Source: Thermoproteota archaeon (GTDB lineage: Archaea; Thermoproteota; Bathyarchaeia; Bathyarchaeales; Bathyarchaeaceae). Taken from it: DNA of 64,000 nt. The translations under genes and the position numbers were made by a program. Shown here in pieces: positions 1 through 64,000 of the stretch. Positions within the stretch are counted from its first letter, which is position 1; every line of letters starts with the position of its first letter. The notes under the pieces are model-generated. The model searched no databases. It worked only from the letters and a program-made list of their open reading frames with translations, and was not told the DNA's origin. The stretch lies in assembly GCA_042565955.1 (NCBI GenBank), contig JBHORG010000001.1:22230-86229 (forward strand), written 5' to 3'.

Positions 1-36
1 ATGGCGAAAAAGTGATGGGAACAATTATAGAGAAAG

Positions 37-1146
37 GTGAAAAAAATGGATGATGTTATTGGAGACCGGAAAGCGGACCATATAGAGATCTGTCTTAAGG
101 AAAATGTTCAATCCCGAAGAGTAACTACTGGTTTTGAAGATGTTCATCTTATCCACAAAGCTCTTCCAGAAATAGAACGTGAAAAAATTGACCCCTCAAC
201 AACCGTTTTTGGCTACAAGTTCTCTGCCCCCTTCTTTGTTGGAGCCATGACTGGAGGCACCCTAAAAGCAACAAGAATAAACACTGCTATAGCTGAAGCG
301 GTAGAGGAACTTAACCTTGGTATGGGTGTCGGAAGCCAAAGAATTGCAATCGACAATCCAAAAGTTGAAAATTCATTTAGCATAATTAGAGAGAAAGCGC
401 CAACTGCATTCATCTTAGCCAACATTGGAGGACCACAACTCGTTACTAAATACGGTGTAAATGAAGCGAAAAAGGCCGTTGAGATGGTAAAAGCCAATGC
501 CTTAGCAATCCATTTAAATGCATTACAAGAGGCAGTGCAATCCGAAGGTGACACAAACTACTCAAACCTTCTCCAAAACATTGGCAAACTTACCCAACAG
601 TTGGATGTCCCAGTTGTTGTTAAAGAAACTGGTGCAGGAATAGCAACAGAAGATGCAATAATGCTTGAAGCAGCTGGTGTTGCAGGAATTGATGTAGCTG
701 GGGTTGGAGGTACCAGTTGGGCAGCTGTTGAGTATTACCGAGCTAAAGCTCGGCAAGATGATTCTAGTCAAGGACTGCGGGAAACTTTCTGGGATTGGGG
801 TATACCTACAGCAGTGAGTCTAGTAGAAACGGTCAAGTCAGTCAATTTGCCCGTAATAGCTTCAGGCGGGATACGAACTGGAATAGATGTAATAAAATCT
901 TTAGCTCTAGGTGCAAGTTTGGTTAGCGCTACACATCCGTTTCTAGGTCCAGCCACAAAATCTTCGGAAGATGTTAAGAAGGCGCTAAGGCAATTGGTTG
1001 GAGAAGTGAGAAATACAATGTTTCTTGTAGGTGCAAATTCAATTCCAAAGTTGCAGAACGTTCCAGTTGTATTAGTTGGAAAGACTGCAGAATGGTTAAA
1101 ACTGCGGGGTTTTCAACCTGAAATATACGCGAGGAGAAAAGAATGA
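37..1146 (+). CDS. fni: Isopentenyl-diphosphate delta-isomerase, type 2 (FMN-dependent)
   Basis: 369-aa ORF with IDI-2-like TIM-barrel motifs (FVGAMTGG, VKETGAGI, SGGIRTG). Its stop overlaps the next start as ATGA. GTG at 37 or ATG at 46 are both possible starts. Confidence 0.9.
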   Translation: MKKMDDVIGDRKADHIEICLKENVQSRRVTTGFEDVHLIHKALPEIEREKIDPSTTVFGYKFSAPFFVGAMTGGTLKATRINTAIAEAVEELNLGMGVGSQRIAIDNPKVENSFSIIREKAPTAFILANIGGPQLVTKYGVNEAKKAVEMVKANALAIHLNALQEAVQSEGDTNYSNLLQNIGKLTQQLDVPVVVKETGAGIATEDAIMLEAAGVAGIDVAGVGGTSWAAVEYYRAKARQDDSSQGLRETFWDWGIPTAVSLVETVKSVNLPVIASGGIRTGIDVIKSLALGASLVSATHPFLGPATKSSEDVKKALRQLVGEVRNTMFLVGANSIPKLQNVPVVLVGKTAEWLKLRGFQPEIYARRKE

Positions 1147-2144
1147 GTCGCTTGTCATCTCAGATAGGTGAATCAGCAAAAAAAGTGAACACTTTCATTG
1201 AGAAAGTTGTTGACATCGAGAGTGAGCCCAAGCTGCTATACAAAGCCTCCCGCCAGATAATAGATGCTGGAGGAAAACGGCTAAGGCCTTATCTAGTTTT
1301 GAAAAGCTGCAAGCTAGTAAACGGAAGGGAAAAAGATGCGATTCCAACAGCGGCAGCTTTAGAACTGCTTCACACTTTTACTCTTATTCACGATGATATT
1401 ATGGATCAAGATGAGAAGAGGCGCGGAGTTCCCTCGGTTCACACTCAATGGGGAGTACCAATCGCCATAGTAGCAGGAGACCTGCTCTTCGCTAAGGTCT
1501 ATGAGGCAATCACCAACTATACAGACCCCAAACATGTAACTCCCACACGGATACTTCAAGTAATTAAGGAAATCAGTGAGGCAACCGTAGCTCTATGCGA
1601 AGGTCAAACAAGAGACATGATGTTTGAAATGAAAGAGACTGTTTCTGAGGAGGAATACCTCGAAATGGTCATCGGCAAAACCGCTGCACTGTTTGAAACG
1701 TCTGCAAGATCCGGTGGACTCTTAGGTGGCGCAACTAGAAAACAAGCAGAATGTCTTGGAATGTTTGGGCGCTACTCAGGTATCGCGTTTCAGATAATCG
1801 ATGATGTTTTGGCTTTGACTGCAGACGAGAAAATTCTCAAAAAGCCTGTTGGAAATGACATTCGCGAAGGAAAACGAACCCTGATAGTTGTTCATGCCCT
1901 ATCCAAGGCTTCAAAGTATCAAAGGAAAAAGATTCTTGAGAGCCTAGGAAACAAGGATGCGTCTCCTGAAGAAATACGAAAAACAATTGATATGATTAAT
2001 TCTTTGGGGTCAATTGATTATGCCAAAAAGTTGGCAGAAGATTACATCGAACGATCCAAAGAAGCGTTGTCTATCTTTTCTGCATCCGAAGATAGAGAAG
2101 ACCTCATAAGCCTCTCAGACCTCATTTTCGCCAGACAACATTAA
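1143..2144 (+). CDS. idsA: Geranylgeranyl diphosphate synthase (trans-polyprenyl diphosphate synthase family)
   Basis: Two Asp-rich motifs (HDDIMDQD and IIDDVLAL) in a 333-aa protein, coupled to fni by an ATGA overlap. Confidence 0.85.
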   Translation: MSRLSSQIGESAKKVNTFIEKVVDIESEPKLLYKASRQIIDAGGKRLRPYLVLKSCKLVNGREKDAIPTAAALELLHTFTLIHDDIMDQDEKRRGVPSVHTQWGVPIAIVAGDLLFAKVYEAITNYTDPKHVTPTRILQVIKEISEATVALCEGQTRDMMFEMKETVSEEEYLEMVIGKTAALFETSARSGGLLGGATRKQAECLGMFGRYSGIAFQIIDDVLALTADEKILKKPVGNDIREGKRTLIVVHALSKASKYQRKKILESLGNKDASPEEIRKTIDMINSLGSIDYAKKLAEDYIERSKEALSIFSASEDREDLISLSDLIFARQH

Positions 2145-2166
2145 GCTTGAAACTAAGTGGCTTACC

Positions 2167-3915
2167 TTGAATCCGAAAGAAGAAAAAGAAGCAAGAGAAA
2201 TAATCAAAAAAATTGTTCTCCTAAATGCACTTCATTACAACGGAAAAGCTACCCAAAAACCAGTTTTTGGTAAACTACTCGGTGAACATCCGCAGTTTAG
2301 GAAACAAGTAAAAGATATTTCCCCAATTATCAGCGAGATTGTACAAGAAATCAACGAGATGCCCTTAGAGAAACAAAGAGAAATTATCGTAGAGAAGTGG
2401 CCTGAGGCTTTAATTGAAAGGAAAACAGAAGAAACAAAGCAGCTTCCGCCTCTACCAAACGCCAATAAGTATGATCGGGTTGTTACCAGGTTTTCACCAA
2501 ACCCAGATTTTGTTTTGCATCTTGGCTCGACTAGGGCGATACTGCTTAGTTACGATTATGCAAAAATGTATGATGGCATATTTTATCTTCGTTTTGAGGA
2601 TACGGATTCTAAAACTAAGAAACCAAAATTGGAGTTCTATGAAGCTGTTCGAGAGGATTTGAAGTGGTTAGGTTGTAAGTGGGATGCCGAAATCATTCAA
2701 AGCGACAGACTAGAAATATATTACGAGTATGCTGAAAAACTACTCCTTGCTGGTAACGCTTACATTTGCAATTGTGAACGGGAAGTTTTTCGGGAAAAAT
2801 CAAAAAATTGTCAATCATGTCCGTGTCGAAAATTAACGAGTAAAGAGAATATGCTTCGCTGGAACCAGATGTTGGATGGGACTTATGGTGAAGGTGAGAC
2901 TGTGGTTCGAGTTAAAACCGATTTGGGTCATCCCAATCCTGCTGTTCGAGATTGGCCTGCGTTGAGAATTGTTGATATCGAAAAGTATCCTCATCCCCGA
3001 GTGGGTACAAAATATCGTGTTTGGCCGCTCTATAACTTCTCTACGGGCATTGATGATCACCTGATGGGCATAACACATATCATACGAGGAAAGGAGCATC
3101 TCACCAATCAGGCTAGACAAGAATATTTGTACAAACATTTTAGCTGGTCGTATCCAGAGACAATTCATTATGGCAGACTGAAGATAACCGGGGCGTCTCT
3201 TAGCAAGTCAGAAATGGTGAAAGGCATGAATAGCGGATTATACAAACATTGGGATGATCCTCGACTTGCCACACTTTCAGCCCTGAAAAAAAGGGGAATA
3301 ACCGCAGAGTCCATTCACTGTTTGATAATTGATGTGGGTCCAAAGCCGCAAGATGTGGTTTTAAGCTGGAAAAACTTGTATGCTCATAACAGAAAACAGA
3401 TCGACCCAACTGCAAAACGGTTCTTCTTTGTGAGCGATCCCGTGAGATTAGTTGTAGCAAATATTCCGCACGCTTTTAGGGCTAAGATTCCTCTGTATCC
3501 AGACCACCCCGAAAAGGGATTTCGTCGTTTTGAGGTTAAGCCTTTGAATAGAAAAGTAGCCTTTCTTGTTTCAAAGGACGATATGGATCTTATTCAAGGT
3601 AAGAAGGCTGTGCGCTTAATGGATCTATTCAATATTAAAGTTGAAAAAATTGAAGAAGATATGATTAAAGCCAACTTTCTAGGAGAATCTTACCCAGAAG
3701 CTAAGAAACTTAGGGCTCCGTTGATTCATTGGATTCCTATTGATAGCGGTGTTCCATGCGAAGTTGTGATGCCTAATGCTTCTGTGGCTAAAGGAATTGC
3801 AGAAGAGGCATGCAGGATGTTGAAGGCAAACGAGATCGTACAGTTTCAGCGTTTTGGTTTTGTTCGAGTTGAGGACATTGATGATAAGTTGACCGTATAT
3901 TTTGCTCATCGTTAA
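2167..3915 (+). CDS. gltX: Glutamyl-tRNA synthetase (archaeal type)
   Basis: Class I aaRS signatures HLGSTR (HIGH-like) and LSKSEM (KMSKS-like). 582 aa, TTG start. Confidence 0.9.
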   Translation: MNPKEEKEAREIIKKIVLLNALHYNGKATQKPVFGKLLGEHPQFRKQVKDISPIISEIVQEINEMPLEKQREIIVEKWPEALIERKTEETKQLPPLPNANKYDRVVTRFSPNPDFVLHLGSTRAILLSYDYAKMYDGIFYLRFEDTDSKTKKPKLEFYEAVREDLKWLGCKWDAEIIQSDRLEIYYEYAEKLLLAGNAYICNCEREVFREKSKNCQSCPCRKLTSKENMLRWNQMLDGTYGEGETVVRVKTDLGHPNPAVRDWPALRIVDIEKYPHPRVGTKYRVWPLYNFSTGIDDHLMGITHIIRGKEHLTNQARQEYLYKHFSWSYPETIHYGRLKITGASLSKSEMVKGMNSGLYKHWDDPRLATLSALKKRGITAESIHCLIIDVGPKPQDVVLSWKNLYAHNRKQIDPTAKRFFFVSDPVRLVVANIPHAFRAKIPLYPDHPEKGFRRFEVKPLNRKVAFLVSKDDMDLIQGKKAVRLMDLFNIKVEKIEEDMIKANFLGESYPEAKKLRAPLIHWIPIDSGVPCEVVMPNASVAKGIAEEACRMLKANEIVQFQRFGFVRVEDIDDKLTVYFAHR

Positions 3916-3937
3916 AAATTTGTTCTTAGTATTACCT

Positions 3938-3981
3938 GGTTTTTCTCAAAAAGAGTTGATTTCAACAATGAAGTATTATAG
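3938..3981 (-). repeat. Dispersed conserved intergenic element, copy D
   Basis: Minus-strand reading is ctataatacttcattgttgaaatcaactctttttgagaaaaacc, which aligns with copies at 18794, 29182, 41561 and 53062. It lies 38 nt downstream of the small minus-strand ORF 4020..4262, in the gap convergent with gltX. Confidence 0.75.
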
Positions 3982-4019
3982 GGAGAATAATAGAAACGAA
4001 TTGGAATTTGTGTGAATGT

Positions 4020-4262
4020 TTACTTGTTATTGGTGAACAGTTCGGATAACATTTCGAAGAGTTCTTCGCCACCCTCAACTTTGGTAAAGAGGCCCCTTTC
4101 AGCCTTTAGAAGTTTTCCTGCTGTTTCACAGGTTCTTTTCCACTCCAGTTCTTTCCACATCATTCTATAGTTTTTGTGTTCTACCCATGCTCTAAATACG
4201 AGTACAGTGAACATGGCAATTGTAACCACGAGGTTTAGTATGTAAATATTCAGCAGATCCAA
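4020..4262 (-). CDS. Hypothetical small protein with one N-terminal hydrophobic helix
   Basis: 80-aa ORF with a TTG start and no recognisable family. Only ORF length and a TM-like segment (LNLVVTIAMFTVLVF) support it. Confidence 0.25.
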   Translation of the reverse strand: MDLLNIYILNLVVTIAMFTVLVFRAWVEHKNYRMMWKELEWKRTCETAGKLLKAERGLFTKVEGGEELFEMLSELFTNNK

Positions 4263-4645
4263 CTAAATCACCGCAATATGTATTGCTTAGCTTCTGTGGA
4301 TTCATAAGATTTATTACTGAAATGAATTCAATCAGTGTCTTGCTCTCACTAGGAAGCTTGCTCTGCATGTGTAAATCCCATTCATGTATCATCTCAAAGT
4401 GAGATAACCAAAATTTGATCTATCAGGGTGGCATGGTTCAAGCTTAGTGAGGGCACATTTTCAATTTATTTAGAAAAAATGGCTGGTCCTTTCGAAATTT
4501 TTCTAAATTCTACTATGTTTCGGTTTGCAACTCAAAAAAGTAACATAACTCTACATGCAAAAACTTGCAGCCTAAGCCTTCAGGTCGAAACATTCATAAA
4601 CCCTGTTTCCGATAAACTCAGCACTTAGAAATTAGGGTGAGGCAT

Positions 4646-5032
4646 ATGTCGAAACCGTTTTATGCAAAATTTGAGGTCCCCAATGAGGTGGTAGATGCAG
4701 CCTATGAAGCCCTGCAAATAGCCAACCAAACAGGATCTGTTAGAATAGGTACTAACGAAACAACAAAAGCTGTTGAAAGAGGTCAAGCAAAACTAGTAGT
4801 TATTGCAGAAGATGTAGATCCACCAGAAGTTGTGGCACATCTTCCTCTCCTCTGTGAGGAACGTAAAATTCCTTATGTGTTTGTACCAAGCAGAGAAAAA
4901 CTTGGAGTTTCCTCAGGAATAGAAGTCCCTTCAGCTGCAGTTGCAATATCTACTGTTGGTGAAGCAGTGGCTTTGATAAAGGAAATCTCTAGGAGAATCG
5001 AGGAACTGAAACAGAAGGGCTCTAGTGAATGA
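4646..5032 (+). CDS. rpl7ae: Ribosomal protein L7Ae (K-turn binding)
   Basis: [14 protein letters not shown]... and [23 protein letters not shown] are typical L7Ae/L30e sequence. ATG at 4646 is preceded by GGTGAGG. It is the first gene of the conserved L7Ae-S28e-L24e operon. Confidence 0.9.
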
Positions 5033-5250
5033 GCAAGAAAGATGCGCCTACCGAGCTAGTTCCTGCCGAAGTCATTCAGGTCGTTGGTAGAACAGGGCTT
5101 ACTGGCGAGATTACTCAGGTCCGGGTCCGAGTACTTGAAGGAATGGACAAAGGGCGTATCATAACAAGAAACGTAAAGGGTCCAGTACGGGCCAACGATG
5201 TTCTTGTTCTGAGAGATACTGAACGAGAAGCGAAAAGACTCAGAAGATAA
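5029..5250 (+). CDS. rps28e: Ribosomal protein S28e
   Basis: [27 protein letters not shown]...RNVKGPVR is diagnostic S28e sequence. ATGA overlap with L7Ae. Confidence 0.9.
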
Positions 5251-5267
5251 AAAAGGGGAATTATTAG

Positions 5268-5465
5268 GTGCCAAAGTCCAGAAATTGTTCTTTTTGCGGA
5301 CACGAGTTTCCTCCGGGCACAGGAATGATATACGTACGTAACGATGGGACAATATTATCATTCTGTTCCAACAAATGCAGAAAAAGCTCTGTTGATATGA
5401 AGCGGGACTCCCGGAAAATTAAGTGGACAAAATACTTCGGAAAAGAAGAAAAAGGAAGAGCTTAA
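5268..5465 (+). CDS. rpl24e: Ribosomal protein L24e
   Basis: [33 protein letters not shown] is an L24e zinc-ribbon-like sequence. Confidence 0.9.
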
Positions 5466-5519
5466 CTGGAAGATCGGCGCTGTTATTCGGTAATTAACCA
5501 AGAGGCTTGGTGAACAACT

Positions 5520-6164
5520 GTGAACATTGTTATACTTGGTCCTCCAGGGGCGGGGAAGGGAACCTATGCCCGGCTTCTTTCAGAAAAATACACCATTCCC
5601 ACGATTTCTGTAGGAGACCTTTTTCGTAAAGCAATAACCGATGAAACTAAGCTAGGAAAGAGCGTAAAGAATTACTTGTCTAGTGGCGAACTTGTTCCTG
5701 ATAAAATAGTCATCGAGGTTGTAAAGAACCGACTCGAAGAAGAAGACTGCAAAAAGGGTTTTCTTCTTGATGGTTATCCTAGAACAGTTCCTCAAGCAGA
5801 AGCAATGATGAACTTTAATAAAATTGATGTTGCCTTTAATTTTGTTGTTCCTGACGATGTTATAGCATCTAGGATTGGTGGACGAAGAACATGCAGTAAA
5901 TGTGGAGCAATATTTCACTTAATAAATGTGCCACCAAAGGTTGAGGGAATCTGCGATATTTGCGGTGGAACACTTATTCAACGCGCAGACGAGAAACCAC
6001 AGATCATCAAAAACAGGTTAGAGATTTTTCGGGAAAAAACAAAACCCGTTGCTGACTATCTACGGACAAAAGGTCTGGTAGTTGACATTGATGCAAATTA
6101 CCCAATTGAAGAAATTGACAAAATAATCGATCAATGTGAAAACTATCTTCAGACTCTAAGATAG
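5520..6164 (+). CDS. adk: Adenylate kinase, bacterial-like long form with Zn-lid
   Basis: P-loop GPPGAGKGT and a lid with CSKCG...CDICGG. 214 aa, GTG start. Confidence 0.85.
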   Translation: MNIVILGPPGAGKGTYARLLSEKYTIPTISVGDLFRKAITDETKLGKSVKNYLSSGELVPDKIVIEVVKNRLEEEDCKKGFLLDGYPRTVPQAEAMMNFNKIDVAFNFVVPDDVIASRIGGRRTCSKCGAIFHLINVPPKVEGICDICGGTLIQRADEKPQIIKNRLEIFREKTKPVADYLRTKGLVVDIDANYPIEEIDKIIDQCENYLQTLR

Positions 6165-6247
6165 ACTTGTTACTCAACCAAGATAAACATACCAGTTTTT
6201 TGTTAATAACTGAGTAGAACCTAAAAGCCACCGTTTACTGAATTACC

Positions 6248-8041
6248 TTGGAGAATCCCCCTTTGCCAATAAGACAACCAATTGTTGCAGTTCTAGGTCA
6301 TATAGATACTGGAAAAACTAAACTGCTTGATAAAATCAGAAAAAGCAGTGTTCAAGATCGGGAAGTCGGAGGAATCACCCAACACATCGGTGCAAGCTAC
6401 TTTCCAGTTGATACTCTGGCCAAAATTTGCGGACCTCTATTGAAAGGACTGAAAACGGATGTGCGGCTTTCGGGATTACTTGTTATCGATACGCCCGGTC
6501 ATGAAGCCTTTGTTAACCTGAGAAAAAGGGGGGGTGCAGTCGCGGATATTTCGATTCTTGTAGTTGACGTTCTGAGGGGATTCGAAGCGCAGACCTACGA
6601 ATGTATTGAAATATTAAAAGAGAAAAAAACTCCTTTCCTAGTGGCGGCAAACAAGATTGATCGAGTACCCGGGTGGAAACCTAAGTTTGGGGAAACTTTT
6701 TCCTCATCTTATAAAAGCCAAGATCCATATGTTCGTCAAGCTCTAGATGAAAATCTTTACCGGATTATGGGAACTTTTTCTAGATTTGGTCTCAGAACCG
6801 ACAGATTCAACAATGTAACAGACTTTACAAAAACCATCGCCATTGTTCCCACAAGTGCCAAAACTGGAGAGGGCATACCTGAACTCTTAGCTGTTCTTAT
6901 AGGTTTAACCCGACAATATCTGCAATCCAGACTAAAAACAACAGAAGGACCAGCAAAAGGAACAGTTTTAGAGGTTAAAGAAGAACCTGGATTGGGCATC
7001 ACAACTAATGTGATTATTTATGATGGTATCCTTCAGAAGGGTGACCTTATAGTTGTTGGAGCCAAAGAAAAGCCAATTGTAACTAATATTCGTGCAGTTT
7101 TCTTGCCTAAGCCTTTGGACGAAATCAGAGACCCTCGTGATAAGTTTTCTTCTGTTGACTCTGTTTCAGCTGCTGCTGGAGTAAAGATTGCTGCACCAAA
7201 TCTTGAGGATGCATTAGCTGGTGCACCTTTGTATGTTGTTCCTTCTGAAGACCTTATTGAAGAGTATGTGAAACGTGTTTCAGAAGAGGTTGAGCAAATC
7301 AAGGTTGATACTGATTTGGATGGAGTGGTTTTAAAAACGGATGCTTTGGGATCTCTAGAGGCAATTGTAGAGAGTTTGAAACGAAGCAACGTTCCGATAA
7401 AGGTAGCTGATGTTGGTGATGTGTCTAAGCGTGATGTGACTGAAGCCTCAATTGTAAAAGAGCGTGAACCGCTTCATGGCGTTGTTTTGGCTTTCAACGT
7501 TAAAGTGTTGCCAGATGCTGAAGAAGAGGCAAGAAACCGGAACGTTCCTATTTTCAACCAAAAAACAATTTACAACCTCATTGATGAGTATCTTCAATGG
7601 TTAAAACAAGAGGATGAAGCTCGACTTGAAGAAGAATTTAATGTATTAGTCAAACCCGCTAAAGTTAAGTTTCTTCCGGGATATGTTTTCCGAAAAGCTA
7701 AACCCGCAGTTATTGGCGTTGATGTTTTGGCTGGGTGTATAAAACCCAGAACGGTTCTTGTCAAAGAAAACGGACGCAAAATCGGTGAAATTTTACAGAT
7801 TCAGGATAAAGGGAAAGCGGCATCAGAAGCCAATTTCGGTTCACAAGTAGCGGTTTCGGTAAGTAAAACAGTTGTGGGCCGCCACATTCAAGAGGGTGAG
7901 ATATTTTATGTTAAGGTGCCTGAAGCTCACGCAAAAGTGCTATTAACTAAGTTTGAAGACCGTTTGACATCTGAAGAAATTGAAGCATTAAACGAGTATA
8001 TCCAAATTATGCGGATCGAGTCCCCTTTTTGGGCGATTTAG
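6248..8041 (+). CDS. infB: Translation initiation factor aIF5B (IF2 homologue)
   Basis: GTPase motifs GHIDTGKT, DTPGH and NKID in a 597-aa domain layout typical of aIF5B. TTG start. Confidence 0.9.
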   Translation: MENPPLPIRQPIVAVLGHIDTGKTKLLDKIRKSSVQDREVGGITQHIGASYFPVDTLAKICGPLLKGLKTDVRLSGLLVIDTPGHEAFVNLRKRGGAVADISILVVDVLRGFEAQTYECIEILKEKKTPFLVAANKIDRVPGWKPKFGETFSSSYKSQDPYVRQALDENLYRIMGTFSRFGLRTDRFNNVTDFTKTIAIVPTSAKTGEGIPELLAVLIGLTRQYLQSRLKTTEGPAKGTVLEVKEEPGLGITTNVIIYDGILQKGDLIVVGAKEKPIVTNIRAVFLPKPLDEIRDPRDKFSSVDSVSAAAGVKIAAPNLEDALAGAPLYVVPSEDLIEEYVKRVSEEVEQIKVDTDLDGVVLKTDALGSLEAIVESLKRSNVPIKVADVGDVSKRDVTEASIVKEREPLHGVVLAFNVKVLPDAEEEARNRNVPIFNQKTIYNLIDEYLQWLKQEDEARLEEEFNVLVKPAKVKFLPGYVFRKAKPAVIGVDVLAGCIKPRTVLVKENGRKIGEILQIQDKGKAASEANFGSQVAVSVSKTVVGRHIQEGEIFYVKVPEAHAKVLLTKFEDRLTSEEIEALNEYIQIMRIESPFWAI

Positions 8042-8193
8042 TTTTTTTATGTACTTTTAGTTAATTGATTCCAAATCCACATGTTTTATTAAGTCTTAAT
8101 ATGCCCTATTTTTCTGTAATGAATCCGTAAACCAGTTCAATCAGTCAATTAGTCAGTGGATTAACTGAAAATGGGAGTAAATGTGAGGTCTAA

Positions 8194-9711
8194 ATGAAAA
8201 CAGATTCGAAACAGGTCAATGGACGAAAAGCCTCCGTTTTTAGAGAGGTATACCCGATTCATGAGCCCTACGTCTATGCTGCAATCGTTATTGAACCAAA
8301 GACTCATAGAATAAAGTATGAATTGATTGAACCCACACTCCTTGAACAAGAGGAAAAACAACTCAAAGAAATCAAGGCAATACTTGTTGAGGAAATCGAT
8401 GTTAACCTCAAAGAAATAGGAACTCGAGAAAAGGCTGAGGCATATCTGAAAACAAAGATTCGTGAAATCATCAATGATTACCGCCTTAAAATCGACGAAG
8501 ATTCCGTGGACAAATTCATATACTATATTATACGTGATTTCCTAGGTTACGGAAAAATAGATCCCCTCATGAAAGATCCCATGATCGAAGATATCTCAGC
8601 AGATGGAGTCAACATTCCAATATATATTTGGCATCGTAACTACGAGTCCCTTCCAACAAATATTCTCTTCAAAAACAGCACGGAATTAAACTCGTTCATA
8701 GTACGATTGGCTTACTTGTCAAAAAAGAACATCTCACTTGCAATGCCCATCCTTGACGCGTCTCTACCAGATGGTAGCCGAATTCAAATGACTTACGGAA
8801 GCGAGATTACGCGAAGAGGTTCAACGTTTACAATACGTCGTTTCCGTGTTGACCCACTCACAATATCTGATTTGATATCGTTTGGCACCCTTTCATCTGA
8901 GATGGCTGCATATTTCTGGTATGCAATTGAGAATAGAGCATCGTTTCTTGTGGCTGGAGGAGTTGCCTCGGGAAAAACGACTATACTTAATTGCTTTTCG
9001 ATGTTTATCAAGCCTGGACTAAAGCTGGTCAGCGTAGAAGACACTGCTGAGTTAAACTTGCCACATGAAAACTGGATTCCATCGGTTGCACGGACTGGTT
9101 TTGGTCACAATGAGAATGAAAATGGAGATATTACATTATTTGATCTTTTGAAAGCAGCAGTCAGGCAAAGACCAGACTACCTGATTATTGGTGAGGTTCG
9201 GGGAGAAGAAGCCTATACTCTTTTTCAAGCCATGGCAACTGGGCATCTGGGAATGGGAACAATCCACGGTGAATCTGCAAGTTCAGTTATTCACCGTTTG
9301 GAATCAGAGCCAATGAACATTCCACGATCGCTCTTGACAATGATTGATGCTATACCTGTTCAGTTGCGAACCGAAGTTGATGGAAAACCTGTTCGAAGAA
9401 CTCATGCAATAACAGAAATTGTGGGTTTAGATCCTAAAACAAGGGAACTGTTAACTCATGATGTGTATCGATGGGACGCAAGAAGTGATTCCTTTGTATA
9501 TTCTGGGCATAGCCACCTATTGGAAGAAAAGATGAAACGCAAGGGGCTAAACAAAAAAGAGCTTCAAAATGAGCTGTATCAACGAAAAACTGTTCTTGAT
9601 TGGATGGTAAAGAAGGGGATTCGCAAGTACACTGATGTTGTTTCGGTTATCAGAGAATATTATGCCGATCCTACCCGTGTCTTCCGAAAGGCTAGGTTGG
9701 AAAAATCATGA
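8194..9711 (+). CDS. Type IV pilus/secretion ATPase (archaeal PilB/ArlI-FlaI family)
   Basis: Walker A GGVASGKTT, Walker B/Asp box RPDYLIIGEVRGEEA and His box GHLGMGTIHG. ATGA overlap with the next gene. Confidence 0.85.
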   Translation: MKTDSKQVNGRKASVFREVYPIHEPYVYAAIVIEPKTHRIKYELIEPTLLEQEEKQLKEIKAILVEEIDVNLKEIGTREKAEAYLKTKIREIINDYRLKIDEDSVDKFIYYIIRDFLGYGKIDPLMKDPMIEDISADGVNIPIYIWHRNYESLPTNILFKNSTELNSFIVRLAYLSKKNISLAMPILDASLPDGSRIQMTYGSEITRRGSTFTIRRFRVDPLTISDLISFGTLSSEMAAYFWYAIENRASFLVAGGVASGKTTILNCFSMFIKPGLKLVSVEDTAELNLPHENWIPSVARTGFGHNENENGDITLFDLLKAAVRQRPDYLIIGEVRGEEAYTLFQAMATGHLGMGTIHGESASSVIHRLESEPMNIPRSLLTMIDAIPVQLRTEVDGKPVRRTHAITEIVGLDPKTRELLTHDVYRWDARSDSFVYSGHSHLLEEKMKRKGLNKKELQNELYQRKTVLDWMVKKGIRKYTDVVSVIREYYADPTRVFRKARLEKS

Positions 9712-10712
9712 CTGGAAGCAAACTGAGAAAGAAGTTTAAAAATTTTTATTTCAGAGCCAAGAATTCTTTCCTGGGCAGTTCCTCTTCAGAAAACAGTAGG
9801 TTTTCTCGATGGAAAGCGAGCCTTAGATTAGGCGCAACTAAACCGCAGGTTTTTGCTTATCAGCTTGTCGGAGGACAATCATCTAGGGTTCTTCCGTTAT
9901 TCACAGATCTTGCTTCCAGTTTAAAAAAGTCAGGGATGAAAAGTAACTTTAAAGCTTATGTTAGCACAACAATTCTGGCTAGTTTGTTGATGTCAGCTTC
10001 AATCATAATTGTTGTTCCAGTGCTTCTGTTGTTCATCTTTAACCTTTCTCTTGTTATGGCTCTTCTTTTTGGTGTGGGAATAAGTCTACTTGCTGGAGCT
10101 GTAACTGTGATTGCTTTCTATGTTTATCCCAGCTATCGAGCAGACGGTTTGAAAAGAGCGTTAGAAGATGATCTCCCTTTCACTACAGGTTTTATGTCAA
10201 TTTTAGCTGGGGCTGGTGTACCTCCAGATTTTATATGGCGAACTTTGGCTCAAGTTGACGATTCGTTAGCAGTTACTACGATGGCGAAAAATGTGGTTCG
10301 GGACGTAGAACTTTTTGGGTTAGATGTTATCTCAGCGCTGGAAAACATGTCCAAACGAACACCTTCTGAAAGATTCAAAGAGATGGTTGAAGGTTTTATT
10401 TCAGTAGTTCACTCAGGAGGCAACTTGGTGAAATATCTTAGAAACCGTTCACAGCAGTATATGAAACTAAAGGAGATTGCGCTGAAGCGTTTCTCTGATA
10501 GTCTTGCAGTTTTGGCGGAATTTTATGTTACTCTAATGGTGGCGGGATCCCTTATCTTTGTAGTTATGCTTGCGGTCATGTCAATGTTGGGTGGTGGAGG
10601 ATTTGGTCCGTTTGATTCTCGTCTTTTATTGCAGCTATTGACTTATCTCGGCTTGCCGATTGGCTCGGTAATATTTCTGGTAATATTAGATGTGATTTCA
10701 CCGAAGAGATGA
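9708..10712 (+). CDS. Polytopic membrane platform protein, T2SS-F/TadB-TadC/FlaJ-like (first half-size paralogue)
   Basis: 334 aa with a cytoplasmic helical domain flanked by TM helices. It sits immediately after the ATPase, and its half-size pairing with the next ORF resembles Tad systems. Confidence 0.7.
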   Translation: MTGSKLRKKFKNFYFRAKNSFLGSSSSENSRFSRWKASLRLGATKPQVFAYQLVGGQSSRVLPLFTDLASSLKKSGMKSNFKAYVSTTILASLLMSASIIIVVPVLLLFIFNLSLVMALLFGVGISLLAGAVTVIAFYVYPSYRADGLKRALEDDLPFTTGFMSILAGAGVPPDFIWRTLAQVDDSLAVTTMAKNVVRDVELFGLDVISALENMSKRTPSERFKEMVEGFISVVHSGGNLVKYLRNRSQQYMKLKEIALKRFSDSLAVLAEFYVTLMVAGSLIFVVMLAVMSMLGGGGFGPFDSRLLLQLLTYLGLPIGSVIFLVILDVISPKR

Positions 10713-10715
10713 TTT

Positions 10716-11531
10716 ATGCCTAAAATTGAAAAATGGGAAAAAAAAATCGCTTGGATTGTCTCGGGGGCTTTAGGAGTCACTATTTGTGTGACAGCTATTC
10801 TTCTTCTTAGGGATAGTCCTCTTTTCGATGAGTATTTCCTATTGGCGGTGGTGATTACTGTTTTTCCTCCAGCGGTCCTCGATTATGTGGACTACCGTTG
10901 GAAACGTTCTGTAGACAAGTATCTTCCTGATCTCCTCCGGAGTATAGTTCAAGCCCAAAAAACAGGGATGACTTTACCGCAGGCCCTCGAAGAGGCTTCT
11001 AAACGGAAGTACGGTCCAATGACTAAAGAGTTGCGGAAAATGGTGGCCCAGATGAGTTGGGGTGTGTCATTTGAAGATGGTCTTCAGTCTTTAGGTAAAC
11101 GTGTTGATACCTCTCTTATGCGACAGTCAATTCCTTTGATTCTTGAAGCTCAGCGTTCCGGGGGACAGATTGAGAAGGTTTTTGAGCCGCTGGAAGAGTT
11201 TGTTCAGAAAACCTTAACGTTTGATAATGAACGTAAAACTCAGACGAGACCGTATCTTGCAATTATATATGTGGCGTTCTTTGTTTTTCTCTTCACAATT
11301 ATCATGCTTTTCAAATCATTCTTTGTTGATGCAGTAGATTTTGAACTCAGCCAGTTCGAGTTGATGTCGCCTGAGGAAGCAAGAAGAATATTCTTTCACA
11401 TGAATGCAATCCAAGGATTCTTTGGCGGTCTTGTTGCAGGAAAAATGGGTGAAGGAACAGTAGGAGGCGGTCTGAAGCATAGTGTTATTCTTTTGCTCTG
11501 TGGATTTCTAGCTTTCAAGTTTGTAGTATGA
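10716..11531 (+). CDS. Polytopic membrane platform protein, T2SS-F/TadB-TadC/FlaJ-like (second half-size paralogue)
   Basis: 271 aa with the same TM-helical domain-TM architecture, 3 nt after the preceding gene. Confidence 0.7.
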   Translation: MPKIEKWEKKIAWIVSGALGVTICVTAILLLRDSPLFDEYFLLAVVITVFPPAVLDYVDYRWKRSVDKYLPDLLRSIVQAQKTGMTLPQALEEASKRKYGPMTKELRKMVAQMSWGVSFEDGLQSLGKRVDTSLMRQSIPLILEAQRSGGQIEKVFEPLEEFVQKTLTFDNERKTQTRPYLAIIYVAFFVFLFTIIMLFKSFFVDAVDFELSQFELMSPEEARRIFFHMNAIQGFFGGLVAGKMGEGTVGGGLKHSVILLLCGFLAFKFVV

Positions 11532-11544
11532 TGAAGGGAAAAAT

Positions 11545-11946
11545 GTGAGAAAACTATCGCGGAACAGGAGGGGAATAACTCCCGTCTTAAGCAGTCTCTT
11601 ATTGACGGTTATTGCAGTAGCGGGTATGTCAATTGCAGTTAGCGCAACATACGTTATTACGGATGGGCTTCATGACAACATGGGTGAACGCCTCATTGTT
11701 GAGGATGTTTGGTTTACTCCAGGTCAAGTTTCTTTGTATGTTAGGAATGTGGGCAGGGTTGCTATCACCGTGGATGCAGTGTATGTTAATAGTGTAAGTC
11801 AATCGTTTATGCCTCTTGGGTTAGAAGAGAACAAACATGGTTGGTTGAACGTTACTTACAGTTGGAGTCCAGACACCGCATACGAAATTAATGTTGTAAC
11901 TAAGAGAGGAACAAAAGTTGTGGACTATTACCTTTCGCCGGTTTAA
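11545..11946 (+). CDS. Archaeal type IV pilin-like protein (class III signal peptide)
   Basis: The N-terminus MRKLSRNRRG/ITPVLSSLLLTVIAVAGMSIAV has a basic stretch and Gly followed by a hydrophobic helix, i.e. a prepilin-peptidase site. Confidence 0.65.
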   Translation: MRKLSRNRRGITPVLSSLLLTVIAVAGMSIAVSATYVITDGLHDNMGERLIVEDVWFTPGQVSLYVRNVGRVAITVDAVYVNSVSQSFMPLGLEENKHGWLNVTYSWSPDTAYEINVVTKRGTKVVDYYLSPV

Positions 11947-13270
11947 GCGAGACCGTCGTGGTGTCAGTAACATAATCGTCATAGCACTTAGCCTAGTTGT
12001 CATGCTAGCAATAGTTTCGAACATTGTCTTGTGGAACTACGAGATGAATCAGGTGGACTGGGAGAAAATGAAGGAAGAAGCCAGCATCACTAACGTTGAA
12101 GTAGTAACCCACTCTTCTTGGTTTGTTGTTCAAAGTGAATATTTCATTAACACTGGTTTTCTTGATAGCGGTGACTTTTGGGATACACACCTTGTCGATG
12201 ACAGTTATGAGAGTTTCACAGAAGCTGCCATAGGTGCAATCAATTTGACCCTCATTGATGTTGAATCTTTTGAGGGTGGTTGGCCTCCCTCTGGTTGGAG
12301 CGCAACAGGTACTTGGGCGAAAGAAAGCAATTACGCATATGAAGGAATATATTCTGCGGATTTTGATGGAAGCGTAGGCGGTGTATCTGGATACTTAACC
12401 TCCCCGAGTATGGACTGTTCAGATGTAGATGCGATTTATGTTGAATTCTGGTGGCAGGATCGAGCTCTCGATGATGACAATCTTATTCTTGAATATTATG
12501 ACGGCGCCACCTGGAATAGTTATCAAGACTTGAACCAAATGGACTCCGGAAATGGTTGGCATCACTACACCGAAGTAGTAACAGACAGCCAATATTTTGT
12601 TTCAAACTTTCAAATTAGATTGTGGGCTAAAATGGTTCAAAGTGGCAAAACTGCTTGTGTTGATGTTGTCAAAGTAACAAAAAGTGTAGTTGGCATGTAT
12701 TCTCTTGATTTAAATGGGCAATTCTTTATCGATTTGTCTACATATCCTTTAGATTGTATCCAAACTGTTGAATTACAGATTAGGTATAGAGTTGAGGACA
12801 ATCTAGAGAATTGGTATCTGAAAGTTTACAACTGGACAGACTCGGTATACAATGACACTGGCTTCAACTCCACAATAGGTTATACACCAACAACTGGTTG
12901 GGATTATTATTCTTTGAATCTTACTGATGTTTGGGAAAGCTACGTTCACAATAATGGAACAATTAATGTCAAGTTTGTAGATCAAGGTGCCGATAGTGAA
13001 CAGACAAGTTTGGACATCGATTTTTTGGGTGTAAGAGTGATAATTGATGGAGCACAGTTTACCTTCGAGAACAACGGAGCCTTAACTCTCCACTTGGTTT
13101 CATTGTGGATGATCAACTCAACCGACCATCAACGATACGATATAAATGTCTTCATAAATTCCGCAGCATCAAAAAACTTTGTTCATTCTGGCATATCTTT
13201 ACCTATAGGTAATTACATTGTAAAAGTTGTAACCGAACGAGGAAATATGGCAGTCTATTCTAGTAACTAA
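11918..13270 (+). CDS. Large secreted pilin-like/adhesin-like protein with class III signal peptide
   Basis: TTG start. The N-terminus ...FKRDRRG/VSNIIVIALSLVVMLAIV is prepilin-like. The 450-aa body contains SFEGGWPPSGWSATGTW, reminiscent of choice-of-anchor-J/MAM-like beta-sandwich domains, and several N-x-S/T sequons. Confidence 0.55.
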   Translation: MWTITFRRFKRDRRGVSNIIVIALSLVVMLAIVSNIVLWNYEMNQVDWEKMKEEASITNVEVVTHSSWFVVQSEYFINTGFLDSGDFWDTHLVDDSYESFTEAAIGAINLTLIDVESFEGGWPPSGWSATGTWAKESNYAYEGIYSADFDGSVGGVSGYLTSPSMDCSDVDAIYVEFWWQDRALDDDNLILEYYDGATWNSYQDLNQMDSGNGWHHYTEVVTDSQYFVSNFQIRLWAKMVQSGKTACVDVVKVTKSVVGMYSLDLNGQFFIDLSTYPLDCIQTVELQIRYRVEDNLENWYLKVYNWTDSVYNDTGFNSTIGYTPTTGWDYYSLNLTDVWESYVHNNGTINVKFVDQGADSEQTSLDIDFLGVRVIIDGAQFTFENNGALTLHLVSLWMINSTDHQRYDINVFINSAASKNFVHSGISLPIGNYIVKVVTERGNMAVYSSN

Positions 13271-13298
13271 AATATACTTCGCAAAGTTATACGCGGCT

Positions 13299-14321
13299 TC
13301 ATTTCTTAGTCAATTTTAATCCTGGAAACTTTACCGTGACAATAGTTTCTGAAGGAACTTTCGACGTTATCCAAACGTTTCCACCAATGACTGCATTATC
13401 CCCAATCACGGCCTTTTCTCCAAGAAGAGAAGCATTAGAATAAATGATTACACCATTCCCCACAGTTGGATGCCTTTTTCTTCCTTTGATTGGGTGCCCG
13501 TTTTCATCCTTTGGAAAGCTTAGAGCACCTAAAGTTACTCCTTGATAGATTTTTACGTTATCTCCAACCTGTGCAGTTTCTCCTATAATTACACCAGTTC
13601 CATGATCGATAAAAAAATTTTTTCCTATTCTGGCACCAGGATGAATATCAATACCGGTTAGGGAATGAGCATATTCACTCATTATTCGCGGAATTAATGG
13701 AACTCCTCGTATATGGAGTTCATGAGATATTCTATATGTTGAAATAGCAAGAACGCAAGGATAACTTAGAATTACTTCATCAAAGCTTTTCGCGGCTGGA
13801 TCTCCACAATAGGCTGCTTCGATATCCCCACTTAGGAGAATTCTGATTCTACAAAGTTCCTCTAAAAACTCTCTGACAACAACTTTTGCAATTTTAAGGC
13901 AAATATCTTCGCGACATTTTTCGTCTTTCTTACAGAAAAACTTTAGACTCTTATCCGATTCATTAACAAGCCTAACATAGATCGAATTTAGAATCTTAGC
14001 TAAATACTCATTGATGTTTGATTTGGTTACCTTCTCTTTTCCTAAATATCCCGGAAAAAGGACGGTTAAAATATCTTTAAGAATTCCAATGACAACCTTC
14101 CTTGAAGGTAAATCCTTTCCATCGAGATGGTTTATACCGCCGTAAGTTTCGTAGTTCTCAGAAATTTTCTCAACTAAATCGGGTAAACCTTTCTCAATCC
14201 AGTTTTCTTTTTTGATAATTGTTTTATGTATGAGGTTTTTCAGCAGATTTTCTGGATTCCAATTATCAAAATCGTCCTTTTCGCAACTATCTGATTTAGT
14301 TGCTACGTTCTTTTTATCCAT
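13299..14321 (-). CDS. cysE: Serine O-acetyltransferase with extended N-terminal region
   Basis: Left-handed beta-helix hexapeptide core GIDIHPGARIGKNFFIDHGTGVIIGETAQVGDNVKIYQGVTLG. Confidence 0.8.
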   Translation of the reverse strand: MDKKNVATKSDSCEKDDFDNWNPENLLKNLIHKTIIKKENWIEKGLPDLVEKISENYETYGGINHLDGKDLPSRKVVIGILKDILTVLFPGYLGKEKVTKSNINEYLAKILNSIYVRLVNESDKSLKFFCKKDEKCREDICLKIAKVVVREFLEELCRIRILLSGDIEAAYCGDPAAKSFDEVILSYPCVLAISTYRISHELHIRGVPLIPRIMSEYAHSLTGIDIHPGARIGKNFFIDHGTGVIIGETAQVGDNVKIYQGVTLGALSFPKDENGHPIKGRKRHPTVGNGVIIYSNASLLGEKAVIGDNAVIGGNVWITSKVPSETIVTVKFPGLKLTKK

Positions 14322-14695
14322 TGGTTCCTCGTATCTTAATTTACCTTAAGTTTCATATAAAGAAGTGCTTAGATAACGTTCTCCTGTATCCGATAATATT
14401 ACCACCAAGGTTTTTTTTCGTTTTCTGGAAGTTTAGCAATCTGTAATGCTCCTAATTCTTTTTTCTAAAAATAGTTCACGCAATAATTTTCCCTCGTTTG
14501 GCAGCTATTTTGTCCATTGATCCTAGATTATAACACTGTTATGTACTTTTGTTGACGAAAAAAATTCTTTGCAGCAACCAAAAGACACGGTAATAAATAC
14601 CAAAGAAATGACCCTACCCTTTTTTTAAGAAAAGGATACACTTCCAATAGAACATAGAAAGCAAAACACTTTTCCATATCATTCTGAAGTTTACG

Positions 14696-15670
14696 TTATT
14701 GTGCTACATATTCCCTTAATGCTTTTATTGCAGCTGTCTGATCTTTAGCTTCAATTAGCCTGATTTTGTAAAGTTTTGCCAATTTTTTGCCGCTCTCACT
14801 CATATTTGGAATAGCAACAAGACAAGCTTTCTCCGGATTAGTATCAAATATCTTAGCAAACATAGAAATCACTACCTGATCAGACACAACATCCTCTGAC
14901 GTTGCAAGATCAATCGCTGTTATCAGCTTCTTTTTTTCAGAGACGGCAGTTAAATCAAACATGTGACGTGTTCCAGATTTTCCATTCAAGAAGCCAGGGC
15001 TTTCTACTGTAAATCCAATATCTTCCAAAGACTCCATGATCGGACCGATCATAACCCAACCTAAAGTTACCTCTTTTGCAGCTTCAGGACTCAAACTGTA
15101 TTCATAGACATCTTTGTAAATTGCTTCATCAAAAGTGAAATTTTCTTGACATACGCGACAAAAATGAGCTGGAACCGGAATATCAAAACTCTTTGTACAT
15201 TTATTACAGCTACACCATACTCCTGCTTTATGATGATCCACATCAGGACTGATTAGTTCTTTATTGCATTTAGGACAGACTAGTTTATCCTCTTTCTGAA
15301 AGTGATCCTCTGTGTCGATGTAACCACATTTTATATGCTCAATCAAGGAGCTCTTCGTAATGTCGAAGGATTTGCAATAGGGACATGTATAATGTATAGA
15401 AACATTTGCAGAACTGCAAGTTGGGCAATAGACGATTTTGTCGTAAAGTTTTCTATTTAGAATCCCACCCTCAAACAGTTTCTGTAAAAACTTGTTCGTG
15501 TATGAAGACTCACCAACAATTTCATCCACTAGCGGATACCTAAATCCATGTTTTGGATCATAAACTGGATTCAATTTACCAAGCTCGCCGCTCACAAACT
15601 TGCTGATAAGAAGCTGCACTTTGTGGTCTTTGAATAGCTTAAGCAGTTCCTTTTTCGAAGTTTTTGGCAT
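14696..15670 (-). CDS. Multi-zinc-ribbon protein, TackOD1-like domain plus C-terminal alpha/beta domain
   Basis: Cys pairs are CPTC..CPYC, then IEHIKCGY, CPKC, CNKC and CRVC. This spacing matches my memory of the TackOD1 output domain. The C-terminal RHMFDLTA...AIDL segment looks nuclease-fold-like. Confidence 0.45.
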   Translation of the reverse strand: MPKTSKKELLKLFKDHKVQLLISKFVSGELGKLNPVYDPKHGFRYPLVDEIVGESSYTNKFLQKLFEGGILNRKLYDKIVYCPTCSSANVSIHYTCPYCKSFDITKSSLIEHIKCGYIDTEDHFQKEDKLVCPKCNKELISPDVDHHKAGVWCSCNKCTKSFDIPVPAHFCRVCQENFTFDEAIYKDVYEYSLSPEAAKEVTLGWVMIGPIMESLEDIGFTVESPGFLNGKSGTRHMFDLTAVSEKKKLITAIDLATSEDVVSDQVVISMFAKIFDTNPEKACLVAIPNMSESGKKLAKLYKIRLIEAKDQTAAIKALREYVAQ

Positions 15671-16076
15671 TCATTATCTCCTTTTCTGACCTGCAGTAAT
15701 GTCTTTTTTGAAATTCTTGAAAGTTAGTTATTCTTAGCAGTTGTTTAAAGTGTTATGGATGAGTAATTTATAGTTCTCATTCATTTTTTAATTCAATAGC
15801 ATTATTTTCTGAAATAATGCGGCTGCGCGGATTTCCACATTTTTTTATTAGCATCTAAACGGAATTTCTTTAAGATACCCGAGTAAGAAGTAGATTCGAT
15901 TGTTTGGTTGATTGCACGACAGTAGACCAACTTCATTTGCGATTGTTTTTTAGTTGATATTATGAATTTAGTGATGATAATTCTACTGAAGGAGATTGGA
16001 GATTGACACAAGGAATTGATGTTTTAGTCATACACTCGGGTAAAAGATAAAAGCCATTCTGTTTCTACAAGAGGTT

Positions 16077-16970
16077 ATGCGAAACCCAATCTTCTCAGTT
16101 ATTACAACGGGGCGGGGCGAAAAAGATACAAGAGCCCTTAAAGAGACTTTCAACAACTGGGAGATTGCGAAAAAGGTTTTTGAAGACAAAATAGGCAAAA
16201 ATAATATGATCGAATTCTTAGTTGCAGATGCAGGAGAAAACGCAGATTTTCCAGAAATTTGTAATTCTACAATAATTTCTCCTAAAGAATACGATGATTA
16301 CAGAAAGAAACTTTTGAATGCTGGAATAATCAAGTATCCAGAGTGGGATACTCCTGCTATAGGACGGAATCTAGGGTTTAGGCATGCTAAGGGAAAGATC
16401 ATTGTTTTTCATGATATTGACTCGCTTTTCTCAACTGGAACTGAGATGGATAACGGTTACATTTGTTCTGAATTGGATCAATACGAAAACTATTTCGAAG
16501 TAATGTACTCCGCCTTCAGACGTAAAGATGTGGTTGCTACGGTTCCATCTCTAAGACCAAGAGATAGCCTAAAACTGGGAAGAAGATTTGGAATCATGGG
16601 AGCTAACTTGTTAACCCGTTTTTCCCTAAAGTTTCCTACAATTCAAATATTTGGAATTCCAGTTATGGGAGCTAGTGTTCCTGGATGCAGTATAAGCTTG
16701 TTGTGGGATGTTGCATCCCAAATGACTAATGGTGGGTATGGTCCCTATGATTCGGAGCTGGGAGTTTCTGAGGATCAAAAGATTTCTAGATTAATGGCAA
16801 AGTTTGGAAGAATCTCCTATGAGAGGAGTGCCGGAGTTTTCACGAGAACAATGAGCAGAGTTAGTGACGGATATGACATTGTCAAGTCTCTTGGGTATGC
16901 AATAAAAGGGTCTACTTATTACATATTTCCGGGGCTTTTCAAATACCGCAAACACTCTTTGACAATCTGA
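16077..16970 (+). CDS. Glycosyltransferase family 2-like (GT-A fold)
   Basis: FSVITT..., FLVADAGEN and the TPAIGRNLGFRHAKGKIIVFHDIDSLF pattern (GxxxARNxG...A.G..I.F.D.D) are typical of GT2. Confidence 0.5.
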   Translation: MRNPIFSVITTGRGEKDTRALKETFNNWEIAKKVFEDKIGKNNMIEFLVADAGENADFPEICNSTIISPKEYDDYRKKLLNAGIIKYPEWDTPAIGRNLGFRHAKGKIIVFHDIDSLFSTGTEMDNGYICSELDQYENYFEVMYSAFRRKDVVATVPSLRPRDSLKLGRRFGIMGANLLTRFSLKFPTIQIFGIPVMGASVPGCSISLLWDVASQMTNGGYGPYDSELGVSEDQKISRLMAKFGRISYERSAGVFTRTMSRVSDGYDIVKSLGYAIKGSTYYIFPGLFKYRKHSLTI

Positions 16971-16974
16971 AAGG

Positions 16975-17607
16975 CTATTGCAATTTTGGGCAGTCCTGAA
17001 GTTTTTTGAGGGCTTCATCAATGACAGCTTTAAGTCCGTCCAGTCCCACCGTTTTGATGGTTTTTACTTGAAGTCCAGTGTGTTGGATGAATTCTTCTAT
17101 ATCACTTTTTAGTTCGTCGAGGTTGTTTAGCGAATCTATTATGATGACTCCGTCGAGGTGCTCAAACTGTTCCTTTACCCCTTCCATGTTCCAATCAAAG
17201 ATTTCTCTGAAATACTTGAATTTCTTAAGGTTTGACGGCATCCAACCAGGAGAAAGAAAGAAGTGGCAGCCTTTAGGGTCTGTAAGTACAAGTTTTTTGT
17301 GTCCTCCAAGAAGGCAATCGATGCAATTAAGAGCATCAACTTTGACTGCGTTACTAAATTGTTTTACCGTTTTTTTGATTCGCGGATGACACATGTCGCC
17401 ATAGACAACAACTATTCCATAGTCTGCATGGTCTTTTGCTTTTTCGAGGGCGGATATTATTTCTTTTTCTAGTTCAGCATAAATTACATGAAGCCCCGCA
17501 TCCAAGAAGCAAGTTTCCACATCAAGCTTCTTTTGTTCTATTAGTTTTTCGATTTCTTTTCGTAAAATGCCACAAGAAATAAGGAGAGGACGAGATTGTT
17601 TTACCAA
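16975..17607 (-). CDS. DUF1638-like protein
   Basis: The N-terminal LLISCGILRKEIEKL and the overall 210-aa size resemble the DUF1638 family, from memory only. Confidence 0.45.
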   Translation of the reverse strand: MVKQSRPLLISCGILRKEIEKLIEQKKLDVETCFLDAGLHVIYAELEKEIISALEKAKDHADYGIVVVYGDMCHPRIKKTVKQFSNAVKVDALNCIDCLLGGHKKLVLTDPKGCHFFLSPGWMPSNLKKFKYFREIFDWNMEGVKEQFEHLDGVIIIDSLNNLDELKSDIEEFIQHTGLQVKTIKTVGLDGLKAVIDEALKKLQDCPKLQ

Positions 17608-17620
17608 TCTTTTATCCTCA

Positions 17621-18721
17621 CTACTTCTTTTCTAAATCGACGATCCATTTATCAAGTTTTTCTCTGGCTTCTTCGTCGCCCATTTGTTTTAGGGGATGTT
17701 TCATGAGATATGCCGAGGTGTAGGTTAGATTGCCACTGACTTTTTTATCGAGAGCTAGTTGTGCACATCTAATTGCGTCGATTGCTACTCCTGCGGAGTT
17801 GGCTTTATCGTCTACGTCTAATCGGATTTCCATGTTGAAAGGTATGTTTGCGAACATTCTTCCTTCTATTCTGATGAATGCTAATTTGTTATTTCCGAGG
17901 AATGGGATAAAATCGCTCGGTCCAATGTAAATATCTTTAGCGTTTAATCGTTGTTTTTCGGGCATTAGGCTTTGTACGGCTTCTGTTTTGGAGATCTTTT
18001 TGCTTTCCAGTCGTTCCCGTTCAAGCATGTTGGCGAAGTCTGTGTTACCACCCACATTGATTTGGTATGTTCTGTCTATTGATGCTCCGCGATCTATGCA
18101 AAGTTTGGCTAATGTTCTATGGGTTATTGTTGCTCCGATTACACCTTTAACGTCGTCTCCTACAATTGGAATACCTGCATCTTCAAATTTTTTGAGCCAT
18201 TCTTTGTTTGATGCAATAAAGACTGGCATGCAGTTAATGAATGCACATCCTGTTTTCAGGGCGATTTTTGCCCAAAATTCTGTAGCTTTTTGGCTACCCA
18301 CAGGAAGGTAATTGATTAAAACTTGTGGTTTTGTGGTTTCTATTTCTTCAATTGCTTCTTTTTCAAGTTCTTCTTCGGTTTTTGTTTGATTGATTGGTTT
18401 GATCATGCTTGCTACATAGATTCCTACCCCATCAAGAATTGGGCTTTCCTTCACATTTCTTGATGTGCAATTTGAGACACTGTCAACCCAATCGACATAG
18501 TTTGGGTCTGAAAATATGGCTTCTATTAGTGGTCTTCCTACTTTGTTTTCTCCTACATCGAAGGAGCAAACAAATTCTAGGTCTTCTATGCTGTAACCAC
18601 CTATTTTTTCGTGCATTAATCCTAATTTCAGGATTTTATTTTGTTTGTAGACTTCGATTCCTTGAGCTAAACCAGCGAAACAATTTCCTACGCCAATTAC
18701 GCCAACCCTAATTTTGCCCAT
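17621..18721 (-). CDS. ino1: myo-Inositol-1-phosphate synthase
   Basis: IRVGVIGVGNCFAGLAQGIEVY Rossmann N-terminus and GDDVKGVIGATITHRTLAKL...INVGGNTDFANMLERERLESKKISKTEAV, highly characteristic of MIPS. Confidence 0.85.
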   Translation of the reverse strand: MGKIRVGVIGVGNCFAGLAQGIEVYKQNKILKLGLMHEKIGGYSIEDLEFVCSFDVGENKVGRPLIEAIFSDPNYVDWVDSVSNCTSRNVKESPILDGVGIYVASMIKPINQTKTEEELEKEAIEEIETTKPQVLINYLPVGSQKATEFWAKIALKTGCAFINCMPVFIASNKEWLKKFEDAGIPIVGDDVKGVIGATITHRTLAKLCIDRGASIDRTYQINVGGNTDFANMLERERLESKKISKTEAVQSLMPEKQRLNAKDIYIGPSDFIPFLGNNKLAFIRIEGRMFANIPFNMEIRLDVDDKANSAGVAIDAIRCAQLALDKKVSGNLTYTSAYLMKHPLKQMGDEEAREKLDKWIVDLEKK

Positions 18722-18793
18722 GTAATCACATTCTCTTTATACTCTGAGCAAATAGGAAGTGGTTCTTCTTTATTTCTTTCGGTTATAGGATTA

Positions 18794-18838
18794 CAGTTTT
18801 CTAGAAAAAGGCTGTTTTCAACAATGGTATATTATTAG
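18794..18838 (-). repeat. Dispersed conserved intergenic element, copy C
   Basis: Minus-strand reading is ctaataatataccattgttgaaaacagcctttttctagaaaactg. It lies in the divergent gap between ino1 and polB, about 70 nt upstream of the ino1 start. Confidence 0.75.
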
Positions 18839-19138
18839 TTGACTAACAATATTGAAAGAAAAGTCGGGATCTCGCATTATTCGATTTCCTTTTTGTTTGA
18901 TGTACTCATCAAAAAGCGATTACTCACTAGTGTGAGCAATATTTGATGGGTGCTTGAAATATTTTATATGGTATGGGTCTCAACTATGATTAGTTAATGG
19001 GGATTACAAGTTGGTTGAGAGTCGAAAAGACCTTTGTGGTTGTGTTTTTGAGATTCAGGAGGGCATTACAGTTTGTGTAAAGCGATGTCTCAAGCATAGC
19101 AGACCAAAACGGAAGCGTCCTTTCAGAGCCAAAGCTGA

Positions 19139-21922
19139 ATGCGTAAGACCCTAACAAATTGCATCAGAGCTTTTTTTAATGGGCACAATGAAATATACCC
19201 ATTAACGGACCAGAAAAAGATGACTACACAGAGCTCACTTGAGTTATTTGGTGTTCCAGAAAAACAGAAGAAGACAACAGTATCTTCCTCACCTGATCAA
19301 AAGCCAAGAGGATATTTTTCACCTAAACAGAAAGCTCTTTCAGAAAAAAACCCACTTGTTGTATACCCTGATTTCCCAGAAAACCTGCCCCCATCATACC
19401 TTGTATCTGTCACATACCATGGAAAAAAGCAGCTAGCCAGCCTAAAATTATATGAGCCCGAGTCTGAAAAAATCTACTTCTGGGATGACAACACCGGGCA
19501 CAAACCCTATTGTCTTACAAGTCTTGCTCCAGAGGAACTTGAAAAACTCAAACGAGTAACATCACATTCTGGCTTTGACCACTTCGAAACCGTTAATAAG
19601 TTTGACCCTCTTTATGACCAAAACGTAATAGTAACGAAGGTTGTGGCAAAGGACCCATTGGCGATAGGAGGCCGCCAAAGCGGCTCTATGCGAGACATAA
19701 TCCCTAATGATTATCAACAATTAACTGGATTTGAGGAACCTCCCAAAGTCTGGGAATCCTATATCCGTTATTATCAATCCTACATTTACGATAAAAACCT
19801 AGCTCCTGGTATGTTATATGAAATTCAGAACGGAAACCTTGTTCCCATACATCAGACTTCATCAAAAGAGACTATAGAAAAAATCTTGAGTCTATTCTCT
19901 GGAGTAAGCAAAGAATTTTTGGAAAGTGTAGAAAAATGGGCACGTCTACTAGAATCTCCGGCTCCTGACTTTCGAAGAGTCGGCCTCGACATCGAGGTGA
20001 GTTCTCCAATTGCAACTCGTATTCCTGATCCGCAAAAAGCTGATAATCCTGTTGTTTGTGTGGCGCTAGTTGGTTCGGATGGAAAAAAAGAGTTATTCAT
20101 TTTGAAGCGGGATGGAATAGAGACAGGCAATAAAAAACTGCCACTTGACACGATTGTCACATATTTTGATGATGAAAAAAAGTTGCTTTCGAAACTTTTT
20201 AGTGCTCTTCGGGAGTATCCTTTTGTTTTAACCTTCAATGGCGATGATTTCGATCTGCCATACCTATATAACAGGGCTAAAAATCATTTCAATTTTGAAC
20301 GAAACCAGATTCCAATACACGTTGGACAAAGAGTATGCCAAGTTACTCATGGCGTTCACATTGACCTCTACAAGTTCTTCTTTAACAGGTCAATACAAAT
20401 CTACGCCTTCGGCAACAAATATAGGGACATAACCCTAAACGCAGTCGGCACTGCACTGCTAGAAATGCCAAAAATTGAATTCGAAAAACCACTTTCAGAA
20501 CTAAGTTACACCGAACTTGCCGAATACAACCTACGTGACTCCGAAATTACCTTAGACCTAACAGTCTTTAACGATAACTTGGTCATGAAACTAATCTTAG
20601 CCATTTCAAGAATTGTCCATATGCCCATGGAGGACGTGAGTCGCCAAGGAGTTTCACGATGGATACGTAACTTTCTGTATCATGAGCATCGCCAAAGAAA
20701 CATGTTGATTCCAAACATGGAAGACATACTTGCTCTTAAAGGCGGAACCACAACCAAAGCCATGATCAAAGGAAAAAAATACAAAGGAGCTATAGTTGTT
20801 GACCCTGTTCCAGGTGTCCACTTTAACGTGGCAGTTATGGACTTCGCTAGCCTGTATCCATCCATAATAAAAGTTCATAATCTGGGCTATCAAACCCTAC
20901 TCTGTAAACATGAGGAATGCAAAACAAACAAGGTTCCCGAGACCACTCACTGGGTATGCACCAGAAATAAAGCTCTTGAAAGTCTGTTGATAGGGTCACT
21001 TAGGGATCTTCGAGTCAAATGGTACAAGCCCAAATCTAAGGACAAGACTTTATCCAAGGATTTACAGAGCTGGTATAATGTAATCCCAAGCGCCCTCAAA
21101 GTTATTCTTAACGCAAGCTACGGAGTTTTCGGTTCACCTGCCTTTGGTCTATATTGTCCACCTGTTGCTGAAGCCACAGCCGCCATCGGCAGACACGTAA
21201 TAACCAAAACTATAGAAAAAGCCAAATCGCTAGATATTGAAGTTCTTTATGGCGACACAGACAGCGTCTTTTTGAAGAATCCCTCCCCCGAACAGATAGA
21301 AATATTGGCCAATTGGTCTATAGAGAACATGGGAATGGAACTGGAAGTCGAAAAATTCTATCGCTACGCTGTCTTTAGTTCCCGCAAAAAGAATTATCTT
21401 GGAATCTTGAAGGGAGGCGGCGTTGACGTCAAGGGAATGACCGGAAAGAAACGCCACATTCCTCCCTACATCAAAAAAGCATTTTTACAACTGGAAAAAC
21501 GACTAGAACAGGTGCAGTCACCCTCAGAATTCGAGGAAGCCAAAAAAGAGATTAAGAAAATTATCCGAGACAGGTACTTGCGATTGAAACAACGCCGTTG
21601 GGGAGACAGCCCAGAGGAACTAGCATTTCATGTTGTTCTTGGTAAACCGCCAGAAGCTTACACAAAAACTACTCCTCAACATGTAAAAGCGGCTCGTATT
21701 CTAAAAAATATAGGTTACGATATGAAAGCTGGTGACTTGATAAGTTTCGTCAAAGTTATGAAGGAACCCCGGGTTAAACCCGTGCAAATAGCAACTAATA
21801 ACGAAATTGATGTAGACAAATATGTTGCCCACCTACAATCAACTTTTGATCAAATTCTAGATGCTTTGGGTTTAGACTTTGATGAGATAATTGGCTTAAC
21901 TAAGCTTTCACGCTTTATGTAA
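19139..21922 (+). CDS. polB: Family B DNA polymerase
   Basis: Exo motifs LDIEV and FNGDDFDLPYL. Pol motifs DFASLYPSII, KVILNASYG and YGDTDS. Alternative start at ATG 19220 (MTTQSSLELFG...). Confidence 0.9.
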   Translation: MRKTLTNCIRAFFNGHNEIYPLTDQKKMTTQSSLELFGVPEKQKKTTVSSSPDQKPRGYFSPKQKALSEKNPLVVYPDFPENLPPSYLVSVTYHGKKQLASLKLYEPESEKIYFWDDNTGHKPYCLTSLAPEELEKLKRVTSHSGFDHFETVNKFDPLYDQNVIVTKVVAKDPLAIGGRQSGSMRDIIPNDYQQLTGFEEPPKVWESYIRYYQSYIYDKNLAPGMLYEIQNGNLVPIHQTSSKETIEKILSLFSGVSKEFLESVEKWARLLESPAPDFRRVGLDIEVSSPIATRIPDPQKADNPVVCVALVGSDGKKELFILKRDGIETGNKKLPLDTIVTYFDDEKKLLSKLFSALREYPFVLTFNGDDFDLPYLYNRAKNHFNFERNQIPIHVGQRVCQVTHGVHIDLYKFFFNRSIQIYAFGNKYRDITLNAVGTALLEMPKIEFEKPLSELSYTELAEYNLRDSEITLDLTVFNDNLVMKLILAISRIVHMPMEDVSRQGVSRWIRNFLYHEHRQRNMLIPNMEDILALKGGTTTKAMIKGKKYKGAIVVDPVPGVHFNVAVMDFASLYPSIIKVHNLGYQTLLCKHEECKTNKVPETTHWVCTRNKALESLLIGSLRDLRVKWYKPKSKDKTLSKDLQSWYNVIPSALKVILNASYGVFGSPAFGLYCPPVAEATAAIGRHVITKTIEKAKSLDIEVLYGDTDSVFLKNPSPEQIEILANWSIENMGMELEVEKFYRYAVFSSRKKNYLGILKGGGVDVKGMTGKKRHIPPYIKKAFLQLEKRLEQVQSPSEFEEAKKEIKKIIRDRYLRLKQRRWGDSPEELAFHVVLGKPPEAYTKTTPQHVKAARILKNIGYDMKAGDLISFVKVMKEPRVKPVQIATNNEIDVDKYVAHLQSTFDQILDALGLDFDEIIGLTKLSRFM

Positions 21923-21949
21923 ATAATCTGCTTCCAAAACACTGGAATT

Positions 21950-22288
21950 TCAACAATTCTTGTCGCCAATACACTTGGACTTGGTTCCTGTGTGCTTTAT
22001 TTCAACCCCTTCTTCGATGGGTTTGCAGGGTAATTGATATTTTTTGAATAGCCACATCAATTCATTGAAAGCTTTCTCATTAACTTCAAACTCCACAACC
22101 TCTGTCATCTCATCTATGACTGCTGGATGTTTTGGATTAGCTTTGTAGAGCATCATAAATTCAGTGTCTTGTTCAGACTTTGGCGGAACAGCTATTATTT
22201 CCCACAAAGACTTTGCCGGAAAGTTTCGAGGCGGATATCGTTTTATCCTTATCTTTTTCAGTGTCTCTACTCCCTCTCCTTGGCACAC
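21950..22288 (-). CDS. Hypothetical protein
   Basis: 112-aa ORF in an otherwise unoccupied gap; no family recognised. Confidence 0.3.
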   Translation of the reverse strand: MCQGEGVETLKKIRIKRYPPRNFPAKSLWEIIAVPPKSEQDTEFMMLYKANPKHPAVIDEMTEVVEFEVNEKAFNELMWLFKKYQLPCKPIEEGVEIKHTGTKSKCIGDKNC

Positions 22289-22501
22289 TTTTTATAACAT
22301 GATTTTAATCTTTCCTATAAGCGGTCATGGTTCCTTTCTCTATACTTATTGTATAGACAATTAGTAGGTAATAACCTATCATAAAAATAGTCTAATTTAT
22401 TATTCAGCTACGTTCATATGTCCTTTCTTGGAACTATTTTGTGTTCATGAAAACCTTAATCTTCTAATCATCCACAATAGCGTTAAGGGGCAACACCAAA
22501 A

Positions 22502-23317
22502 ATGATACTGTTCATAGCCTCAACAAAAGACATAGCTAGCATGAACATCGCCAAGCAACTAATAACTTACTATCGCTTCGAAAAACTCCAAGAAACCTTC
22601 CACCAAAACCCCGTTTACACAAAATCGCTTCATAACAAACAAACCAAACTCCTCTTTGTAGATACAGAAATTGTGGACACCCAGTTCTTGGGCGACATCC
22701 TTAAACCCTATCTATTTGTCTTCTTATCTAGACACAGCAGCGTTAAGGGCATCCCCACCCTTTCTGTACACACTCCTGGGAACCTATCCATTGCTAAATT
22801 CGGTGGTAAATCCGGAAAAGTTTCCATATCTCCCGCGGGTCCCATGAAAAATGCTCTCTTAGAAATGTCAAAACTGGTAAATGAAAAAGGGCTAGATTAC
22901 GAAGTTTCTTACGAATGCACTCACCATGGGCCCTCTTTAGATGTGCCAACCATGTTCGTAGAATTAGGCAGCTCGTCTAAACAATGGAAAGACACCAAAG
23001 CTGCCAAGGTTGTTGCAGATGCAGCTGTTGCTGCTGTTTCTGATTGTCCTGACTGTTCTGTGGTATTGGGAATCGGCGGACCACATTATAACAAAAAGTT
23101 TACAAAACTGGCTCTAGGAAATCAGAGGGCATTTGGTCACATGATTCCAAAGTATGCTCTCGGTGAGGTTGATGCTGAGATAATTACGCAATGTTTTGAA
23201 AGAACATTAGAGTCTATAGATTCAGTAGTTCTTGATTGGAAGGGAATCAAAGGTGAACACAAATCCAAGATTCTTACTACGCTAGATGGTCTTGGTGTGT
23301 ATTCAGAAAAAGTTTAG
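22502..23317 (+). CDS. dtdA: D-aminoacyl-tRNA deacylase, archaeal type (DTD2)
   Basis: FLSRHSS...TLSVHTPGN, YECTHHGPS, LGIGGPHY...FGHMIPKYA and VLDWKG match archaeal DtdA. Confidence 0.85.
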   Translation: MILFIASTKDIASMNIAKQLITYYRFEKLQETFHQNPVYTKSLHNKQTKLLFVDTEIVDTQFLGDILKPYLFVFLSRHSSVKGIPTLSVHTPGNLSIAKFGGKSGKVSISPAGPMKNALLEMSKLVNEKGLDYEVSYECTHHGPSLDVPTMFVELGSSSKQWKDTKAAKVVADAAVAAVSDCPDCSVVLGIGGPHYNKKFTKLALGNQRAFGHMIPKYALGEVDAEIITQCFERTLESIDSVVLDWKGIKGEHKSKILTTLDGLGVYSEKV

Positions 23318-23343
23318 GTCTAAAAAAAGTGGATTGGGGAAAT

Positions 23344-23739
23344 TTATTTTATTCCCCATTTTTTAGTAACTTTCACTAGTATGAAAATAACAAACGCAAC
23401 GATAATGAACGTTATCAGTGCAACTAGAAAGCCTCCAACTCCGAACTCCTGATTGTTAACTGGAATTTTTAGAGTTGACAGGTTATCCATATTGGGAAAC
23501 ACTAAGCCAATGATTGGCATTATCAAATCTGTAACCATCGATTGCACTAGCTGACCAAGATACAAACCCAAAATGAAAGCGACAGCAAGTCCCATAACTT
23601 TGTAATTTTCTATAAAGCTCTTGAATTCATTCCATAATCCTTTCGGTGCTGGTGGTGGCGGAGCAGGTTTAGCGGCTAAGAGTTCTCGTATTTGCGTGAG
23701 TTCTTTTAACATTTCCTCTTCTTTCGACATTCTTCTCAC
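23344..23739 (-). CDS. mscL: Large-conductance mechanosensitive channel
   Basis: FKSFIENYKVMGLAVAFILGLYLGQLVQSMVTDLIMPIIG resembles the MscL TM1 region, and a second TM lies near the C-terminus. The N-terminus has a Pro-rich extension. Confidence 0.7.
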   Translation of the reverse strand: MRRMSKEEEMLKELTQIRELLAAKPAPPPPAPKGLWNEFKSFIENYKVMGLAVAFILGLYLGQLVQSMVTDLIMPIIGLVFPNMDNLSTLKIPVNNQEFGVGGFLVALITFIIVAFVIFILVKVTKKWGIK

Positions 23740-23891
23740 CCGTTATTATTACCCGATTTTCGCCTTTTAACATCTGTTGTGCCGTAAAAAGCACTTCAAT
23801 CTTTGTCAAAACCGTAATAAAATACAATACTATATGTTACAAACTGGTTGCCCACAGGGATAACTTTACATATTAGAATTTAATTTGAAAG

Positions 23892-24080
23892 GTGCGAGGA
23901 ACATTGGGACTAAGATCATTCTTTCAGTCAGCATCCAGATTGCTGAAACTTGCCACAAAACCAGGCAGAACCGAGCTCTGGCTCTCGCTAAAAATATGCT
24001 TTCTTGGAACCATTGCAATCGGAGGAATCGGATTCTTAATCAAGATCATTTTTGAGGGCGTCCGCCCGTTACTAGGTTGA
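23892..24080 (+). CDS. secE: Protein translocase subunit SecE (Sec61 gamma)
   Basis: 62 aa with a single C-terminal TM and KLATKPGRTELW. It sits in the conserved position upstream of spt5-L11. Confidence 0.8.
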   Translation: MRGTLGLRSFFQSASRLLKLATKPGRTELWLSLKICFLGTIAIGGIGFLIKIIFEGVRPLLG

Positions 24081-24086
24081 TAAATT

Positions 24087-24563
24087 ATGAGCGAAGAGAA
24101 TAAAATTTCAACAGCAGTATTCGCCGTACGAACAACTGCAGGTCAAGAGAAAAACGTGGCAAATGTAATCGAAGCCAAAGCAAAAATGGGCGAGATTCCG
24201 ATAACAGCCGTACTTGTACCTGAACTGTTAAAGGGCTATGTTTTCATCGAAGCGGATGGACCACATTCAGTAGAGAAAGCAATAACCGGAGTTAGACATG
24301 TAAGATCCCGAGTTCCAGGTGTTGTGACCTTTCCTGAAGTAGAACGATACATTGTAATAAAACCGGTGATCGAAGAATTAGACGCGAACGATCTCGTTGA
24401 GGTTGTTGGAGGGCCATTCAAGGGAATGAGAGCCAAAATCACGAGGGTTGACAAGGCAAAGGAAGATGTAACCCTTGAATTGTTGGAGGCTACCTTTACT
24501 TTACCAATCACGGTTCACGCGGACTACGTGAAACTTGTCGGGAAATCTAAAAAGGAAGAATGA
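24087..24563 (+). CDS. spt5: Transcription elongation factor Spt5 (NusG homologue)
   Basis: NGN domain (VFAVRTTAGQEKNVA) plus KOW motif (VEVVGGPFKGMRAKI). Conserved secE-spt5-L11 synteny. Confidence 0.9.
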   Translation: MSEENKISTAVFAVRTTAGQEKNVANVIEAKAKMGEIPITAVLVPELLKGYVFIEADGPHSVEKAITGVRHVRSRVPGVVTFPEVERYIVIKPVIEELDANDLVEVVGGPFKGMRAKITRVDKAKEDVTLELLEATFTLPITVHADYVKLVGKSKKEE

Positions 24564-24567
24564 AAAC

Positions 24568-25053
24568 ATGGGAGAAAAGAAAGTTGTTGAAGCATTGGTT
24601 AACGGCGGGCAAGCTACCGCTGGGCCTCCCCTTGGACCCGCGTTGGGGCCTTTGGGAGTCAATGTTCTAGCTATTGTAAACAAAATCAACGAGATAACAA
24701 AAGACTATGCTGGCATGAAAGTGCCCGTGAAAATCAGCGTTGACACTGATAATAAAGAGTTTGAAGTGAGCGTAGGAACGCCTACGACTTCGGCGTTGCT
24801 AGTTAGCGAATTGGGAGTAACAAAGGGCTCAGGAGTTCCTAATACTGAAAAGATTGGTGACTTATCTTTGGAACAGATTGTTCGTATTACTAAAGTCAAG
24901 AGTGACGATGTTTTGGGTAAGGACCTGAAAGCAGCGGTTAACGAGATTTTGGGTACTGGCGTTAGCATGGGCGTAACGGTGGAAGGCAAAGACCCCCGCG
25001 AAGTTCAAAAAGAGATCAAAGAAGGAAAGCACGACGCTTTACTAACTAAATAA
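24568..25053 (+). CDS. rpl11: Ribosomal protein L11
   Basis: VNGGQATAGPPLGPALGPLGVN is the L11 hallmark. I prefer ATG at 24568 over the longer ORF-track start. Confidence 0.9.
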   Translation: MGEKKVVEALVNGGQATAGPPLGPALGPLGVNVLAIVNKINEITKDYAGMKVPVKISVDTDNKEFEVSVGTPTTSALLVSELGVTKGSGVPNTEKIGDLSLEQIVRITKVKSDDVLGKDLKAAVNEILGTGVSMGVTVEGKDPREVQKEIKEGKHDALLTK

Positions 25054-25115
25054 ATTTACCAGTAACAAGATTTTTATAACTGGCTCTTGTACGTCATTGG
25101 CGCGAGGCTCTACGA

Positions 25116-25766
25116 ATGCCACTAAATATGAAAAATATCCTTGCTGCGGTTAAAGAAGTTAAAAGCAAGGCTACTGAACGTAAGTTTTCCCAGTCCATAG
25201 ACCTCGCTATAAACTTACAGAATATTGACATGAAGAAACCTGAGGGTAGAATTCAGGAACGTATCGAATTGCCAAATTCTGTAGGAAAGGTACTAAAAAT
25301 CTGTGTGATTGCCTCAGGCGAGATGGCATTTAAAGCAAAAAAGTCTGGAGCTAGCTTTGTCCTCGAAAGAGCTGCCCTTGAATCTTTAGTTGGTGACAAG
25401 AAACAGCAGAAAGAGATAGCTAAAAAGTATGATATATTCATAGCCCAAGCTCCCATGATGTCTCTTGTAGGTAAGAGTCTTGGTGCATCCCTTGGACCTA
25501 GAGGGAAGATGCCTACTCCAGTAGCTCCTAATGCTGATATTAAAGAGCAGATTGAGAAACATCAGAAAATTGTGTTTGTAAGAATGCGAGGGCAACCTGT
25601 TATTCAGTGCCGCATAGGAAACGAAGCTATGAAAGATGAAGAAATAGCTGAAAATGTTCAGGTTATTGTTAGGAGAATCGAAGGAAAACTAAAAAGAGGA
25701 ATCAAAAACTTCAAGTCTGTTTACCTGAAAACCTCGATGGGTTCTTCAGTTAAGGTTGCTATGTAG
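25116..25766 (+). CDS. rpl1: Ribosomal protein L1
   Basis: FSQSIDLAINL...PRGKMPTP... is typical L1 sequence, in the conserved operon position. Confidence 0.9.
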   Translation: MPLNMKNILAAVKEVKSKATERKFSQSIDLAINLQNIDMKKPEGRIQERIELPNSVGKVLKICVIASGEMAFKAKKSGASFVLERAALESLVGDKKQQKEIAKKYDIFIAQAPMMSLVGKSLGASLGPRGKMPTPVAPNADIKEQIEKHQKIVFVRMRGQPVIQCRIGNEAMKDEEIAENVQVIVRRIEGKLKRGIKNFKSVYLKTSMGSSVKVAM

Positions 25767-25775
25767 GGAAAAGTT

Positions 25776-26654
25776 ATGGTGGTCCGTCAATCAACTCTGC
25801 TAAAGGCTGACAAAGTTAAAGAACTAAAGGAATTCCTGTCAAAATATAATTCGATAGGAATTGCCAGCCTAGAAAAGGTCAGGTCTGCCCAACTTCAACA
25901 ATTAAGGAAAAAGTTGGCTAAGAACGCTTGTCTTCGAGTTGTTAAAAACTCTCTCATCGTAAGGGCTGTTTCTGAAACCAAGGAAAGTACTGGAATTGAA
26001 AAGCTTGAGGAACACCTGACAGGACCCAACTTGTATCTTTTTACGAACCTAAATCCATTCAAACTTGCAATTCTTCTTGAAAAGAGCAGGGTTAACGCAA
26101 CCGCTAGGGGAGGAGACTTGGCAGCATTTGATGTTACAGTTCCTGCTGGAAACACTGGATTACCTCCTGGTCCAATCATTAGTCAATTTACTGCTGTCGG
26201 TTTGCGTACACGAATAGAATCAGGTAGCGTTTATGTGTCAAGAGCCACAATGGTGGTTAAGAAAGGTGAACCTATAAGTAGTCAGCTTGCGAGTTTGCTT
26301 TCTAAGCTTGGAATAAAGCCTGTTGAGGTCGGTTTAAGCTTAAAAGTGGTTTATGATGACGGGGCAATCATAACTGAAGAAGATTTGGTTGTGGACATAG
26401 CTGGGGTTCAACGAAGCGTTGAAGAGGCTCATCAGTTTGCTTTCAATTTGTCTTTGGAGGCGGCTTATCCTCTTCCAGAGAACATTAATTATCTTCTTAG
26501 GCGTGGTCATCAGGAAGCCTATAGTCTAGCGTTGAATGCTGGTGTCATGACCAAGGACACTATTGCCGATCTTATCAGAAAGGCTAGCGTGGAAATGTTA
26601 GGCCTAAACGAAAAACTAGATGAAGCCGAGAAAAAGAATGGGTCATCGAATTAA
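25776..26654 (+). CDS. rplP0: Ribosomal stalk protein P0 (L10), lacking the usual acidic C-terminal tail
   Basis: L10 N-domain (GIASLEKVRSAQLQQLRK) and an archaeal insertion domain. The ORF ends ...EKLDEAEKKNGSSN without the Ala/Glu-rich GLGxLF tail. Confidence 0.85.
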   Translation: MVVRQSTLLKADKVKELKEFLSKYNSIGIASLEKVRSAQLQQLRKKLAKNACLRVVKNSLIVRAVSETKESTGIEKLEEHLTGPNLYLFTNLNPFKLAILLEKSRVNATARGGDLAAFDVTVPAGNTGLPPGPIISQFTAVGLRTRIESGSVYVSRATMVVKKGEPISSQLASLLSKLGIKPVEVGLSLKVVYDDGAIITEEDLVVDIAGVQRSVEEAHQFAFNLSLEAAYPLPENINYLLRRGHQEAYSLALNAGVMTKDTIADLIRKASVEMLGLNEKLDEAEKKNGSSN

Positions 26655-26706
26655 GTTCAGAAAAGTTGAAAAGTAAGTATGATTGAAAAGATGGAGGAGA
26701 ATGAAT

Positions 26707-27015
26707 ATGGAATACGTATATGCTGCGATGCTCTTGCATAAAGCTGGAAAAGAAATAAACGAAAAGAACGTTTCTGAAGTTCTCACGGCAGCCGGCGTAA
26801 GTGCCGATTCTGTCCGAGTTAAAGCTTTAGTGGCGTCCATTGCCGAAGTTGACATCGAGGAAGCAATCAAATCTGCTCCTACAATGATGGCGGCAGCACC
26901 AGCGACTGCAGCTGCAGCACCAGCCGAAGAAGAAAAGAAGGAAGAAGAAGAGGAAGAAGACGAGAGCAAGAAAGAAGAAGCAGCAATGGAAGGTTTAGGT
27001 TCCCTGTTCGGATAA
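26707..27015 (+). CDS. rpl12: Ribosomal stalk protein P1 (L12e)
   Basis: [17 protein letters not shown]... with tail [18 protein letters not shown]...[17 protein letters not shown] precedes the ATG at 26707. Confidence 0.9.
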
Positions 27016-27043
27016 ACGGTCTAGTATCGTTTTCCTGAACTGA

Positions 27044-27075
27044 GGGGAGGCTTTTCCTCTCTCTGTATTCTTTTT
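27044..27075 (+). terminator. Possible hairpin plus T-run after the ribosomal stalk operon
   Basis: GGGGAGG-cuuuu-CCTCTCT stem (with G-U pairs) followed by ttcttttt. Seen by eye only. Confidence 0.3.
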
Positions 27076-27322
27076 GATTTCTTTGTTTTCTTAGCTACTG
27101 CAAAGTTATTTATCACTCGAGTCGTTTTAAGGGAGAACTTATAATCTCTTATAGTCCCTTTTGATTTCAGTGTTTAATAATTGGTAGATTTGATGCTTTA
27201 TTTAGCTCTTTAAATAACTTAAGTGGATTTTTTTGGATCTTGAACAGAACATCTTCAAGACAGTTTTGTGGATAAACCGGTTACGCTATGGATATTAAGC
27301 AGTTCTGACCAAAATCCTATCT

Positions 27323-29131
27323 ATGGCTATAGATTCAAAAAAGTTAAGGAAATTATTCTTGGATTTCTTTAGTGAAAACGAGCATAAGTTAATTCCAAAT
27401 TCTCCTCTTATTCCAGAGTATGATCCTACAGTTCTTTTCACTCCGGCAGGTATGCATCCTCTTATTCCATATTTTTTGGGGCAGTCTCATCCGCTTGGAA
27501 AGAAACTCGTGAATGTTCAAAGATGTTTTAGGACTGGAGACATCGAATGTGTTGGGGATAATTCGCACTTAACTTTTTTTGAAATGTTGGGTAACTGGTC
27601 TCTAGGTGATTACTTCAAAAAAGAGGCCATTAGGTTGAGCTATGACTTTCTTACAGACAAGAGATGGCTAAACTTGGACAAAAAACGGTTGTTCGTAACT
27701 GTGTTTGCGGGAGATCAAAATGCTCCAAAAGACACTGAGAGTTGTGAATCATGGAGTGTTTTGGGTATTCCCGATGATCATATCTTTTTTTTGTCAAAGG
27801 AGGATAATTGGTGGGGTCCAGTTGGTAACACAGGACCTTGTGGACCTTGTACTGAAATGTTCTATGATACTGGAAAGCCGTCCTGCAGTCTATCCTGTGG
27901 ACCTGGTTGTTCATGTGGTAAATTTTTTGAGCTCTGGAACGATGTTTTTATGGAATATAACAAAACTTCTTCAGGCTGTTATGAACTCCTAAAACAGAAG
28001 AACGTTGATACTGGAATGGGCGTAGAACATACTGCCGCAATGCTTGAAGCCAAAGAGAACGTATTTCAGATTGCTGCAGTTCGACCAATAGCAAAAAGAG
28101 TGGAGGAGATTGCCTCAATTAGTGTGCCAACTCCTGTTGAAGAAAAATCTATTAGAATTATTACTGATCATATTCGTGCTTCAACATTCTTTCTGGGTGA
28201 CGAACGAGGAGTTAAGCCAAGCAATGCCGATCGAGGGTATGTTTTACGTCGGTTAATCCGACGTGCAATAAGATTTGGACGATTAATTGGAATTGAAAGA
28301 GATTTCTTGACGAATCTTGCTGACATTGTCATAATACTTAACGAGTTTGAGTATCCTCTGCTTAGAGAAAAAGAAGCTAGCATACTTGATGAGATAAGTA
28401 AAGAAGAGGTCAAGTTTAAGAGGACTCTTGCAAAGGGTTTGAGGAAGTTCAAGCGAATAGCAAATAATAGTCCAAAGATTGACGGAAAAAATGCTTTCTT
28501 GTTGTTTCAGAGCTTCGGATTTCCTATTGAGTTGACAAAAGAGCTTGCTACAGAGAGTGGTATTGAAGTTGACGAGGAGGAGTTCAGGAATGAGTATGGA
28601 CGGCATCAGAAAGTCTCGTCTGCAAGTGCAAAAAAGCTGTTTAAAGGTGGTTTAAGTGACGCATCTATAGAGACTATAAGACTTCATACTGTAACACACA
28701 TACTAAATGAAGCATTGCGAAGAGTCTTAAAAAATAGAAATATTGTTCAAAGAGGGTCGAACATTACTCCAGAACGGTTGCGTTTTGACTTTAATTTCGA
28801 TAGACCTCTGGAACATAACGAAATAGATTCAATTGAAAAAATGGTTAATGAGCAAATTAGGAAAACTTTGCCTGTGGTTAGAGAAGAAATGACTGTTGAA
28901 GAGGCAAAAAATAGGGGTGCACAAGCTGTGTTTGATACTAAATACGGTGGTGCGGTAATATCTGTTTATAACATAGGAGATTTCTCGACCGAAATTTGTG
29001 GTGGGCCTCATGTTGATAGTACAATTGATTTGGGGACTTTTAAAATAACAAAACAAAAAGGCATCGCAGCCGGAGTCAGAAGAATACGAGCCGTACTTCA
29101 AAAGAATCCAGAAGAGGCAAAGCACAGGTAA
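27323..29131 (+). CDS. alaS: Alanyl-tRNA synthetase, bacterial-type, short form without C-Ala domain
   Basis: The N-terminal region is collinear with bacterial AlaRS (DPTVLFTPAGM, FFEMLGNWSLGDYFK, GPCGPCTEMFYD, VDTGMGVEH). Editing motifs HTVTHILNEAL and CGGPHV are present. The ORF stops at 602 aa right after GVRRIRAV. Confidence 0.8.
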   Translation: MAIDSKKLRKLFLDFFSENEHKLIPNSPLIPEYDPTVLFTPAGMHPLIPYFLGQSHPLGKKLVNVQRCFRTGDIECVGDNSHLTFFEMLGNWSLGDYFKKEAIRLSYDFLTDKRWLNLDKKRLFVTVFAGDQNAPKDTESCESWSVLGIPDDHIFFLSKEDNWWGPVGNTGPCGPCTEMFYDTGKPSCSLSCGPGCSCGKFFELWNDVFMEYNKTSSGCYELLKQKNVDTGMGVEHTAAMLEAKENVFQIAAVRPIAKRVEEIASISVPTPVEEKSIRIITDHIRASTFFLGDERGVKPSNADRGYVLRRLIRRAIRFGRLIGIERDFLTNLADIVIILNEFEYPLLREKEASILDEISKEEVKFKRTLAKGLRKFKRIANNSPKIDGKNAFLLFQSFGFPIELTKELATESGIEVDEEEFRNEYGRHQKVSSASAKKLFKGGLSDASIETIRLHTVTHILNEALRRVLKNRNIVQRGSNITPERLRFDFNFDRPLEHNEIDSIEKMVNEQIRKTLPVVREEMTVEEAKNRGAQAVFDTKYGGAVISVYNIGDFSTEICGGPHVDSTIDLGTFKITKQKGIAAGVRRIRAVLQKNPEEAKHR

Positions 29132-29181
29132 TTCCAAACACACAAAACCATACTATAAACCTTAACAATCGTAATAGGAGA

Positions 29182-29226
29182 CTAATAATACTTCATTGTT
29201 GAAAACTACCTTTTTTCTGAAAAACC
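29182..29226 (+). repeat. Dispersed conserved intergenic element, copy A
   Basis: ctaataatacttcattgttgaaaactaccttttttctgaaaaacc lies in the convergent gap between alaS (50 nt upstream) and metK. Confidence 0.75.
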
Positions 29227-29277
29227 AAACAACAATAAAAAAGAAAAATAAAAAAAAGTCTATGGTGTCTGGCTGTT

Positions 29278-30489
29278 TTACCAGACTGAGATTTTTCCGT
29301 AAGTCAGTTTCTCGCAGAAATCCTCTATGTTTGCCAGTTCTACGTCGATAACTTCTATTATTCTCGCTTGCACCTTATTATCAAGAGAAGCTCCATCGTT
29401 CATGACTACCTGTGCAGCAGCAATAGCGGGCTGATCAATCGCTATTCCAATCTGGCTAAGAAGCCATACACAAGTCTCTGCTACTTCAGGAACTTCACTG
29501 CAGATTTTTCTTGCTATCTGGTGCGTTAAAGCGTTGTAGATTTTACCAACATGGCTGACTGGATTCTTTCCTGCAGCAGCCTCAGTACCTATTGGCCTGT
29601 TCAAAGAGATTACTCCGTTGACCTTATTTCCTCTACCTACCTGACCAGAATCAGCGCCATCCGCGCTAGTGCCAAGCACACTCAAGTAGACGCCATCTAC
29701 GCCTCGCCCCTCAACATCTAGAGTGTTAACAAAAACGTTAACCTTATCAAAGTCGCCTTTCGCGTTAGCCCACGCATCTATATCCGCCTGAATGTCAGCC
29801 TTCTTTCGCATGTAATCTTTCTCACCATCAACAAAACGGTCAACAAAAGCCATGGCCACAGTCAAATTCAGAACATTACCGTTCTTGTAGCCCATAACTT
29901 TAACGTCTTCTCCACCCGCAGGGAACCGTTTCTTGAAATCTGCTGAATTCACGTAACGTTCAGTAGTCAAAACCATATTCTCTGTCCTTGTCAGTGGCGC
30001 GTAGCCAACAGCTGCAGAAGTGTCGTTAGCTCCAAACATGCAGGTTTCTCGTTTGAAAATGTCAGTAAGCCCCTGGGAACCATGTTTTATCTCTACTTGG
30101 TATCTCATATGCTCTTCCGGATCAACAAAACGAAGATTTTCTGTCAGCCATTTTTTAGCAGTTTTTATTGCGATTTCTTCAACAGGAATATCCTTTCCAT
30201 TAGCTTCAAAAGTTGCTCTATCACCGAAAATAAGAAGCATAGGATCATTCACGACCCCGCCCCCAAACTTACACTCTACGTCTCCAGCAACAAGCAACGA
30301 CTTGTCAGTATTATGATGCAAAATGGTCCCGAACTCCTTTATATACGCTTTACTAAGTTCCACCGAGACCTGATCCATTATGGCGTCACACATTGAGTCA
30401 GGATGACCGACACCCTTGCGTTCAACAATCTCTACTGGTTGCTTATCAAGAGGTATCCGTTTCGAACCGTTAACAAGTATGTTCCTCAT
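29278..30489 (-). CDS. metK: S-adenosylmethionine synthetase, archaeal type
   Basis: MRNILVN...VEIVERKGVGHPDSMCDAI is an archaeal MAT signature. 403 aa. Confidence 0.9.
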   Translation of the reverse strand: MRNILVNGSKRIPLDKQPVEIVERKGVGHPDSMCDAIMDQVSVELSKAYIKEFGTILHHNTDKSLLVAGDVECKFGGGVVNDPMLLIFGDRATFEANGKDIPVEEIAIKTAKKWLTENLRFVDPEEHMRYQVEIKHGSQGLTDIFKRETCMFGANDTSAAVGYAPLTRTENMVLTTERYVNSADFKKRFPAGGEDVKVMGYKNGNVLNLTVAMAFVDRFVDGEKDYMRKKADIQADIDAWANAKGDFDKVNVFVNTLDVEGRGVDGVYLSVLGTSADGADSGQVGRGNKVNGVISLNRPIGTEAAAGKNPVSHVGKIYNALTHQIARKICSEVPEVAETCVWLLSQIGIAIDQPAIAAAQVVMNDGASLDNKVQARIIEVIDVELANIEDFCEKLTYGKISVW

Positions 30490-30692
30490 GAAAACACCTT
30501 GACGAAAGGCTAACTGTGATAATTCATATATACCTTACGATAATTCGGACAACAAATCCCAACAACAAAATCATACCAAAAATCTCCATTTTTCAATGCC
30601 AACAACTCCACATACAAAAGAACAACAGTGTTTCTCCTCACAGTTTTTGCCTTAAAATTGTAGTAAAGATTGATAAATAGGACATTTGAATA

Positions 30693-32180
30693 GTGGAAAA
30701 TATGCGTGAACAGTTAAAAGAAGCATGCGGGGTTTTCGCAGCACAAGACTTTACCGACAAGCCTGTATTCCCCTACCTCTACTGGGGACTACGATCCCAA
30801 AACCACCGCGGCCACCAATCCCACGGATTCCTCACCCACGACGGAACATTCCACAATAAAAAAGGCCTTGACCTTGTTCCGAAAATAAAAAAGGATGAAA
30901 TCCAAAAGTGGCTTACAGAATTGCCCGGTTCTGTTGGATTGGGGCATGTCAGATATTCAACATCTGGCGGAACAGATTATGCCTCACTTGTTAAGAGCAC
31001 ACAACCAATTCTAGAAAAACGGGGAGAAAAACAGATAGGAATCGCCTTCAATGGTAATGTCGTCAATACTCCCGAAATAATACAAGAAATAAGAGAAGAA
31101 TACCCAAACTTCAGATTCAACTACGATGCAGAACTAATCTCCAGAAAACTACTAAGACAAGGAAAAAACGGCGACTTAGCCTCCTCTGTAAAACGATGCA
31201 TGACAGAAATAGAAGGCGCCTTGTCCGTTGCAGGTCTGACAGAAAAAGGAGAGCTCTTCGCCTTCAGAGATCCTCGTGGAATAAGACCCCTCTGTTGTGG
31301 ATGTAGCAAAAACGGAAAAACCTTCGCTGTATCATCAGAAACCGTGGGTCTAGACATAAACAGCCTCGACTTCAGTTTTGAAATAAACCCTGGAGAGTTT
31401 GTTGTAGCGTCAAAAGACGGTTTCACCAGAAAACAACTGTGTAATGGAGATAAAAGGGCATTGTGTGCTTTCGAGTTCGCCTACTTTGCTAGGCCTGACT
31501 CAAGACTAGGTAACAGGTACGTTTATGAAGTTCGAGAAGCATTTGGGAGAAACTTTGCATGGGAATATCCTGAAACCACAAGCAAAGTGGACATGATCTT
31601 GTCGATGCCCGAAACAGGTAACGACGCAGCATTCGGATACCACGAGTTGACAGGTATACGATGGGAAAGAGCTTCTAGAAGACATAGATACGTAGCAGAA
31701 AGAGCGTTTATTTTGCTTTCAGACGAACGATACACCACAATAGACAGAAAAATCAATATTGTTGACCACAAACTGACTGGTAAAAATGTTGGCGTAGTTG
31801 ATGACAGCATAGTTAGAGGCGACACCACCAAAGTAGTGGTAAAGAAGTTGCGGGAAATGGGCGCAAATAAAGTTTATTTATTCATAACATTTCCAAGAAT
31901 TATTGGTCCATGTTTCTACGGTGTTGACATGGCAACCTATAGAGAACTTATAGGTTCACAGCACGACGCAGAGGAGATAGCCGAGATAGTTGGCGCGGAC
32001 GCAGTGAACTATCAGTCAATTGATGGCTTAATCAAAGCTACGGGCTTAAACAAAGAGGACCTGTGCTTGGGATGTATCACAGGAAAGTATCCAACTCCTA
32101 TTGCCCAGAAGTTGGCTGACGAGATGAAAGAAAGGTTCGAGAACGGATACACCGAAAAAGGTAGAATATACGAAAGCTGA
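30693..32180 (+). CDS. purF: Amidophosphoribosyltransferase
   Basis: A short propeptide precedes the catalytic Cys (ACGVFAA). The PRTase motif VGVVDDSIVRGDT is present. Start is GTG 30693 or ATG 30702. Confidence 0.9.
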   Translation: MENMREQLKEACGVFAAQDFTDKPVFPYLYWGLRSQNHRGHQSHGFLTHDGTFHNKKGLDLVPKIKKDEIQKWLTELPGSVGLGHVRYSTSGGTDYASLVKSTQPILEKRGEKQIGIAFNGNVVNTPEIIQEIREEYPNFRFNYDAELISRKLLRQGKNGDLASSVKRCMTEIEGALSVAGLTEKGELFAFRDPRGIRPLCCGCSKNGKTFAVSSETVGLDINSLDFSFEINPGEFVVASKDGFTRKQLCNGDKRALCAFEFAYFARPDSRLGNRYVYEVREAFGRNFAWEYPETTSKVDMILSMPETGNDAAFGYHELTGIRWERASRRHRYVAERAFILLSDERYTTIDRKINIVDHKLTGKNVGVVDDSIVRGDTTKVVVKKLREMGANKVYLFITFPRIIGPCFYGVDMATYRELIGSQHDAEEIAEIVGADAVNYQSIDGLIKATGLNKEDLCLGCITGKYPTPIAQKLADEMKERFENGYTEKGRIYES

Positions 32181-32225
32181 CACAAACTAACCAATAATGA
32201 ACAATTTAGTATGTTTAGGTGATCA

Positions 32226-33638
32226 GTGATGGAGAAAGTGGGTATTTTAGTGATTTCTTACGGCTCAAGAGCAGCCGCAATGATAGATACTTTTGTTCGA
32301 AGCGAAGATTATGCCCCAAAGTTCTATGTTATTGATAAACAGAAAAACCCCTTTAACGTAAAACATGCAGAAAAACACACGGTTATTTCTGATTTTAACC
32401 TAAAGGAGATTGCGAGATTTGCCAAAAAACACAAAGACAAAATCGACTTTGGTATTGTTGGTCCCGAAAAACCAATCATCGTAGGAGTAAGAGATGTCAT
32501 CGAGAAAGAAACAAAGATTCCCATAATTTGTCCAACCAAAAAATACGCCATCGAAGCAAGCAAAGTAGCTCAGCGCCAACTATTCCAGAAGGTTGCACCA
32601 CAAGTTAATCCCAAATTCAAAGTTTTCGACCCCGAAGACTATCGTGGCACAGCACAAGTTAAGAAGAGCGTGTATTCTTGGTTAAAAGAACTAGACAATC
32701 AAGTAGCAGTAAAGCCTGATAGGGCAACTGCAGGAAAAGGAGTTGGAGTCTGGGGAGACCACTTCAACACACCCGACGAGGTTTTTAAGCATTTCATTTC
32801 AAACTATGAGCATGGTCCAGTTATAATCGAAGAGAAAGTGGAGGGAGAAGAATCCAGCTACCAAAGTTTCTGTGATGGAAAACGTTTGGTACCTTTGCCT
32901 GAAACCAGAGACTATAAACGCGCCTTCGACGACGACATAGGACCTAACACTGGAGGTATGGGTGCCTACAAAAATGCTGGAGACAAATTACCTTTCATGA
33001 AATTAAAAGACAGAGAGAAAGAAATCGCGCTAATCGACAAAGTTTTTGCAGAACTGAAAGGAAAAGGCAGCAATCCAGAACTACGAGGTGTTCCTTTTTA
33101 TGCTGCTTTCATTCACACAGGCAAAGGACCAAAAATCTTAGAGGTCAACAGTAGACCTGGAGACCCGGAAATAATGACTCTTTTGCCCACCCTTAAGGAC
33201 GACTTCGTTGAAGTATGCTACAACATGGTAGACGGCAACCTAAGAAAAGTCAACTTCAAGAAGCAGGCAACAGTTGTAACCTATAAAGTTCCGCCAGACT
33301 ACGGCGGCTATGCAACCAAGTTTCCCGACCGTATAAACAAAAATGAAGTAGATATTGCCGTTAACTTGAGTGGTGCAGCGAAACTGGTTGCGAAGAACGG
33401 TGATTGCATCAGAGTGTATCCTGGTTCTATGGAGCTTAGGAATGGAGAAAGCTTTACCCTTGGCTCACGCACAGTAGCCGTTGTAGGCATAGGGGACAAT
33501 ATATCTGAGGCAAGAGAAAAATCCCTTGAAGGCATAAATGCGATTAAAGGCGGAGCACTCTGGAACCGAAACGATATCGCAGAAATGCTACATATCAATA
33601 ATAGCATAAAACATATGGAAGAATTGAGGAGGCTCTGA
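32226..33638 (+). CDS. purD: Phosphoribosylamine-glycine ligase (divergent N-domain)
   Basis: ATP-grasp core EEKVEGEESSYQSFCDG...RDYKRAFDDDIGPNTGGMGAY and a PurD C-domain (GSRTVAVVGIGDNISEAREKS). The canonical GGREHA is replaced by YGSRAAAM. Its stop overlaps the next start as TGATG. Confidence 0.85.
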   Translation: MMEKVGILVISYGSRAAAMIDTFVRSEDYAPKFYVIDKQKNPFNVKHAEKHTVISDFNLKEIARFAKKHKDKIDFGIVGPEKPIIVGVRDVIEKETKIPIICPTKKYAIEASKVAQRQLFQKVAPQVNPKFKVFDPEDYRGTAQVKKSVYSWLKELDNQVAVKPDRATAGKGVGVWGDHFNTPDEVFKHFISNYEHGPVIIEEKVEGEESSYQSFCDGKRLVPLPETRDYKRAFDDDIGPNTGGMGAYKNAGDKLPFMKLKDREKEIALIDKVFAELKGKGSNPELRGVPFYAAFIHTGKGPKILEVNSRPGDPEIMTLLPTLKDDFVEVCYNMVDGNLRKVNFKKQATVVTYKVPPDYGGYATKFPDRINKNEVDIAVNLSGAAKLVAKNGDCIRVYPGSMELRNGESFTLGSRTVAVVGIGDNISEAREKSLEGINAIKGGALWNRNDIAEMLHINNSIKHMEELRRL

Positions 33639-34744
33639 TGTCAGCAGAAGCGTCCCAAACTAATCCGCGAATATTCGTTACCGACTGTGAGGGACCAATC
33701 TCAAAAAACGATAATGCCTTCGAACTTGCAGGCAATTTTGTGCAGGATGGTGACCGCTTTTTTGCTCTTGTAAGCAAGTATGATGATGTACTTGCGGATG
33801 TTGTCAAAAAGCCCAACTACAAGGCTGGAGACACATTGCGACTGATTCTTCCTTTCCTGAAAGCATATGGGGCTACAGACAAAAAGATTAGAGATTTTTC
33901 ATCCAAAAATGTTCTACTGGTTCCAGGAGCCAAAAACACGCTCGCTGTTGTCAGAAAACTTTTGCCTTCATTCATAGTCAGCACCAGTTACGAGCATTAT
34001 ATCTCTGCTCTGTGTAATGTTATAGATTTTCCCTTTGAGAACACTTACTGTACCCGCTTGAATATGGACAAATACAACATACCTGTCGAAGAGATAATAC
34101 GCCTAAAAGAGTTGGGAAACGAAATAGCAACACTACCCATGATTGAAATCCCCAACAACAGCAATTCATTAAACGAGTTTTCACAAAGAGATCAAGAAAC
34201 CATAGACCGATTGAATGAGATATTCTGGAAAGAACTATCAAACATGAATTCTGGCAAGATGTTAACTGAAGTTAATCCTGTTGGGGGAACAGAGAAGGCA
34301 CGGGCTGTAAAAGATATTGTCAAAAAGTTAGGAAGTACCCTTGATGCAGTGATGTATGTGGGTGATAGCATAACAGACGCACCAGCCTTAAAGCTAGTTC
34401 GAGAGAACGGTGGATTTGCGGTCTCATTTAATGGCAACGATTATTCTGTACGGGAATCAGATGTCGCGGTAATTTCAGGAGACACTACAGTAACTTCAGT
34501 TCTTGCAGATGTGTTCAACAGACTAGGAAAAGAGGGAGCACTTAAACTGGTTAATGAGTGGAGTCCATCTGGGCTTGAGAAATATTGTGTTATTCCAGAG
34601 TTATGTGAGCATATGTCAGTGTTGTTTTCTGGCGGTTTTCTTCAGGTTGAACACATAACTAACGATAATATGGAACGGTTGATGAGAGAAAGCGGTGTTT
34701 TTAGGAAGACCGTGAGGGGAGAGGCTATAGGAAAGTTAGGTTAA
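33638..34744 (+). CDS. HAD-superfamily-like protein resembling methanogen EhaR
   Basis: The N-terminal IFVTDCEGPISKNDNAFEL is HAD motif I-like (D-x-E), and YVGDSITDAPALK is motif IV-like. It resembles proteins annotated energy-converting hydrogenase A subunit R, from memory. Confidence 0.5.
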   Translation: MSAEASQTNPRIFVTDCEGPISKNDNAFELAGNFVQDGDRFFALVSKYDDVLADVVKKPNYKAGDTLRLILPFLKAYGATDKKIRDFSSKNVLLVPGAKNTLAVVRKLLPSFIVSTSYEHYISALCNVIDFPFENTYCTRLNMDKYNIPVEEIIRLKELGNEIATLPMIEIPNNSNSLNEFSQRDQETIDRLNEIFWKELSNMNSGKMLTEVNPVGGTEKARAVKDIVKKLGSTLDAVMYVGDSITDAPALKLVRENGGFAVSFNGNDYSVRESDVAVISGDTTVTSVLADVFNRLGKEGALKLVNEWSPSGLEKYCVIPELCEHMSVLFSGGFLQVEHITNDNMERLMRESGVFRKTVRGEAIGKLG

Positions 34745-34762
34745 CATTAGAAGGGAGATTTC

Positions 34763-35665
34763 ATGAAGGCTGAAATCGAAGACACTTACGCTGAAGCTTT
34801 CGACGGAATATATTCTAGAGTTATCGTTACCGCTGACCATCATGAAGTTTTGCGGAAAGCTGCAACTGATGCAACAGCCACTCCAGCTATAGTAATAGGC
34901 AGAATTGAGGGCGGAGTCGAAAAATATCTAAACAAAGAAGAAACGCCAGACGGACGCGAAGGTGTTATTCTTCAGTTTTGGGGAGGAATAGACGAAAACA
35001 AGTCTCGAGACTATTCTGTAAAAAAGTTTGAGGCAGAATTCTCATTTAGGATAAGGCAGGATATTCTCGTGAAACCGTTTACTGCAGTTTTTGACTCATT
35101 ACATAATGCAGAAGGAAAAATTGGAATGATGGAACGGGTCGGTCACTGCGGAGATGGTTTTGAATGGGAAGAACAACGGTACAGACGAAACATGATTGCG
35201 GTTCCTTTGATGGTTTCCGAGTTTTTTATTGAAAAAGAATTGGGTTATACGCGAGGAGTTATGGGAGCCAATTTCTGGTTCATGTGCAAAACCAAGCAAG
35301 CAGTTATGAAAGGAGGAAAAAAAGCATTAGATGCCATACACGAAGTTCCAGGCGTCATAACACCATTTGATATTTGCTCTGCAGGTTCAAAACCTGAAAC
35401 CAAGTTTCCATTGATCGGTCCAACAACCAATCATCCATACTGCTCTAGCCTAAAAACTATCTTGGGAAAGAACTCAAAGGTTCCTGTAGGCGTAAAGTAT
35501 ATTCCAGAAATAGTCATCAACGGAACCTCCCTTGAAGCAGTTAAAGAAGCAATGAATGTGGGTATCCAAGCCGCCTTAGAAGTGGATGATGTAGTAATAA
35601 TTTCTGCCGGGAATTATAATGGAAAACTGGGTAGGTACAAAATACGTCTGATGGAGTTGTTCTGA
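34763..35665 (+). CDS. Formylmethanofuran:tetrahydromethanopterin formyltransferase (Ftr) family protein
   Basis: N-terminus [21 protein letters not shown] and C-terminus [24 protein letters not shown]...[21 protein letters not shown] closely parallel Methanopyrus Ftr as I recall it. 300 aa, GGGAG RBS. Confidence 0.85.
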
Positions 35666-36567
35666 TGACCTTTGATGTTGTTGGTTTTGGTGCCCTCAAC
35701 CTGGATAAGCTCTTCAAGGTGCACATGATCGCCAAGGAAGAGGAAGAAGCATCTGTAATAGACTTCAACGAGTCTGGTGGTGGATCGGCAGCTAATACTG
35801 TTGTTGGTTTAACTAGGCTGGAAATGAAAACTGGTTTTATTGGGAAGGTTGCCGTTGATCGTGAAGGAATTTTTCTCTTAAATGAATTGAAAAAAGAAGG
35901 CGTTGACATCAACGGCATAACAATTTCTAAGGTTGGTAGAAGCGGTACGGTCATGGGATACGTCGATCCAAATGCAGATCGAGCATTATATGTTGATCCA
36001 GGGATCAACGACCAGCTAGACTTCAACGACATTAATGTAGACTATGTTTCTGGTACAGAGTTTCTGCATATATCATCATTTGTTGGAGAAAAGCCTTTCA
36101 TAGCTCAAAAACAACTCATAACAATGCTTTCTGATGTGAAACTAAGTTTTGATCCCGGAGTCCTCTACGCAAGAAAGGGTTTAGCGGCACTAAAACCATT
36201 ACTAAAAAGAAGTCGTTCAGTGTTTCCAAACGAGATGGAAGTTAAGCTGCTTACAGGAAAAAACTATTCAGATGGAGCGAAAAAGTTGATGAAGTTAGGT
36301 GCTGAGTTAGTAGCGGTAAAGCTTGGCAAAAGGGGTTGCTATGTCTCTGATGGGAAAGAGAGCCACCTGATCAAACCCTATATGGTGGAAGCGATTGATA
36401 CAACTGGTGCTGGGGATGCTTTCTGTACAGGATTCATCTATGGTTTAATCAATGGAAAAGATTTGTATGAGTGTGGGCGACTGGGTAACTTTGTTGCTTC
36501 CCGTTGCATCTCAAAGATGGGTGCCAGAACCGGACTACCACAATTAGCAGATCTAAAAGATGTCTAG
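35665..36567 (+). CDS. PfkB-family (ribokinase-like) sugar/nucleoside kinase
   Basis: GGSAANT di-Gly region and DTTGAGDAF anion-hole motif. TGATG overlap with the Ftr-family gene. Confidence 0.8.
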   Translation: MTFDVVGFGALNLDKLFKVHMIAKEEEEASVIDFNESGGGSAANTVVGLTRLEMKTGFIGKVAVDREGIFLLNELKKEGVDINGITISKVGRSGTVMGYVDPNADRALYVDPGINDQLDFNDINVDYVSGTEFLHISSFVGEKPFIAQKQLITMLSDVKLSFDPGVLYARKGLAALKPLLKRSRSVFPNEMEVKLLTGKNYSDGAKKLMKLGAELVAVKLGKRGCYVSDGKESHLIKPYMVEAIDTTGAGDAFCTGFIYGLINGKDLYECGRLGNFVASRCISKMGARTGLPQLADLKDV

Positions 36568-37382
36568 AATTTCTTCTTTAGGTATTCTACCATAGATTCG
36601 AAAACCAGTTTTCCGTCCCCAAAAGTTGGCATAGTTTCTGTTTTTGTCCAATCAGGTAGTTGCCAACCATAAAACGCTCTTTCTGGATGTGGCATTAAGC
36701 CAAAAACTGTTCCTGCGGGATTGCAGATACCTGCTATGTCATGGAATGCTCCGTTAGGATTAGCTGGAAATTCGCCATTTGCGTGTTTGCCTTCTTTGTT
36801 GCAGTATCTAAAGACTAGCTGATTGTTTTCATAAAGCTTTTCTAGGTAACGAATTTCCTTTTCTTTGGCAAATAAGAAGCGTCCTTCTCCATGGGCAACA
36901 GGTATTTTCATTACTTTTCCTTTTGGAATCTTTTGGGTGAAGATACAGTTTCCCAAGTTTTCATGTTTAAGATAAATCCACTTGCAGCGATACCCAATCG
37001 GAATGTTGGTTGCAAGTGTTGCTTCGGGATATTCGCTGATTCCCTCAAAGGCGGGTAATAGTCCTGCTTCAACTAAGACCTGAAAGCCGTTGCAGATTCC
37101 TAATATTGGTCTTTCTTCCTCAACGAACTGGTTCAGACCTTTTCGAAGTTTTGTTAGTGTTCCTGTAGCCCAGATTGCTCCAGCCCGTACATAGTCACCA
37201 TACGAGAATCCACCCGGAAAAACAAGAGCATTATAATCTAGAAGATTTCGGCTTTTCACGAGCTCATTGAGGTGAAGCACCTCCGCTCTTGCACCTAATT
37301 CATCAAACGTTCTTTTAGTTTCGCCATCGCAATTTGTTCCGCCGACCCTCATAACACAGACGCGAATCTCTTCCACCCTCAT
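36564..37382 (-). CDS. purQ: Phosphoribosylformylglycinamidine synthase, glutaminase subunit
   Basis: VCVMRVGGTNCDGE, the nucleophile context ILGICNGFQ and the HPE triad residue. I prefer ATG at 37382 with a GGAG RBS; the ORF track extends to 37397. Confidence 0.9.
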   Translation of the reverse strand: MRVEEIRVCVMRVGGTNCDGETKRTFDELGARAEVLHLNELVKSRNLLDYNALVFPGGFSYGDYVRAGAIWATGTLTKLRKGLNQFVEEERPILGICNGFQVLVEAGLLPAFEGISEYPEATLATNIPIGYRCKWIYLKHENLGNCIFTQKIPKGKVMKIPVAHGEGRFLFAKEKEIRYLEKLYENNQLVFRYCNKEGKHANGEFPANPNGAFHDIAGICNPAGTVFGLMPHPERAFYGWQLPDWTKTETMPTFGDGKLVFESMVEYLKKKF

Positions 37383-37386
37383 ACAC

Positions 37387-39759
37387 TTATACTCCAAGAA
37401 CGCTTTTCCAGCGTTTCCTCAACTCCTCTAAATCGGCATGAACAACCTGTTTTCCATCCAATCCCGAAACAGATAGATAGCCATCTTTCTTAATAGTGCC
37501 AATCTGAGCACAAACAACGTCTTTCATTAAAGTTTCAAAGTTTGTTTTATGCTTCTCTGAAACTTCTACCAAGAATCTACTATTTGATTCCGAGAAAAGA
37601 ACAAAATCATTTCTGGACATTTCCTTAGTTCTTGGAACCTTGTCTAGATCCAGTTCTATTCCATATCCACTGCTAAAAGCCATTTCCGCAGAGGCAATTG
37701 CCAACCCTCCTTCTGAGAGGTCGTGGCATGACCGCAAATAACACAAATCGATGGCTTCTGTTATTTTGTCCATTGTTTTCTTGGCTTGTTCTATATTCAC
37801 TTTTGGTACAGAATTTCCTAGGATACCCTTGTTTTGGTAGTATTGTGAGCCTCCTAGCTCCGGGTAGGTTTGGCCGATCATGTAGATTGTATTTCCTTGC
37901 TGTTTTAGTTCCATGGAAACTGTTTTTCGTATATCTGGAGTTACTCCAATTGCTGTGATTAGAAGCGTGGGTGTTACTGGTCCCATTGGTGATTCATTGT
38001 ATAGACTGTCTTTTCCTGAAATGAATGGTGTTTGGAAGCCCTTGGCAAAATCGTAACATGCCTTACATGCGCTAACCAAAGAGCCTAGTCGGTCGGGTTT
38101 TTGTGGATTTCCCCATGTAAAATTATCAAGCAGGGCGATTCTTCTTCCCCCAACCGCGACATTGTTTCTTATTGCCTCATCAATACCTGAGGCTGCCATC
38201 CAGTATGGGTCAATTTTACCGTAGTTTATGTTCATTCCACTGGAGATGACTACTCCCTTCCATGAATCGGGGAGCGGTTTTAGAACTGCGGCATCGTTTG
38301 GTCCGCCATATTTGCTTTGGAGGGGCTTTAGTGCTGTGTTTCCTTTTACTTCATGGTCGTAGGTTCTTATTACTGATTCTTTGCTAGCGATATTTGGTAA
38401 AGAAAGTAGCCCCCAAAGTTCTTTTGTTAAATCTTTTGGCAAAGGAACCGTTGGCTCTTCTAGTTTGGGTGGCTTCCAGTTTGTGGTTCCCACAAATTTT
38501 GGGGGATTAAAAACAAAGTCGATGTCTAGTTCAGCAACTTTTTGCCCCTTGTAAGTGACGGTTAGGATTCCGTCGGTTTTGAATTTACCTATAGGAGTTG
38601 CCTTGACGTTTTCTGTTTCAAAAATTTCTAAGGCTTTCTCTAGGTTCTTCTCTGGAACCGAAAGTAGCATCCGTTCCTGCGATTCAGAAATATAAATTTC
38701 CCATGGCGACAGGCCTTCATATTTCAAGGGAATCTTTTCTAGGTAAACATGAATTCCAAGGTTTGACCGTTCCGCCATCTCTCCAGTGCCACAAGAGATT
38801 CCGCCTCCACCTATGTCTGTTATGGCTGAAGCTAAACCTGTATCTCTTAGTTTCACTATAGCTCGTTTGACTCTTTCTTCCTCTATGGGATTTGCTATCT
38901 GAACTGCGGGTCTTGAAATTTCTTCTGACTCTTTGGTTAGTTCTGTCGAAGCAAAAGTGACCCCGTGGATTCCATCTCTTCCAGTTTCTCCGCCTACAAG
39001 AAGTGCTATGTCTCCGGCTCTTGTGTCCTTAACGAACTTGTCTTTTGGAAGAAGCCCAACACAACCACAATACACTACAACATTTCCAACGTAACTTTCG
39101 TCGAAGTTTATGGAACCATTAACTGTTGGAATTCCCATGTTGTTACCGTAACTGCCTATCCCCGCAACTACACCATTGTATACATATTTTGGGTGTTTTG
39201 TTCCAGGAGGAAGCTTATTATAATCATAATCTAGGGGACCAAAACAGAGTACATCTGTGCATGCTATAGGATCAGCCCAAACTGCCAATATATCACGTAT
39301 TACTCCACCTGTTCCTGTGGCTGCTCCTCCGAAAGGTTCTATTGCTGAAGGATGGTTGTGAGTTTCAACTTTTGCTGCGATTGCATAGTTTTTGTCAAAC
39401 TCGATTATTCCAGCATTGTCTTCAAACACTGAGATGCACCATTCGGGGTCGAGTTCTTCGGTTACTTTGGAAATGTATGTTTTAAAGAGGCTGCATATTT
39501 CGCCTTTTGGCGTTGTTATATCGCCTTTGAAAGTTTTGTGGTAACAATGTTCAGACCACGTTTGCCCGATTGTTTGAATCTCTACATCTGTAGGATTTCT
39601 TTTTTTTCTTGAAAAGTAATCTTTAACATGTTTCATTTCGGTTAGGTTCAAGCCGACTCCTAACTCACTGCTGATTTTTACGAGTTGGATCTCGTCAGCA
39701 TTTTTCAGGTCTATTTCTTTGAGTTCGAACGATACATCTTTTTTGGCGTAGCGACTCAT
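37387..39759 (-). CDS. purL: Phosphoribosylformylglycinamidine synthase subunit PurL
   Basis: Duplicated PurM-like domains (ETHNHPSAIEPFGGAATGTGGVIRD; DNFTWGNP). ATG at 39759 forms an ATGA overlap with the purS stop. Confidence 0.9.
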   Translation of the reverse strand: MSRYAKKDVSFELKEIDLKNADEIQLVKISSELGVGLNLTEMKHVKDYFSRKKRNPTDVEIQTIGQTWSEHCYHKTFKGDITTPKGEICSLFKTYISKVTEELDPEWCISVFEDNAGIIEFDKNYAIAAKVETHNHPSAIEPFGGAATGTGGVIRDILAVWADPIACTDVLCFGPLDYDYNKLPPGTKHPKYVYNGVVAGIGSYGNNMGIPTVNGSINFDESYVGNVVVYCGCVGLLPKDKFVKDTRAGDIALLVGGETGRDGIHGVTFASTELTKESEEISRPAVQIANPIEEERVKRAIVKLRDTGLASAITDIGGGGISCGTGEMAERSNLGIHVYLEKIPLKYEGLSPWEIYISESQERMLLSVPEKNLEKALEIFETENVKATPIGKFKTDGILTVTYKGQKVAELDIDFVFNPPKFVGTTNWKPPKLEEPTVPLPKDLTKELWGLLSLPNIASKESVIRTYDHEVKGNTALKPLQSKYGGPNDAAVLKPLPDSWKGVVISSGMNINYGKIDPYWMAASGIDEAIRNNVAVGGRRIALLDNFTWGNPQKPDRLGSLVSACKACYDFAKGFQTPFISGKDSLYNESPMGPVTPTLLITAIGVTPDIRKTVSMELKQQGNTIYMIGQTYPELGGSQYYQNKGILGNSVPKVNIEQAKKTMDKITEAIDLCYLRSCHDLSEGGLAIASAEMAFSSGYGIELDLDKVPRTKEMSRNDFVLFSESNSRFLVEVSEKHKTNFETLMKDVVCAQIGTIKKDGYLSVSGLDGKQVVHADLEELRKRWKSVLGV

Positions 39760-40004
39760 TCTACTTCCTCGATTTTGAAGCTGTAGTTGTCTTTTGTTGG
39801 ATTCGCTAGGAGCTTTCGACACATTTCCTCTAATGCTTCTTTAGCTTTTTGTCTTGATTCCGCTTCAAAAACTATTGTGTAGATTTTGCTTACGTTAACT
39901 TTTTTGGCGGAGAATTTCAGTTCCTTTAATGATTGGGTTGTCATTTCTCCTTCTGGATCTGAGTGTCCCTGTTTTAGGCTGACTTCGATTCTTGCACGAT
40001 ACAT
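39756..40004 (-). CDS. purS: Phosphoribosylformylglycinamidine synthase subunit PurS
   Basis: MYRARIEVSLKQGHSDPEG... is typical PurS sequence. 82 aa, directly upstream of purL. Confidence 0.85.
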   Translation of the reverse strand: MYRARIEVSLKQGHSDPEGEMTTQSLKELKFSAKKVNVSKIYTIVFEAESRQKAKEALEEMCRKLLANPTKDNYSFKIEEVE

Positions 40005-40376
40005 TGTGATTGTTAGTAAAATAATCAAAATTTAAATCTTATCCATTTAAAAATTTAAATGAAAAGTTAAACTCCCGGTGGATTTTAGTCACTTTTTACG
40101 TTTTCGATCAGATGATCATGTATATGCTTAATGTTTGGTATTGACGTTAATTTTGGCTGACTTTGAAAGGTGGAATAAAAGAAAAACAGCGATGAAATCA
40201 TTGCATGTCTTCGTTGTATGTGAGTGCTTTCCAGAGTTACCTTTTGTCTACAGCAATTTCGCTGCATAGTTGGATAATCCTGCTATACTTAGGAGTTTTT
40301 GGGAATAAAAACTCGAGCTCAAGCCGAATATTTTAACAACAACACTAAAGATCCTAAACAAACTAGCAAATTAAAT

Positions 40377-41456
40377 CTAAATAGTCAAATGTATCTTTTT
40401 CCCTTTGTAATAAGCAACAATTTTTTCCGAATCAGTTACATTTCCGATTAGTTCAGCTTCACCGCCACTCTTTTCACAGGTACAAATTACTTCATCTGCA
40501 TCTTTTTTATCTACGATGACACCGAAGCCCCAGCCCATGTTGAATGTTTTCAGCATCTCCTCGTCGGTTATTTCCCCACCAATTTCCAGGGCGGTATTTT
40601 GGATTAGTTCATAGATTGGTTGTGGTTTGAAGTTGTTGAATTCGAAGCCGATTCCTTTTGAGTATTTCATGAATCGGTTAAACTTGACGTAGGCGTCTCC
40701 TGTAATATGAATTGCCCCCTTCACTTTTACTTGTTTTGTGGTGTTCAGAAAAGATTTAACGTAAATTTTTGTTGGTTCTAGTACTTCGTAGACGATTTCT
40801 CTGTTGAAGCCATCTGGAACGTCGAATGGTTCGTATTTGCCACCCCATTCCGTGAACAAAACTTTTCTTACCAAAGAGATTCCGTTGCTATGAACTCCTG
40901 AACTTCGTAATCCCACAACGACATCACCCGCCTTGATGGCTGTCCCAGTGATTATATCTTCTTTTAGAACATCGCCGACGCTTGCGACAATTAAATCGAA
41001 GCCTTTTCCTTCAGTTATTCCTTTTATGATGGCTGCTACGTCTCCGATTTCGCCTCCGGGAACTGGACAATCCGATTCTATTGCACCTTTTACTATACCC
41101 TTCAACCATTCTCGTACCAATTTTGGTTCAGATAGATGAGCATGGAAGTTGTCCACTAAAGCTAGAGGCGTAGCGCCTGACCTTATCACATCGTTGACTG
41201 CCATCGCAACCCCATCCACTCCTATAGTGTCATATTTGTCTGCTAACTGGGCGAGTAGGACTTTGGTTCCAACACCTTCAACTACAAGGTCTAGGTAATG
41301 GTCGCCAGCAAGGAAGATGTTACCATAGGGAAGTTGAACAATTTTTTTATATTTGCCCAAAGTGTAGGTTTGCTTCAATATAGACAGAGCTTTTTTAGAT
41401 TTTCGCCTTGTCTCCCTGTCAACCCCAGCTTCAGAATAGGTGAGCTTCTTTGACAT
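40377..41456 (-). CDS. purM: Phosphoribosylformylglycinamidine cyclo-ligase (AIR synthetase)
   Basis: LTYSEAGVD start, DGVGTK-like EGVGTKV and GLRSSGVHSNG motifs. Confidence 0.9.
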   Translation of the reverse strand: MSKKLTYSEAGVDRETRRKSKKALSILKQTYTLGKYKKIVQLPYGNIFLAGDHYLDLVVEGVGTKVLLAQLADKYDTIGVDGVAMAVNDVIRSGATPLALVDNFHAHLSEPKLVREWLKGIVKGAIESDCPVPGGEIGDVAAIIKGITEGKGFDLIVASVGDVLKEDIITGTAIKAGDVVVGLRSSGVHSNGISLVRKVLFTEWGGKYEPFDVPDGFNREIVYEVLEPTKIYVKSFLNTTKQVKVKGAIHITGDAYVKFNRFMKYSKGIGFEFNNFKPQPIYELIQNTALEIGGEITDEEMLKTFNMGWGFGVIVDKKDADEVICTCEKSGGEAELIGNVTDSEKIVAYYKGKKIHLTI

Positions 41457-41560
41457 AGCCATCCACATCTGACCAATGCGCTAAATTTTCTTATAAGTTA
41501 CGCTGGTCAAGCAGGAATGAAAAAGAAATTGTTGTTAAAGAGCCGTATCTCGTTAGGAGC

Positions 41561-41601
41561 CTAATAAGAGGAAATTGTTAAAAACAACCTTTTTTTAGAC
41601 C
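41561..41601 (+). repeat. Dispersed conserved intergenic element, copy F (slightly shortened)
   Basis: ctaataagaggaaattgttaaaaacaacctttttttagacc. Its 3' end overlaps the purE stop codon (ttagac on plus is gtctaa on minus). It lies between purE and purM in the opposite orientation to both. Confidence 0.65.
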
Positions 41602-42119
41602 GCAAGCCTGTTAACGTCTTTTTTTTCTGTTATTTTCTTTACTTCTTTTGCTCCATCGTAGACTGTTTTTGCCATCTTTTCCTTAAACTTGTCCAATTGT
41701 TCTTTTAGTTCAGGGTTTGTTAAAGCAAAAATCCTTATGGCTACTAGGGCAGCATTTTCTGGCTTAACAACATAAGCAACAGGTATTCCTTTTGGCATTG
41801 CAGTCGAAGAAAACACTTTGTCACTTCCATGTTTGTCCGAGTCTGGAGGGCAAGCAATAACAGGACAAAGAGTGTATCCGGCAACAACTCCTGAAAGGGC
41901 ATCAGATAAACCCGCAACAGTGACATAGACTATTCTGTCGCCGCTTTCTGTATATTTGTTCAAGTCATTCAATAGTTTTTCTGGAGTCCTATGTGCAGAA
42001 GCAACGTTGTAAACACAACTAACTGGAATTTTTTCCTTTTTCAAGAAATCTTTGATTTTTGCTGCAAACGGAAGGTCTCTTGGAGACCCCATAAGAACAA
42101 CAATCTTTTCTTCTGTCAT
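41595..42119 (-). CDS. purE: AIR carboxylase / N5-CAIR mutase family protein
   Basis: VVLMGSPRD, VASAHRTPEKL and the overall 174-aa layout parallel archaeal PurE. No purK is adjacent. Confidence 0.8.
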   Translation of the reverse strand: MTEEKIVVLMGSPRDLPFAAKIKDFLKKEKIPVSCVYNVASAHRTPEKLLNDLNKYTESGDRIVYVTVAGLSDALSGVVAGYTLCPVIACPPDSDKHGSDKVFSSTAMPKGIPVAYVVKPENAALVAIRIFALTNPELKEQLDKFKEKMAKTVYDGAKEVKKITEKKDVNRLAV

Positions 42120-42174
42120 ATCTATATCCTTCGTTGAATTATTGGATATATATTTTGGTTAACTGATTAGATGT

Positions 42175-42975
42175 TTATTCCCACTGTTTTCGTATCTTTT
42201 CGCTCTTTTTGGTAGCAGCCTCAACAGCCCTCATCAAAGCCTGCTTAATATCGCTACTCTCAACCTCATAAATTGCTTCAATTGTTGTTCCGCCCGGAGT
42301 CGTAACATTATCCCGTATCTGAGCAGGAGTCTGTTTCGTTTCTAACACAAGCTTTGCGGTTCCAAGGACAGCCTGAGCCGCACTAGTCAATGCCAAGTCT
42401 CTAGGCAAACCAACTTTCAAGCCACCATACATAAGCGCTTCAATTATTATAGAAAGGTATCCGGGACCGCTTCCACTGACCGCAGTCACTGCATCCATAT
42501 AACGCTCTTCAATCTCCATAGACTTTCCCATTACATCAAGAACGTCCTTTATTTTTTTCTTGTCCTCTTCAGTTACATCATCGTCGCAGCAATAGGCCGT
42601 AAAAGATTCCTGAACTAAAATTGCGACATTAGGCATAATACGCACAAAACGAGCCTTAGGTACCACACGCTTACAGAATTTAATAGTAACCGCCGCAGCC
42701 GTAGGCACCACAAGCTTCCCCATAACTTCTCTACTCACTTCCTTTAGAACGGTCTTCAGAATGTTGGGCTTCACACACAAGAAAACAACATCAGCCTCTC
42801 TTGTTGCCTCCCTGTTATCACGGGTTACAGCTACACCCAGTTGCTCTAGTTCTCTAGCTTTTTCGGGCATTATCTCAGCAACTATGATCTTACCATCATA
42901 TCCGCTCTTCAAAAGGCTCTTCACTACAGATCCGCCTATCACACCCGCACCAATAACCGCAATTGTATCCTTCAT
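42175..42975 (-). CDS. proC: Pyrroline-5-carboxylate reductase
   Basis: IAVIGAGVIGGS Rossmann N-terminus and C-terminal dimerisation domain motifs (SGSGPGY, TTPGGTT). Confidence 0.85.
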   Translation of the reverse strand: MKDTIAVIGAGVIGGSVVKSLLKSGYDGKIIVAEIMPEKARELEQLGVAVTRDNREATREADVVFLCVKPNILKTVLKEVSREVMGKLVVPTAAAVTIKFCKRVVPKARFVRIMPNVAILVQESFTAYCCDDDVTEEDKKKIKDVLDVMGKSMEIEERYMDAVTAVSGSGPGYLSIIIEALMYGGLKVGLPRDLALTSAAQAVLGTAKLVLETKQTPAQIRDNVTTPGGTTIEAIYEVESSDIKQALMRAVEAATKKSEKIRKQWE

Positions 42976-43299
42976 CCCAGTTTCCCTTCCAATAACTTGT
43001 GACTAACATTTCCAAAGCTACTTACTAATAAAATCTTCTTGATCAACTACATCCAAAAACATTAGAATTCCAGAAGCGATTCGACATAATAAATCTCGAA
43101 AACCCCAAAAACTCTTTCTGTATTCTTCAAAACATTCGAAAAAACTTGTTCCCACACTCCGTTTTCGGAATGTATTCGTTTTAGTAATATGGCTTTATCT
43201 TCGTTAATAACGTCCTCTCTGTTTCAGGACAGCATATGTTCTTTAAAAGCTTGTGCAGACCCAACAAAAAAATTAGTTAACGTGTCGTGAGGGGAAAAT

Positions 43300-45498
43300 T
43301 TGGACTACTTCGGAGAAGACGAAGAGATTATCTGTGGCAAGAAGTGGAACTGGAAGAACTTCGAATCCACAAAGGGCTATTCAGTTTCTGACAACCTTCT
43401 AGAGTGGGTTATCGGACAAGAACGAGCACTAAACGAGTGCTACCTCTGTCTAAAGGAGTTAGTCCACAAACTTAAGCACCTAAAAGAAGAGAAATTGTAT
43501 GAAGCGTGGAGCGATCCAAACAAGGAGAAGCCTCACGTCACTAAAATGGCTCCTCCTGGACCTTACCTTCTTTTGCTGGGAGACCCTGGAACAGGTAAGT
43601 CCCTGATTGGAAGAGCCCTCTCTGTTCACTTGACAGATCTTTACAAGAAAGAGGATATTAAGCTTCAAGATGTGGTCTGTTGGCAAAACGACATAGTCCC
43701 CAGTGAACCAAAAATTTCTTGTCATCCAGCTGGTGAAGGAAAAAAGATCTTATTGAAACAGAAACTAAAAGAAGCAAAGAAACTGTTTCTTCAGCGGCTA
43801 GGCATAAAAGCAATAATCTATCTGATGATAATTGTAGCCTCTATCTTCATGTTCGCAGGTTTCTATTATCTTTGGCAGGAGAAAGTTGCTTGGGATGTAA
43901 ATGCTATGACTGGCTTTGGAGAGCAAACCCTCCAATCCATCAATAACGGCGATTTTTCTACGTATATGCTAGATAGCTTCATTAAGATTGGAAGCATTAC
44001 GTTTCTGCCAGCTGGAATGATGCTCATGTTCCTAATTCTAGTAACTGTGCTTGGACGCTTTGGGGTTCTCGGAAGCGCCAAAGGAATAGGTGGAGCAAAA
44101 GCAACAAAGGTTCCAAAATTCATCGTGGATAACGCTAAAAAAGTTGCCCCGTTCATTGATGCCACAGGGCACGGATCTGCACAGCTCTTCGGAAGCATTG
44201 CATGGGATCCATTGCAGACGGGGGGACTTGGTACCCCAGAACATCAAAGAGTAAGTGCTGGAGATGTTCACAGAGCCCATCTTGGAATCCTATATATTGA
44301 CGAGATAAAGAATATGGTACCTGATGAAGCTATCACACTGCTAACTGTTCTGGAAGATGGTCAACTGCCCATAACTATGCGAAGCCGCTTAAGCGGGGCA
44401 GGAGGAACAGCTGCCATGGCAGTGGCTACAGAGCCTGTGCCTTGTATGTGCTTTTTGGTTGGCGCAGGGAACTTCGATAGTATTGGACAACTTCATCCAG
44501 CGCTTATGGACCGAATATATGGTTATGGTAAAGTAGTGCGAATGAATAACGACATGCAAAACACTGTTGCGAATCGTCGTAAATACGTTCAGTTTATTGC
44601 CCAAGAGGTTTCGCGGTTCAATTTGATACCTTTCAGCAGAGGAGCATGCGAAGAAATAATTGATGAAGGACGAAGAAGAAGTAATAAAAAGAATGCGTTG
44701 TCTACCAAGTTTCGTCCCATGATCTCGTTAATAAAGACAGCAGCCACATTGGCGATGAACGAGGGCTTGGAGCTTGTTGAAAGGAAGTATGTTAAAGAAG
44801 CTATCGAGAAGCACTGCAAAACAATCCAGAAACAGATGCTTGAGCATCAGATGAGCGAAAGAGGAGAACTTCTAGAAATCAACCCAGAAGGAATAAAGTT
44901 GGGACAGATTTATGGAGTAGCAATAGTCAAAGATGCATATAGCGGAGAGATGACGGGAAACGTCCTTGCAGTTAAAGGCTTCCTAGAAAAACGAGACAAA
45001 AGATGCGAAAATCTGCGTGGATATTATAAAGTCACAGGTGTAGCAAAAGAAGGACAAGAACAGTTCATCGCAGATAGCGTAGCGAAAGTAAGAAGCGTTA
45101 TCCTCCAAAAGTATGGGGTTGACATTGCCCAAGAATTCTTCACTCATATTGACTTCGCTCAAACCTATAGGGTCGATGGGCCAAGCGCAGGTGTAACCAT
45201 GGCCATTCTCCTCTGTTCGATGCTAGAGGGAAAACCCATCAGACAAGACGTTGCAGTTACAGGAGAAATCAACGTTAGCGTAAATGATGTGATTCCAGTG
45301 ACAGCAGTTGGCGGATTACATGAGAAAATCAAAGCCGCCGAGATGTGGGGTTTCAAGAAGGTCATTGTTCCAGCCAAAAACTACAAGCACTCAATCGATC
45401 CAAGTGACTACACTATCGAAGTAATCCCAGGAGAGACTCTAGAAGACTACCTAAAAGAATGCTTAGTTGACAAAGAAGAAACGCCGGAAAAAAAATAG
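43300..45498 (+). CDS. lonB: Archaeal membrane-bound Lon protease (LonB)
   Basis: Walker A GDPGTGKS. Two TM helices are inserted in the AAA+ module. The protease domain carries DGPSAGVTMA (catalytic Ser). TTG start. Confidence 0.9.
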   Translation: MDYFGEDEEIICGKKWNWKNFESTKGYSVSDNLLEWVIGQERALNECYLCLKELVHKLKHLKEEKLYEAWSDPNKEKPHVTKMAPPGPYLLLLGDPGTGKSLIGRALSVHLTDLYKKEDIKLQDVVCWQNDIVPSEPKISCHPAGEGKKILLKQKLKEAKKLFLQRLGIKAIIYLMIIVASIFMFAGFYYLWQEKVAWDVNAMTGFGEQTLQSINNGDFSTYMLDSFIKIGSITFLPAGMMLMFLILVTVLGRFGVLGSAKGIGGAKATKVPKFIVDNAKKVAPFIDATGHGSAQLFGSIAWDPLQTGGLGTPEHQRVSAGDVHRAHLGILYIDEIKNMVPDEAITLLTVLEDGQLPITMRSRLSGAGGTAAMAVATEPVPCMCFLVGAGNFDSIGQLHPALMDRIYGYGKVVRMNNDMQNTVANRRKYVQFIAQEVSRFNLIPFSRGACEEIIDEGRRRSNKKNALSTKFRPMISLIKTAATLAMNEGLELVERKYVKEAIEKHCKTIQKQMLEHQMSERGELLEINPEGIKLGQIYGVAIVKDAYSGEMTGNVLAVKGFLEKRDKRCENLRGYYKVTGVAKEGQEQFIADSVAKVRSVILQKYGVDIAQEFFTHIDFAQTYRVDGPSAGVTMAILLCSMLEGKPIRQDVAVTGEINVSVNDVIPVTAVGGLHEKIKAAEMWGFKKVIVPAKNYKHSIDPSDYTIEVIPGETLEDYLKECLVDKEETPEKK

Positions 45499-45510
45499 TA
45501 TTGTTGTACT

Positions 45511-45915
45511 TTATTCTTTTAGTATTTCTGCTAACTTTTCTATTGCCTCTGAAAAGTTCTCTTCACTGAATTCTTTTCCTTTTGCTGAAACAAATAGAAT
45601 GGTGCTAACCCCCTTCTTTTCTAGTTCTTTCTTCAATTTGCCAAACGTACTACCTTTCCATAAGCGGTAAGTACAAAATAGAATTACCCTTTTCCCATCA
45701 CATTCTGTCATGCTTTCTATAAACGCTAAAGATTCTTTTGACGGATTAAAACCATGGACTGGGGTTCCAAGAATTATCGTGTTATATTCATTGACGATTG
45801 TGGGTTTTGTGATGGTTATGTCATATATTGCTGGAATTTTTATGGAATCAGACGTGGTTTCTGCAAATTTTTTTGTGTTGCCTGTTTGCGAAAAGTATAG
45901 AATACAAGAGTTCAT
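45511..45915 (-). CDS. Flavodoxin-like protein
   Basis: MNSCILYFSQTGNTKKFAE is a flavodoxin FMN-phosphate loop. The longer ORF-track start (46095) would overlap the divergent polymerase gene. Confidence 0.65.
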   Translation of the reverse strand: MNSCILYFSQTGNTKKFAETTSDSIKIPAIYDITITKPTIVNEYNTIILGTPVHGFNPSKESLAFIESMTECDGKRVILFCTYRLWKGSTFGKLKKELEKKGVSTILFVSAKGKEFSEENFSEAIEKLAEILKE

Positions 45916-46145
45916 GAAAATGAATAGATATGATTGGTGATTTAACTTGTTCTTTTTAAGAAAATCAAGACCAATAAAGGGATGAATAAACATCATTTTA
46001 GCGATACTAAATGCGATGAACAGATGTTTTTTGTGATTATTACTTGTGGAGTATTTTATTAAGTGATAAACGTTACAATCTAAACCTGGAAACATTTGTT
46101 ACTTTGATATGTGAGGCCACTTTTAGCTTGCAAGCCAGAATCGTG

Positions 46146-47228
46146 ATGCTAGTTGATTTGGACTATTTCTTTGCTCAATGCGAGGAGAGACGAAATCCCT
46201 CAATAAAGGACAAACCTGTGGTTGTTTGCGTTTATTCTGGGCGCACCAAAGATAGTGGAGCCGTAAGCACTGCAAATTATGTAGCCAGAAAGTATGGCGT
46301 AAAATCTGGAATTCCAATATCGTTAGCCAAAAAGAAACTCAAAGATGTAGACGCGGTCTTTTTGCCAGTTGATAAGGAGTTCTACAAGGAGATTTCGGAC
46401 AGCATAATGGAGATTCTCAGAAGATATGGTGACCACTTTGAGCAAGTTAGTGTAGATGAAGCCTATCTTGACGTAACACAGAGAACAAAAGCAAATAACC
46501 AACAAGCAAAACAGTTGGCAACAACAATCAAAGACAACATTTTTACCCAACAGCAACTTACCTGCTCCATCGGCGTTGGACCAAACAAGCTCGTTGCCAA
46601 GATTGCAGCAGACATTCAAAAACCCGACGGTTTAATACTGGTTAAACCCGAGCAAGTTAAAAGACTCTTGGTACCTTTGCCTGTTCGCCGTCTAGTAGGT
46701 GTTGGAATAAAAACTGAAAAAAAGTTGGAAATTTTAGGAATTAGAACTGTTGGGCAGCTAGCGAGCTTTGATGTGCAGCGGTTAATCGAAGTTTTTGGAA
46801 GAAAACTGGGAACCTACTTTCATAACGCGTCTTTGGGAATAGATGATGAATCTGTTCAGGAAAGAAACAAACCTGAATCTGTGAGTCGAATCTCCACGCT
46901 CAGAGAGGATACAAAAGACTTGGCGATTATCCTTAACGAAGCTTTCAGGTTATGTGATGATGTTCACGTTAGGCTACTGAATCGGGGGCTAGTCTACAGG
47001 TCAGTGAGCATACAAGTTGTTGCCAGCAACCTTAGTGTTCACAGCAGGTCAAAAACATTCGAAAACCCAACAAGCAACTTGGAATCATTCAAAATGACTG
47101 TGAAAGAGCTTTTTGAAAAGTTCTTAGGTGAATTCGATGTTGAGGCAAGAAGAGTGGGCGTCAAGCTCTCAAGCCTTACCAAAAAGGAGGAGAAGCAAAA
47201 ACAGATAACAAACTTTTTCGGCTCGTAG
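46146..47228 (+). CDS. dinB: Y-family DNA polymerase IV (Dpo4/Dbh/DinB)
   Basis: MLVDLDYFFAQCEE, SVDEAYLDVT and a C-terminal canonical PIP box QKQITNFF (47196..47219). Confidence 0.9.
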   Translation: MLVDLDYFFAQCEERRNPSIKDKPVVVCVYSGRTKDSGAVSTANYVARKYGVKSGIPISLAKKKLKDVDAVFLPVDKEFYKEISDSIMEILRRYGDHFEQVSVDEAYLDVTQRTKANNQQAKQLATTIKDNIFTQQQLTCSIGVGPNKLVAKIAADIQKPDGLILVKPEQVKRLLVPLPVRRLVGVGIKTEKKLEILGIRTVGQLASFDVQRLIEVFGRKLGTYFHNASLGIDDESVQERNKPESVSRISTLREDTKDLAIILNEAFRLCDDVHVRLLNRGLVYRSVSIQVVASNLSVHSRSKTFENPTSNLESFKMTVKELFEKFLGEFDVEARRVGVKLSSLTKKEEKQKQITNFFGS

Positions 47229-47322
47229 TGGTTATCAAACGTTTCTTGTTGTTTTGGTTTGGTTGGTGTTTTGTTGTGACGTTTAGCGAAAATGTCATAA
47301 ATTAGATGCATATACAATAAAA

Positions 47323-47622
47323 TTGGTTTACTTCGTGACTGATGAACAGAGATTATGCCAAGTTTCCTCGATATTCAGTGCATTGGGTAGCCCTACAAGA
47401 TTGAAGATAGTTGAGCTTGTAAGCGAAACCGAGAGGCCCTTACACATAAAGGCTGTAGCTCTGGTGCTAAAGAAGGACTACGCTGCGATTTATCGGCACG
47501 TCAGAGTCCTAGAGGAGAGCGGGCTTGTTGGAGTTTACGAGGTTGGACGTTCGCGAGTGTTATACTTGAAAAACATGGAACTTGTCAAAGAGTTTATTCG
47601 AATTGCCGAAAAGATGCTCTGA
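47323..47622 (+). CDS. ArsR-family winged-helix transcription regulator
   Basis: SIFSALGSPTRLKIVELV...HIKAV...YAAIYRHVRVLEESGLV is a wHTH pattern. 99 aa, TTG start. Confidence 0.7.
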   Translation: MVYFVTDEQRLCQVSSIFSALGSPTRLKIVELVSETERPLHIKAVALVLKKDYAAIYRHVRVLEESGLVGVYEVGRSRVLYLKNMELVKEFIRIAEKML

Positions 47623-47651
47623 CCACGCTAACATTAGTTAGCAAAAAAGAC

Positions 47652-48296
47652 ATGTTGTTTTGCAAAAAATATAAATATTATTTAGCGTACACCCTCTTTT
47701 GCTCTACAGGGGAAACCCAATTGCAAAGACTAGACACCAAAAAACTTGCATTAGCCAGCATGTTGGGAGCTCTGGCTGCAGCATCAGAGGCGATTAAAGG
47801 TCCACCATTCGACATCCCCTTCCCACTTCTGCCAGGCGTTGTTTCTTGGGACCTAACTGGAGTGCCCATGACGATGAGCTTACTTGTTGCTGGTCCCCTT
47901 GCCGCAGTATACACGTGTGTTATCGGCTGTTCAATTATTTTTCTTCGTGGAAACGTTGGTGGTGGCTTACTAAAACTCATTGCTGAATTAGCAACTATTT
48001 TGGCGTTTGCTGCAATCTGCAGAGGCTTCATACCAAAAACAATTGCAGCGGTTACATCCAGAGTTCTAGTGATGACAGCCGCAAATTATTATCTGCTTCC
48101 AATATTCTGGTCCAAATACTACCCATCTGAGGCAACCGTAATTGTGATCCTGCTTCCATTAGCAGCGTTTAATATCTCCCAAGCGTTACTCAACATAATT
48201 CCTGCACAACTCATCTACTCTAGATTGGATGGTTGGTGGCGATTACGCGGCCAAGAAACAAAACCTCTTGATTACGGTTCACTTAACATGAAATGA
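47652..48296 (+). CDS. Polytopic membrane protein, possibly ECF-transporter S-component-like
   Basis: Five or six hydrophobic helices with ALASMLGALAAASEAI near the N-terminus. Family assignment is tentative and the start is uncertain. Confidence 0.35.
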   Translation: MLFCKKYKYYLAYTLFCSTGETQLQRLDTKKLALASMLGALAAASEAIKGPPFDIPFPLLPGVVSWDLTGVPMTMSLLVAGPLAAVYTCVIGCSIIFLRGNVGGGLLKLIAELATILAFAAICRGFIPKTIAAVTSRVLVMTAANYYLLPIFWSKYYPSEATVIVILLPLAAFNISQALLNIIPAQLIYSRLDGWWRLRGQETKPLDYGSLNMK

Positions 48297-48390
48297 TGGT
48301 GGACCGGGCGGGATTTGAACCCGCGGCTTCCGCCTTTTTCTGCTTGGTGCTTGCGAAGGCGGCGTTCATACCAGACTGAACTACCGGCCC
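48297..48390 (-). tRNA. tRNA-Ala (anticodon CGC) with canonical-position intron and encoded CCA
   Basis: The reverse complement folds as GGGCCGG-TA-GTTC/GAAC D-arm, CCGCC/GGCGG anticodon stem, loop TTCGCA..A, GCGGG-TTCAAAT-CCCGC T-arm and CCGGTCC-A-CCA. A G3:U70 Ala identity pair is present. About 16 nt of extra sequence sits after position 37 (about 48336..48351). Confidence 0.9.
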
Positions 48391-48415
48391 ATCTCTTATC
48401 GTTTGAATCAAAGAC

Positions 48416-48425
48416 AATATTTAAC
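48416..48425 (-). promoter_or_regulatory. Putative TATA box for tRNA-Ala
   Basis: The minus strand reads GTTAAATATT, 26-35 nt upstream of the tRNA 5' end. Confidence 0.35.
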
Positions 48426-48736
48426 ATTATTGAAGCGAGTAGCTCTTAGACTAAGGAAAAAATCATTCCTTTTTGTTAGGGTTCTAGACTATCGATTTGG
48501 GCATGCAAAACTGATGTTTTCTTCTTTTCCATGTGCCTTTCTTTTGTTCACCTTGTTGACAGTGATTACTAAATACGCAGCTGTTGGAGGAGCTGTTTAG
48601 TTTCTATTTCTCGATTTTTTTGGTTTTCTTTCTTAAATAGCTTCCTTTGTTAATTAGTTGGTCGTTTTCTAGAGTTAAAAACAGTTTTATTTGATGCCTA
48701 GATTAGTTGTATACTCGAAAGTTGGAGCTGCATGGG

Positions 48737-49222
48737 ATGGACTGTGAACTACGACCTGACTGGGACCGATATTTTCTAGATCTGTGCGAAGCTGTTTCTA
48801 AGCGTGCCACATGTGACAGGGGACGAGCAGGTTGTGTAATCGTAAAAGATAGGAGAATAATGACAACAGGTTATGTTGGAGCACCTGCTGGATTACCACA
48901 TTGTGACGAAGCGGGACATCATATGAGAAAGGTTTTTGATGAACAGGACAACGTTTCGCAACATTGTGTACGCACTTTACATGCAGAACAGAATGCGATA
49001 ATTCAGGCTGCAAAATTTGGGATACCTCTTGATGGTTCTACCCTCTACTGCAAGATGACGCCTTGCAGAACATGTGCCATGATTATCGTAAATTCGGGAA
49101 TCAAGCGTGTAGTTTGTGAGAAGCATTATCACGCAGACAAGGATACAATAGAGCTGTTCAACATGGCAGACGTCGAATTGGTTGTCATGAGCAACAAAGT
49201 TGAAGAATACGACCATCAGTAA
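48737..49222 (+). CDS. Deoxycytidylate (dCMP) deaminase
   Basis: Zinc motifs HAEQNAI and PCRTCA. ATG at 48737 is preceded by GGAG. Confidence 0.85.
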   Translation: MDCELRPDWDRYFLDLCEAVSKRATCDRGRAGCVIVKDRRIMTTGYVGAPAGLPHCDEAGHHMRKVFDEQDNVSQHCVRTLHAEQNAIIQAAKFGIPLDGSTLYCKMTPCRTCAMIIVNSGIKRVVCEKHYHADKDTIELFNMADVELVVMSNKVEEYDHQ

Positions 49223-49594
49223 TCTTGTGTTGAATTTGAAAAAAGTTTTGTGTCTTAACTAATACTCGTTCCCTGTATCATGGGAAAAGTGATTCTGTTA
49301 GAACGGGCGAAAGAAATTGCGGTTTCTAGTTTTATGTTGTATTGTGAGTCTGGGTTTTTTTGCTGATTTTGGTTAATTATTAACGTTGGGACTCGTTTTC
49401 TTCTATCATATCGATTATTCTATTTATGAAATCAATCATTTCTGCACAGACGCTTTGCCCACAAGGATCATTAATTCAAACTCTTATTTGTAAACAAATT
49501 CAAATTTTCACAAAATTCTTCTTCACATACATATATAAAATTAATTTGGTACAATATTGTTCAGATTATCTGTAAAGTCAAGAAGTGGAATGGT

Positions 49595-49792
49595 ATGAGT
49601 GATCCCGTGAAATATTTTGAAACAAAACTGAAAGGTATGTGTTTAGCTGAACTTCAAGCTTATAGGAAAAGTTTGGACCAAAGTATAACGCAGAAGATTG
49701 CAGCAACTGCGCCAAATGAACAGATTGCACCTCTTATACTATATCGTGGTATTCTTGAACATGAAATGAAAACAAGAATGAACCAGAAATAA
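49595..49792 (+). CDS. Hypothetical small protein
   Basis: 65-aa ORF predicted to be helical; no family recognised. Confidence 0.25.
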   Translation: MSDPVKYFETKLKGMCLAELQAYRKSLDQSITQKIAATAPNEQIAPLILYRGILEHEMKTRMNQK

Positions 49793-49800
49793 GGTTAGTG

Positions 49801-50886
49801 TCAATAGACGACTTTTTCTAATTCGTTATTGTCTATTGCATTTTTTATTTCTCGGGCGATTCTTCTACCCATGTACATTCCTTCACCATACTTGAGATAC
49901 GCATATGGGGAAGTGCCAATACCAACGTTGCTTCCTGCAACTATTCGCGCAGAAATTTCAAACGTGTAGATTTTTAGATCATCCGTGATAACCATCTCCA
50001 GACAGAATGGTCCTATGATGCCCGGGGGGGCAATCTTTTTTGATACTTTTACTATGTTTTCACCCATTCTGAAAATCTCTGGCAGAAGAGACTCCCGTGC
50101 GACAATTGGAAAATTGCCGACAACCGTGTATGTAGGATTCACGTTGGTTTCCAGTTGTTCGTTCGCCGGTATCTTCCCTATGCTGTCTACGGTGGATTCG
50201 TAGCGTCTGTCCATTCCAAGAAGCTCAACCTCATTTGTGAGAGGCGAATAGAAGTAGAGTGGATAAACATTTACTCCGATGACGTATTCTTGTAAGTGAA
50301 TATTTTCTAGATTCTCTTTAGTTATATGTCCCCTTTTGAGCATATCTTTTGCTTTTTTATGAAATGACTTTGGAGAATCAGCAATAAAGTAGCCTTTTCC
50401 ACCCATTGCTCCAGGAAACTTTGCGATAACCAACCCAGATATTTCGTCTGGATTTTCGAAAGTTTTGGGTAATGTTAATCCCGCTTTTTTTAACCATTCT
50501 CTTTGAGTTTCCCTGTCTGTTTCCCAGTGAAGTAGTTCCCTGTTACCAAACAAGGGTATGCGCAATTTGTTAACTATGTTTTTTGTTCCAATGTATGCGT
50601 TGAAGGAGCCATGAGGTACCAGAATTGTGTTTTTTTGTTTTAGTTTCTGTTGCACTCTATCATCTAAAAGTTCGTCAAATTCTTCAACTATCATAATTTG
50701 GTCTGCTAGGGGAAACCGTTTATAAACGATTTCACTTTTTTTCTTGCATACACAAACAGTGTCAAAGCCTTCTTCTTTTGCCCCCTTGAATATATTAAGG
50801 GCAGAATGAGAACCAAGAGTACCTACTGTGATTTTGTTGTGGTCATATTTGTTTAGAACAATATCTATTTCTGTTTTAGATATCAT
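49801..50886 (-). CDS. purP: FAICAR synthetase PurP (formate- and ATP-dependent), paralogue 2
   Basis: VGTLGSHSALNIFKGAKEEGF N-terminus and an ATP-grasp body. ATGA overlap with the upstream paralogue. Confidence 0.85.
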   Translation of the reverse strand: MISKTEIDIVLNKYDHNKITVGTLGSHSALNIFKGAKEEGFDTVCVCKKKSEIVYKRFPLADQIMIVEEFDELLDDRVQQKLKQKNTILVPHGSFNAYIGTKNIVNKLRIPLFGNRELLHWETDRETQREWLKKAGLTLPKTFENPDEISGLVIAKFPGAMGGKGYFIADSPKSFHKKAKDMLKRGHITKENLENIHLQEYVIGVNVYPLYFYSPLTNEVELLGMDRRYESTVDSIGKIPANEQLETNVNPTYTVVGNFPIVARESLLPEIFRMGENIVKVSKKIAPPGIIGPFCLEMVITDDLKIYTFEISARIVAGSNVGIGTSPYAYLKYGEGMYMGRRIAREIKNAIDNNELEKVVY

Positions 50887-51980
50887 GTGACTATCAACTC
50901 AAGCTTCTTTTCTGCGACTGCTATCTTAATCTCCATTGCAACTCTTCTTCCAGGACCAATCGCCATACCATACTTATATTTCATGTATGGAGATGTCGGT
51001 TCCACGCATGGGCAACCAGGTATTCTTGGGCTTACATCAAAAATGTAGAACTCCAAATTCTTGTTCATTGCACCTTGCAGGGCAAATAAGCCGATTATGC
51101 CTGGAGGATATTCTTTTTTGCATGTTTCAACAAATTTTTCGCCTGCATCAAGAATTTTTTCTATCTGGGACTCTCGCATAGTTGCACCTGTGTGCCCGAT
51201 TTCTACGTTTTGAGTTGGCAGTTTTGCTTCTAATTGCTCATCAGCGGGTAAATCCAAGACCCCATCCAGATTTGTTTGTATTCTTCTGTCAAAACCTAGC
51301 AAGTCGAGTTCTTCTGTTATTGGAGACCAGAAATAGTTTGCGTTAAATTTGGCTCCAACAATGTATTCTTCGATGATTGATTCTTTTAGGTCTTTGCGGT
51401 CGATTATTCCCTTTTTTATTCGTTCTTCTGCTCTTTTTTTGAATTCCTGTGGAGACGAAGCGTAAAAGAAGGCACGTTCTATACTCCTTGTTTTTTCAGG
51501 AACCTTCACTATCGCCAGTCTATCGATTTCTTCTGGTGAGCCAAAAATTTTGGGGAGGTTTAATCCAGCTTGTATAATCAGATCATATTGGTTTCTGGGA
51601 ACGTTTCTTTCTTCGCTTCTGAGCATTAGTCTGTTTCCTAGTAGTGGAACCTTGAATTTTTGTTCGATGTTATCATAGCCTGTATATACTGAGAATGATC
51701 TGTTTGGAACAAAAATGGTGTTTAGCCTTCGTAGTTTTTCTTGGTTTTTTTCTTTTATTATGTCCGAAAATTTGTCTAATAAAATCACGTAATCAAACAG
51801 GTTCCTGTAGTGTTTGGTGTATGTTTTTTCTCTTCCCTTCTGACAAACCACAACTACTTCGAAGCCTTCCTGTTTGGCTCCATGACCCATCTCTAAGGCA
51901 GAGTGAGACCCAAGTACTCCAATTTTTACTTCTTTGGGGTTATACTCTGATAATATTTCATGAATTTGTTCACGTTTCAT
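50883..51980 (-). CDS. purP: FAICAR synthetase PurP (formate- and ATP-dependent), paralogue 1
   Basis: IGVLGSHSALEMGHGAKQEGF N-terminus. 365 aa. ATGA overlap with the hxlR-like gene upstream. Confidence 0.85.
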   Translation of the reverse strand: MKREQIHEILSEYNPKEVKIGVLGSHSALEMGHGAKQEGFEVVVVCQKGREKTYTKHYRNLFDYVILLDKFSDIIKEKNQEKLRRLNTIFVPNRSFSVYTGYDNIEQKFKVPLLGNRLMLRSEERNVPRNQYDLIIQAGLNLPKIFGSPEEIDRLAIVKVPEKTRSIERAFFYASSPQEFKKRAEERIKKGIIDRKDLKESIIEEYIVGAKFNANYFWSPITEELDLLGFDRRIQTNLDGVLDLPADEQLEAKLPTQNVEIGHTGATMRESQIEKILDAGEKFVETCKKEYPPGIIGLFALQGAMNKNLEFYIFDVSPRIPGCPCVEPTSPYMKYKYGMAIGPGRRVAMEIKIAVAEKKLELIVT

Positions 51981-52375
51981 TTCTGTTCACCTAAATTTGT
52001 TTTATTATGTGCACGAATTTGCGGAGGACAGTTGGCACACTGTTCTTTGTCGATGCTACTTCTATTTGCAGTCCATTTTAAGAGAGGTATAATAGATTTT
52101 CTGAGTTCTGTACCATCCTTTGTTAGAGAGTATTCAACTCGTGGTGGTATCTCTGCAAATGATTCTCTTGTGATTAGGCCTTCGGTTTGTAGGCCTTTTA
52201 GCGTGTCTGAAAGTGTTTTTGGGCTGATGCCGTTTAATGTTTCCATGAGTTTATTAAATCTTAGTCTTCCATGGTTGCCTAATGCGTTGATGATGAGGAG
52301 TGTCCATTTTTTGCTAATTATGTCGATGACACCTTTAAGTGGACAGATGCAAGTTTGGCCCTCTTCGATGTGCAT
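51977..52375 (-). CDS. HxlR-family winged-helix transcription regulator
   Basis: CPLKGVIDIISKKWTLLIINAL...FNKL...ISPKTLSDTLKGLQTEGLI is a classic HxlR signature. Confidence 0.85.
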   Translation of the reverse strand: MHIEEGQTCICPLKGVIDIISKKWTLLIINALGNHGRLRFNKLMETLNGISPKTLSDTLKGLQTEGLITRESFAEIPPRVEYSLTKDGTELRKSIIPLLKWTANRSSIDKEQCANCPPQIRAHNKTNLGEQK

Positions 52376-52412
52376 AATATCACTTTCTTTAAGAATAGTA
52401 ACTATGTCACTA

Positions 52413-52432
52413 TAAACTTGATAGTTTAAATA
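52413..52432. promoter_or_regulatory. Palindrome TAAACT-tgat-AGTTTA overlapping a TTTAAATA TATA box in the hxlR / micro-ORF divergent region
   Basis: TAAACTTGATAGTTTA (52413..52428) is a 6+4+6 inverted repeat. TTTAAATA (52425..52432) lies about 50 nt upstream of the ATG at 52483. It is a candidate operator for the adjacent HxlR-type regulator. Confidence 0.3.
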
Positions 52433-52482
52433 CTTTACTTTGGATATCGTTTATGGCGTGGAAGTGGAGGTGAACAAAAAAC

Positions 52483-52647
52483 ATGAACGGAGACTGTTGT
52501 TGTGGCTCAGATTGTCAGGACTATGGACACGGATCTAGAAAAGTATTAACTAAAACAGAAAGAATCGAGAAACTTAAAAATTACGCAGAAGAACTAAAGA
52601 AAGAACTTGTAGCCGTGGAAGAAAATATAAAAGAATTAAGCAAATAA
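52483..52647 (+). CDS. Unannotated 54-aa Cys-rich / coiled-coil micro-protein
   Basis: Below the ORF-track length cutoff. It translates as MNGDCCCGSDCQDYGHGSRKVLTKTERIEKLKNYAEELKKELVAVEENIKELSK. A strong GGAGGTGA sits 8 nt upstream and a hairpin plus T6 follows. The C-terminal half resembles the DUF5320-type coiled coil, from memory. Confidence 0.5.
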   Translation: MNGDCCCGSDCQDYGHGSRKVLTKTERIEKLKNYAEELKKELVAVEENIKELSK

Positions 52648-52648
52648 C

Positions 52649-52677
52649 ACCCCAAAAATGGGGTACCTACATTTTTT
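52649..52677 (+). terminator. Hairpin (ACCCC-aaaaat-GGGGT) plus T6 run
   Basis: It lies directly after the micro-ORF stop codon. The 5-bp GC-rich stem stands out in an AT-rich region. Confidence 0.4.
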
Positions 52678-52802
52678 ATCTTATTATCACACAATACAGG
52701 CAATATAGACTTGAATTCACAACCCTAGAACCCACGAAATAAGAAGATATCCTCTGGAATCCAAACAACCAATCATTCATTTGATGAAATGTAACGAAAC
52801 GC

Positions 52803-52810
52803 ATAAATTG
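52803..52810 (+). promoter_or_regulatory. Putative TATA box for tRNA-Tyr
   Basis: ATAAATTG lies 26-33 nt upstream of the tRNA 5' end. Confidence 0.35.
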
Positions 52811-52835
52811 TGATATTTACGTTGTAAAAGTCTGT

Positions 52836-52994
52836 CGGGCGGTAGCTCAGCTTGGTAGAGCTTCCGAGCCAGCCTAACATCGGTCTGGGCTGACGGAGAC
52901 GCTGTAGACGTCTACCAGTATGGTGGGCATCATTTAGCCTATCAAGCGTACAGACACCGGAACGTCGCAGGTTCAAATCCCGCCCGCCCGACCA
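52836..52994 (+). tRNA. tRNA-Tyr (anticodon GTA) interrupted by two non-canonical introns; CCA encoded
   Basis: Exon 1 is CGGGCGG-TA-GCTC-AGCTTGGTA-GAGC (52836..about 52861). Exon 2 is AGACG-CTGTAGA-CGTCT, a perfect anticodon arm (52897..52913). Exon 3 is ACGTC-GCAGG-TTCAAAT-CCCGC-CCGCCCG-A-CCA (about 52962..52994). The C1:G72 pair is the archaeal Tyr identity element. The spliced product is 77 nt. Confidence 0.85.
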
Positions 52995-53061
52995 TACTCC
53001 ATTTCTGGTGGGTCTGACAAGAAAGCCAAAACTGGTATTAACAAATCCGCATATTGGGGGC

Positions 53062-53106
53062 CTGAAAATATTTTATTGTTGAAAACAACCTTATTCTTAG
53101 AAAAAC
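53062..53106 (+). repeat. Dispersed conserved intergenic element, copy B
   Basis: ctgaaaatattttattgttgaaaacaaccttattcttagaaaaac lies 67 nt downstream of tRNA-Tyr and about 95 nt upstream of the acdB-like gene. Confidence 0.7.
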
Positions 53107-53200
53107 AATCATGACAATAAATTATTGTTTAAAACTAATATACAAACGAAAGAGTTAGAATGGGGAAAAATTACTTACCTCTCTGCATCCACGGAACAAG

Positions 53201-53908
53201 TTGTTGACAGTGTCGGAAAACGTTACTACAATCTTTGAGCAAGTCAGAGCTGAGAGAAGAAAATTCCTCCTTGAACACGAAGCCAAAACTGTTTGTAAAG
53301 AGTATGGAATATCCATCACAGCAATAAAAATTGCAAAAACCGTCGAGGAAGCAGTAAAGTTCTCAGAAGAAATGGGATGCACTACAGTTTTCAAGATCGT
53401 TTCTCCTGATGTAATCCACAAATTTGATGTAGGTGGAGTAATCCTTAACATCAATGGTCCAGAGGAAGCCAAAAAGGCTTACAACAAAATCCTAGAAAAC
53501 GTAAAGAAACACAATCCCAATGCAAGAATTGTTGGCATTCTAATTCAAGAGATGGCTGCCTGCGCAATAGAAGTCATAGTTGGAGCAATCAAAGACGCAC
53601 AGTTTGGACCAACTCTTATGTTTGGTTTTGGCGGAACTTTCGTGGAAGTAATGAAAGACGTGTCCTTTAGAATTGCTCCAATTACAGAAGAAGACGCTAA
53701 AGAGATGATATGCGAAGTGAAAGCGTATCCCATACTCCAAGGTTACCGTGGTCAACCCCCCGCTGACATCGATGCATTAGCAAGAATTTTGCTAAATACA
53801 TCAAAACTGATAATTGATCACCAAGAAATCAAAGAACTCGACCTAAATCCTGTAATGGTCTATAAAAAAGGAGCAAAAACGGTCGATGCAAGAATCATAT
53901 TAGAATAA
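53201..53908 (+). CDS. ADP-forming acetyl-CoA synthetase beta subunit-like (ATP-grasp) protein
   Basis: LLEHEAKTVCKEYGISI...FKIVSPDVIHKFDVGGVILNI...ELDLNPV is typical of the ACD beta / acetate-CoA ligase ATP-grasp domain. The start is uncertain (TTG or GTG at 53201-53210). Confidence 0.75.
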   Translation: MLTVSENVTTIFEQVRAERRKFLLEHEAKTVCKEYGISITAIKIAKTVEEAVKFSEEMGCTTVFKIVSPDVIHKFDVGGVILNINGPEEAKKAYNKILENVKKHNPNARIVGILIQEMAACAIEVIVGAIKDAQFGPTLMFGFGGTFVEVMKDVSFRIAPITEEDAKEMICEVKAYPILQGYRGQPPADIDALARILLNTSKLIIDHQEIKELDLNPVMVYKKGAKTVDARIILE

Positions 53909-54011
53909 ACCTCTTATTTTAGAATACACATTCTTTCCAGATTAAACAAATAACTCATCAAACTCAAAAGAACTTTGCCGAAGCTAAAACCCTCCAAAGG
54001 AATTGAATAAA

Positions 54012-54875
54012 ATGGCTGACTCCACAAAAAATAAAATTGAAGCATTAAACCAAGAACTAATTCCGATCAAAGAAGAAAGAAACAAGCTGAACTTAGAAGC
54101 AAAAAAGTGGGCTGATAAAAGAAACGCCCTTCACGAAAAAGCCAGAAACCTACGAAAAGACGCTTCCCCTATCAAAGAAAAAAGAGACGCCATAAACAGG
54201 CAAGTCCAAGAACTAAAAAACATCCGTAATCAAGTGAACTACAAAGGGAAAGAGAAACGCACCAAAATTTATGAACTACACGATAAAATCAGCGAGTTAA
54301 ATGAAAAGAGACCTAACGGAAACCTTCGACAGGTGGCTAGGCAAATTGAAGAAATCGATTGGGAAATTCAAACGAACTCTCTCCCAGTAAAGGAAGAGCA
54401 AGAACTAGTTAATCAAGTAAGAGAGCTTGAAACACAGCTTGTAGTTCAAAAACGGATAAAAAAAGTAAAAGACAAACTCTACGAACTGCGAACTGAACAG
54501 AGAGGATTTGGAACTGAAGCGCAAACAATTCACGGAAAATTGTCTGAATTGGCTGAACAGAGCCAAAAGCTCCATACACAAATGGTGGGAGTCTTAGATA
54601 AAGCCAGTGAACTCCAAATTGAGGCTGATATGGCGCACCAAAAATGTGTAGAAACCAGATATCAAGCCCAACAGAAACATGAAAAATGTGTCGAGTTATT
54701 AAAACAAATCAAAGCCGTCGAACAAGAATTGAAAGAAACTGCCGATAATAAACAGGCAATACGTAAAGATGAACTCAAAAAAGAGCTTGAGGAGAAGGCA
54801 TTAGCGAAGTTGAAAAGTGGCGAGAAGTTGTTGTGGGAAGAATTTCAGATTTTGGCTGAGAAAGGGCTGCTCTAA
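54012..54875 (+). CDS. Archaeal coiled-coil protein (COG1340-like)
   Basis: About 287 aa of almost uninterrupted heptad-rich K/E/L/Q sequence. It is a conserved neighbour of the DUF373 membrane protein, from memory. Confidence 0.55.
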   Translation: MADSTKNKIEALNQELIPIKEERNKLNLEAKKWADKRNALHEKARNLRKDASPIKEKRDAINRQVQELKNIRNQVNYKGKEKRTKIYELHDKISELNEKRPNGNLRQVARQIEEIDWEIQTNSLPVKEEQELVNQVRELETQLVVQKRIKKVKDKLYELRTEQRGFGTEAQTIHGKLSELAEQSQKLHTQMVGVLDKASELQIEADMAHQKCVETRYQAQQKHEKCVELLKQIKAVEQELKETADNKQAIRKDELKKELEEKALAKLKSGEKLLWEEFQILAEKGLL

Positions 54876-54982
54876 TTTCTAGGTATTGGTAAACGTAGTT
54901 TATTCGCGAATCGTTGTATAAAAAAAACGACAAGATTAAAGTGTGCCTCCAAATATAAAAGAATAGTATAAGGAGAGCAAAC

Positions 54983-56158
54983 ATGCCGAAAGCAGCCAAA
55001 GCAGAACGCATTCTTGTTCTATGCGTTGACAGGGACGACGATATCGGTATGAAAGCAGGAATAAACACACCTATCCTTGGACGAAAAGAAAACGTGAATG
55101 CTGCTGCAAGTCTAGCTCTCAGAGATCCTGAAGAAGCTGATGCTAATGCTATGTTCGAGGCAGTCCGGATTTTCGACAACCTGAAGAAGAATGCTAAAGG
55201 ATCGGGAGAATACGAAGTTGCAACCATAGCAGGTTCTGATCTACATGGCGTAGAGGCTGACAGGCAATTGGTATCCGAACTCACCGACGTTCTAAACAAG
55301 TTTCCGGCAACAGATGTTATTCTTGTTACAGACGGTTACACAGACGAGATGGTATTACCGCTGATTGAATCAAGAGTTCCAGTTACCTCTGTTAGAAGAA
55401 TTGTGATACAGCACAGCAAATCCATCGAAGAATCAGCTGCGCTCTTTGGTCGATATATGAAAATTCTTGTAGAGAATCCACGCTATTCTAGAATGCTTCT
55501 AGGTCTCCCAGGACTACTATTCATTGTTTTAGGTGCCCTTGCGTTTATCCCTGGTGGTTTGACATACGCTATACCAGCCCTAGGCGTAATCGCAGGTGCA
55601 TTCCTTGTTGTAAGAGGATTTAGACTCGACAAAACGGCCAATAACTTTGTCAAATGGATAAGAGAATACTCCCCACCCTCATTCACTGTGCAGATTGCAG
55701 GTTTTGCTGCGATTGCCGGAATCTTGCTAATTCTTATTGGTGGATATTTAGGTGGAACTGCAGTGGGAGCTCTGGTTGATATGTCATCGGCTGATCTAGT
55801 TGCGCAGATTCCAAGCCTTATCGGAGAATTTCTTTATGCGTCAACATACCTCATAGCCCTTGGAATATGTGTTATCTTGTCAGGAAGGGCTGTTCGTTGG
55901 TTCTTTGAGCGCGACTTACGGATTTGGCGTACCATTATTATAATAATTGGAGTTGCATGGTCTTCAGTCATGTTTGTTGAGGCATCACTTATACTCATCC
56001 AACCGGAAATAACTCCATACACAACATTGATTTATGCTATCGTTGGTGGACTACCTGTGATAGTATCTACATTCTTAACCGCGTTGCTACTGCGTAGAAA
56101 ATACAGTAGCTACTTCAAAGAACCAGAAGACAAAATGGAAGACTTCAAAGAAAACTAG
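54983..56158 (+). CDS. DUF373-family membrane protein
   Basis: The N-terminal soluble domain has ILVLCVDRDDDIG, followed by about 6 TM helices. Confidence 0.7.
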   Translation: MPKAAKAERILVLCVDRDDDIGMKAGINTPILGRKENVNAAASLALRDPEEADANAMFEAVRIFDNLKKNAKGSGEYEVATIAGSDLHGVEADRQLVSELTDVLNKFPATDVILVTDGYTDEMVLPLIESRVPVTSVRRIVIQHSKSIEESAALFGRYMKILVENPRYSRMLLGLPGLLFIVLGALAFIPGGLTYAIPALGVIAGAFLVVRGFRLDKTANNFVKWIREYSPPSFTVQIAGFAAIAGILLILIGGYLGGTAVGALVDMSSADLVAQIPSLIGEFLYASTYLIALGICVILSGRAVRWFFERDLRIWRTIIIIIGVAWSSVMFVEASLILIQPEITPYTTLIYAIVGGLPVIVSTFLTALLLRRKYSSYFKEPEDKMEDFKEN

Positions 56159-56343
56159 CATACAGACCATATACCTAAAAATTTCTCCTAGTTGGACGCT
56201 AATCTAGTGCTAAGTAATAACTTTCAGAACATTGAAAAGTTTATTATCTAAAAATTCTGTCTATATATTCTCGGTATCCAGTAAGGAAATTGGAGAAACT
56301 AAAAAATTGAACCTAACAATAATGCCAAAATTCGTTAACTATT

Positions 56344-57138
56344 GTGGTAACCATTATGCTTGAGGGATTACTCTCTATTTTGGGCATATACAAGGTATAC
56401 GAGAAGTGGCTATGGTTCCAGATTAGAAACGGAAAAAAACCAGAGCATATAGCAATCATCCTTGATGGAAACCGAAGATGGGCTTCCAATAAATCATTAA
56501 TCCCTTGGATTGGTCATCGTCATGGCGCCAACAAGATTGATGACCTGATGGATTGGTGCATCGAGTTGGACGTAAAAGCCATTACATTATATGCTTTTTC
56601 AACCGAAAACTTTCATCGTCCCCCCCAAGAAGTAGAAGAAATCATGAAGCTGATTGAAAACAAACTTCGTTCAATTCTAGAAAACGAAAGAATTCACCAA
56701 AACAAAATCAGAGTCAAGACCATCGGAAGAATAGACCTTTTACCTGATTCAATTCAAGAAGTAATCCAACGAGTAGAAGAATCAACAAAAATGTATAAAT
56801 GCCGACTCTTGAATGTGGCTTTGGCTTATGGTGGAAGGGCAGAAATTGTTGACGCAACAAAAAAGATAGCCAAAAAAGCGGTAAAGGGCGAACTAAATCC
56901 CAACGAGATAAACGAGAAAATTTTCGAGAAATACCTTTATACAGCCCACATGCCAAAACAAGACGCTGATCTAATCATCCGAACATCTGGAGAAGAAAGA
57001 CTTAGCGGTTTCCTATCTTGGCAGTCAGCCTACAGCGAACTCTGCTTTGTGGATGTAAACTGGCCGGACTTTAGGAAGATTGACCTTTTGCGCGCAGTAA
57101 GAACATACCAGAGACGAAAACGTCGTTTCGGTGAATAA
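56344..57138 (+). CDS. uppS: cis-Prenyltransferase (undecaprenyl/dolichyl diphosphate synthase family)
   Basis: HIAIILDGNRRWA, LYAFSTENF and IRTSGEERLSGFLSWQ motifs. Confidence 0.9.
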   Translation: MVTIMLEGLLSILGIYKVYEKWLWFQIRNGKKPEHIAIILDGNRRWASNKSLIPWIGHRHGANKIDDLMDWCIELDVKAITLYAFSTENFHRPPQEVEEIMKLIENKLRSILENERIHQNKIRVKTIGRIDLLPDSIQEVIQRVEESTKMYKCRLLNVALAYGGRAEIVDATKKIAKKAVKGELNPNEINEKIFEKYLYTAHMPKQDADLIIRTSGEERLSGFLSWQSAYSELCFVDVNWPDFRKIDLLRAVRTYQRRKRRFGE

Positions 57139-57140
57139 AC

Positions 57141-58367
57141 TTATCCACGTTTCTTGGCGCTGACTATAGAAATTACGTCCCTATCCTTTAGCACATGATT
57201 TTCTCCGATTCTGTTTTTTCCCCGAATGTCGATTGCATATATGAAACTATCTCCAAGTTCGGTGTGGATAATATAGGCAAGTTGACGTGCAGTAGTCCCG
57301 AAAGGTACAAGGTACACATCTGGGAGAACTCTGCCCTTGTGGTCGCAAAGATGTTCGCTATCTTCTACTGGATAAACAGCAACCATTTGCAATAACTCAA
57401 GGAATGCAGTGTTCATGGCTTTTTGGATACCAGAAGAACCAAACTTATATAGAATCTGTTCCTGGATACTATTCAAGCCTCTTTTTTGTGCTTCATTAAG
57501 TTTGTCAGAATTTGTTATTGTTAACTTGCAGTCTCCAGGTGTGTAGGTAATTAATCCTTTTTCTCCAGCTCTTCTTAGAGCTAGTTCTGCTTCTGCACTA
57601 CATGGGATAACCATGTATCCGCTTTCTTTTAGGCGTTTGACATTCTCTTCTGCATATGGAAGATCAATCTTGTTGGCTGCAATCAATGTTGGTTTGGAAA
57701 CGCTTCTTAGAATATCCAAGAACTTTATGACATCTTCATTGTTCCAGAGTGTAGGTTTATCCATGTTAAGATCGGTTTTTCTTAGGCTCTCAATTATGTG
57801 GAATCGTTTGATACATAGTCCACTCAATCGAGATTCAAGAAGAGAAACTAGGTCTTTTCTACCTGACTCAACTATCCTAGAAAGTTTAGACCAGTCTTTC
57901 TTCAATATCTGGTTCATCCACATTGTTATCTCGTTTTCAAGGAATTTGACATCCTCTAATGGATCATGTTCTCCTTTTTTGCAGATTCTTCCTTCACAGT
58001 CTGTTGATCCTGAAGCGTCAACTACATGAATAAGTGCATCCGCTCGTCTGATTTCATCCAAGAACTGGTTTCCTAGTCCTCGTCCTTCCCATGCACCAGG
58101 AACAAGTCCTGCAACATCAATTAATTCAACTGGGACCAATCTAGTTCCGTCTAGGCACAGGGAATTCTTTGGATTGTCTTCAACATTGAATTCTTGGTGG
58201 ACGCAAGGAGTTCGCAGGTATCCTATTCCTCGGTTGGGCTTAATGGTTGTAAATGGATAGTTTCCGATATCAACAGGAATTAGAGTCGCAGCCGAGAAAA
58301 ATGTGGATTTACCTGTGTTTGGTTTGCCGACAATTCCCAACTTTTTCGAGTAAGACTGTACGCTCAT
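57141..58367 (-). CDS. Obg-family P-loop GTPase/ATPase, YchF/OLA1-like, with C-terminal TGS domain
   Basis: G1 GKPNTGKST, G3 DVAGLV, then RGLGNQFLDEIRRADALIHVVD. The C-terminal TGS-like segment is ARQLAYIIHTELGDSFIYA. Confidence 0.8.
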   Translation of the reverse strand: MSVQSYSKKLGIVGKPNTGKSTFFSAATLIPVDIGNYPFTTIKPNRGIGYLRTPCVHQEFNVEDNPKNSLCLDGTRLVPVELIDVAGLVPGAWEGRGLGNQFLDEIRRADALIHVVDASGSTDCEGRICKKGEHDPLEDVKFLENEITMWMNQILKKDWSKLSRIVESGRKDLVSLLESRLSGLCIKRFHIIESLRKTDLNMDKPTLWNNEDVIKFLDILRSVSKPTLIAANKIDLPYAEENVKRLKESGYMVIPCSAEAELALRRAGEKGLITYTPGDCKLTITNSDKLNEAQKRGLNSIQEQILYKFGSSGIQKAMNTAFLELLQMVAVYPVEDSEHLCDHKGRVLPDVYLVPFGTTARQLAYIIHTELGDSFIYAIDIRGKNRIGENHVLKDRDVISIVSAKKRG

Positions 58368-58519
58368 GGCTGGCTCTTCCCATTTTTTTAAGATCTATAT
58401 TCTATCGAAAAGTGTTCAACCAAATTTATTGCTTTATCACGTGTAAAAGCTTTGTCAGTCTCTGATTCAACATCTTCCTTTTTCAAATTAATGTCAAACT
58501 AAATTGAGAATACTAGTTT

Positions 58520-59431
58520 TCAAGTCCCGATCAGGTATTTTTCTACATCAAGGGCAGCTTTGCATCCAGAACCAGCGGCTGCAATAGCTTGTCGGTAACG
58601 GTAATCTGCCACATCGCCTGCAACAAAGACTCCCTCTATATTAGTTCTTGTTTCCTCTCTAACTACAATGTAGCCCGTTTTATCTAGTTCAATTTGATCT
58701 TTGAAAATGTTCGTGTTAGGTATATATCCAATGGCTAAGAAAACGGCATCACAAGAAAGAATAGACTCTTCGTTAGAAACAATGTTTTTAAGTTTAACTC
58801 CTTCGACTCTCTCTTTGCCCAAAATCTTCGCAACTGTGCTGTTCCAGACAAACGATATCTTCGGGTCCGCAAACACACTGTCCTGAAGGCACTTGGAAGC
58901 CCGTAGCTTGTCTCTGCGATGAATAACCATGACATCACTCACTACCTTAGCAAGAAACAGCGCCTCCTCCATGGCTGTGTTTCCTCCTCCAACAACCACG
59001 ACTTTTTTATTCCTAAAAAAGGGTGCATCACAAGTTGCACAAACCGAAACCCCTCTACCCCTTAGTCGCGTTTCGCTCTCCAATCCCAGCCATTTAGCTG
59101 AAGCACCAGTGGCTAGAATTACCGTTTTTGCCACGTAAACTTTGTTTCCAACATTCACCTTAAAGGGCTTTGTTTTGAAGTCTACGGTAGTTGCATGTTC
59201 GAAGACTAATTCTGCTCCCCACCGTTCAGCCTGATTTCGCATTTGTTCCATGAGTGTGGGTCCAAGGATTCCGTTTTCAAATCCTGGAAAATTCTCCACT
59301 TCTCGCGTAAGCATAAGCTGACCTCCCCAGATAGCTCCTGCAATAACAAGTGTCTTCAATCCAGCTCTGCTCGTGTATATAGCAGATGTCAAACCAGCTG
59401 GTCCAGAACCAAGAATTATTACATCATACAT
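58520..59431 (-). CDS. trxB: Thioredoxin-disulfide reductase
   Basis: YDVIILGSGPAG FAD motif, redox-active CATC, and GGGNTA NADPH motif. ATG at 59431 is preferred. Confidence 0.9.
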   Translation of the reverse strand: MYDVIILGSGPAGLTSAIYTSRAGLKTLVIAGAIWGGQLMLTREVENFPGFENGILGPTLMEQMRNQAERWGAELVFEHATTVDFKTKPFKVNVGNKVYVAKTVILATGASAKWLGLESETRLRGRGVSVCATCDAPFFRNKKVVVVGGGNTAMEEALFLAKVVSDVMVIHRRDKLRASKCLQDSVFADPKISFVWNSTVAKILGKERVEGVKLKNIVSNEESILSCDAVFLAIGYIPNTNIFKDQIELDKTGYIVVREETRTNIEGVFVAGDVADYRYRQAIAAAGSGCKAALDVEKYLIGT

Positions 59432-59503
59432 GCTTATCACTTTCTGACAGAACTTATTGGTTACACTGTAACCCATAATCTTTTGGTCTTCATGTTATTA
59501 TGT

Positions 59504-60976
59504 TTAAGTGACATCCCTTATGCCCTCAGCTACGGTTGTTGCCCTCTTCAGGTTACTTAGTAAAACATTGAATCGGTAGGAGCTTGTGGCAATTCCTATT
59601 AGTTGCTTCAGAATATATTCAGGTCTAATAAAAAACCGTTGATAGCCATCATGAATCATCTGCAAAATCTCCTTGGTAGGTACAACATCAGGCGAAACAT
59701 CAGAAACCATAACTCCAGTTTCCCAATGCTTCTCTTCATCAATTAAACCCTGCGTCTTGAGTTCCTCCCATATGTCGGTTCCCGGAAAAGTGGCTAATAT
59801 GTTAAACTGGGGAATGTCGACCTCAATTTTCTGAACAAACTTCAGAGTATTTAGAATCTCTTGTCTTGTTTCCTTTGGTGCACCCAAAATAAACGATGCA
59901 ACAGTCACATCTATACCCACCTTCTTAGCTTTTTTGAGCGCTACTTCTGCCTGTTGAGTGGTAGTTTGCTTGTTATAGTAATCAAGTATTTTCTGAGTGC
60001 CGTTTTCGATTCCAAAATACATCATTTTGCAGTTCGCTCTTGCCATATTTTGTAACATGTCTCGGGGGCAATTATCAACTCTGCCCTCAGCAAAAAAGTC
60101 AATGTCAACTTTCTCTTTCTTTAGCCGCTGGCAAAGTTTAATTACCCTTTTGGTATTCAATGTAAAATTATCATCCACAAAAAGAAACTGCTTGTAGCCC
60201 TGACTAGACAACATATGTAGTTCTTTCATTATGTTATCTACAGACCTTGAACGCCAAAGGTTACGAGCTAATCTTCGACATCCACAAAAACGACAATTAA
60301 ACACACAGCCTCTAGATGTAACGAAGCTACTGAACTTTTTTGGTGCAATTACTATCCCCGCAGTAGTATTGTGATACTCTACATCCAGCAGTTCCCTGTC
60401 TGGAAATGGTAATGAGTCAATATCCTTTATTAATGGTCTATCAGGAGTTGAAACTATGTGTCCATTGTGTCTAAAGTCGATTCCCAAAACTTTCTTTAGG
60501 TCGCCTTTTTTTTCTAGACACTTAGCCAATTCAAGGCTGGTGTGTTCTCCCTCTCCCCTGATAATAAAGTCCAAGAAAGGATACTTTTTCAGAATCCGCT
60601 CAGCATTGAATGTAGCATAAAAGTTACCAAAAACAGTGACTATATTGGAATTCTCTTTTTTCACTTTTTTTGCGATAAGCGCTGCTTTTCGTCCTGAACT
60701 GCTACATGTGGAAAAACCTAGGATTTCAGGGTCTTCTTTTTTCACCCAATCAATTGTGCCTTTTAGGGAGTAACCTTGTGTTGCTTCATCTATGATGGAG
60801 ATGTCGATTCCGTTTTCTCGAAGGTAAGTTGCAATGTAAAGCATTCCCAGAGGAGGTGCTGCTCCGATCATCTTTTTAACATCTTCGATAGGCAAATCAG
60901 GATTTGGACCCGGATTAATTAAAGAGAACTTCAAGTTGTATCCTTTTTCCAGATCGTAACTTTTCTGTAGAGGCAT
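59504..60976 (-). CDS. B12-binding-domain radical SAM protein, substrate unknown
   Basis: An N-terminal cobalamin-binding-like Rossmann region is followed by the CVFNCRFC (CX3CX2C) radical SAM cluster motif. 490 aa. Confidence 0.8.
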   Translation of the reverse strand: MPLQKSYDLEKGYNLKFSLINPGPNPDLPIEDVKKMIGAAPPLGMLYIATYLRENGIDISIIDEATQGYSLKGTIDWVKKEDPEILGFSTCSSSGRKAALIAKKVKKENSNIVTVFGNFYATFNAERILKKYPFLDFIIRGEGEHTSLELAKCLEKKGDLKKVLGIDFRHNGHIVSTPDRPLIKDIDSLPFPDRELLDVEYHNTTAGIVIAPKKFSSFVTSRGCVFNCRFCGCRRLARNLWRSRSVDNIMKELHMLSSQGYKQFLFVDDNFTLNTKRVIKLCQRLKKEKVDIDFFAEGRVDNCPRDMLQNMARANCKMMYFGIENGTQKILDYYNKQTTTQQAEVALKKAKKVGIDVTVASFILGAPKETRQEILNTLKFVQKIEVDIPQFNILATFPGTDIWEELKTQGLIDEEKHWETGVMVSDVSPDVVPTKEILQMIHDGYQRFFIRPEYILKQLIGIATSSYRFNVLLSNLKRATTVAEGIRDVT

Positions 60977-61048
60977 TTAAGTTTACTGTCAAAATGGTCA
61001 TTAACATCTAGAAGCGTTAAGTGTTACAAAAGAAGTTCTTGGAGTCTT

Positions 61049-62443
61049 TCAAGGGTAATGCCAGTTTTTGATCATTTTTTTGGGTGGCCCGGTTTTTTCT
61101 TTCCCGTATCGACAATGGGGCTTTGTCAGATGCCTTTGAGACCTTGGTGACGTTATATAAAGCCCCTTCTCAAGCACTCTCTTTTCCTTGATTATTGCCT
61201 TCTTCATTTGCGAAGAGCGAAAACCGCACTTGTCACACCTAAATCCCTGATTTCTTCCCATGGATTTCATTCTCTTCTCGCACTCGGGGCAGCTTGGATT
61301 AACAAAAGATACTCTTTGAGCCAATTCCAGAACTCGCATCTTCTCAAGATTAATGGTTAACTGATGTTCTGAAGAAGATGGGCGGACACCTCCATAGACC
61401 TTCAAGATATCTCCCCTAGACAGTTTTCTTGCTGTTTTGCAGAGCCTAACTGTAGGTTCATATGCGGCACAATCTACTTCCCCTGTTTCATCCTTGATTG
61501 AAAAGATCACATGACCACCTTGGATTACAATTGGATCCTTGGATACTATTCCCTGAGCTACCACAGGATTGTATGGTTTTATTTCTTTAACTGTACTGAC
61601 TTTTCGAAGGTGAGCGTCAGTTCCTTGATTTGTGCGAAAAATCATCCACCTCTCAACAGGTTCATATATTGTAATCATCTCGTGTGCCTGTTTAACTGCC
61701 TCTGGAGTTTCGCCTCTTATTCCGCAAAGGATAGGGTCGGGTCCCCTGGGCGTAATGAGAATTCTACCCCTTTCAGAGTCTACATTATTGTATGTGAAGA
61801 GCGAGTTTTTATCCATAGTTTTCACGGATGAAGCTTGCACACGGCGAGGTTTGTTTCGATTTTCTGGTATTCTATATGATATACTCTCGAAGGTGTGGTC
61901 TCCTTTTAGGTCCTCTCCGATGGCTGCTAATCCTCCGATAATTCCTCTTCCCTTTTTGAATCCTAGTGCCTCGGCCTTGGCTCTTTTAGTGAGCTTGAGG
62001 GCTTCCTCAATTGTTAGTATGCTCTGTTCGGCTTTTTTTGTGAACTCTGTGATTTCTTTGGGGACTTGTCCTGAAACGAATACGATTCCTGGGTCTGTTT
62101 CGCCATAATTTAATTCAGAGTTTGATTCAACTGTATCTATTACTGTTTCTTTGATTGTGTCTACGCTTTTTTCTGAACAATTTAGTCGTAAGCAGAGGGC
62201 TCCGTTACCTCGGGTCTTCCATGGAACATTTGGATTAAGCCTAATTAACCCGGGATAATCCGTAAAAAAGACGCCTATGTTACTCAGTTTTTCGACGAGG
62301 ATGGCAGCTATGTAAGTGGTGCAGCCTCCGTTGGGTGAATCAGTGTCGTCGAATCCTATGTGCAGATTAACCATTAGTTTCCGCTCGTTGCCTGTAGTTA
62401 GGTTGCTCTGCGGATAATAACCTTCAGATAAAAAATTACCCAT
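61049..62443 (-). CDS. tiaS: tRNA(Ile2) 2-agmatinylcytidine synthetase
   Basis: HIGFDDTDSPNGGCTTY kinase-like N-terminus and a C-terminal Zn ribbon (CPECEKRM...CDKCG). The true start is probably the internal ATG at 62374 (MVNLHIGFDDTDS). Confidence 0.85.
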   Translation of the reverse strand: MGNFLSEGYYPQSNLTTGNERKLMVNLHIGFDDTDSPNGGCTTYIAAILVEKLSNIGVFFTDYPGLIRLNPNVPWKTRGNGALCLRLNCSEKSVDTIKETVIDTVESNSELNYGETDPGIVFVSGQVPKEITEFTKKAEQSILTIEEALKLTKRAKAEALGFKKGRGIIGGLAAIGEDLKGDHTFESISYRIPENRNKPRRVQASSVKTMDKNSLFTYNNVDSERGRILITPRGPDPILCGIRGETPEAVKQAHEMITIYEPVERWMIFRTNQGTDAHLRKVSTVKEIKPYNPVVAQGIVSKDPIVIQGGHVIFSIKDETGEVDCAAYEPTVRLCKTARKLSRGDILKVYGGVRPSSSEHQLTINLEKMRVLELAQRVSFVNPSCPECEKRMKSMGRNQGFRCDKCGFRSSQMKKAIIKEKRVLEKGLYITSPRSQRHLTKPHCRYGKEKTGPPKKMIKNWHYP

Positions 62444-62486
62444 TTATGGATTAAATGAATGTAAAGAAAATAGGGGAAAGTGGAGG

Positions 62487-62726
62487 CTACTTTTGTCCCT
62501 CGATCACTATCATTGTTAGAGTTGACCTAACCTTGTCCAGTCTCCGTACATTCCATGTGACAATCTCTTTAAGTTTCTCCATAGTGTTTGCACCGACCTT
62601 AGCTACAACATCGTAAACCCCATAAACCATGTAAGCTTCCTTTACGGCATCGATCTTCTTCAACGCATCTAAAACTTCGCTTTCCGATCCTATCTCAGTG
62701 TTTATCAACACAAAAGCCATAGGCAT
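62487..62726 (-). CDS. Small Lrp/AsnC-type ligand-binding (RAM) domain protein
   Basis: AFVLINTEIGSESEVLDALKKIDAVKEAYMVYGVYDVVAKV is a RAM-domain pattern. ATG at 62726 is preceded by GGAGAG. Confidence 0.7.
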   Translation of the reverse strand: MPMAFVLINTEIGSESEVLDALKKIDAVKEAYMVYGVYDVVAKVGANTMEKLKEIVTWNVRRLDKVRSTLTMIVIEGQK

Positions 62727-62912
62727 TAAACAATCTCTCCACAATACACTGATAGTTCTCGTCTCCCTAAATAATTTGCGGCTTTTATGTCAAACAAAAT
62801 AGTGATTTACTGATTTTTAGGTTTATTAATCAGGTACTTTGCAGTCAATTTAATAAAAATCGACAAGTATAAAGAATCGGTTTGCGATGGAATAGTTAGG
62901 TGAATTCTTCTC

Positions 62913-63422
62913 TTGCAATGTGAAGTTTGTGGTGGTCAAATATTTGGTGCCCCTTTTAGGGCGGTAATTGAAGGAGTCAATATGACTGTTTGTCCTCGAT
63001 GCAGTAAACTAGGTTCTGGTTACTGGGAACCTAAGCCTCAACAGCGCTCAAAACCGAGTATAAACCGTAAGCCAATCCAACATTTCCCAACAAGAAAACC
63101 ACCTACAACTATGCCCGAAAGCCTTGAGCTTGTGAATAATTTTGGTCAGTTAGTGAGGCAGGCTAGAGAAGGTTTGGGTATGAGCCATAAGGATTTAGGT
63201 GGAAAAATCAGAGAACGCGTTTCGGTTTTACGTAAGATTGAGATGGGAAAAATGGTTCCTGATCTTGGGCTTGCAGAAAGGCTAGAGCATACCCTGAAAA
63301 TAAAGCTTCGTGTGCCTCCTACAGATCCTAAGGCTCAGATTAGTTCATCCTCTAAACCCCGTGGAACAACCTTGGGAGACCTTATCAAGTTTAAGTTGAA
63401 GAACGAGGAGGAAGAAAACTAA
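62913..63422 (+). CDS. mbf1: Archaeal multiprotein-bridging factor 1 (Zn ribbon + Cro/C1 HTH)
   Basis: CEVCGG...CPRC zinc ribbon, then the HTH LVRQAREGLGMSHKDLGGKIRERVSVLRKIEMG. Confidence 0.85.
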   Translation: MQCEVCGGQIFGAPFRAVIEGVNMTVCPRCSKLGSGYWEPKPQQRSKPSINRKPIQHFPTRKPPTTMPESLELVNNFGQLVRQAREGLGMSHKDLGGKIRERVSVLRKIEMGKMVPDLGLAERLEHTLKIKLRVPPTDPKAQISSSSKPRGTTLGDLIKFKLKNEEEEN

Positions 63423-63436
63423 CGAAAGTTATCGTC

Positions 63437-64000
63437 GTGCAACGCCGGCTTTCCAAGGAGCCTTCAAACTTAGATGAGCTCCGGAGTCTCGCTAATGCGG
63501 CAGGATATACCGCTGTAGGTTCCCTTGAACAGGTAAGAAAACGGGATCCCCGATATCAGATTGGACGAGGAAAAATAAATGACCTAGCCGATTTGGTTAA
63601 AGAAACTGGCGCGGAGAAGATTGTTTTCGATAACGAGTTGACTCCTGTTCAAGCCTATAATTTGGCTAAGGTTACGGGCATAGTTGTTATTGATCGCTTT
63701 CAGCTTATTCTCGAAATTTTTTCCAGAAGAGCTTCAACCTACGAGGCGGAGCTTCAGATTCGGATGGCAAGTCTTCGTTACGATTTGTCGAGGATAAAAG
63801 AAAGGATAAAGCTGGCGAAAATGGAAGAGCAGCCCGGTTTTATGGGGCTGGGCAAGTATGAGGTAGACCCTTACTTTGAATCTATGAAACGACAAATCAG
63901 TTCTATCAAACAAAAACTAAAAAAGAAACAAGAAGAGCGTGCGTTGCATCGTGTTCGTAGAACCGAGTTGGGATTTTCTTCAATTTCTTTGGCTGGTTAT
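63437..64000 (+). CDS. hflX: GTPase HflX (5' part; runs off the window end)
   Basis: Manual translation gives ...YQIGRGKINDLADLV...VIDRFQLILEIFSRRASTYEAELQIRMASLRY...ISLAGY, just before the expected TNAGKS P-loop. Homology seems to start a few codons upstream (KVIVV, from about 63425), where no canonical start codon exists. GTG at 63437 is the first canonical start. Confidence 0.8.
   Translation, partial: MQRRLSKEPSNLDELRSLANAAGYTAVGSLEQVRKRDPRYQIGRGKINDLADLVKETGAEKIVFDNELTPVQAYNLAKVTGIVVIDRFQLILEIFSRRASTYEAELQIRMASLRYDLSRIKERIKLAKMEEQPGFMGLGKYEVDPYFESMKRQISSIKQKLKKKQEERALHRVRRTELGFSSISLAGY

Follow-up and report, generated by a model that had tools for sequence, protein, structure and literature searches.

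A multi-copy intergenic element of Bathyarchaeum-type archaea as a candidate integrase attachment site and two-way terminator

Short sequences repeated between genes have been described in several systems. The dRS3/NIME repeats of Neisseria number in the hundreds, lie between genes in arrays of units of about 50-150 bp, serve as prophage integration sites and are linked to chromosomal rearrangement; dRS3 itself, a bacterial sequence, is an inverted repeat of 20 bp on which an enzyme of the Piv/MooV type acts. REP/BIME and REPIN-RAYT elements are extragenic, and REPs form stable, imperfect palindromes that mostly occur as inverted pairs and are associated with a Y1 (RAYT) transposase. Integron attC sites and pdif-Xer modules hold single accessory genes between sites of fixed orientation, attC being a folded single strand with little sequence conservation that forms one array beside intI. 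Archaeal tRNA-gene att sites are conserved, multi-copy targets that stay intact after integration and have an integrase at the island border. Archaeal RNA polymerase, for its part, stops at oligo-T tracts.

We analysed a dispersed element in a 64-kb stretch of Bathyarchaeia DNA, here called the window. An earlier note on this DNA had reported five intergenic copies of a 45-nt block, and all five sites were confirmed at the same coordinates and on the same strands. Their full extents, with the segment between two of them, are:

29170..29239, + strand: copy A, type I, the strongest copy of the window (HMM 58.5 bits, E 2.7e-16), with the 5' block at 29170-29181, CTAATA at 29182-29187, the core CATTGTTGAAAAC at 29194-29206, T6 at 29211-29216, A5 at 29220-29224 and the tail CCAAACAACAAT at 29225-29236
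53050..53106, + strand: copy B, type I (HMM 30.5 bits), its T run interrupted (CCTTATTC)
18794..18850, - strand: copy C, type I (HMM 42 bits)
3938..3994, - strand: copy D, type I-like with a degenerate 5' third (HMM 23.8 bits, model positions 18-67)
41549..41605, + strand: copy F, type I-like with core ATTGTTAAAAAC and no 3' A run (HMM 34.6 bits)
18851..29169, no strand: the 10.4-kb segment from C to A (PolB ... L11/L1/L10/L12 ... AlaRS), bordered by the inverted copies C (-) and A (+)

Scanning the window with the 22-mer CATTGTTGAAAACAACCTTTTT and allowing up to three mismatches returned exactly these five sites, where 0 are expected from 100 dinucleotide shuffles. An HMM of the element, trained on 72 copies from other genomes and then run on the window, recovered the same five with E-values between 2.7e-16 (A) and 1.8e-5 (D) and gave no further window match at E<1. 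The stretches near 14541 and 43025, once proposed as degenerate copies, have no HMM match and only a vague resemblance to the element, and that proposal is unsupported. Reading off both sequences, A and B agree at 25 of 30 positions, as had been counted before. The length of 45 nt was too short: the conserved part covers about 57-70 nt, begins about 12 nt further upstream at CATATTAGGAGA and often reaches CCAAGCAACAA. All five copies are placed in the intergenic DNA that makes up 10.9% of the window, and only copy F extends into a gene, sharing 11 nt with purE at its stop codon.

AlaRS (stop 29131) and MAT (stop 29278) converge on copy A, with their 3' ends on either side of it. Copy B begins 55 nt after the end of a tRNA gene that the earlier note had placed there and that is genuine, an intron-containing tRNA-Val at 52836-52994; the called start of an ATP-grasp_5 (acd-like) gene follows 94 nt downstream, with a TATA-like box of its own between copy B and the gene, and orthologous copies stand 5' of the same gene in L071 and L019. 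Copy C occupies a divergent spacer, 72 nt from the start of ino1 and 288 nt from PolB. Copy D is antisense to GluRS and 22 nt past its stop codon, so placed that its reverse strand holds the first T5 run that follows GluRS; a doubtful ORF of 64-80 aa ends 25 nt upstream of this copy. Copy F is antisense to purE, and its 5' end is 80 nt upstream of an AIRS-family gene, to which it is likewise antisense; the element of L060 is placed in the same way relative to its AIRS gene.

Some gene calls in the same parts of the window deserve mention. The tRNA-Val gene (+ strand) has a long intron and was missed by ARAGORN at default settings and by Rfam at the gathering threshold; it was found by the ARAGORN intron search. 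The same search assigned to tRNA-Ala a 94-nt tRNA gene at 48297-48390 (- strand), for which ARAGORN had first given an undetermined four-base anticodon and which overlaps in position with the 3' end of an ORF on the other strand (47652-48296). Between a 132-aa ORF and tRNA-Val, a small cysteine-rich ORF (MNGDCCCGSDCQDYGHGS...) at 52483-52647 (+ strand) has a coiled-coil-like tail and a weak coding score.

The consensus of the element reads CATATTAGGAGA-CTAATA-N6-CATTGTTGAAAAC-NN-CCTTTTTT-CnG-AAAAACC, in many copies with AAGCAACAA after it. Three blocks, CTAATA, ATTGTTGAAAA and T5, contain the letters that are invariant or nearly so, with T44-T48 conserved at 90% or more, and the positions between the blocks vary freely, in part in a genome-typical way. 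Conservation is lowest in the 5' block, which some genomes lack. An exact-pattern scan of a collection with one genome per species gave 104 matches, about 80 of them in 16 Bathyarchaeia genomes that are mostly labelled Bathyarchaeum; the Bathyarchaeia matches all have long conserved flanks, whereas the bacterial ones share the searched letters only. Outside the window the element occurs in more than 100 further copies, spread over 16 or more Bathyarchaeia genomes and over related contigs from metagenomes. Next to MAT, the element is present in most contigs whose MAT is at least 80% identical and absent from 44 of 44 whose MAT is at most 69% identical. The element is restricted to Bathyarchaeum-type archaea. 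Exact-pattern numbers per genome differ widely: two complete genomes have 1-3 and one fragmented MAG has more than 20, the two ends of the range. Copies recur about every 10-15 kb among housekeeping genes. A search of the literature for the motif and for intergenic repeats of Bathyarchaeum found nothing relevant, and in the viral collection the element pattern matched nothing but a contig with the same sequence as one from a MAG, and one relative of it.

Two subtypes, I and II, are distinguished by the sequence immediately 3' of the core. Copies that stand alone, the window's five among them, belong to type I, and a type I copy with a close neighbour nearly always has a type II copy as that neighbour, frequencies that are biased because the search pattern picked type I copies. 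Chimeric copies combine the 5' variable block of one subtype with the 3' block of the other.

Two further observations concern repeats near the element. In the JBAZEV genome (L001, L033, L034, L046, L062, L078, L088) many copies follow a partial duplicate of their own 5' block (GGGCATATTTGTAT before CATATTTGAAGA), and CCCCAGAAAAC, ahead of the duplicated block, is conserved too. A second dispersed intergenic repeat, approximately GGGTTAAATTTTAACCCCAAACCCAAA with the palindrome GGGTTAAA/TTTAACCC, is unrelated to the element in sequence; it occurs in L188 at 6762-6788, 7708-7728, 8265-8291 and 10341-10367, and similar strings lie downstream of MAT in L113, L120 and L134.

Set beside the described systems, the element resembles the Neisseria repeats in being multi-copy and intergenic, in its arrays, in its link to integration sites and in rearrangement. 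It differs from dRS3 in its length of 60-70 bp, its asymmetry, its T runs, its tyrosine integrases and its archaeal host. With REP/BIME and REPIN-RAYT it shares an extragenic position, gene 3' ends, genome-specific masters, persistence at orthologous sites, clustering and, as predicted, effects on termination, and its many extragenic copies (five in 64 kb, 94 of 96 units intergenic, more than 20 in one MAG) are a REP trait; unlike REPs, it has no stable palindrome, forms direct arrays and has no Y1 among the most frequent neighbour families sampled. The terminal inverted repeats of MITEs are likewise missing, as CATATTAGG and CCAAGCAACAA are not complementary and no fold shows terminal pairing. 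The right boundary is gradual, and no target-site duplication is evident in alignments of the flanks. Of the readings offered earlier, a REP/MITE-like dispersed repeat comes nearest to the data, although the element lacks the REP palindrome and the MITE termini.

Like attC cassettes and pdif-Xer modules, the element can bracket single accessory genes between sites of fixed orientation, with a divergent tyrosine recombinase in one case (L026). In contrast to attC it is conserved in sequence, has no hairpin and is scattered among housekeeping genes instead of forming a single IntI-type array, and the bracketed genes are of mixed orientation. As at tRNA-gene att sites, a conserved multi-copy target remains intact and an integrase stands at the island border beside it (seven integrases, at 59-128 nt); unlike them, the target is no gene of known product, is far more numerous than any one tRNA and belongs to one clade. 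Archaeal oligo-T terminators share with it T5-T8 just past the stop codon, here on both strands, but need no conserved upstream sequence of 40 nt, which the element has. In its mode of action the element would come closest to multi-copy repeats between genes that also serve for integration.

The way in which copies are grouped bears on this. Within doublets and triplets the copies are repeated in direct orientation every 85-106 nt, and two-copy composites of more than 200 nt recur at several loci of one genome (L033/L046/L019; L001/L062). At all 23 of 23 multi-copy loci the orientation is the same throughout, including 12 of 12 pairs that lie 0.35-4.4 kb apart, whereas pairs more than 5 kb apart have the same orientation in five cases and opposite orientation in four. 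Since agreement is confined to distances below about 5 kb, it is a local effect and not a replichore-wide polarity. A replichore-scale polarity signal of the Chi/KOPS kind was rejected on the same ground; no Orc1/Cdc6 family is encoded between C and A. Close pairs typically bracket one or two accessory genes, among them an N6_N4 DNA methylase, a CAP12-type TIR protein, EamA transporters and NosD-like proteins, and gene orientation within the brackets is not uniform. L089 has an ORF with no known function between MAT and AlaRS with two copies around it, where the window has a single copy.

Seven distinct tyrosine-integrase genes of three distant lineages, whose mutual identity is only 22-27% over the aligned parts, lie 59-128 nt from a copy of the element. 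When three tyrosine recombinases were used as tblastn queries against the element and MAT loci, homologues were found only in L026, L122 and L123, in each of which the integrase is 59-128 nt from the 5' end of the element and is transcribed away from it; L026, with the order integrase, element, EamA, element, is the sole case of an integrase next to a bracketed gene. Relatives fetched by protein similarity alone show the same adjacency at other chromosomal loci: next to proB (L188), next to LplA (L197/L206), at another locus (L198-201/L204) and in L202, where the element is co-oriented with the integrase. More distant integrase relatives (L189-L196, L203) lie in other contexts without the element. 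The integrases are few relative to the number of elements. Islands led by them carry defence genes (restriction, TIR, GmrSD, NYN, toxin-antitoxin). No attL/attR pair was found, and recombinase action on the element is for this reason something that we infer. No significant second element or direct repeat was found within 5-10 kb downstream of three to four of the integrases, where the islands may be longer than the DNA covered; nor was a free element carrying attP found, integrase searches of the viral collection being empty. The earlier note had foreseen neither the integrase link nor the genes flanked by two copies nor the synteny breaks described below.

The islands at L204 2012-10609 and L205 4859-12320 encode, among others, TIR_2, an N6_N4 methylase, an MvaI/BcnI nuclease, two GmrSD proteins, NYN, a VapB-like protein and HxlR. 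A relative of the L026 integrase (81% identity) lies in a virus-like region (L189 2117-6368 and L190) that has capsid and cement protein genes and a second integrase, with no element nearby. In L195/L196 (3336-6317) a related integrase stands beside a full DUF116 gene and a partial or second DUF116 copy, and looks like a case of integration into the end of a protein-coding gene.

The MAT locus allows the fate of one orthologous copy to be followed. The orthologue of copy A adjoins MAT in most contigs whose MAT shares 80% identity or more, and gene order upstream of MAT is kept in 28 of 28 contigs. Beyond the element, AlaRS comes next in only 7 of about 30 contigs, and elsewhere PolB, tRNAs, CobD, DsbD or integrases take its place. 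In the metagenome contig L133 the order is MAT, element, PolB (tblastn places PolB next to the MAT-proximal element), and alignment shows that the left part of this locus corresponds to the MAT side of A in the window and the right part to the PolB side of C. The 10.4-kb segment from C to A is therefore inverted between the window and L133, and the junctions of the inversion fall inside copies of the element.

The element at this site has also decayed independently in about a third of lineages, losing its 5' half and core. L123, L126, L134, L139 and L142 retain the sequence from (G)AAAAC on and nothing before it, the 5' part alone is left in L135, and L111 has lost TTGAAAACnnCC; these truncations place their breakpoints within about 12 nt of the core. 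An apparent truncation in L131 is really divergence, and the clustering could in part reflect divergence of this kind or selection that keeps the T/A-run part. Whether the MAT-proximal copy is intact is independent of whether its distal neighbour converges on it.

What is conserved in the element is a set of sequence blocks and not a fold. The GTTG/CAAC and TTTTC/GAAAA hairpins of the earlier note exist as letters, with neither compensatory change nor folding stability. Fold z-scores of six sequences (the window copies and the consensus, either strand) ranged from -1.45 to +0.68, no better than shuffled sequence, and RNAalifold found no consensus structure on either strand. Among 128 distinct copies, no covariation above a shuffled control was seen on any measure for the helices TATTAG/CTAATA, GTTG/CAAC and T5/A5: candidate-helix scores were equalled by 271 of 500 and 279 of 500 shuffles, pair 33-40 is broken in 42 of the 128 copies and pair 9-16 in 51. 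Rfam has no match to the element at gathering or E-value thresholds. Three other structural or array readings were set aside. Pairing of the two variable blocks is good in one genome (GTAGTT/AACTAC) and fails in others. C/D-box sRNAs were rejected on inspection, the boxes being absent and the 'guides' conserved. CRISPR arrays do not fit, with only 2-3 units and 'spacers' that are conserved and recur at other loci of the same genome.

Block conservation without a fold, the adjacent integrases, the direct pairs, the synteny breaks with one inversion and the breakpoints at the core together point to a DNA recombination site that is read by protein. Our preferred reading, in which we place about even confidence, is that the element is a multi-copy integrase attachment or crossover site that doubles as a two-way oligo-T terminator. 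It would be a clade-specific, multi-copy module of double-stranded DNA, about 60-70 bp long, built on the blocks CTAATA, ATTGTTGAAAA and T5-7, and its main activity would be as a substrate for recombination. Islands led by tyrosine integrases would sit beside it as their attachment or crossover site. Copies would also recombine with each other, giving rise to genes bracketed by two direct copies, to short direct arrays and to deletions that leave a single copy, and between inverted copies to inversions. The crossover is predicted in or beside the invariant core, around the boundary between ATTGTT and GAAAAC. In its second role the element would stop transcription in both directions, its T6 run serving the sense strand and its GGTTTTTC run the opposite one. 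Ordinary homologous recombination between 60-bp repeats, with no dedicated enzyme, could account for the subtype recombinants, for the exchange of flanks and for part of the rearrangements. Two things sit badly with a recombination site that also terminates: about 20% of units lie between divergent genes and fit neither a terminator nor a gene 3' end, and spread to new loci is left unaccounted for.

Placement was counted from codon-scored gene calls and tRNA calls for 96 units (83 single copies, 11 doublets and 2 triplets), 94 of which are intergenic. Both neighbours are known for 74: 24 of these lie between convergent genes, 21 between co-directional genes in sense orientation, 14 between co-directional genes in antisense orientation and 15 between divergent genes. 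Convergent spacers thus hold 32% of units against an expectation of 19% by number or 11% by usable length, an enrichment, and divergent spacers, with 40% of usable intergenic length, are depleted. The gap to a facing gene 3' end on either side has a median of 33 nt, as against medians of 155 and 97 nt to gene starts; a gene 3' end is within 60 nt in 58% of units, and in L059, L063 and L064 a TAG of the element itself serves as the stop codon of the gene. On the sense strand a run of T5-T8 is almost invariant, T5 is found on the reverse strand of most copies as well, and the first T5 or longer run after the stop is supplied by the element for AlaRS (sense) and for GluRS and purE (antisense). 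With a T run on each strand, and tolerated only just past stop codons, the element is expected to act in both directions and is probably a two-way terminator of the genes that abut it. Alternatively, the T runs and the position at gene ends merely show where such a site is tolerated. Ahead of copy A, at 29230-29277, the strand of MAT has T8, T5 and T6 closely spaced, an unusually strong stand-alone terminator region.

These counts are also the ground for the strongest rival, which is possible but doubtful: that the element is a host-selected, protein-bound bidirectional terminator or insulator, whose 40 nt or so bind a clade-specific factor, and that integrases use the copies as a safe landing site, as they use tRNA genes. 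The T runs on both strands and the gene 3' ends that abut it on both sides suit this idea, as do the convergent spacers that are often filled entirely by the element. Variants with two forward T runs and no A run are found mainly inside arrays or between co-directional genes, decayed copies at MAT keep the T/A-run part, and orthologous positions are kept where the flanking proteins are only 69-86% identical to those of the window. Against it, plain T runs without the element follow most genes of the window, and MAT has three before copy A is reached; the integrity of the MAT-proximal copy does not depend on convergence by the distal neighbour; exact-pattern copies vary from 1-3 to more than 20 per genome; the 5' half and core are gone in about a third of lineages at one locus; and 15 of 74 units lie between divergent genes. 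A bidirectional terminator, as had been proposed, is plausible only for the 3' half of the element, where the T runs on both strands, the abutting gene ends and the pattern of decay agree; as a full account it meets about 40 nt of invariant non-T sequence, some 20% of units in divergent spacers, variable copy number and MAT's own T runs. The data would fit either a host terminator that integrases exploit or an element that exists because of a recombination system.

We consider it unlikely that the element is a selfish, REP/MITE-like non-autonomous repeat, copied by some unrecognised transposase, with the integrases uninvolved and both recombination and termination as side effects. Genome-specific variants and a mild homogeneity within genomes (identity among copies of 0.80 within genomes against 0.75 between them) would be expected of such a repeat, as would the two-copy composites duplicated at several loci of one genome, the differences in copy number, the genes that end in the element's TAG, and presence, absence and decay at orthologous sites. 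This reading has to contend with the lack of terminal inverted repeats and of a stable palindrome, and no transposase family, Y1_Tnp included, is among the 25 most frequent of the 159 Pfam families in 146 flanking proteins. Many copies are at orthologous positions across species, and the tight, oriented adjacency of integrases is not predicted by it.

A promoter or operator-type site, which would drive or regulate neighbouring genes or antisense transcripts from a TATA-like 5' block (CATATTAGG), is very improbable. The block is similar to GCATAAATT, the TATA region upstream of tRNA-Val in the window, copies B and C are upstream of co-oriented genes, and there is a precedent in halovirus HF2, for which intergenic repeats are reported to act as promoters (PMC8707807). 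However, only some half of units have a co-oriented gene downstream, as at random; the genes 3' of B and F have their own TATA-like boxes nearer the start codon; a start set by either TATA-like block would fall inside or just before the T6 run; and the 5' block is the part least conserved and sometimes absent. Alignments of the flanks showed no promoter-like conservation upstream of the element. We give almost no credence to the idea that the copies are small genes for a structured RNA family, or that they act in 3' UTRs as a motif recognised by an RNA-binding protein: placement independent of the neighbouring genes, direct tandem arrays that repeat every 85-106 nt and one-sided changes in the GTTG/YRRY stem that mostly stay G-U-compatible would agree with it, but covariation, a thermodynamic signal, an Rfam match and a conserved upstream promoter are all missing, sense and antisense positions relative to the abutting gene are equally common, and the small-RNA family once suggested for these sites falls with it.

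Returning to the element as an integrase attachment and crossover site, a more far-reaching form can be put forward tentatively, namely a genome-wide cassette system defined by sequence, in which tyrosine recombinases would cross over between ATTGTT and GAAAAC and circles of one gene and one element would insert and excise at about 100 copies. If this were true, Bathyarchaeum would have an archaeal analogue of integrons, scattered over the chromosome and able to rearrange gene order as well.

Most of the abundant Bathyarchaeia have yet to be cultivated, and we know of no account of how these archaea acquire genes or rearrange their genomes. A recognisable mark of 60-70 bp would locate mobile DNA and variable regions in their genomes and in metagenome bins, and would explain why contigs often break and synteny is lost at its copies. 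The element would also offer a defined substrate for assays of archaeal integrases. Provided that its T runs stop transcription as expected, genetic tools for this lineage could use it directly as a terminator in both directions.
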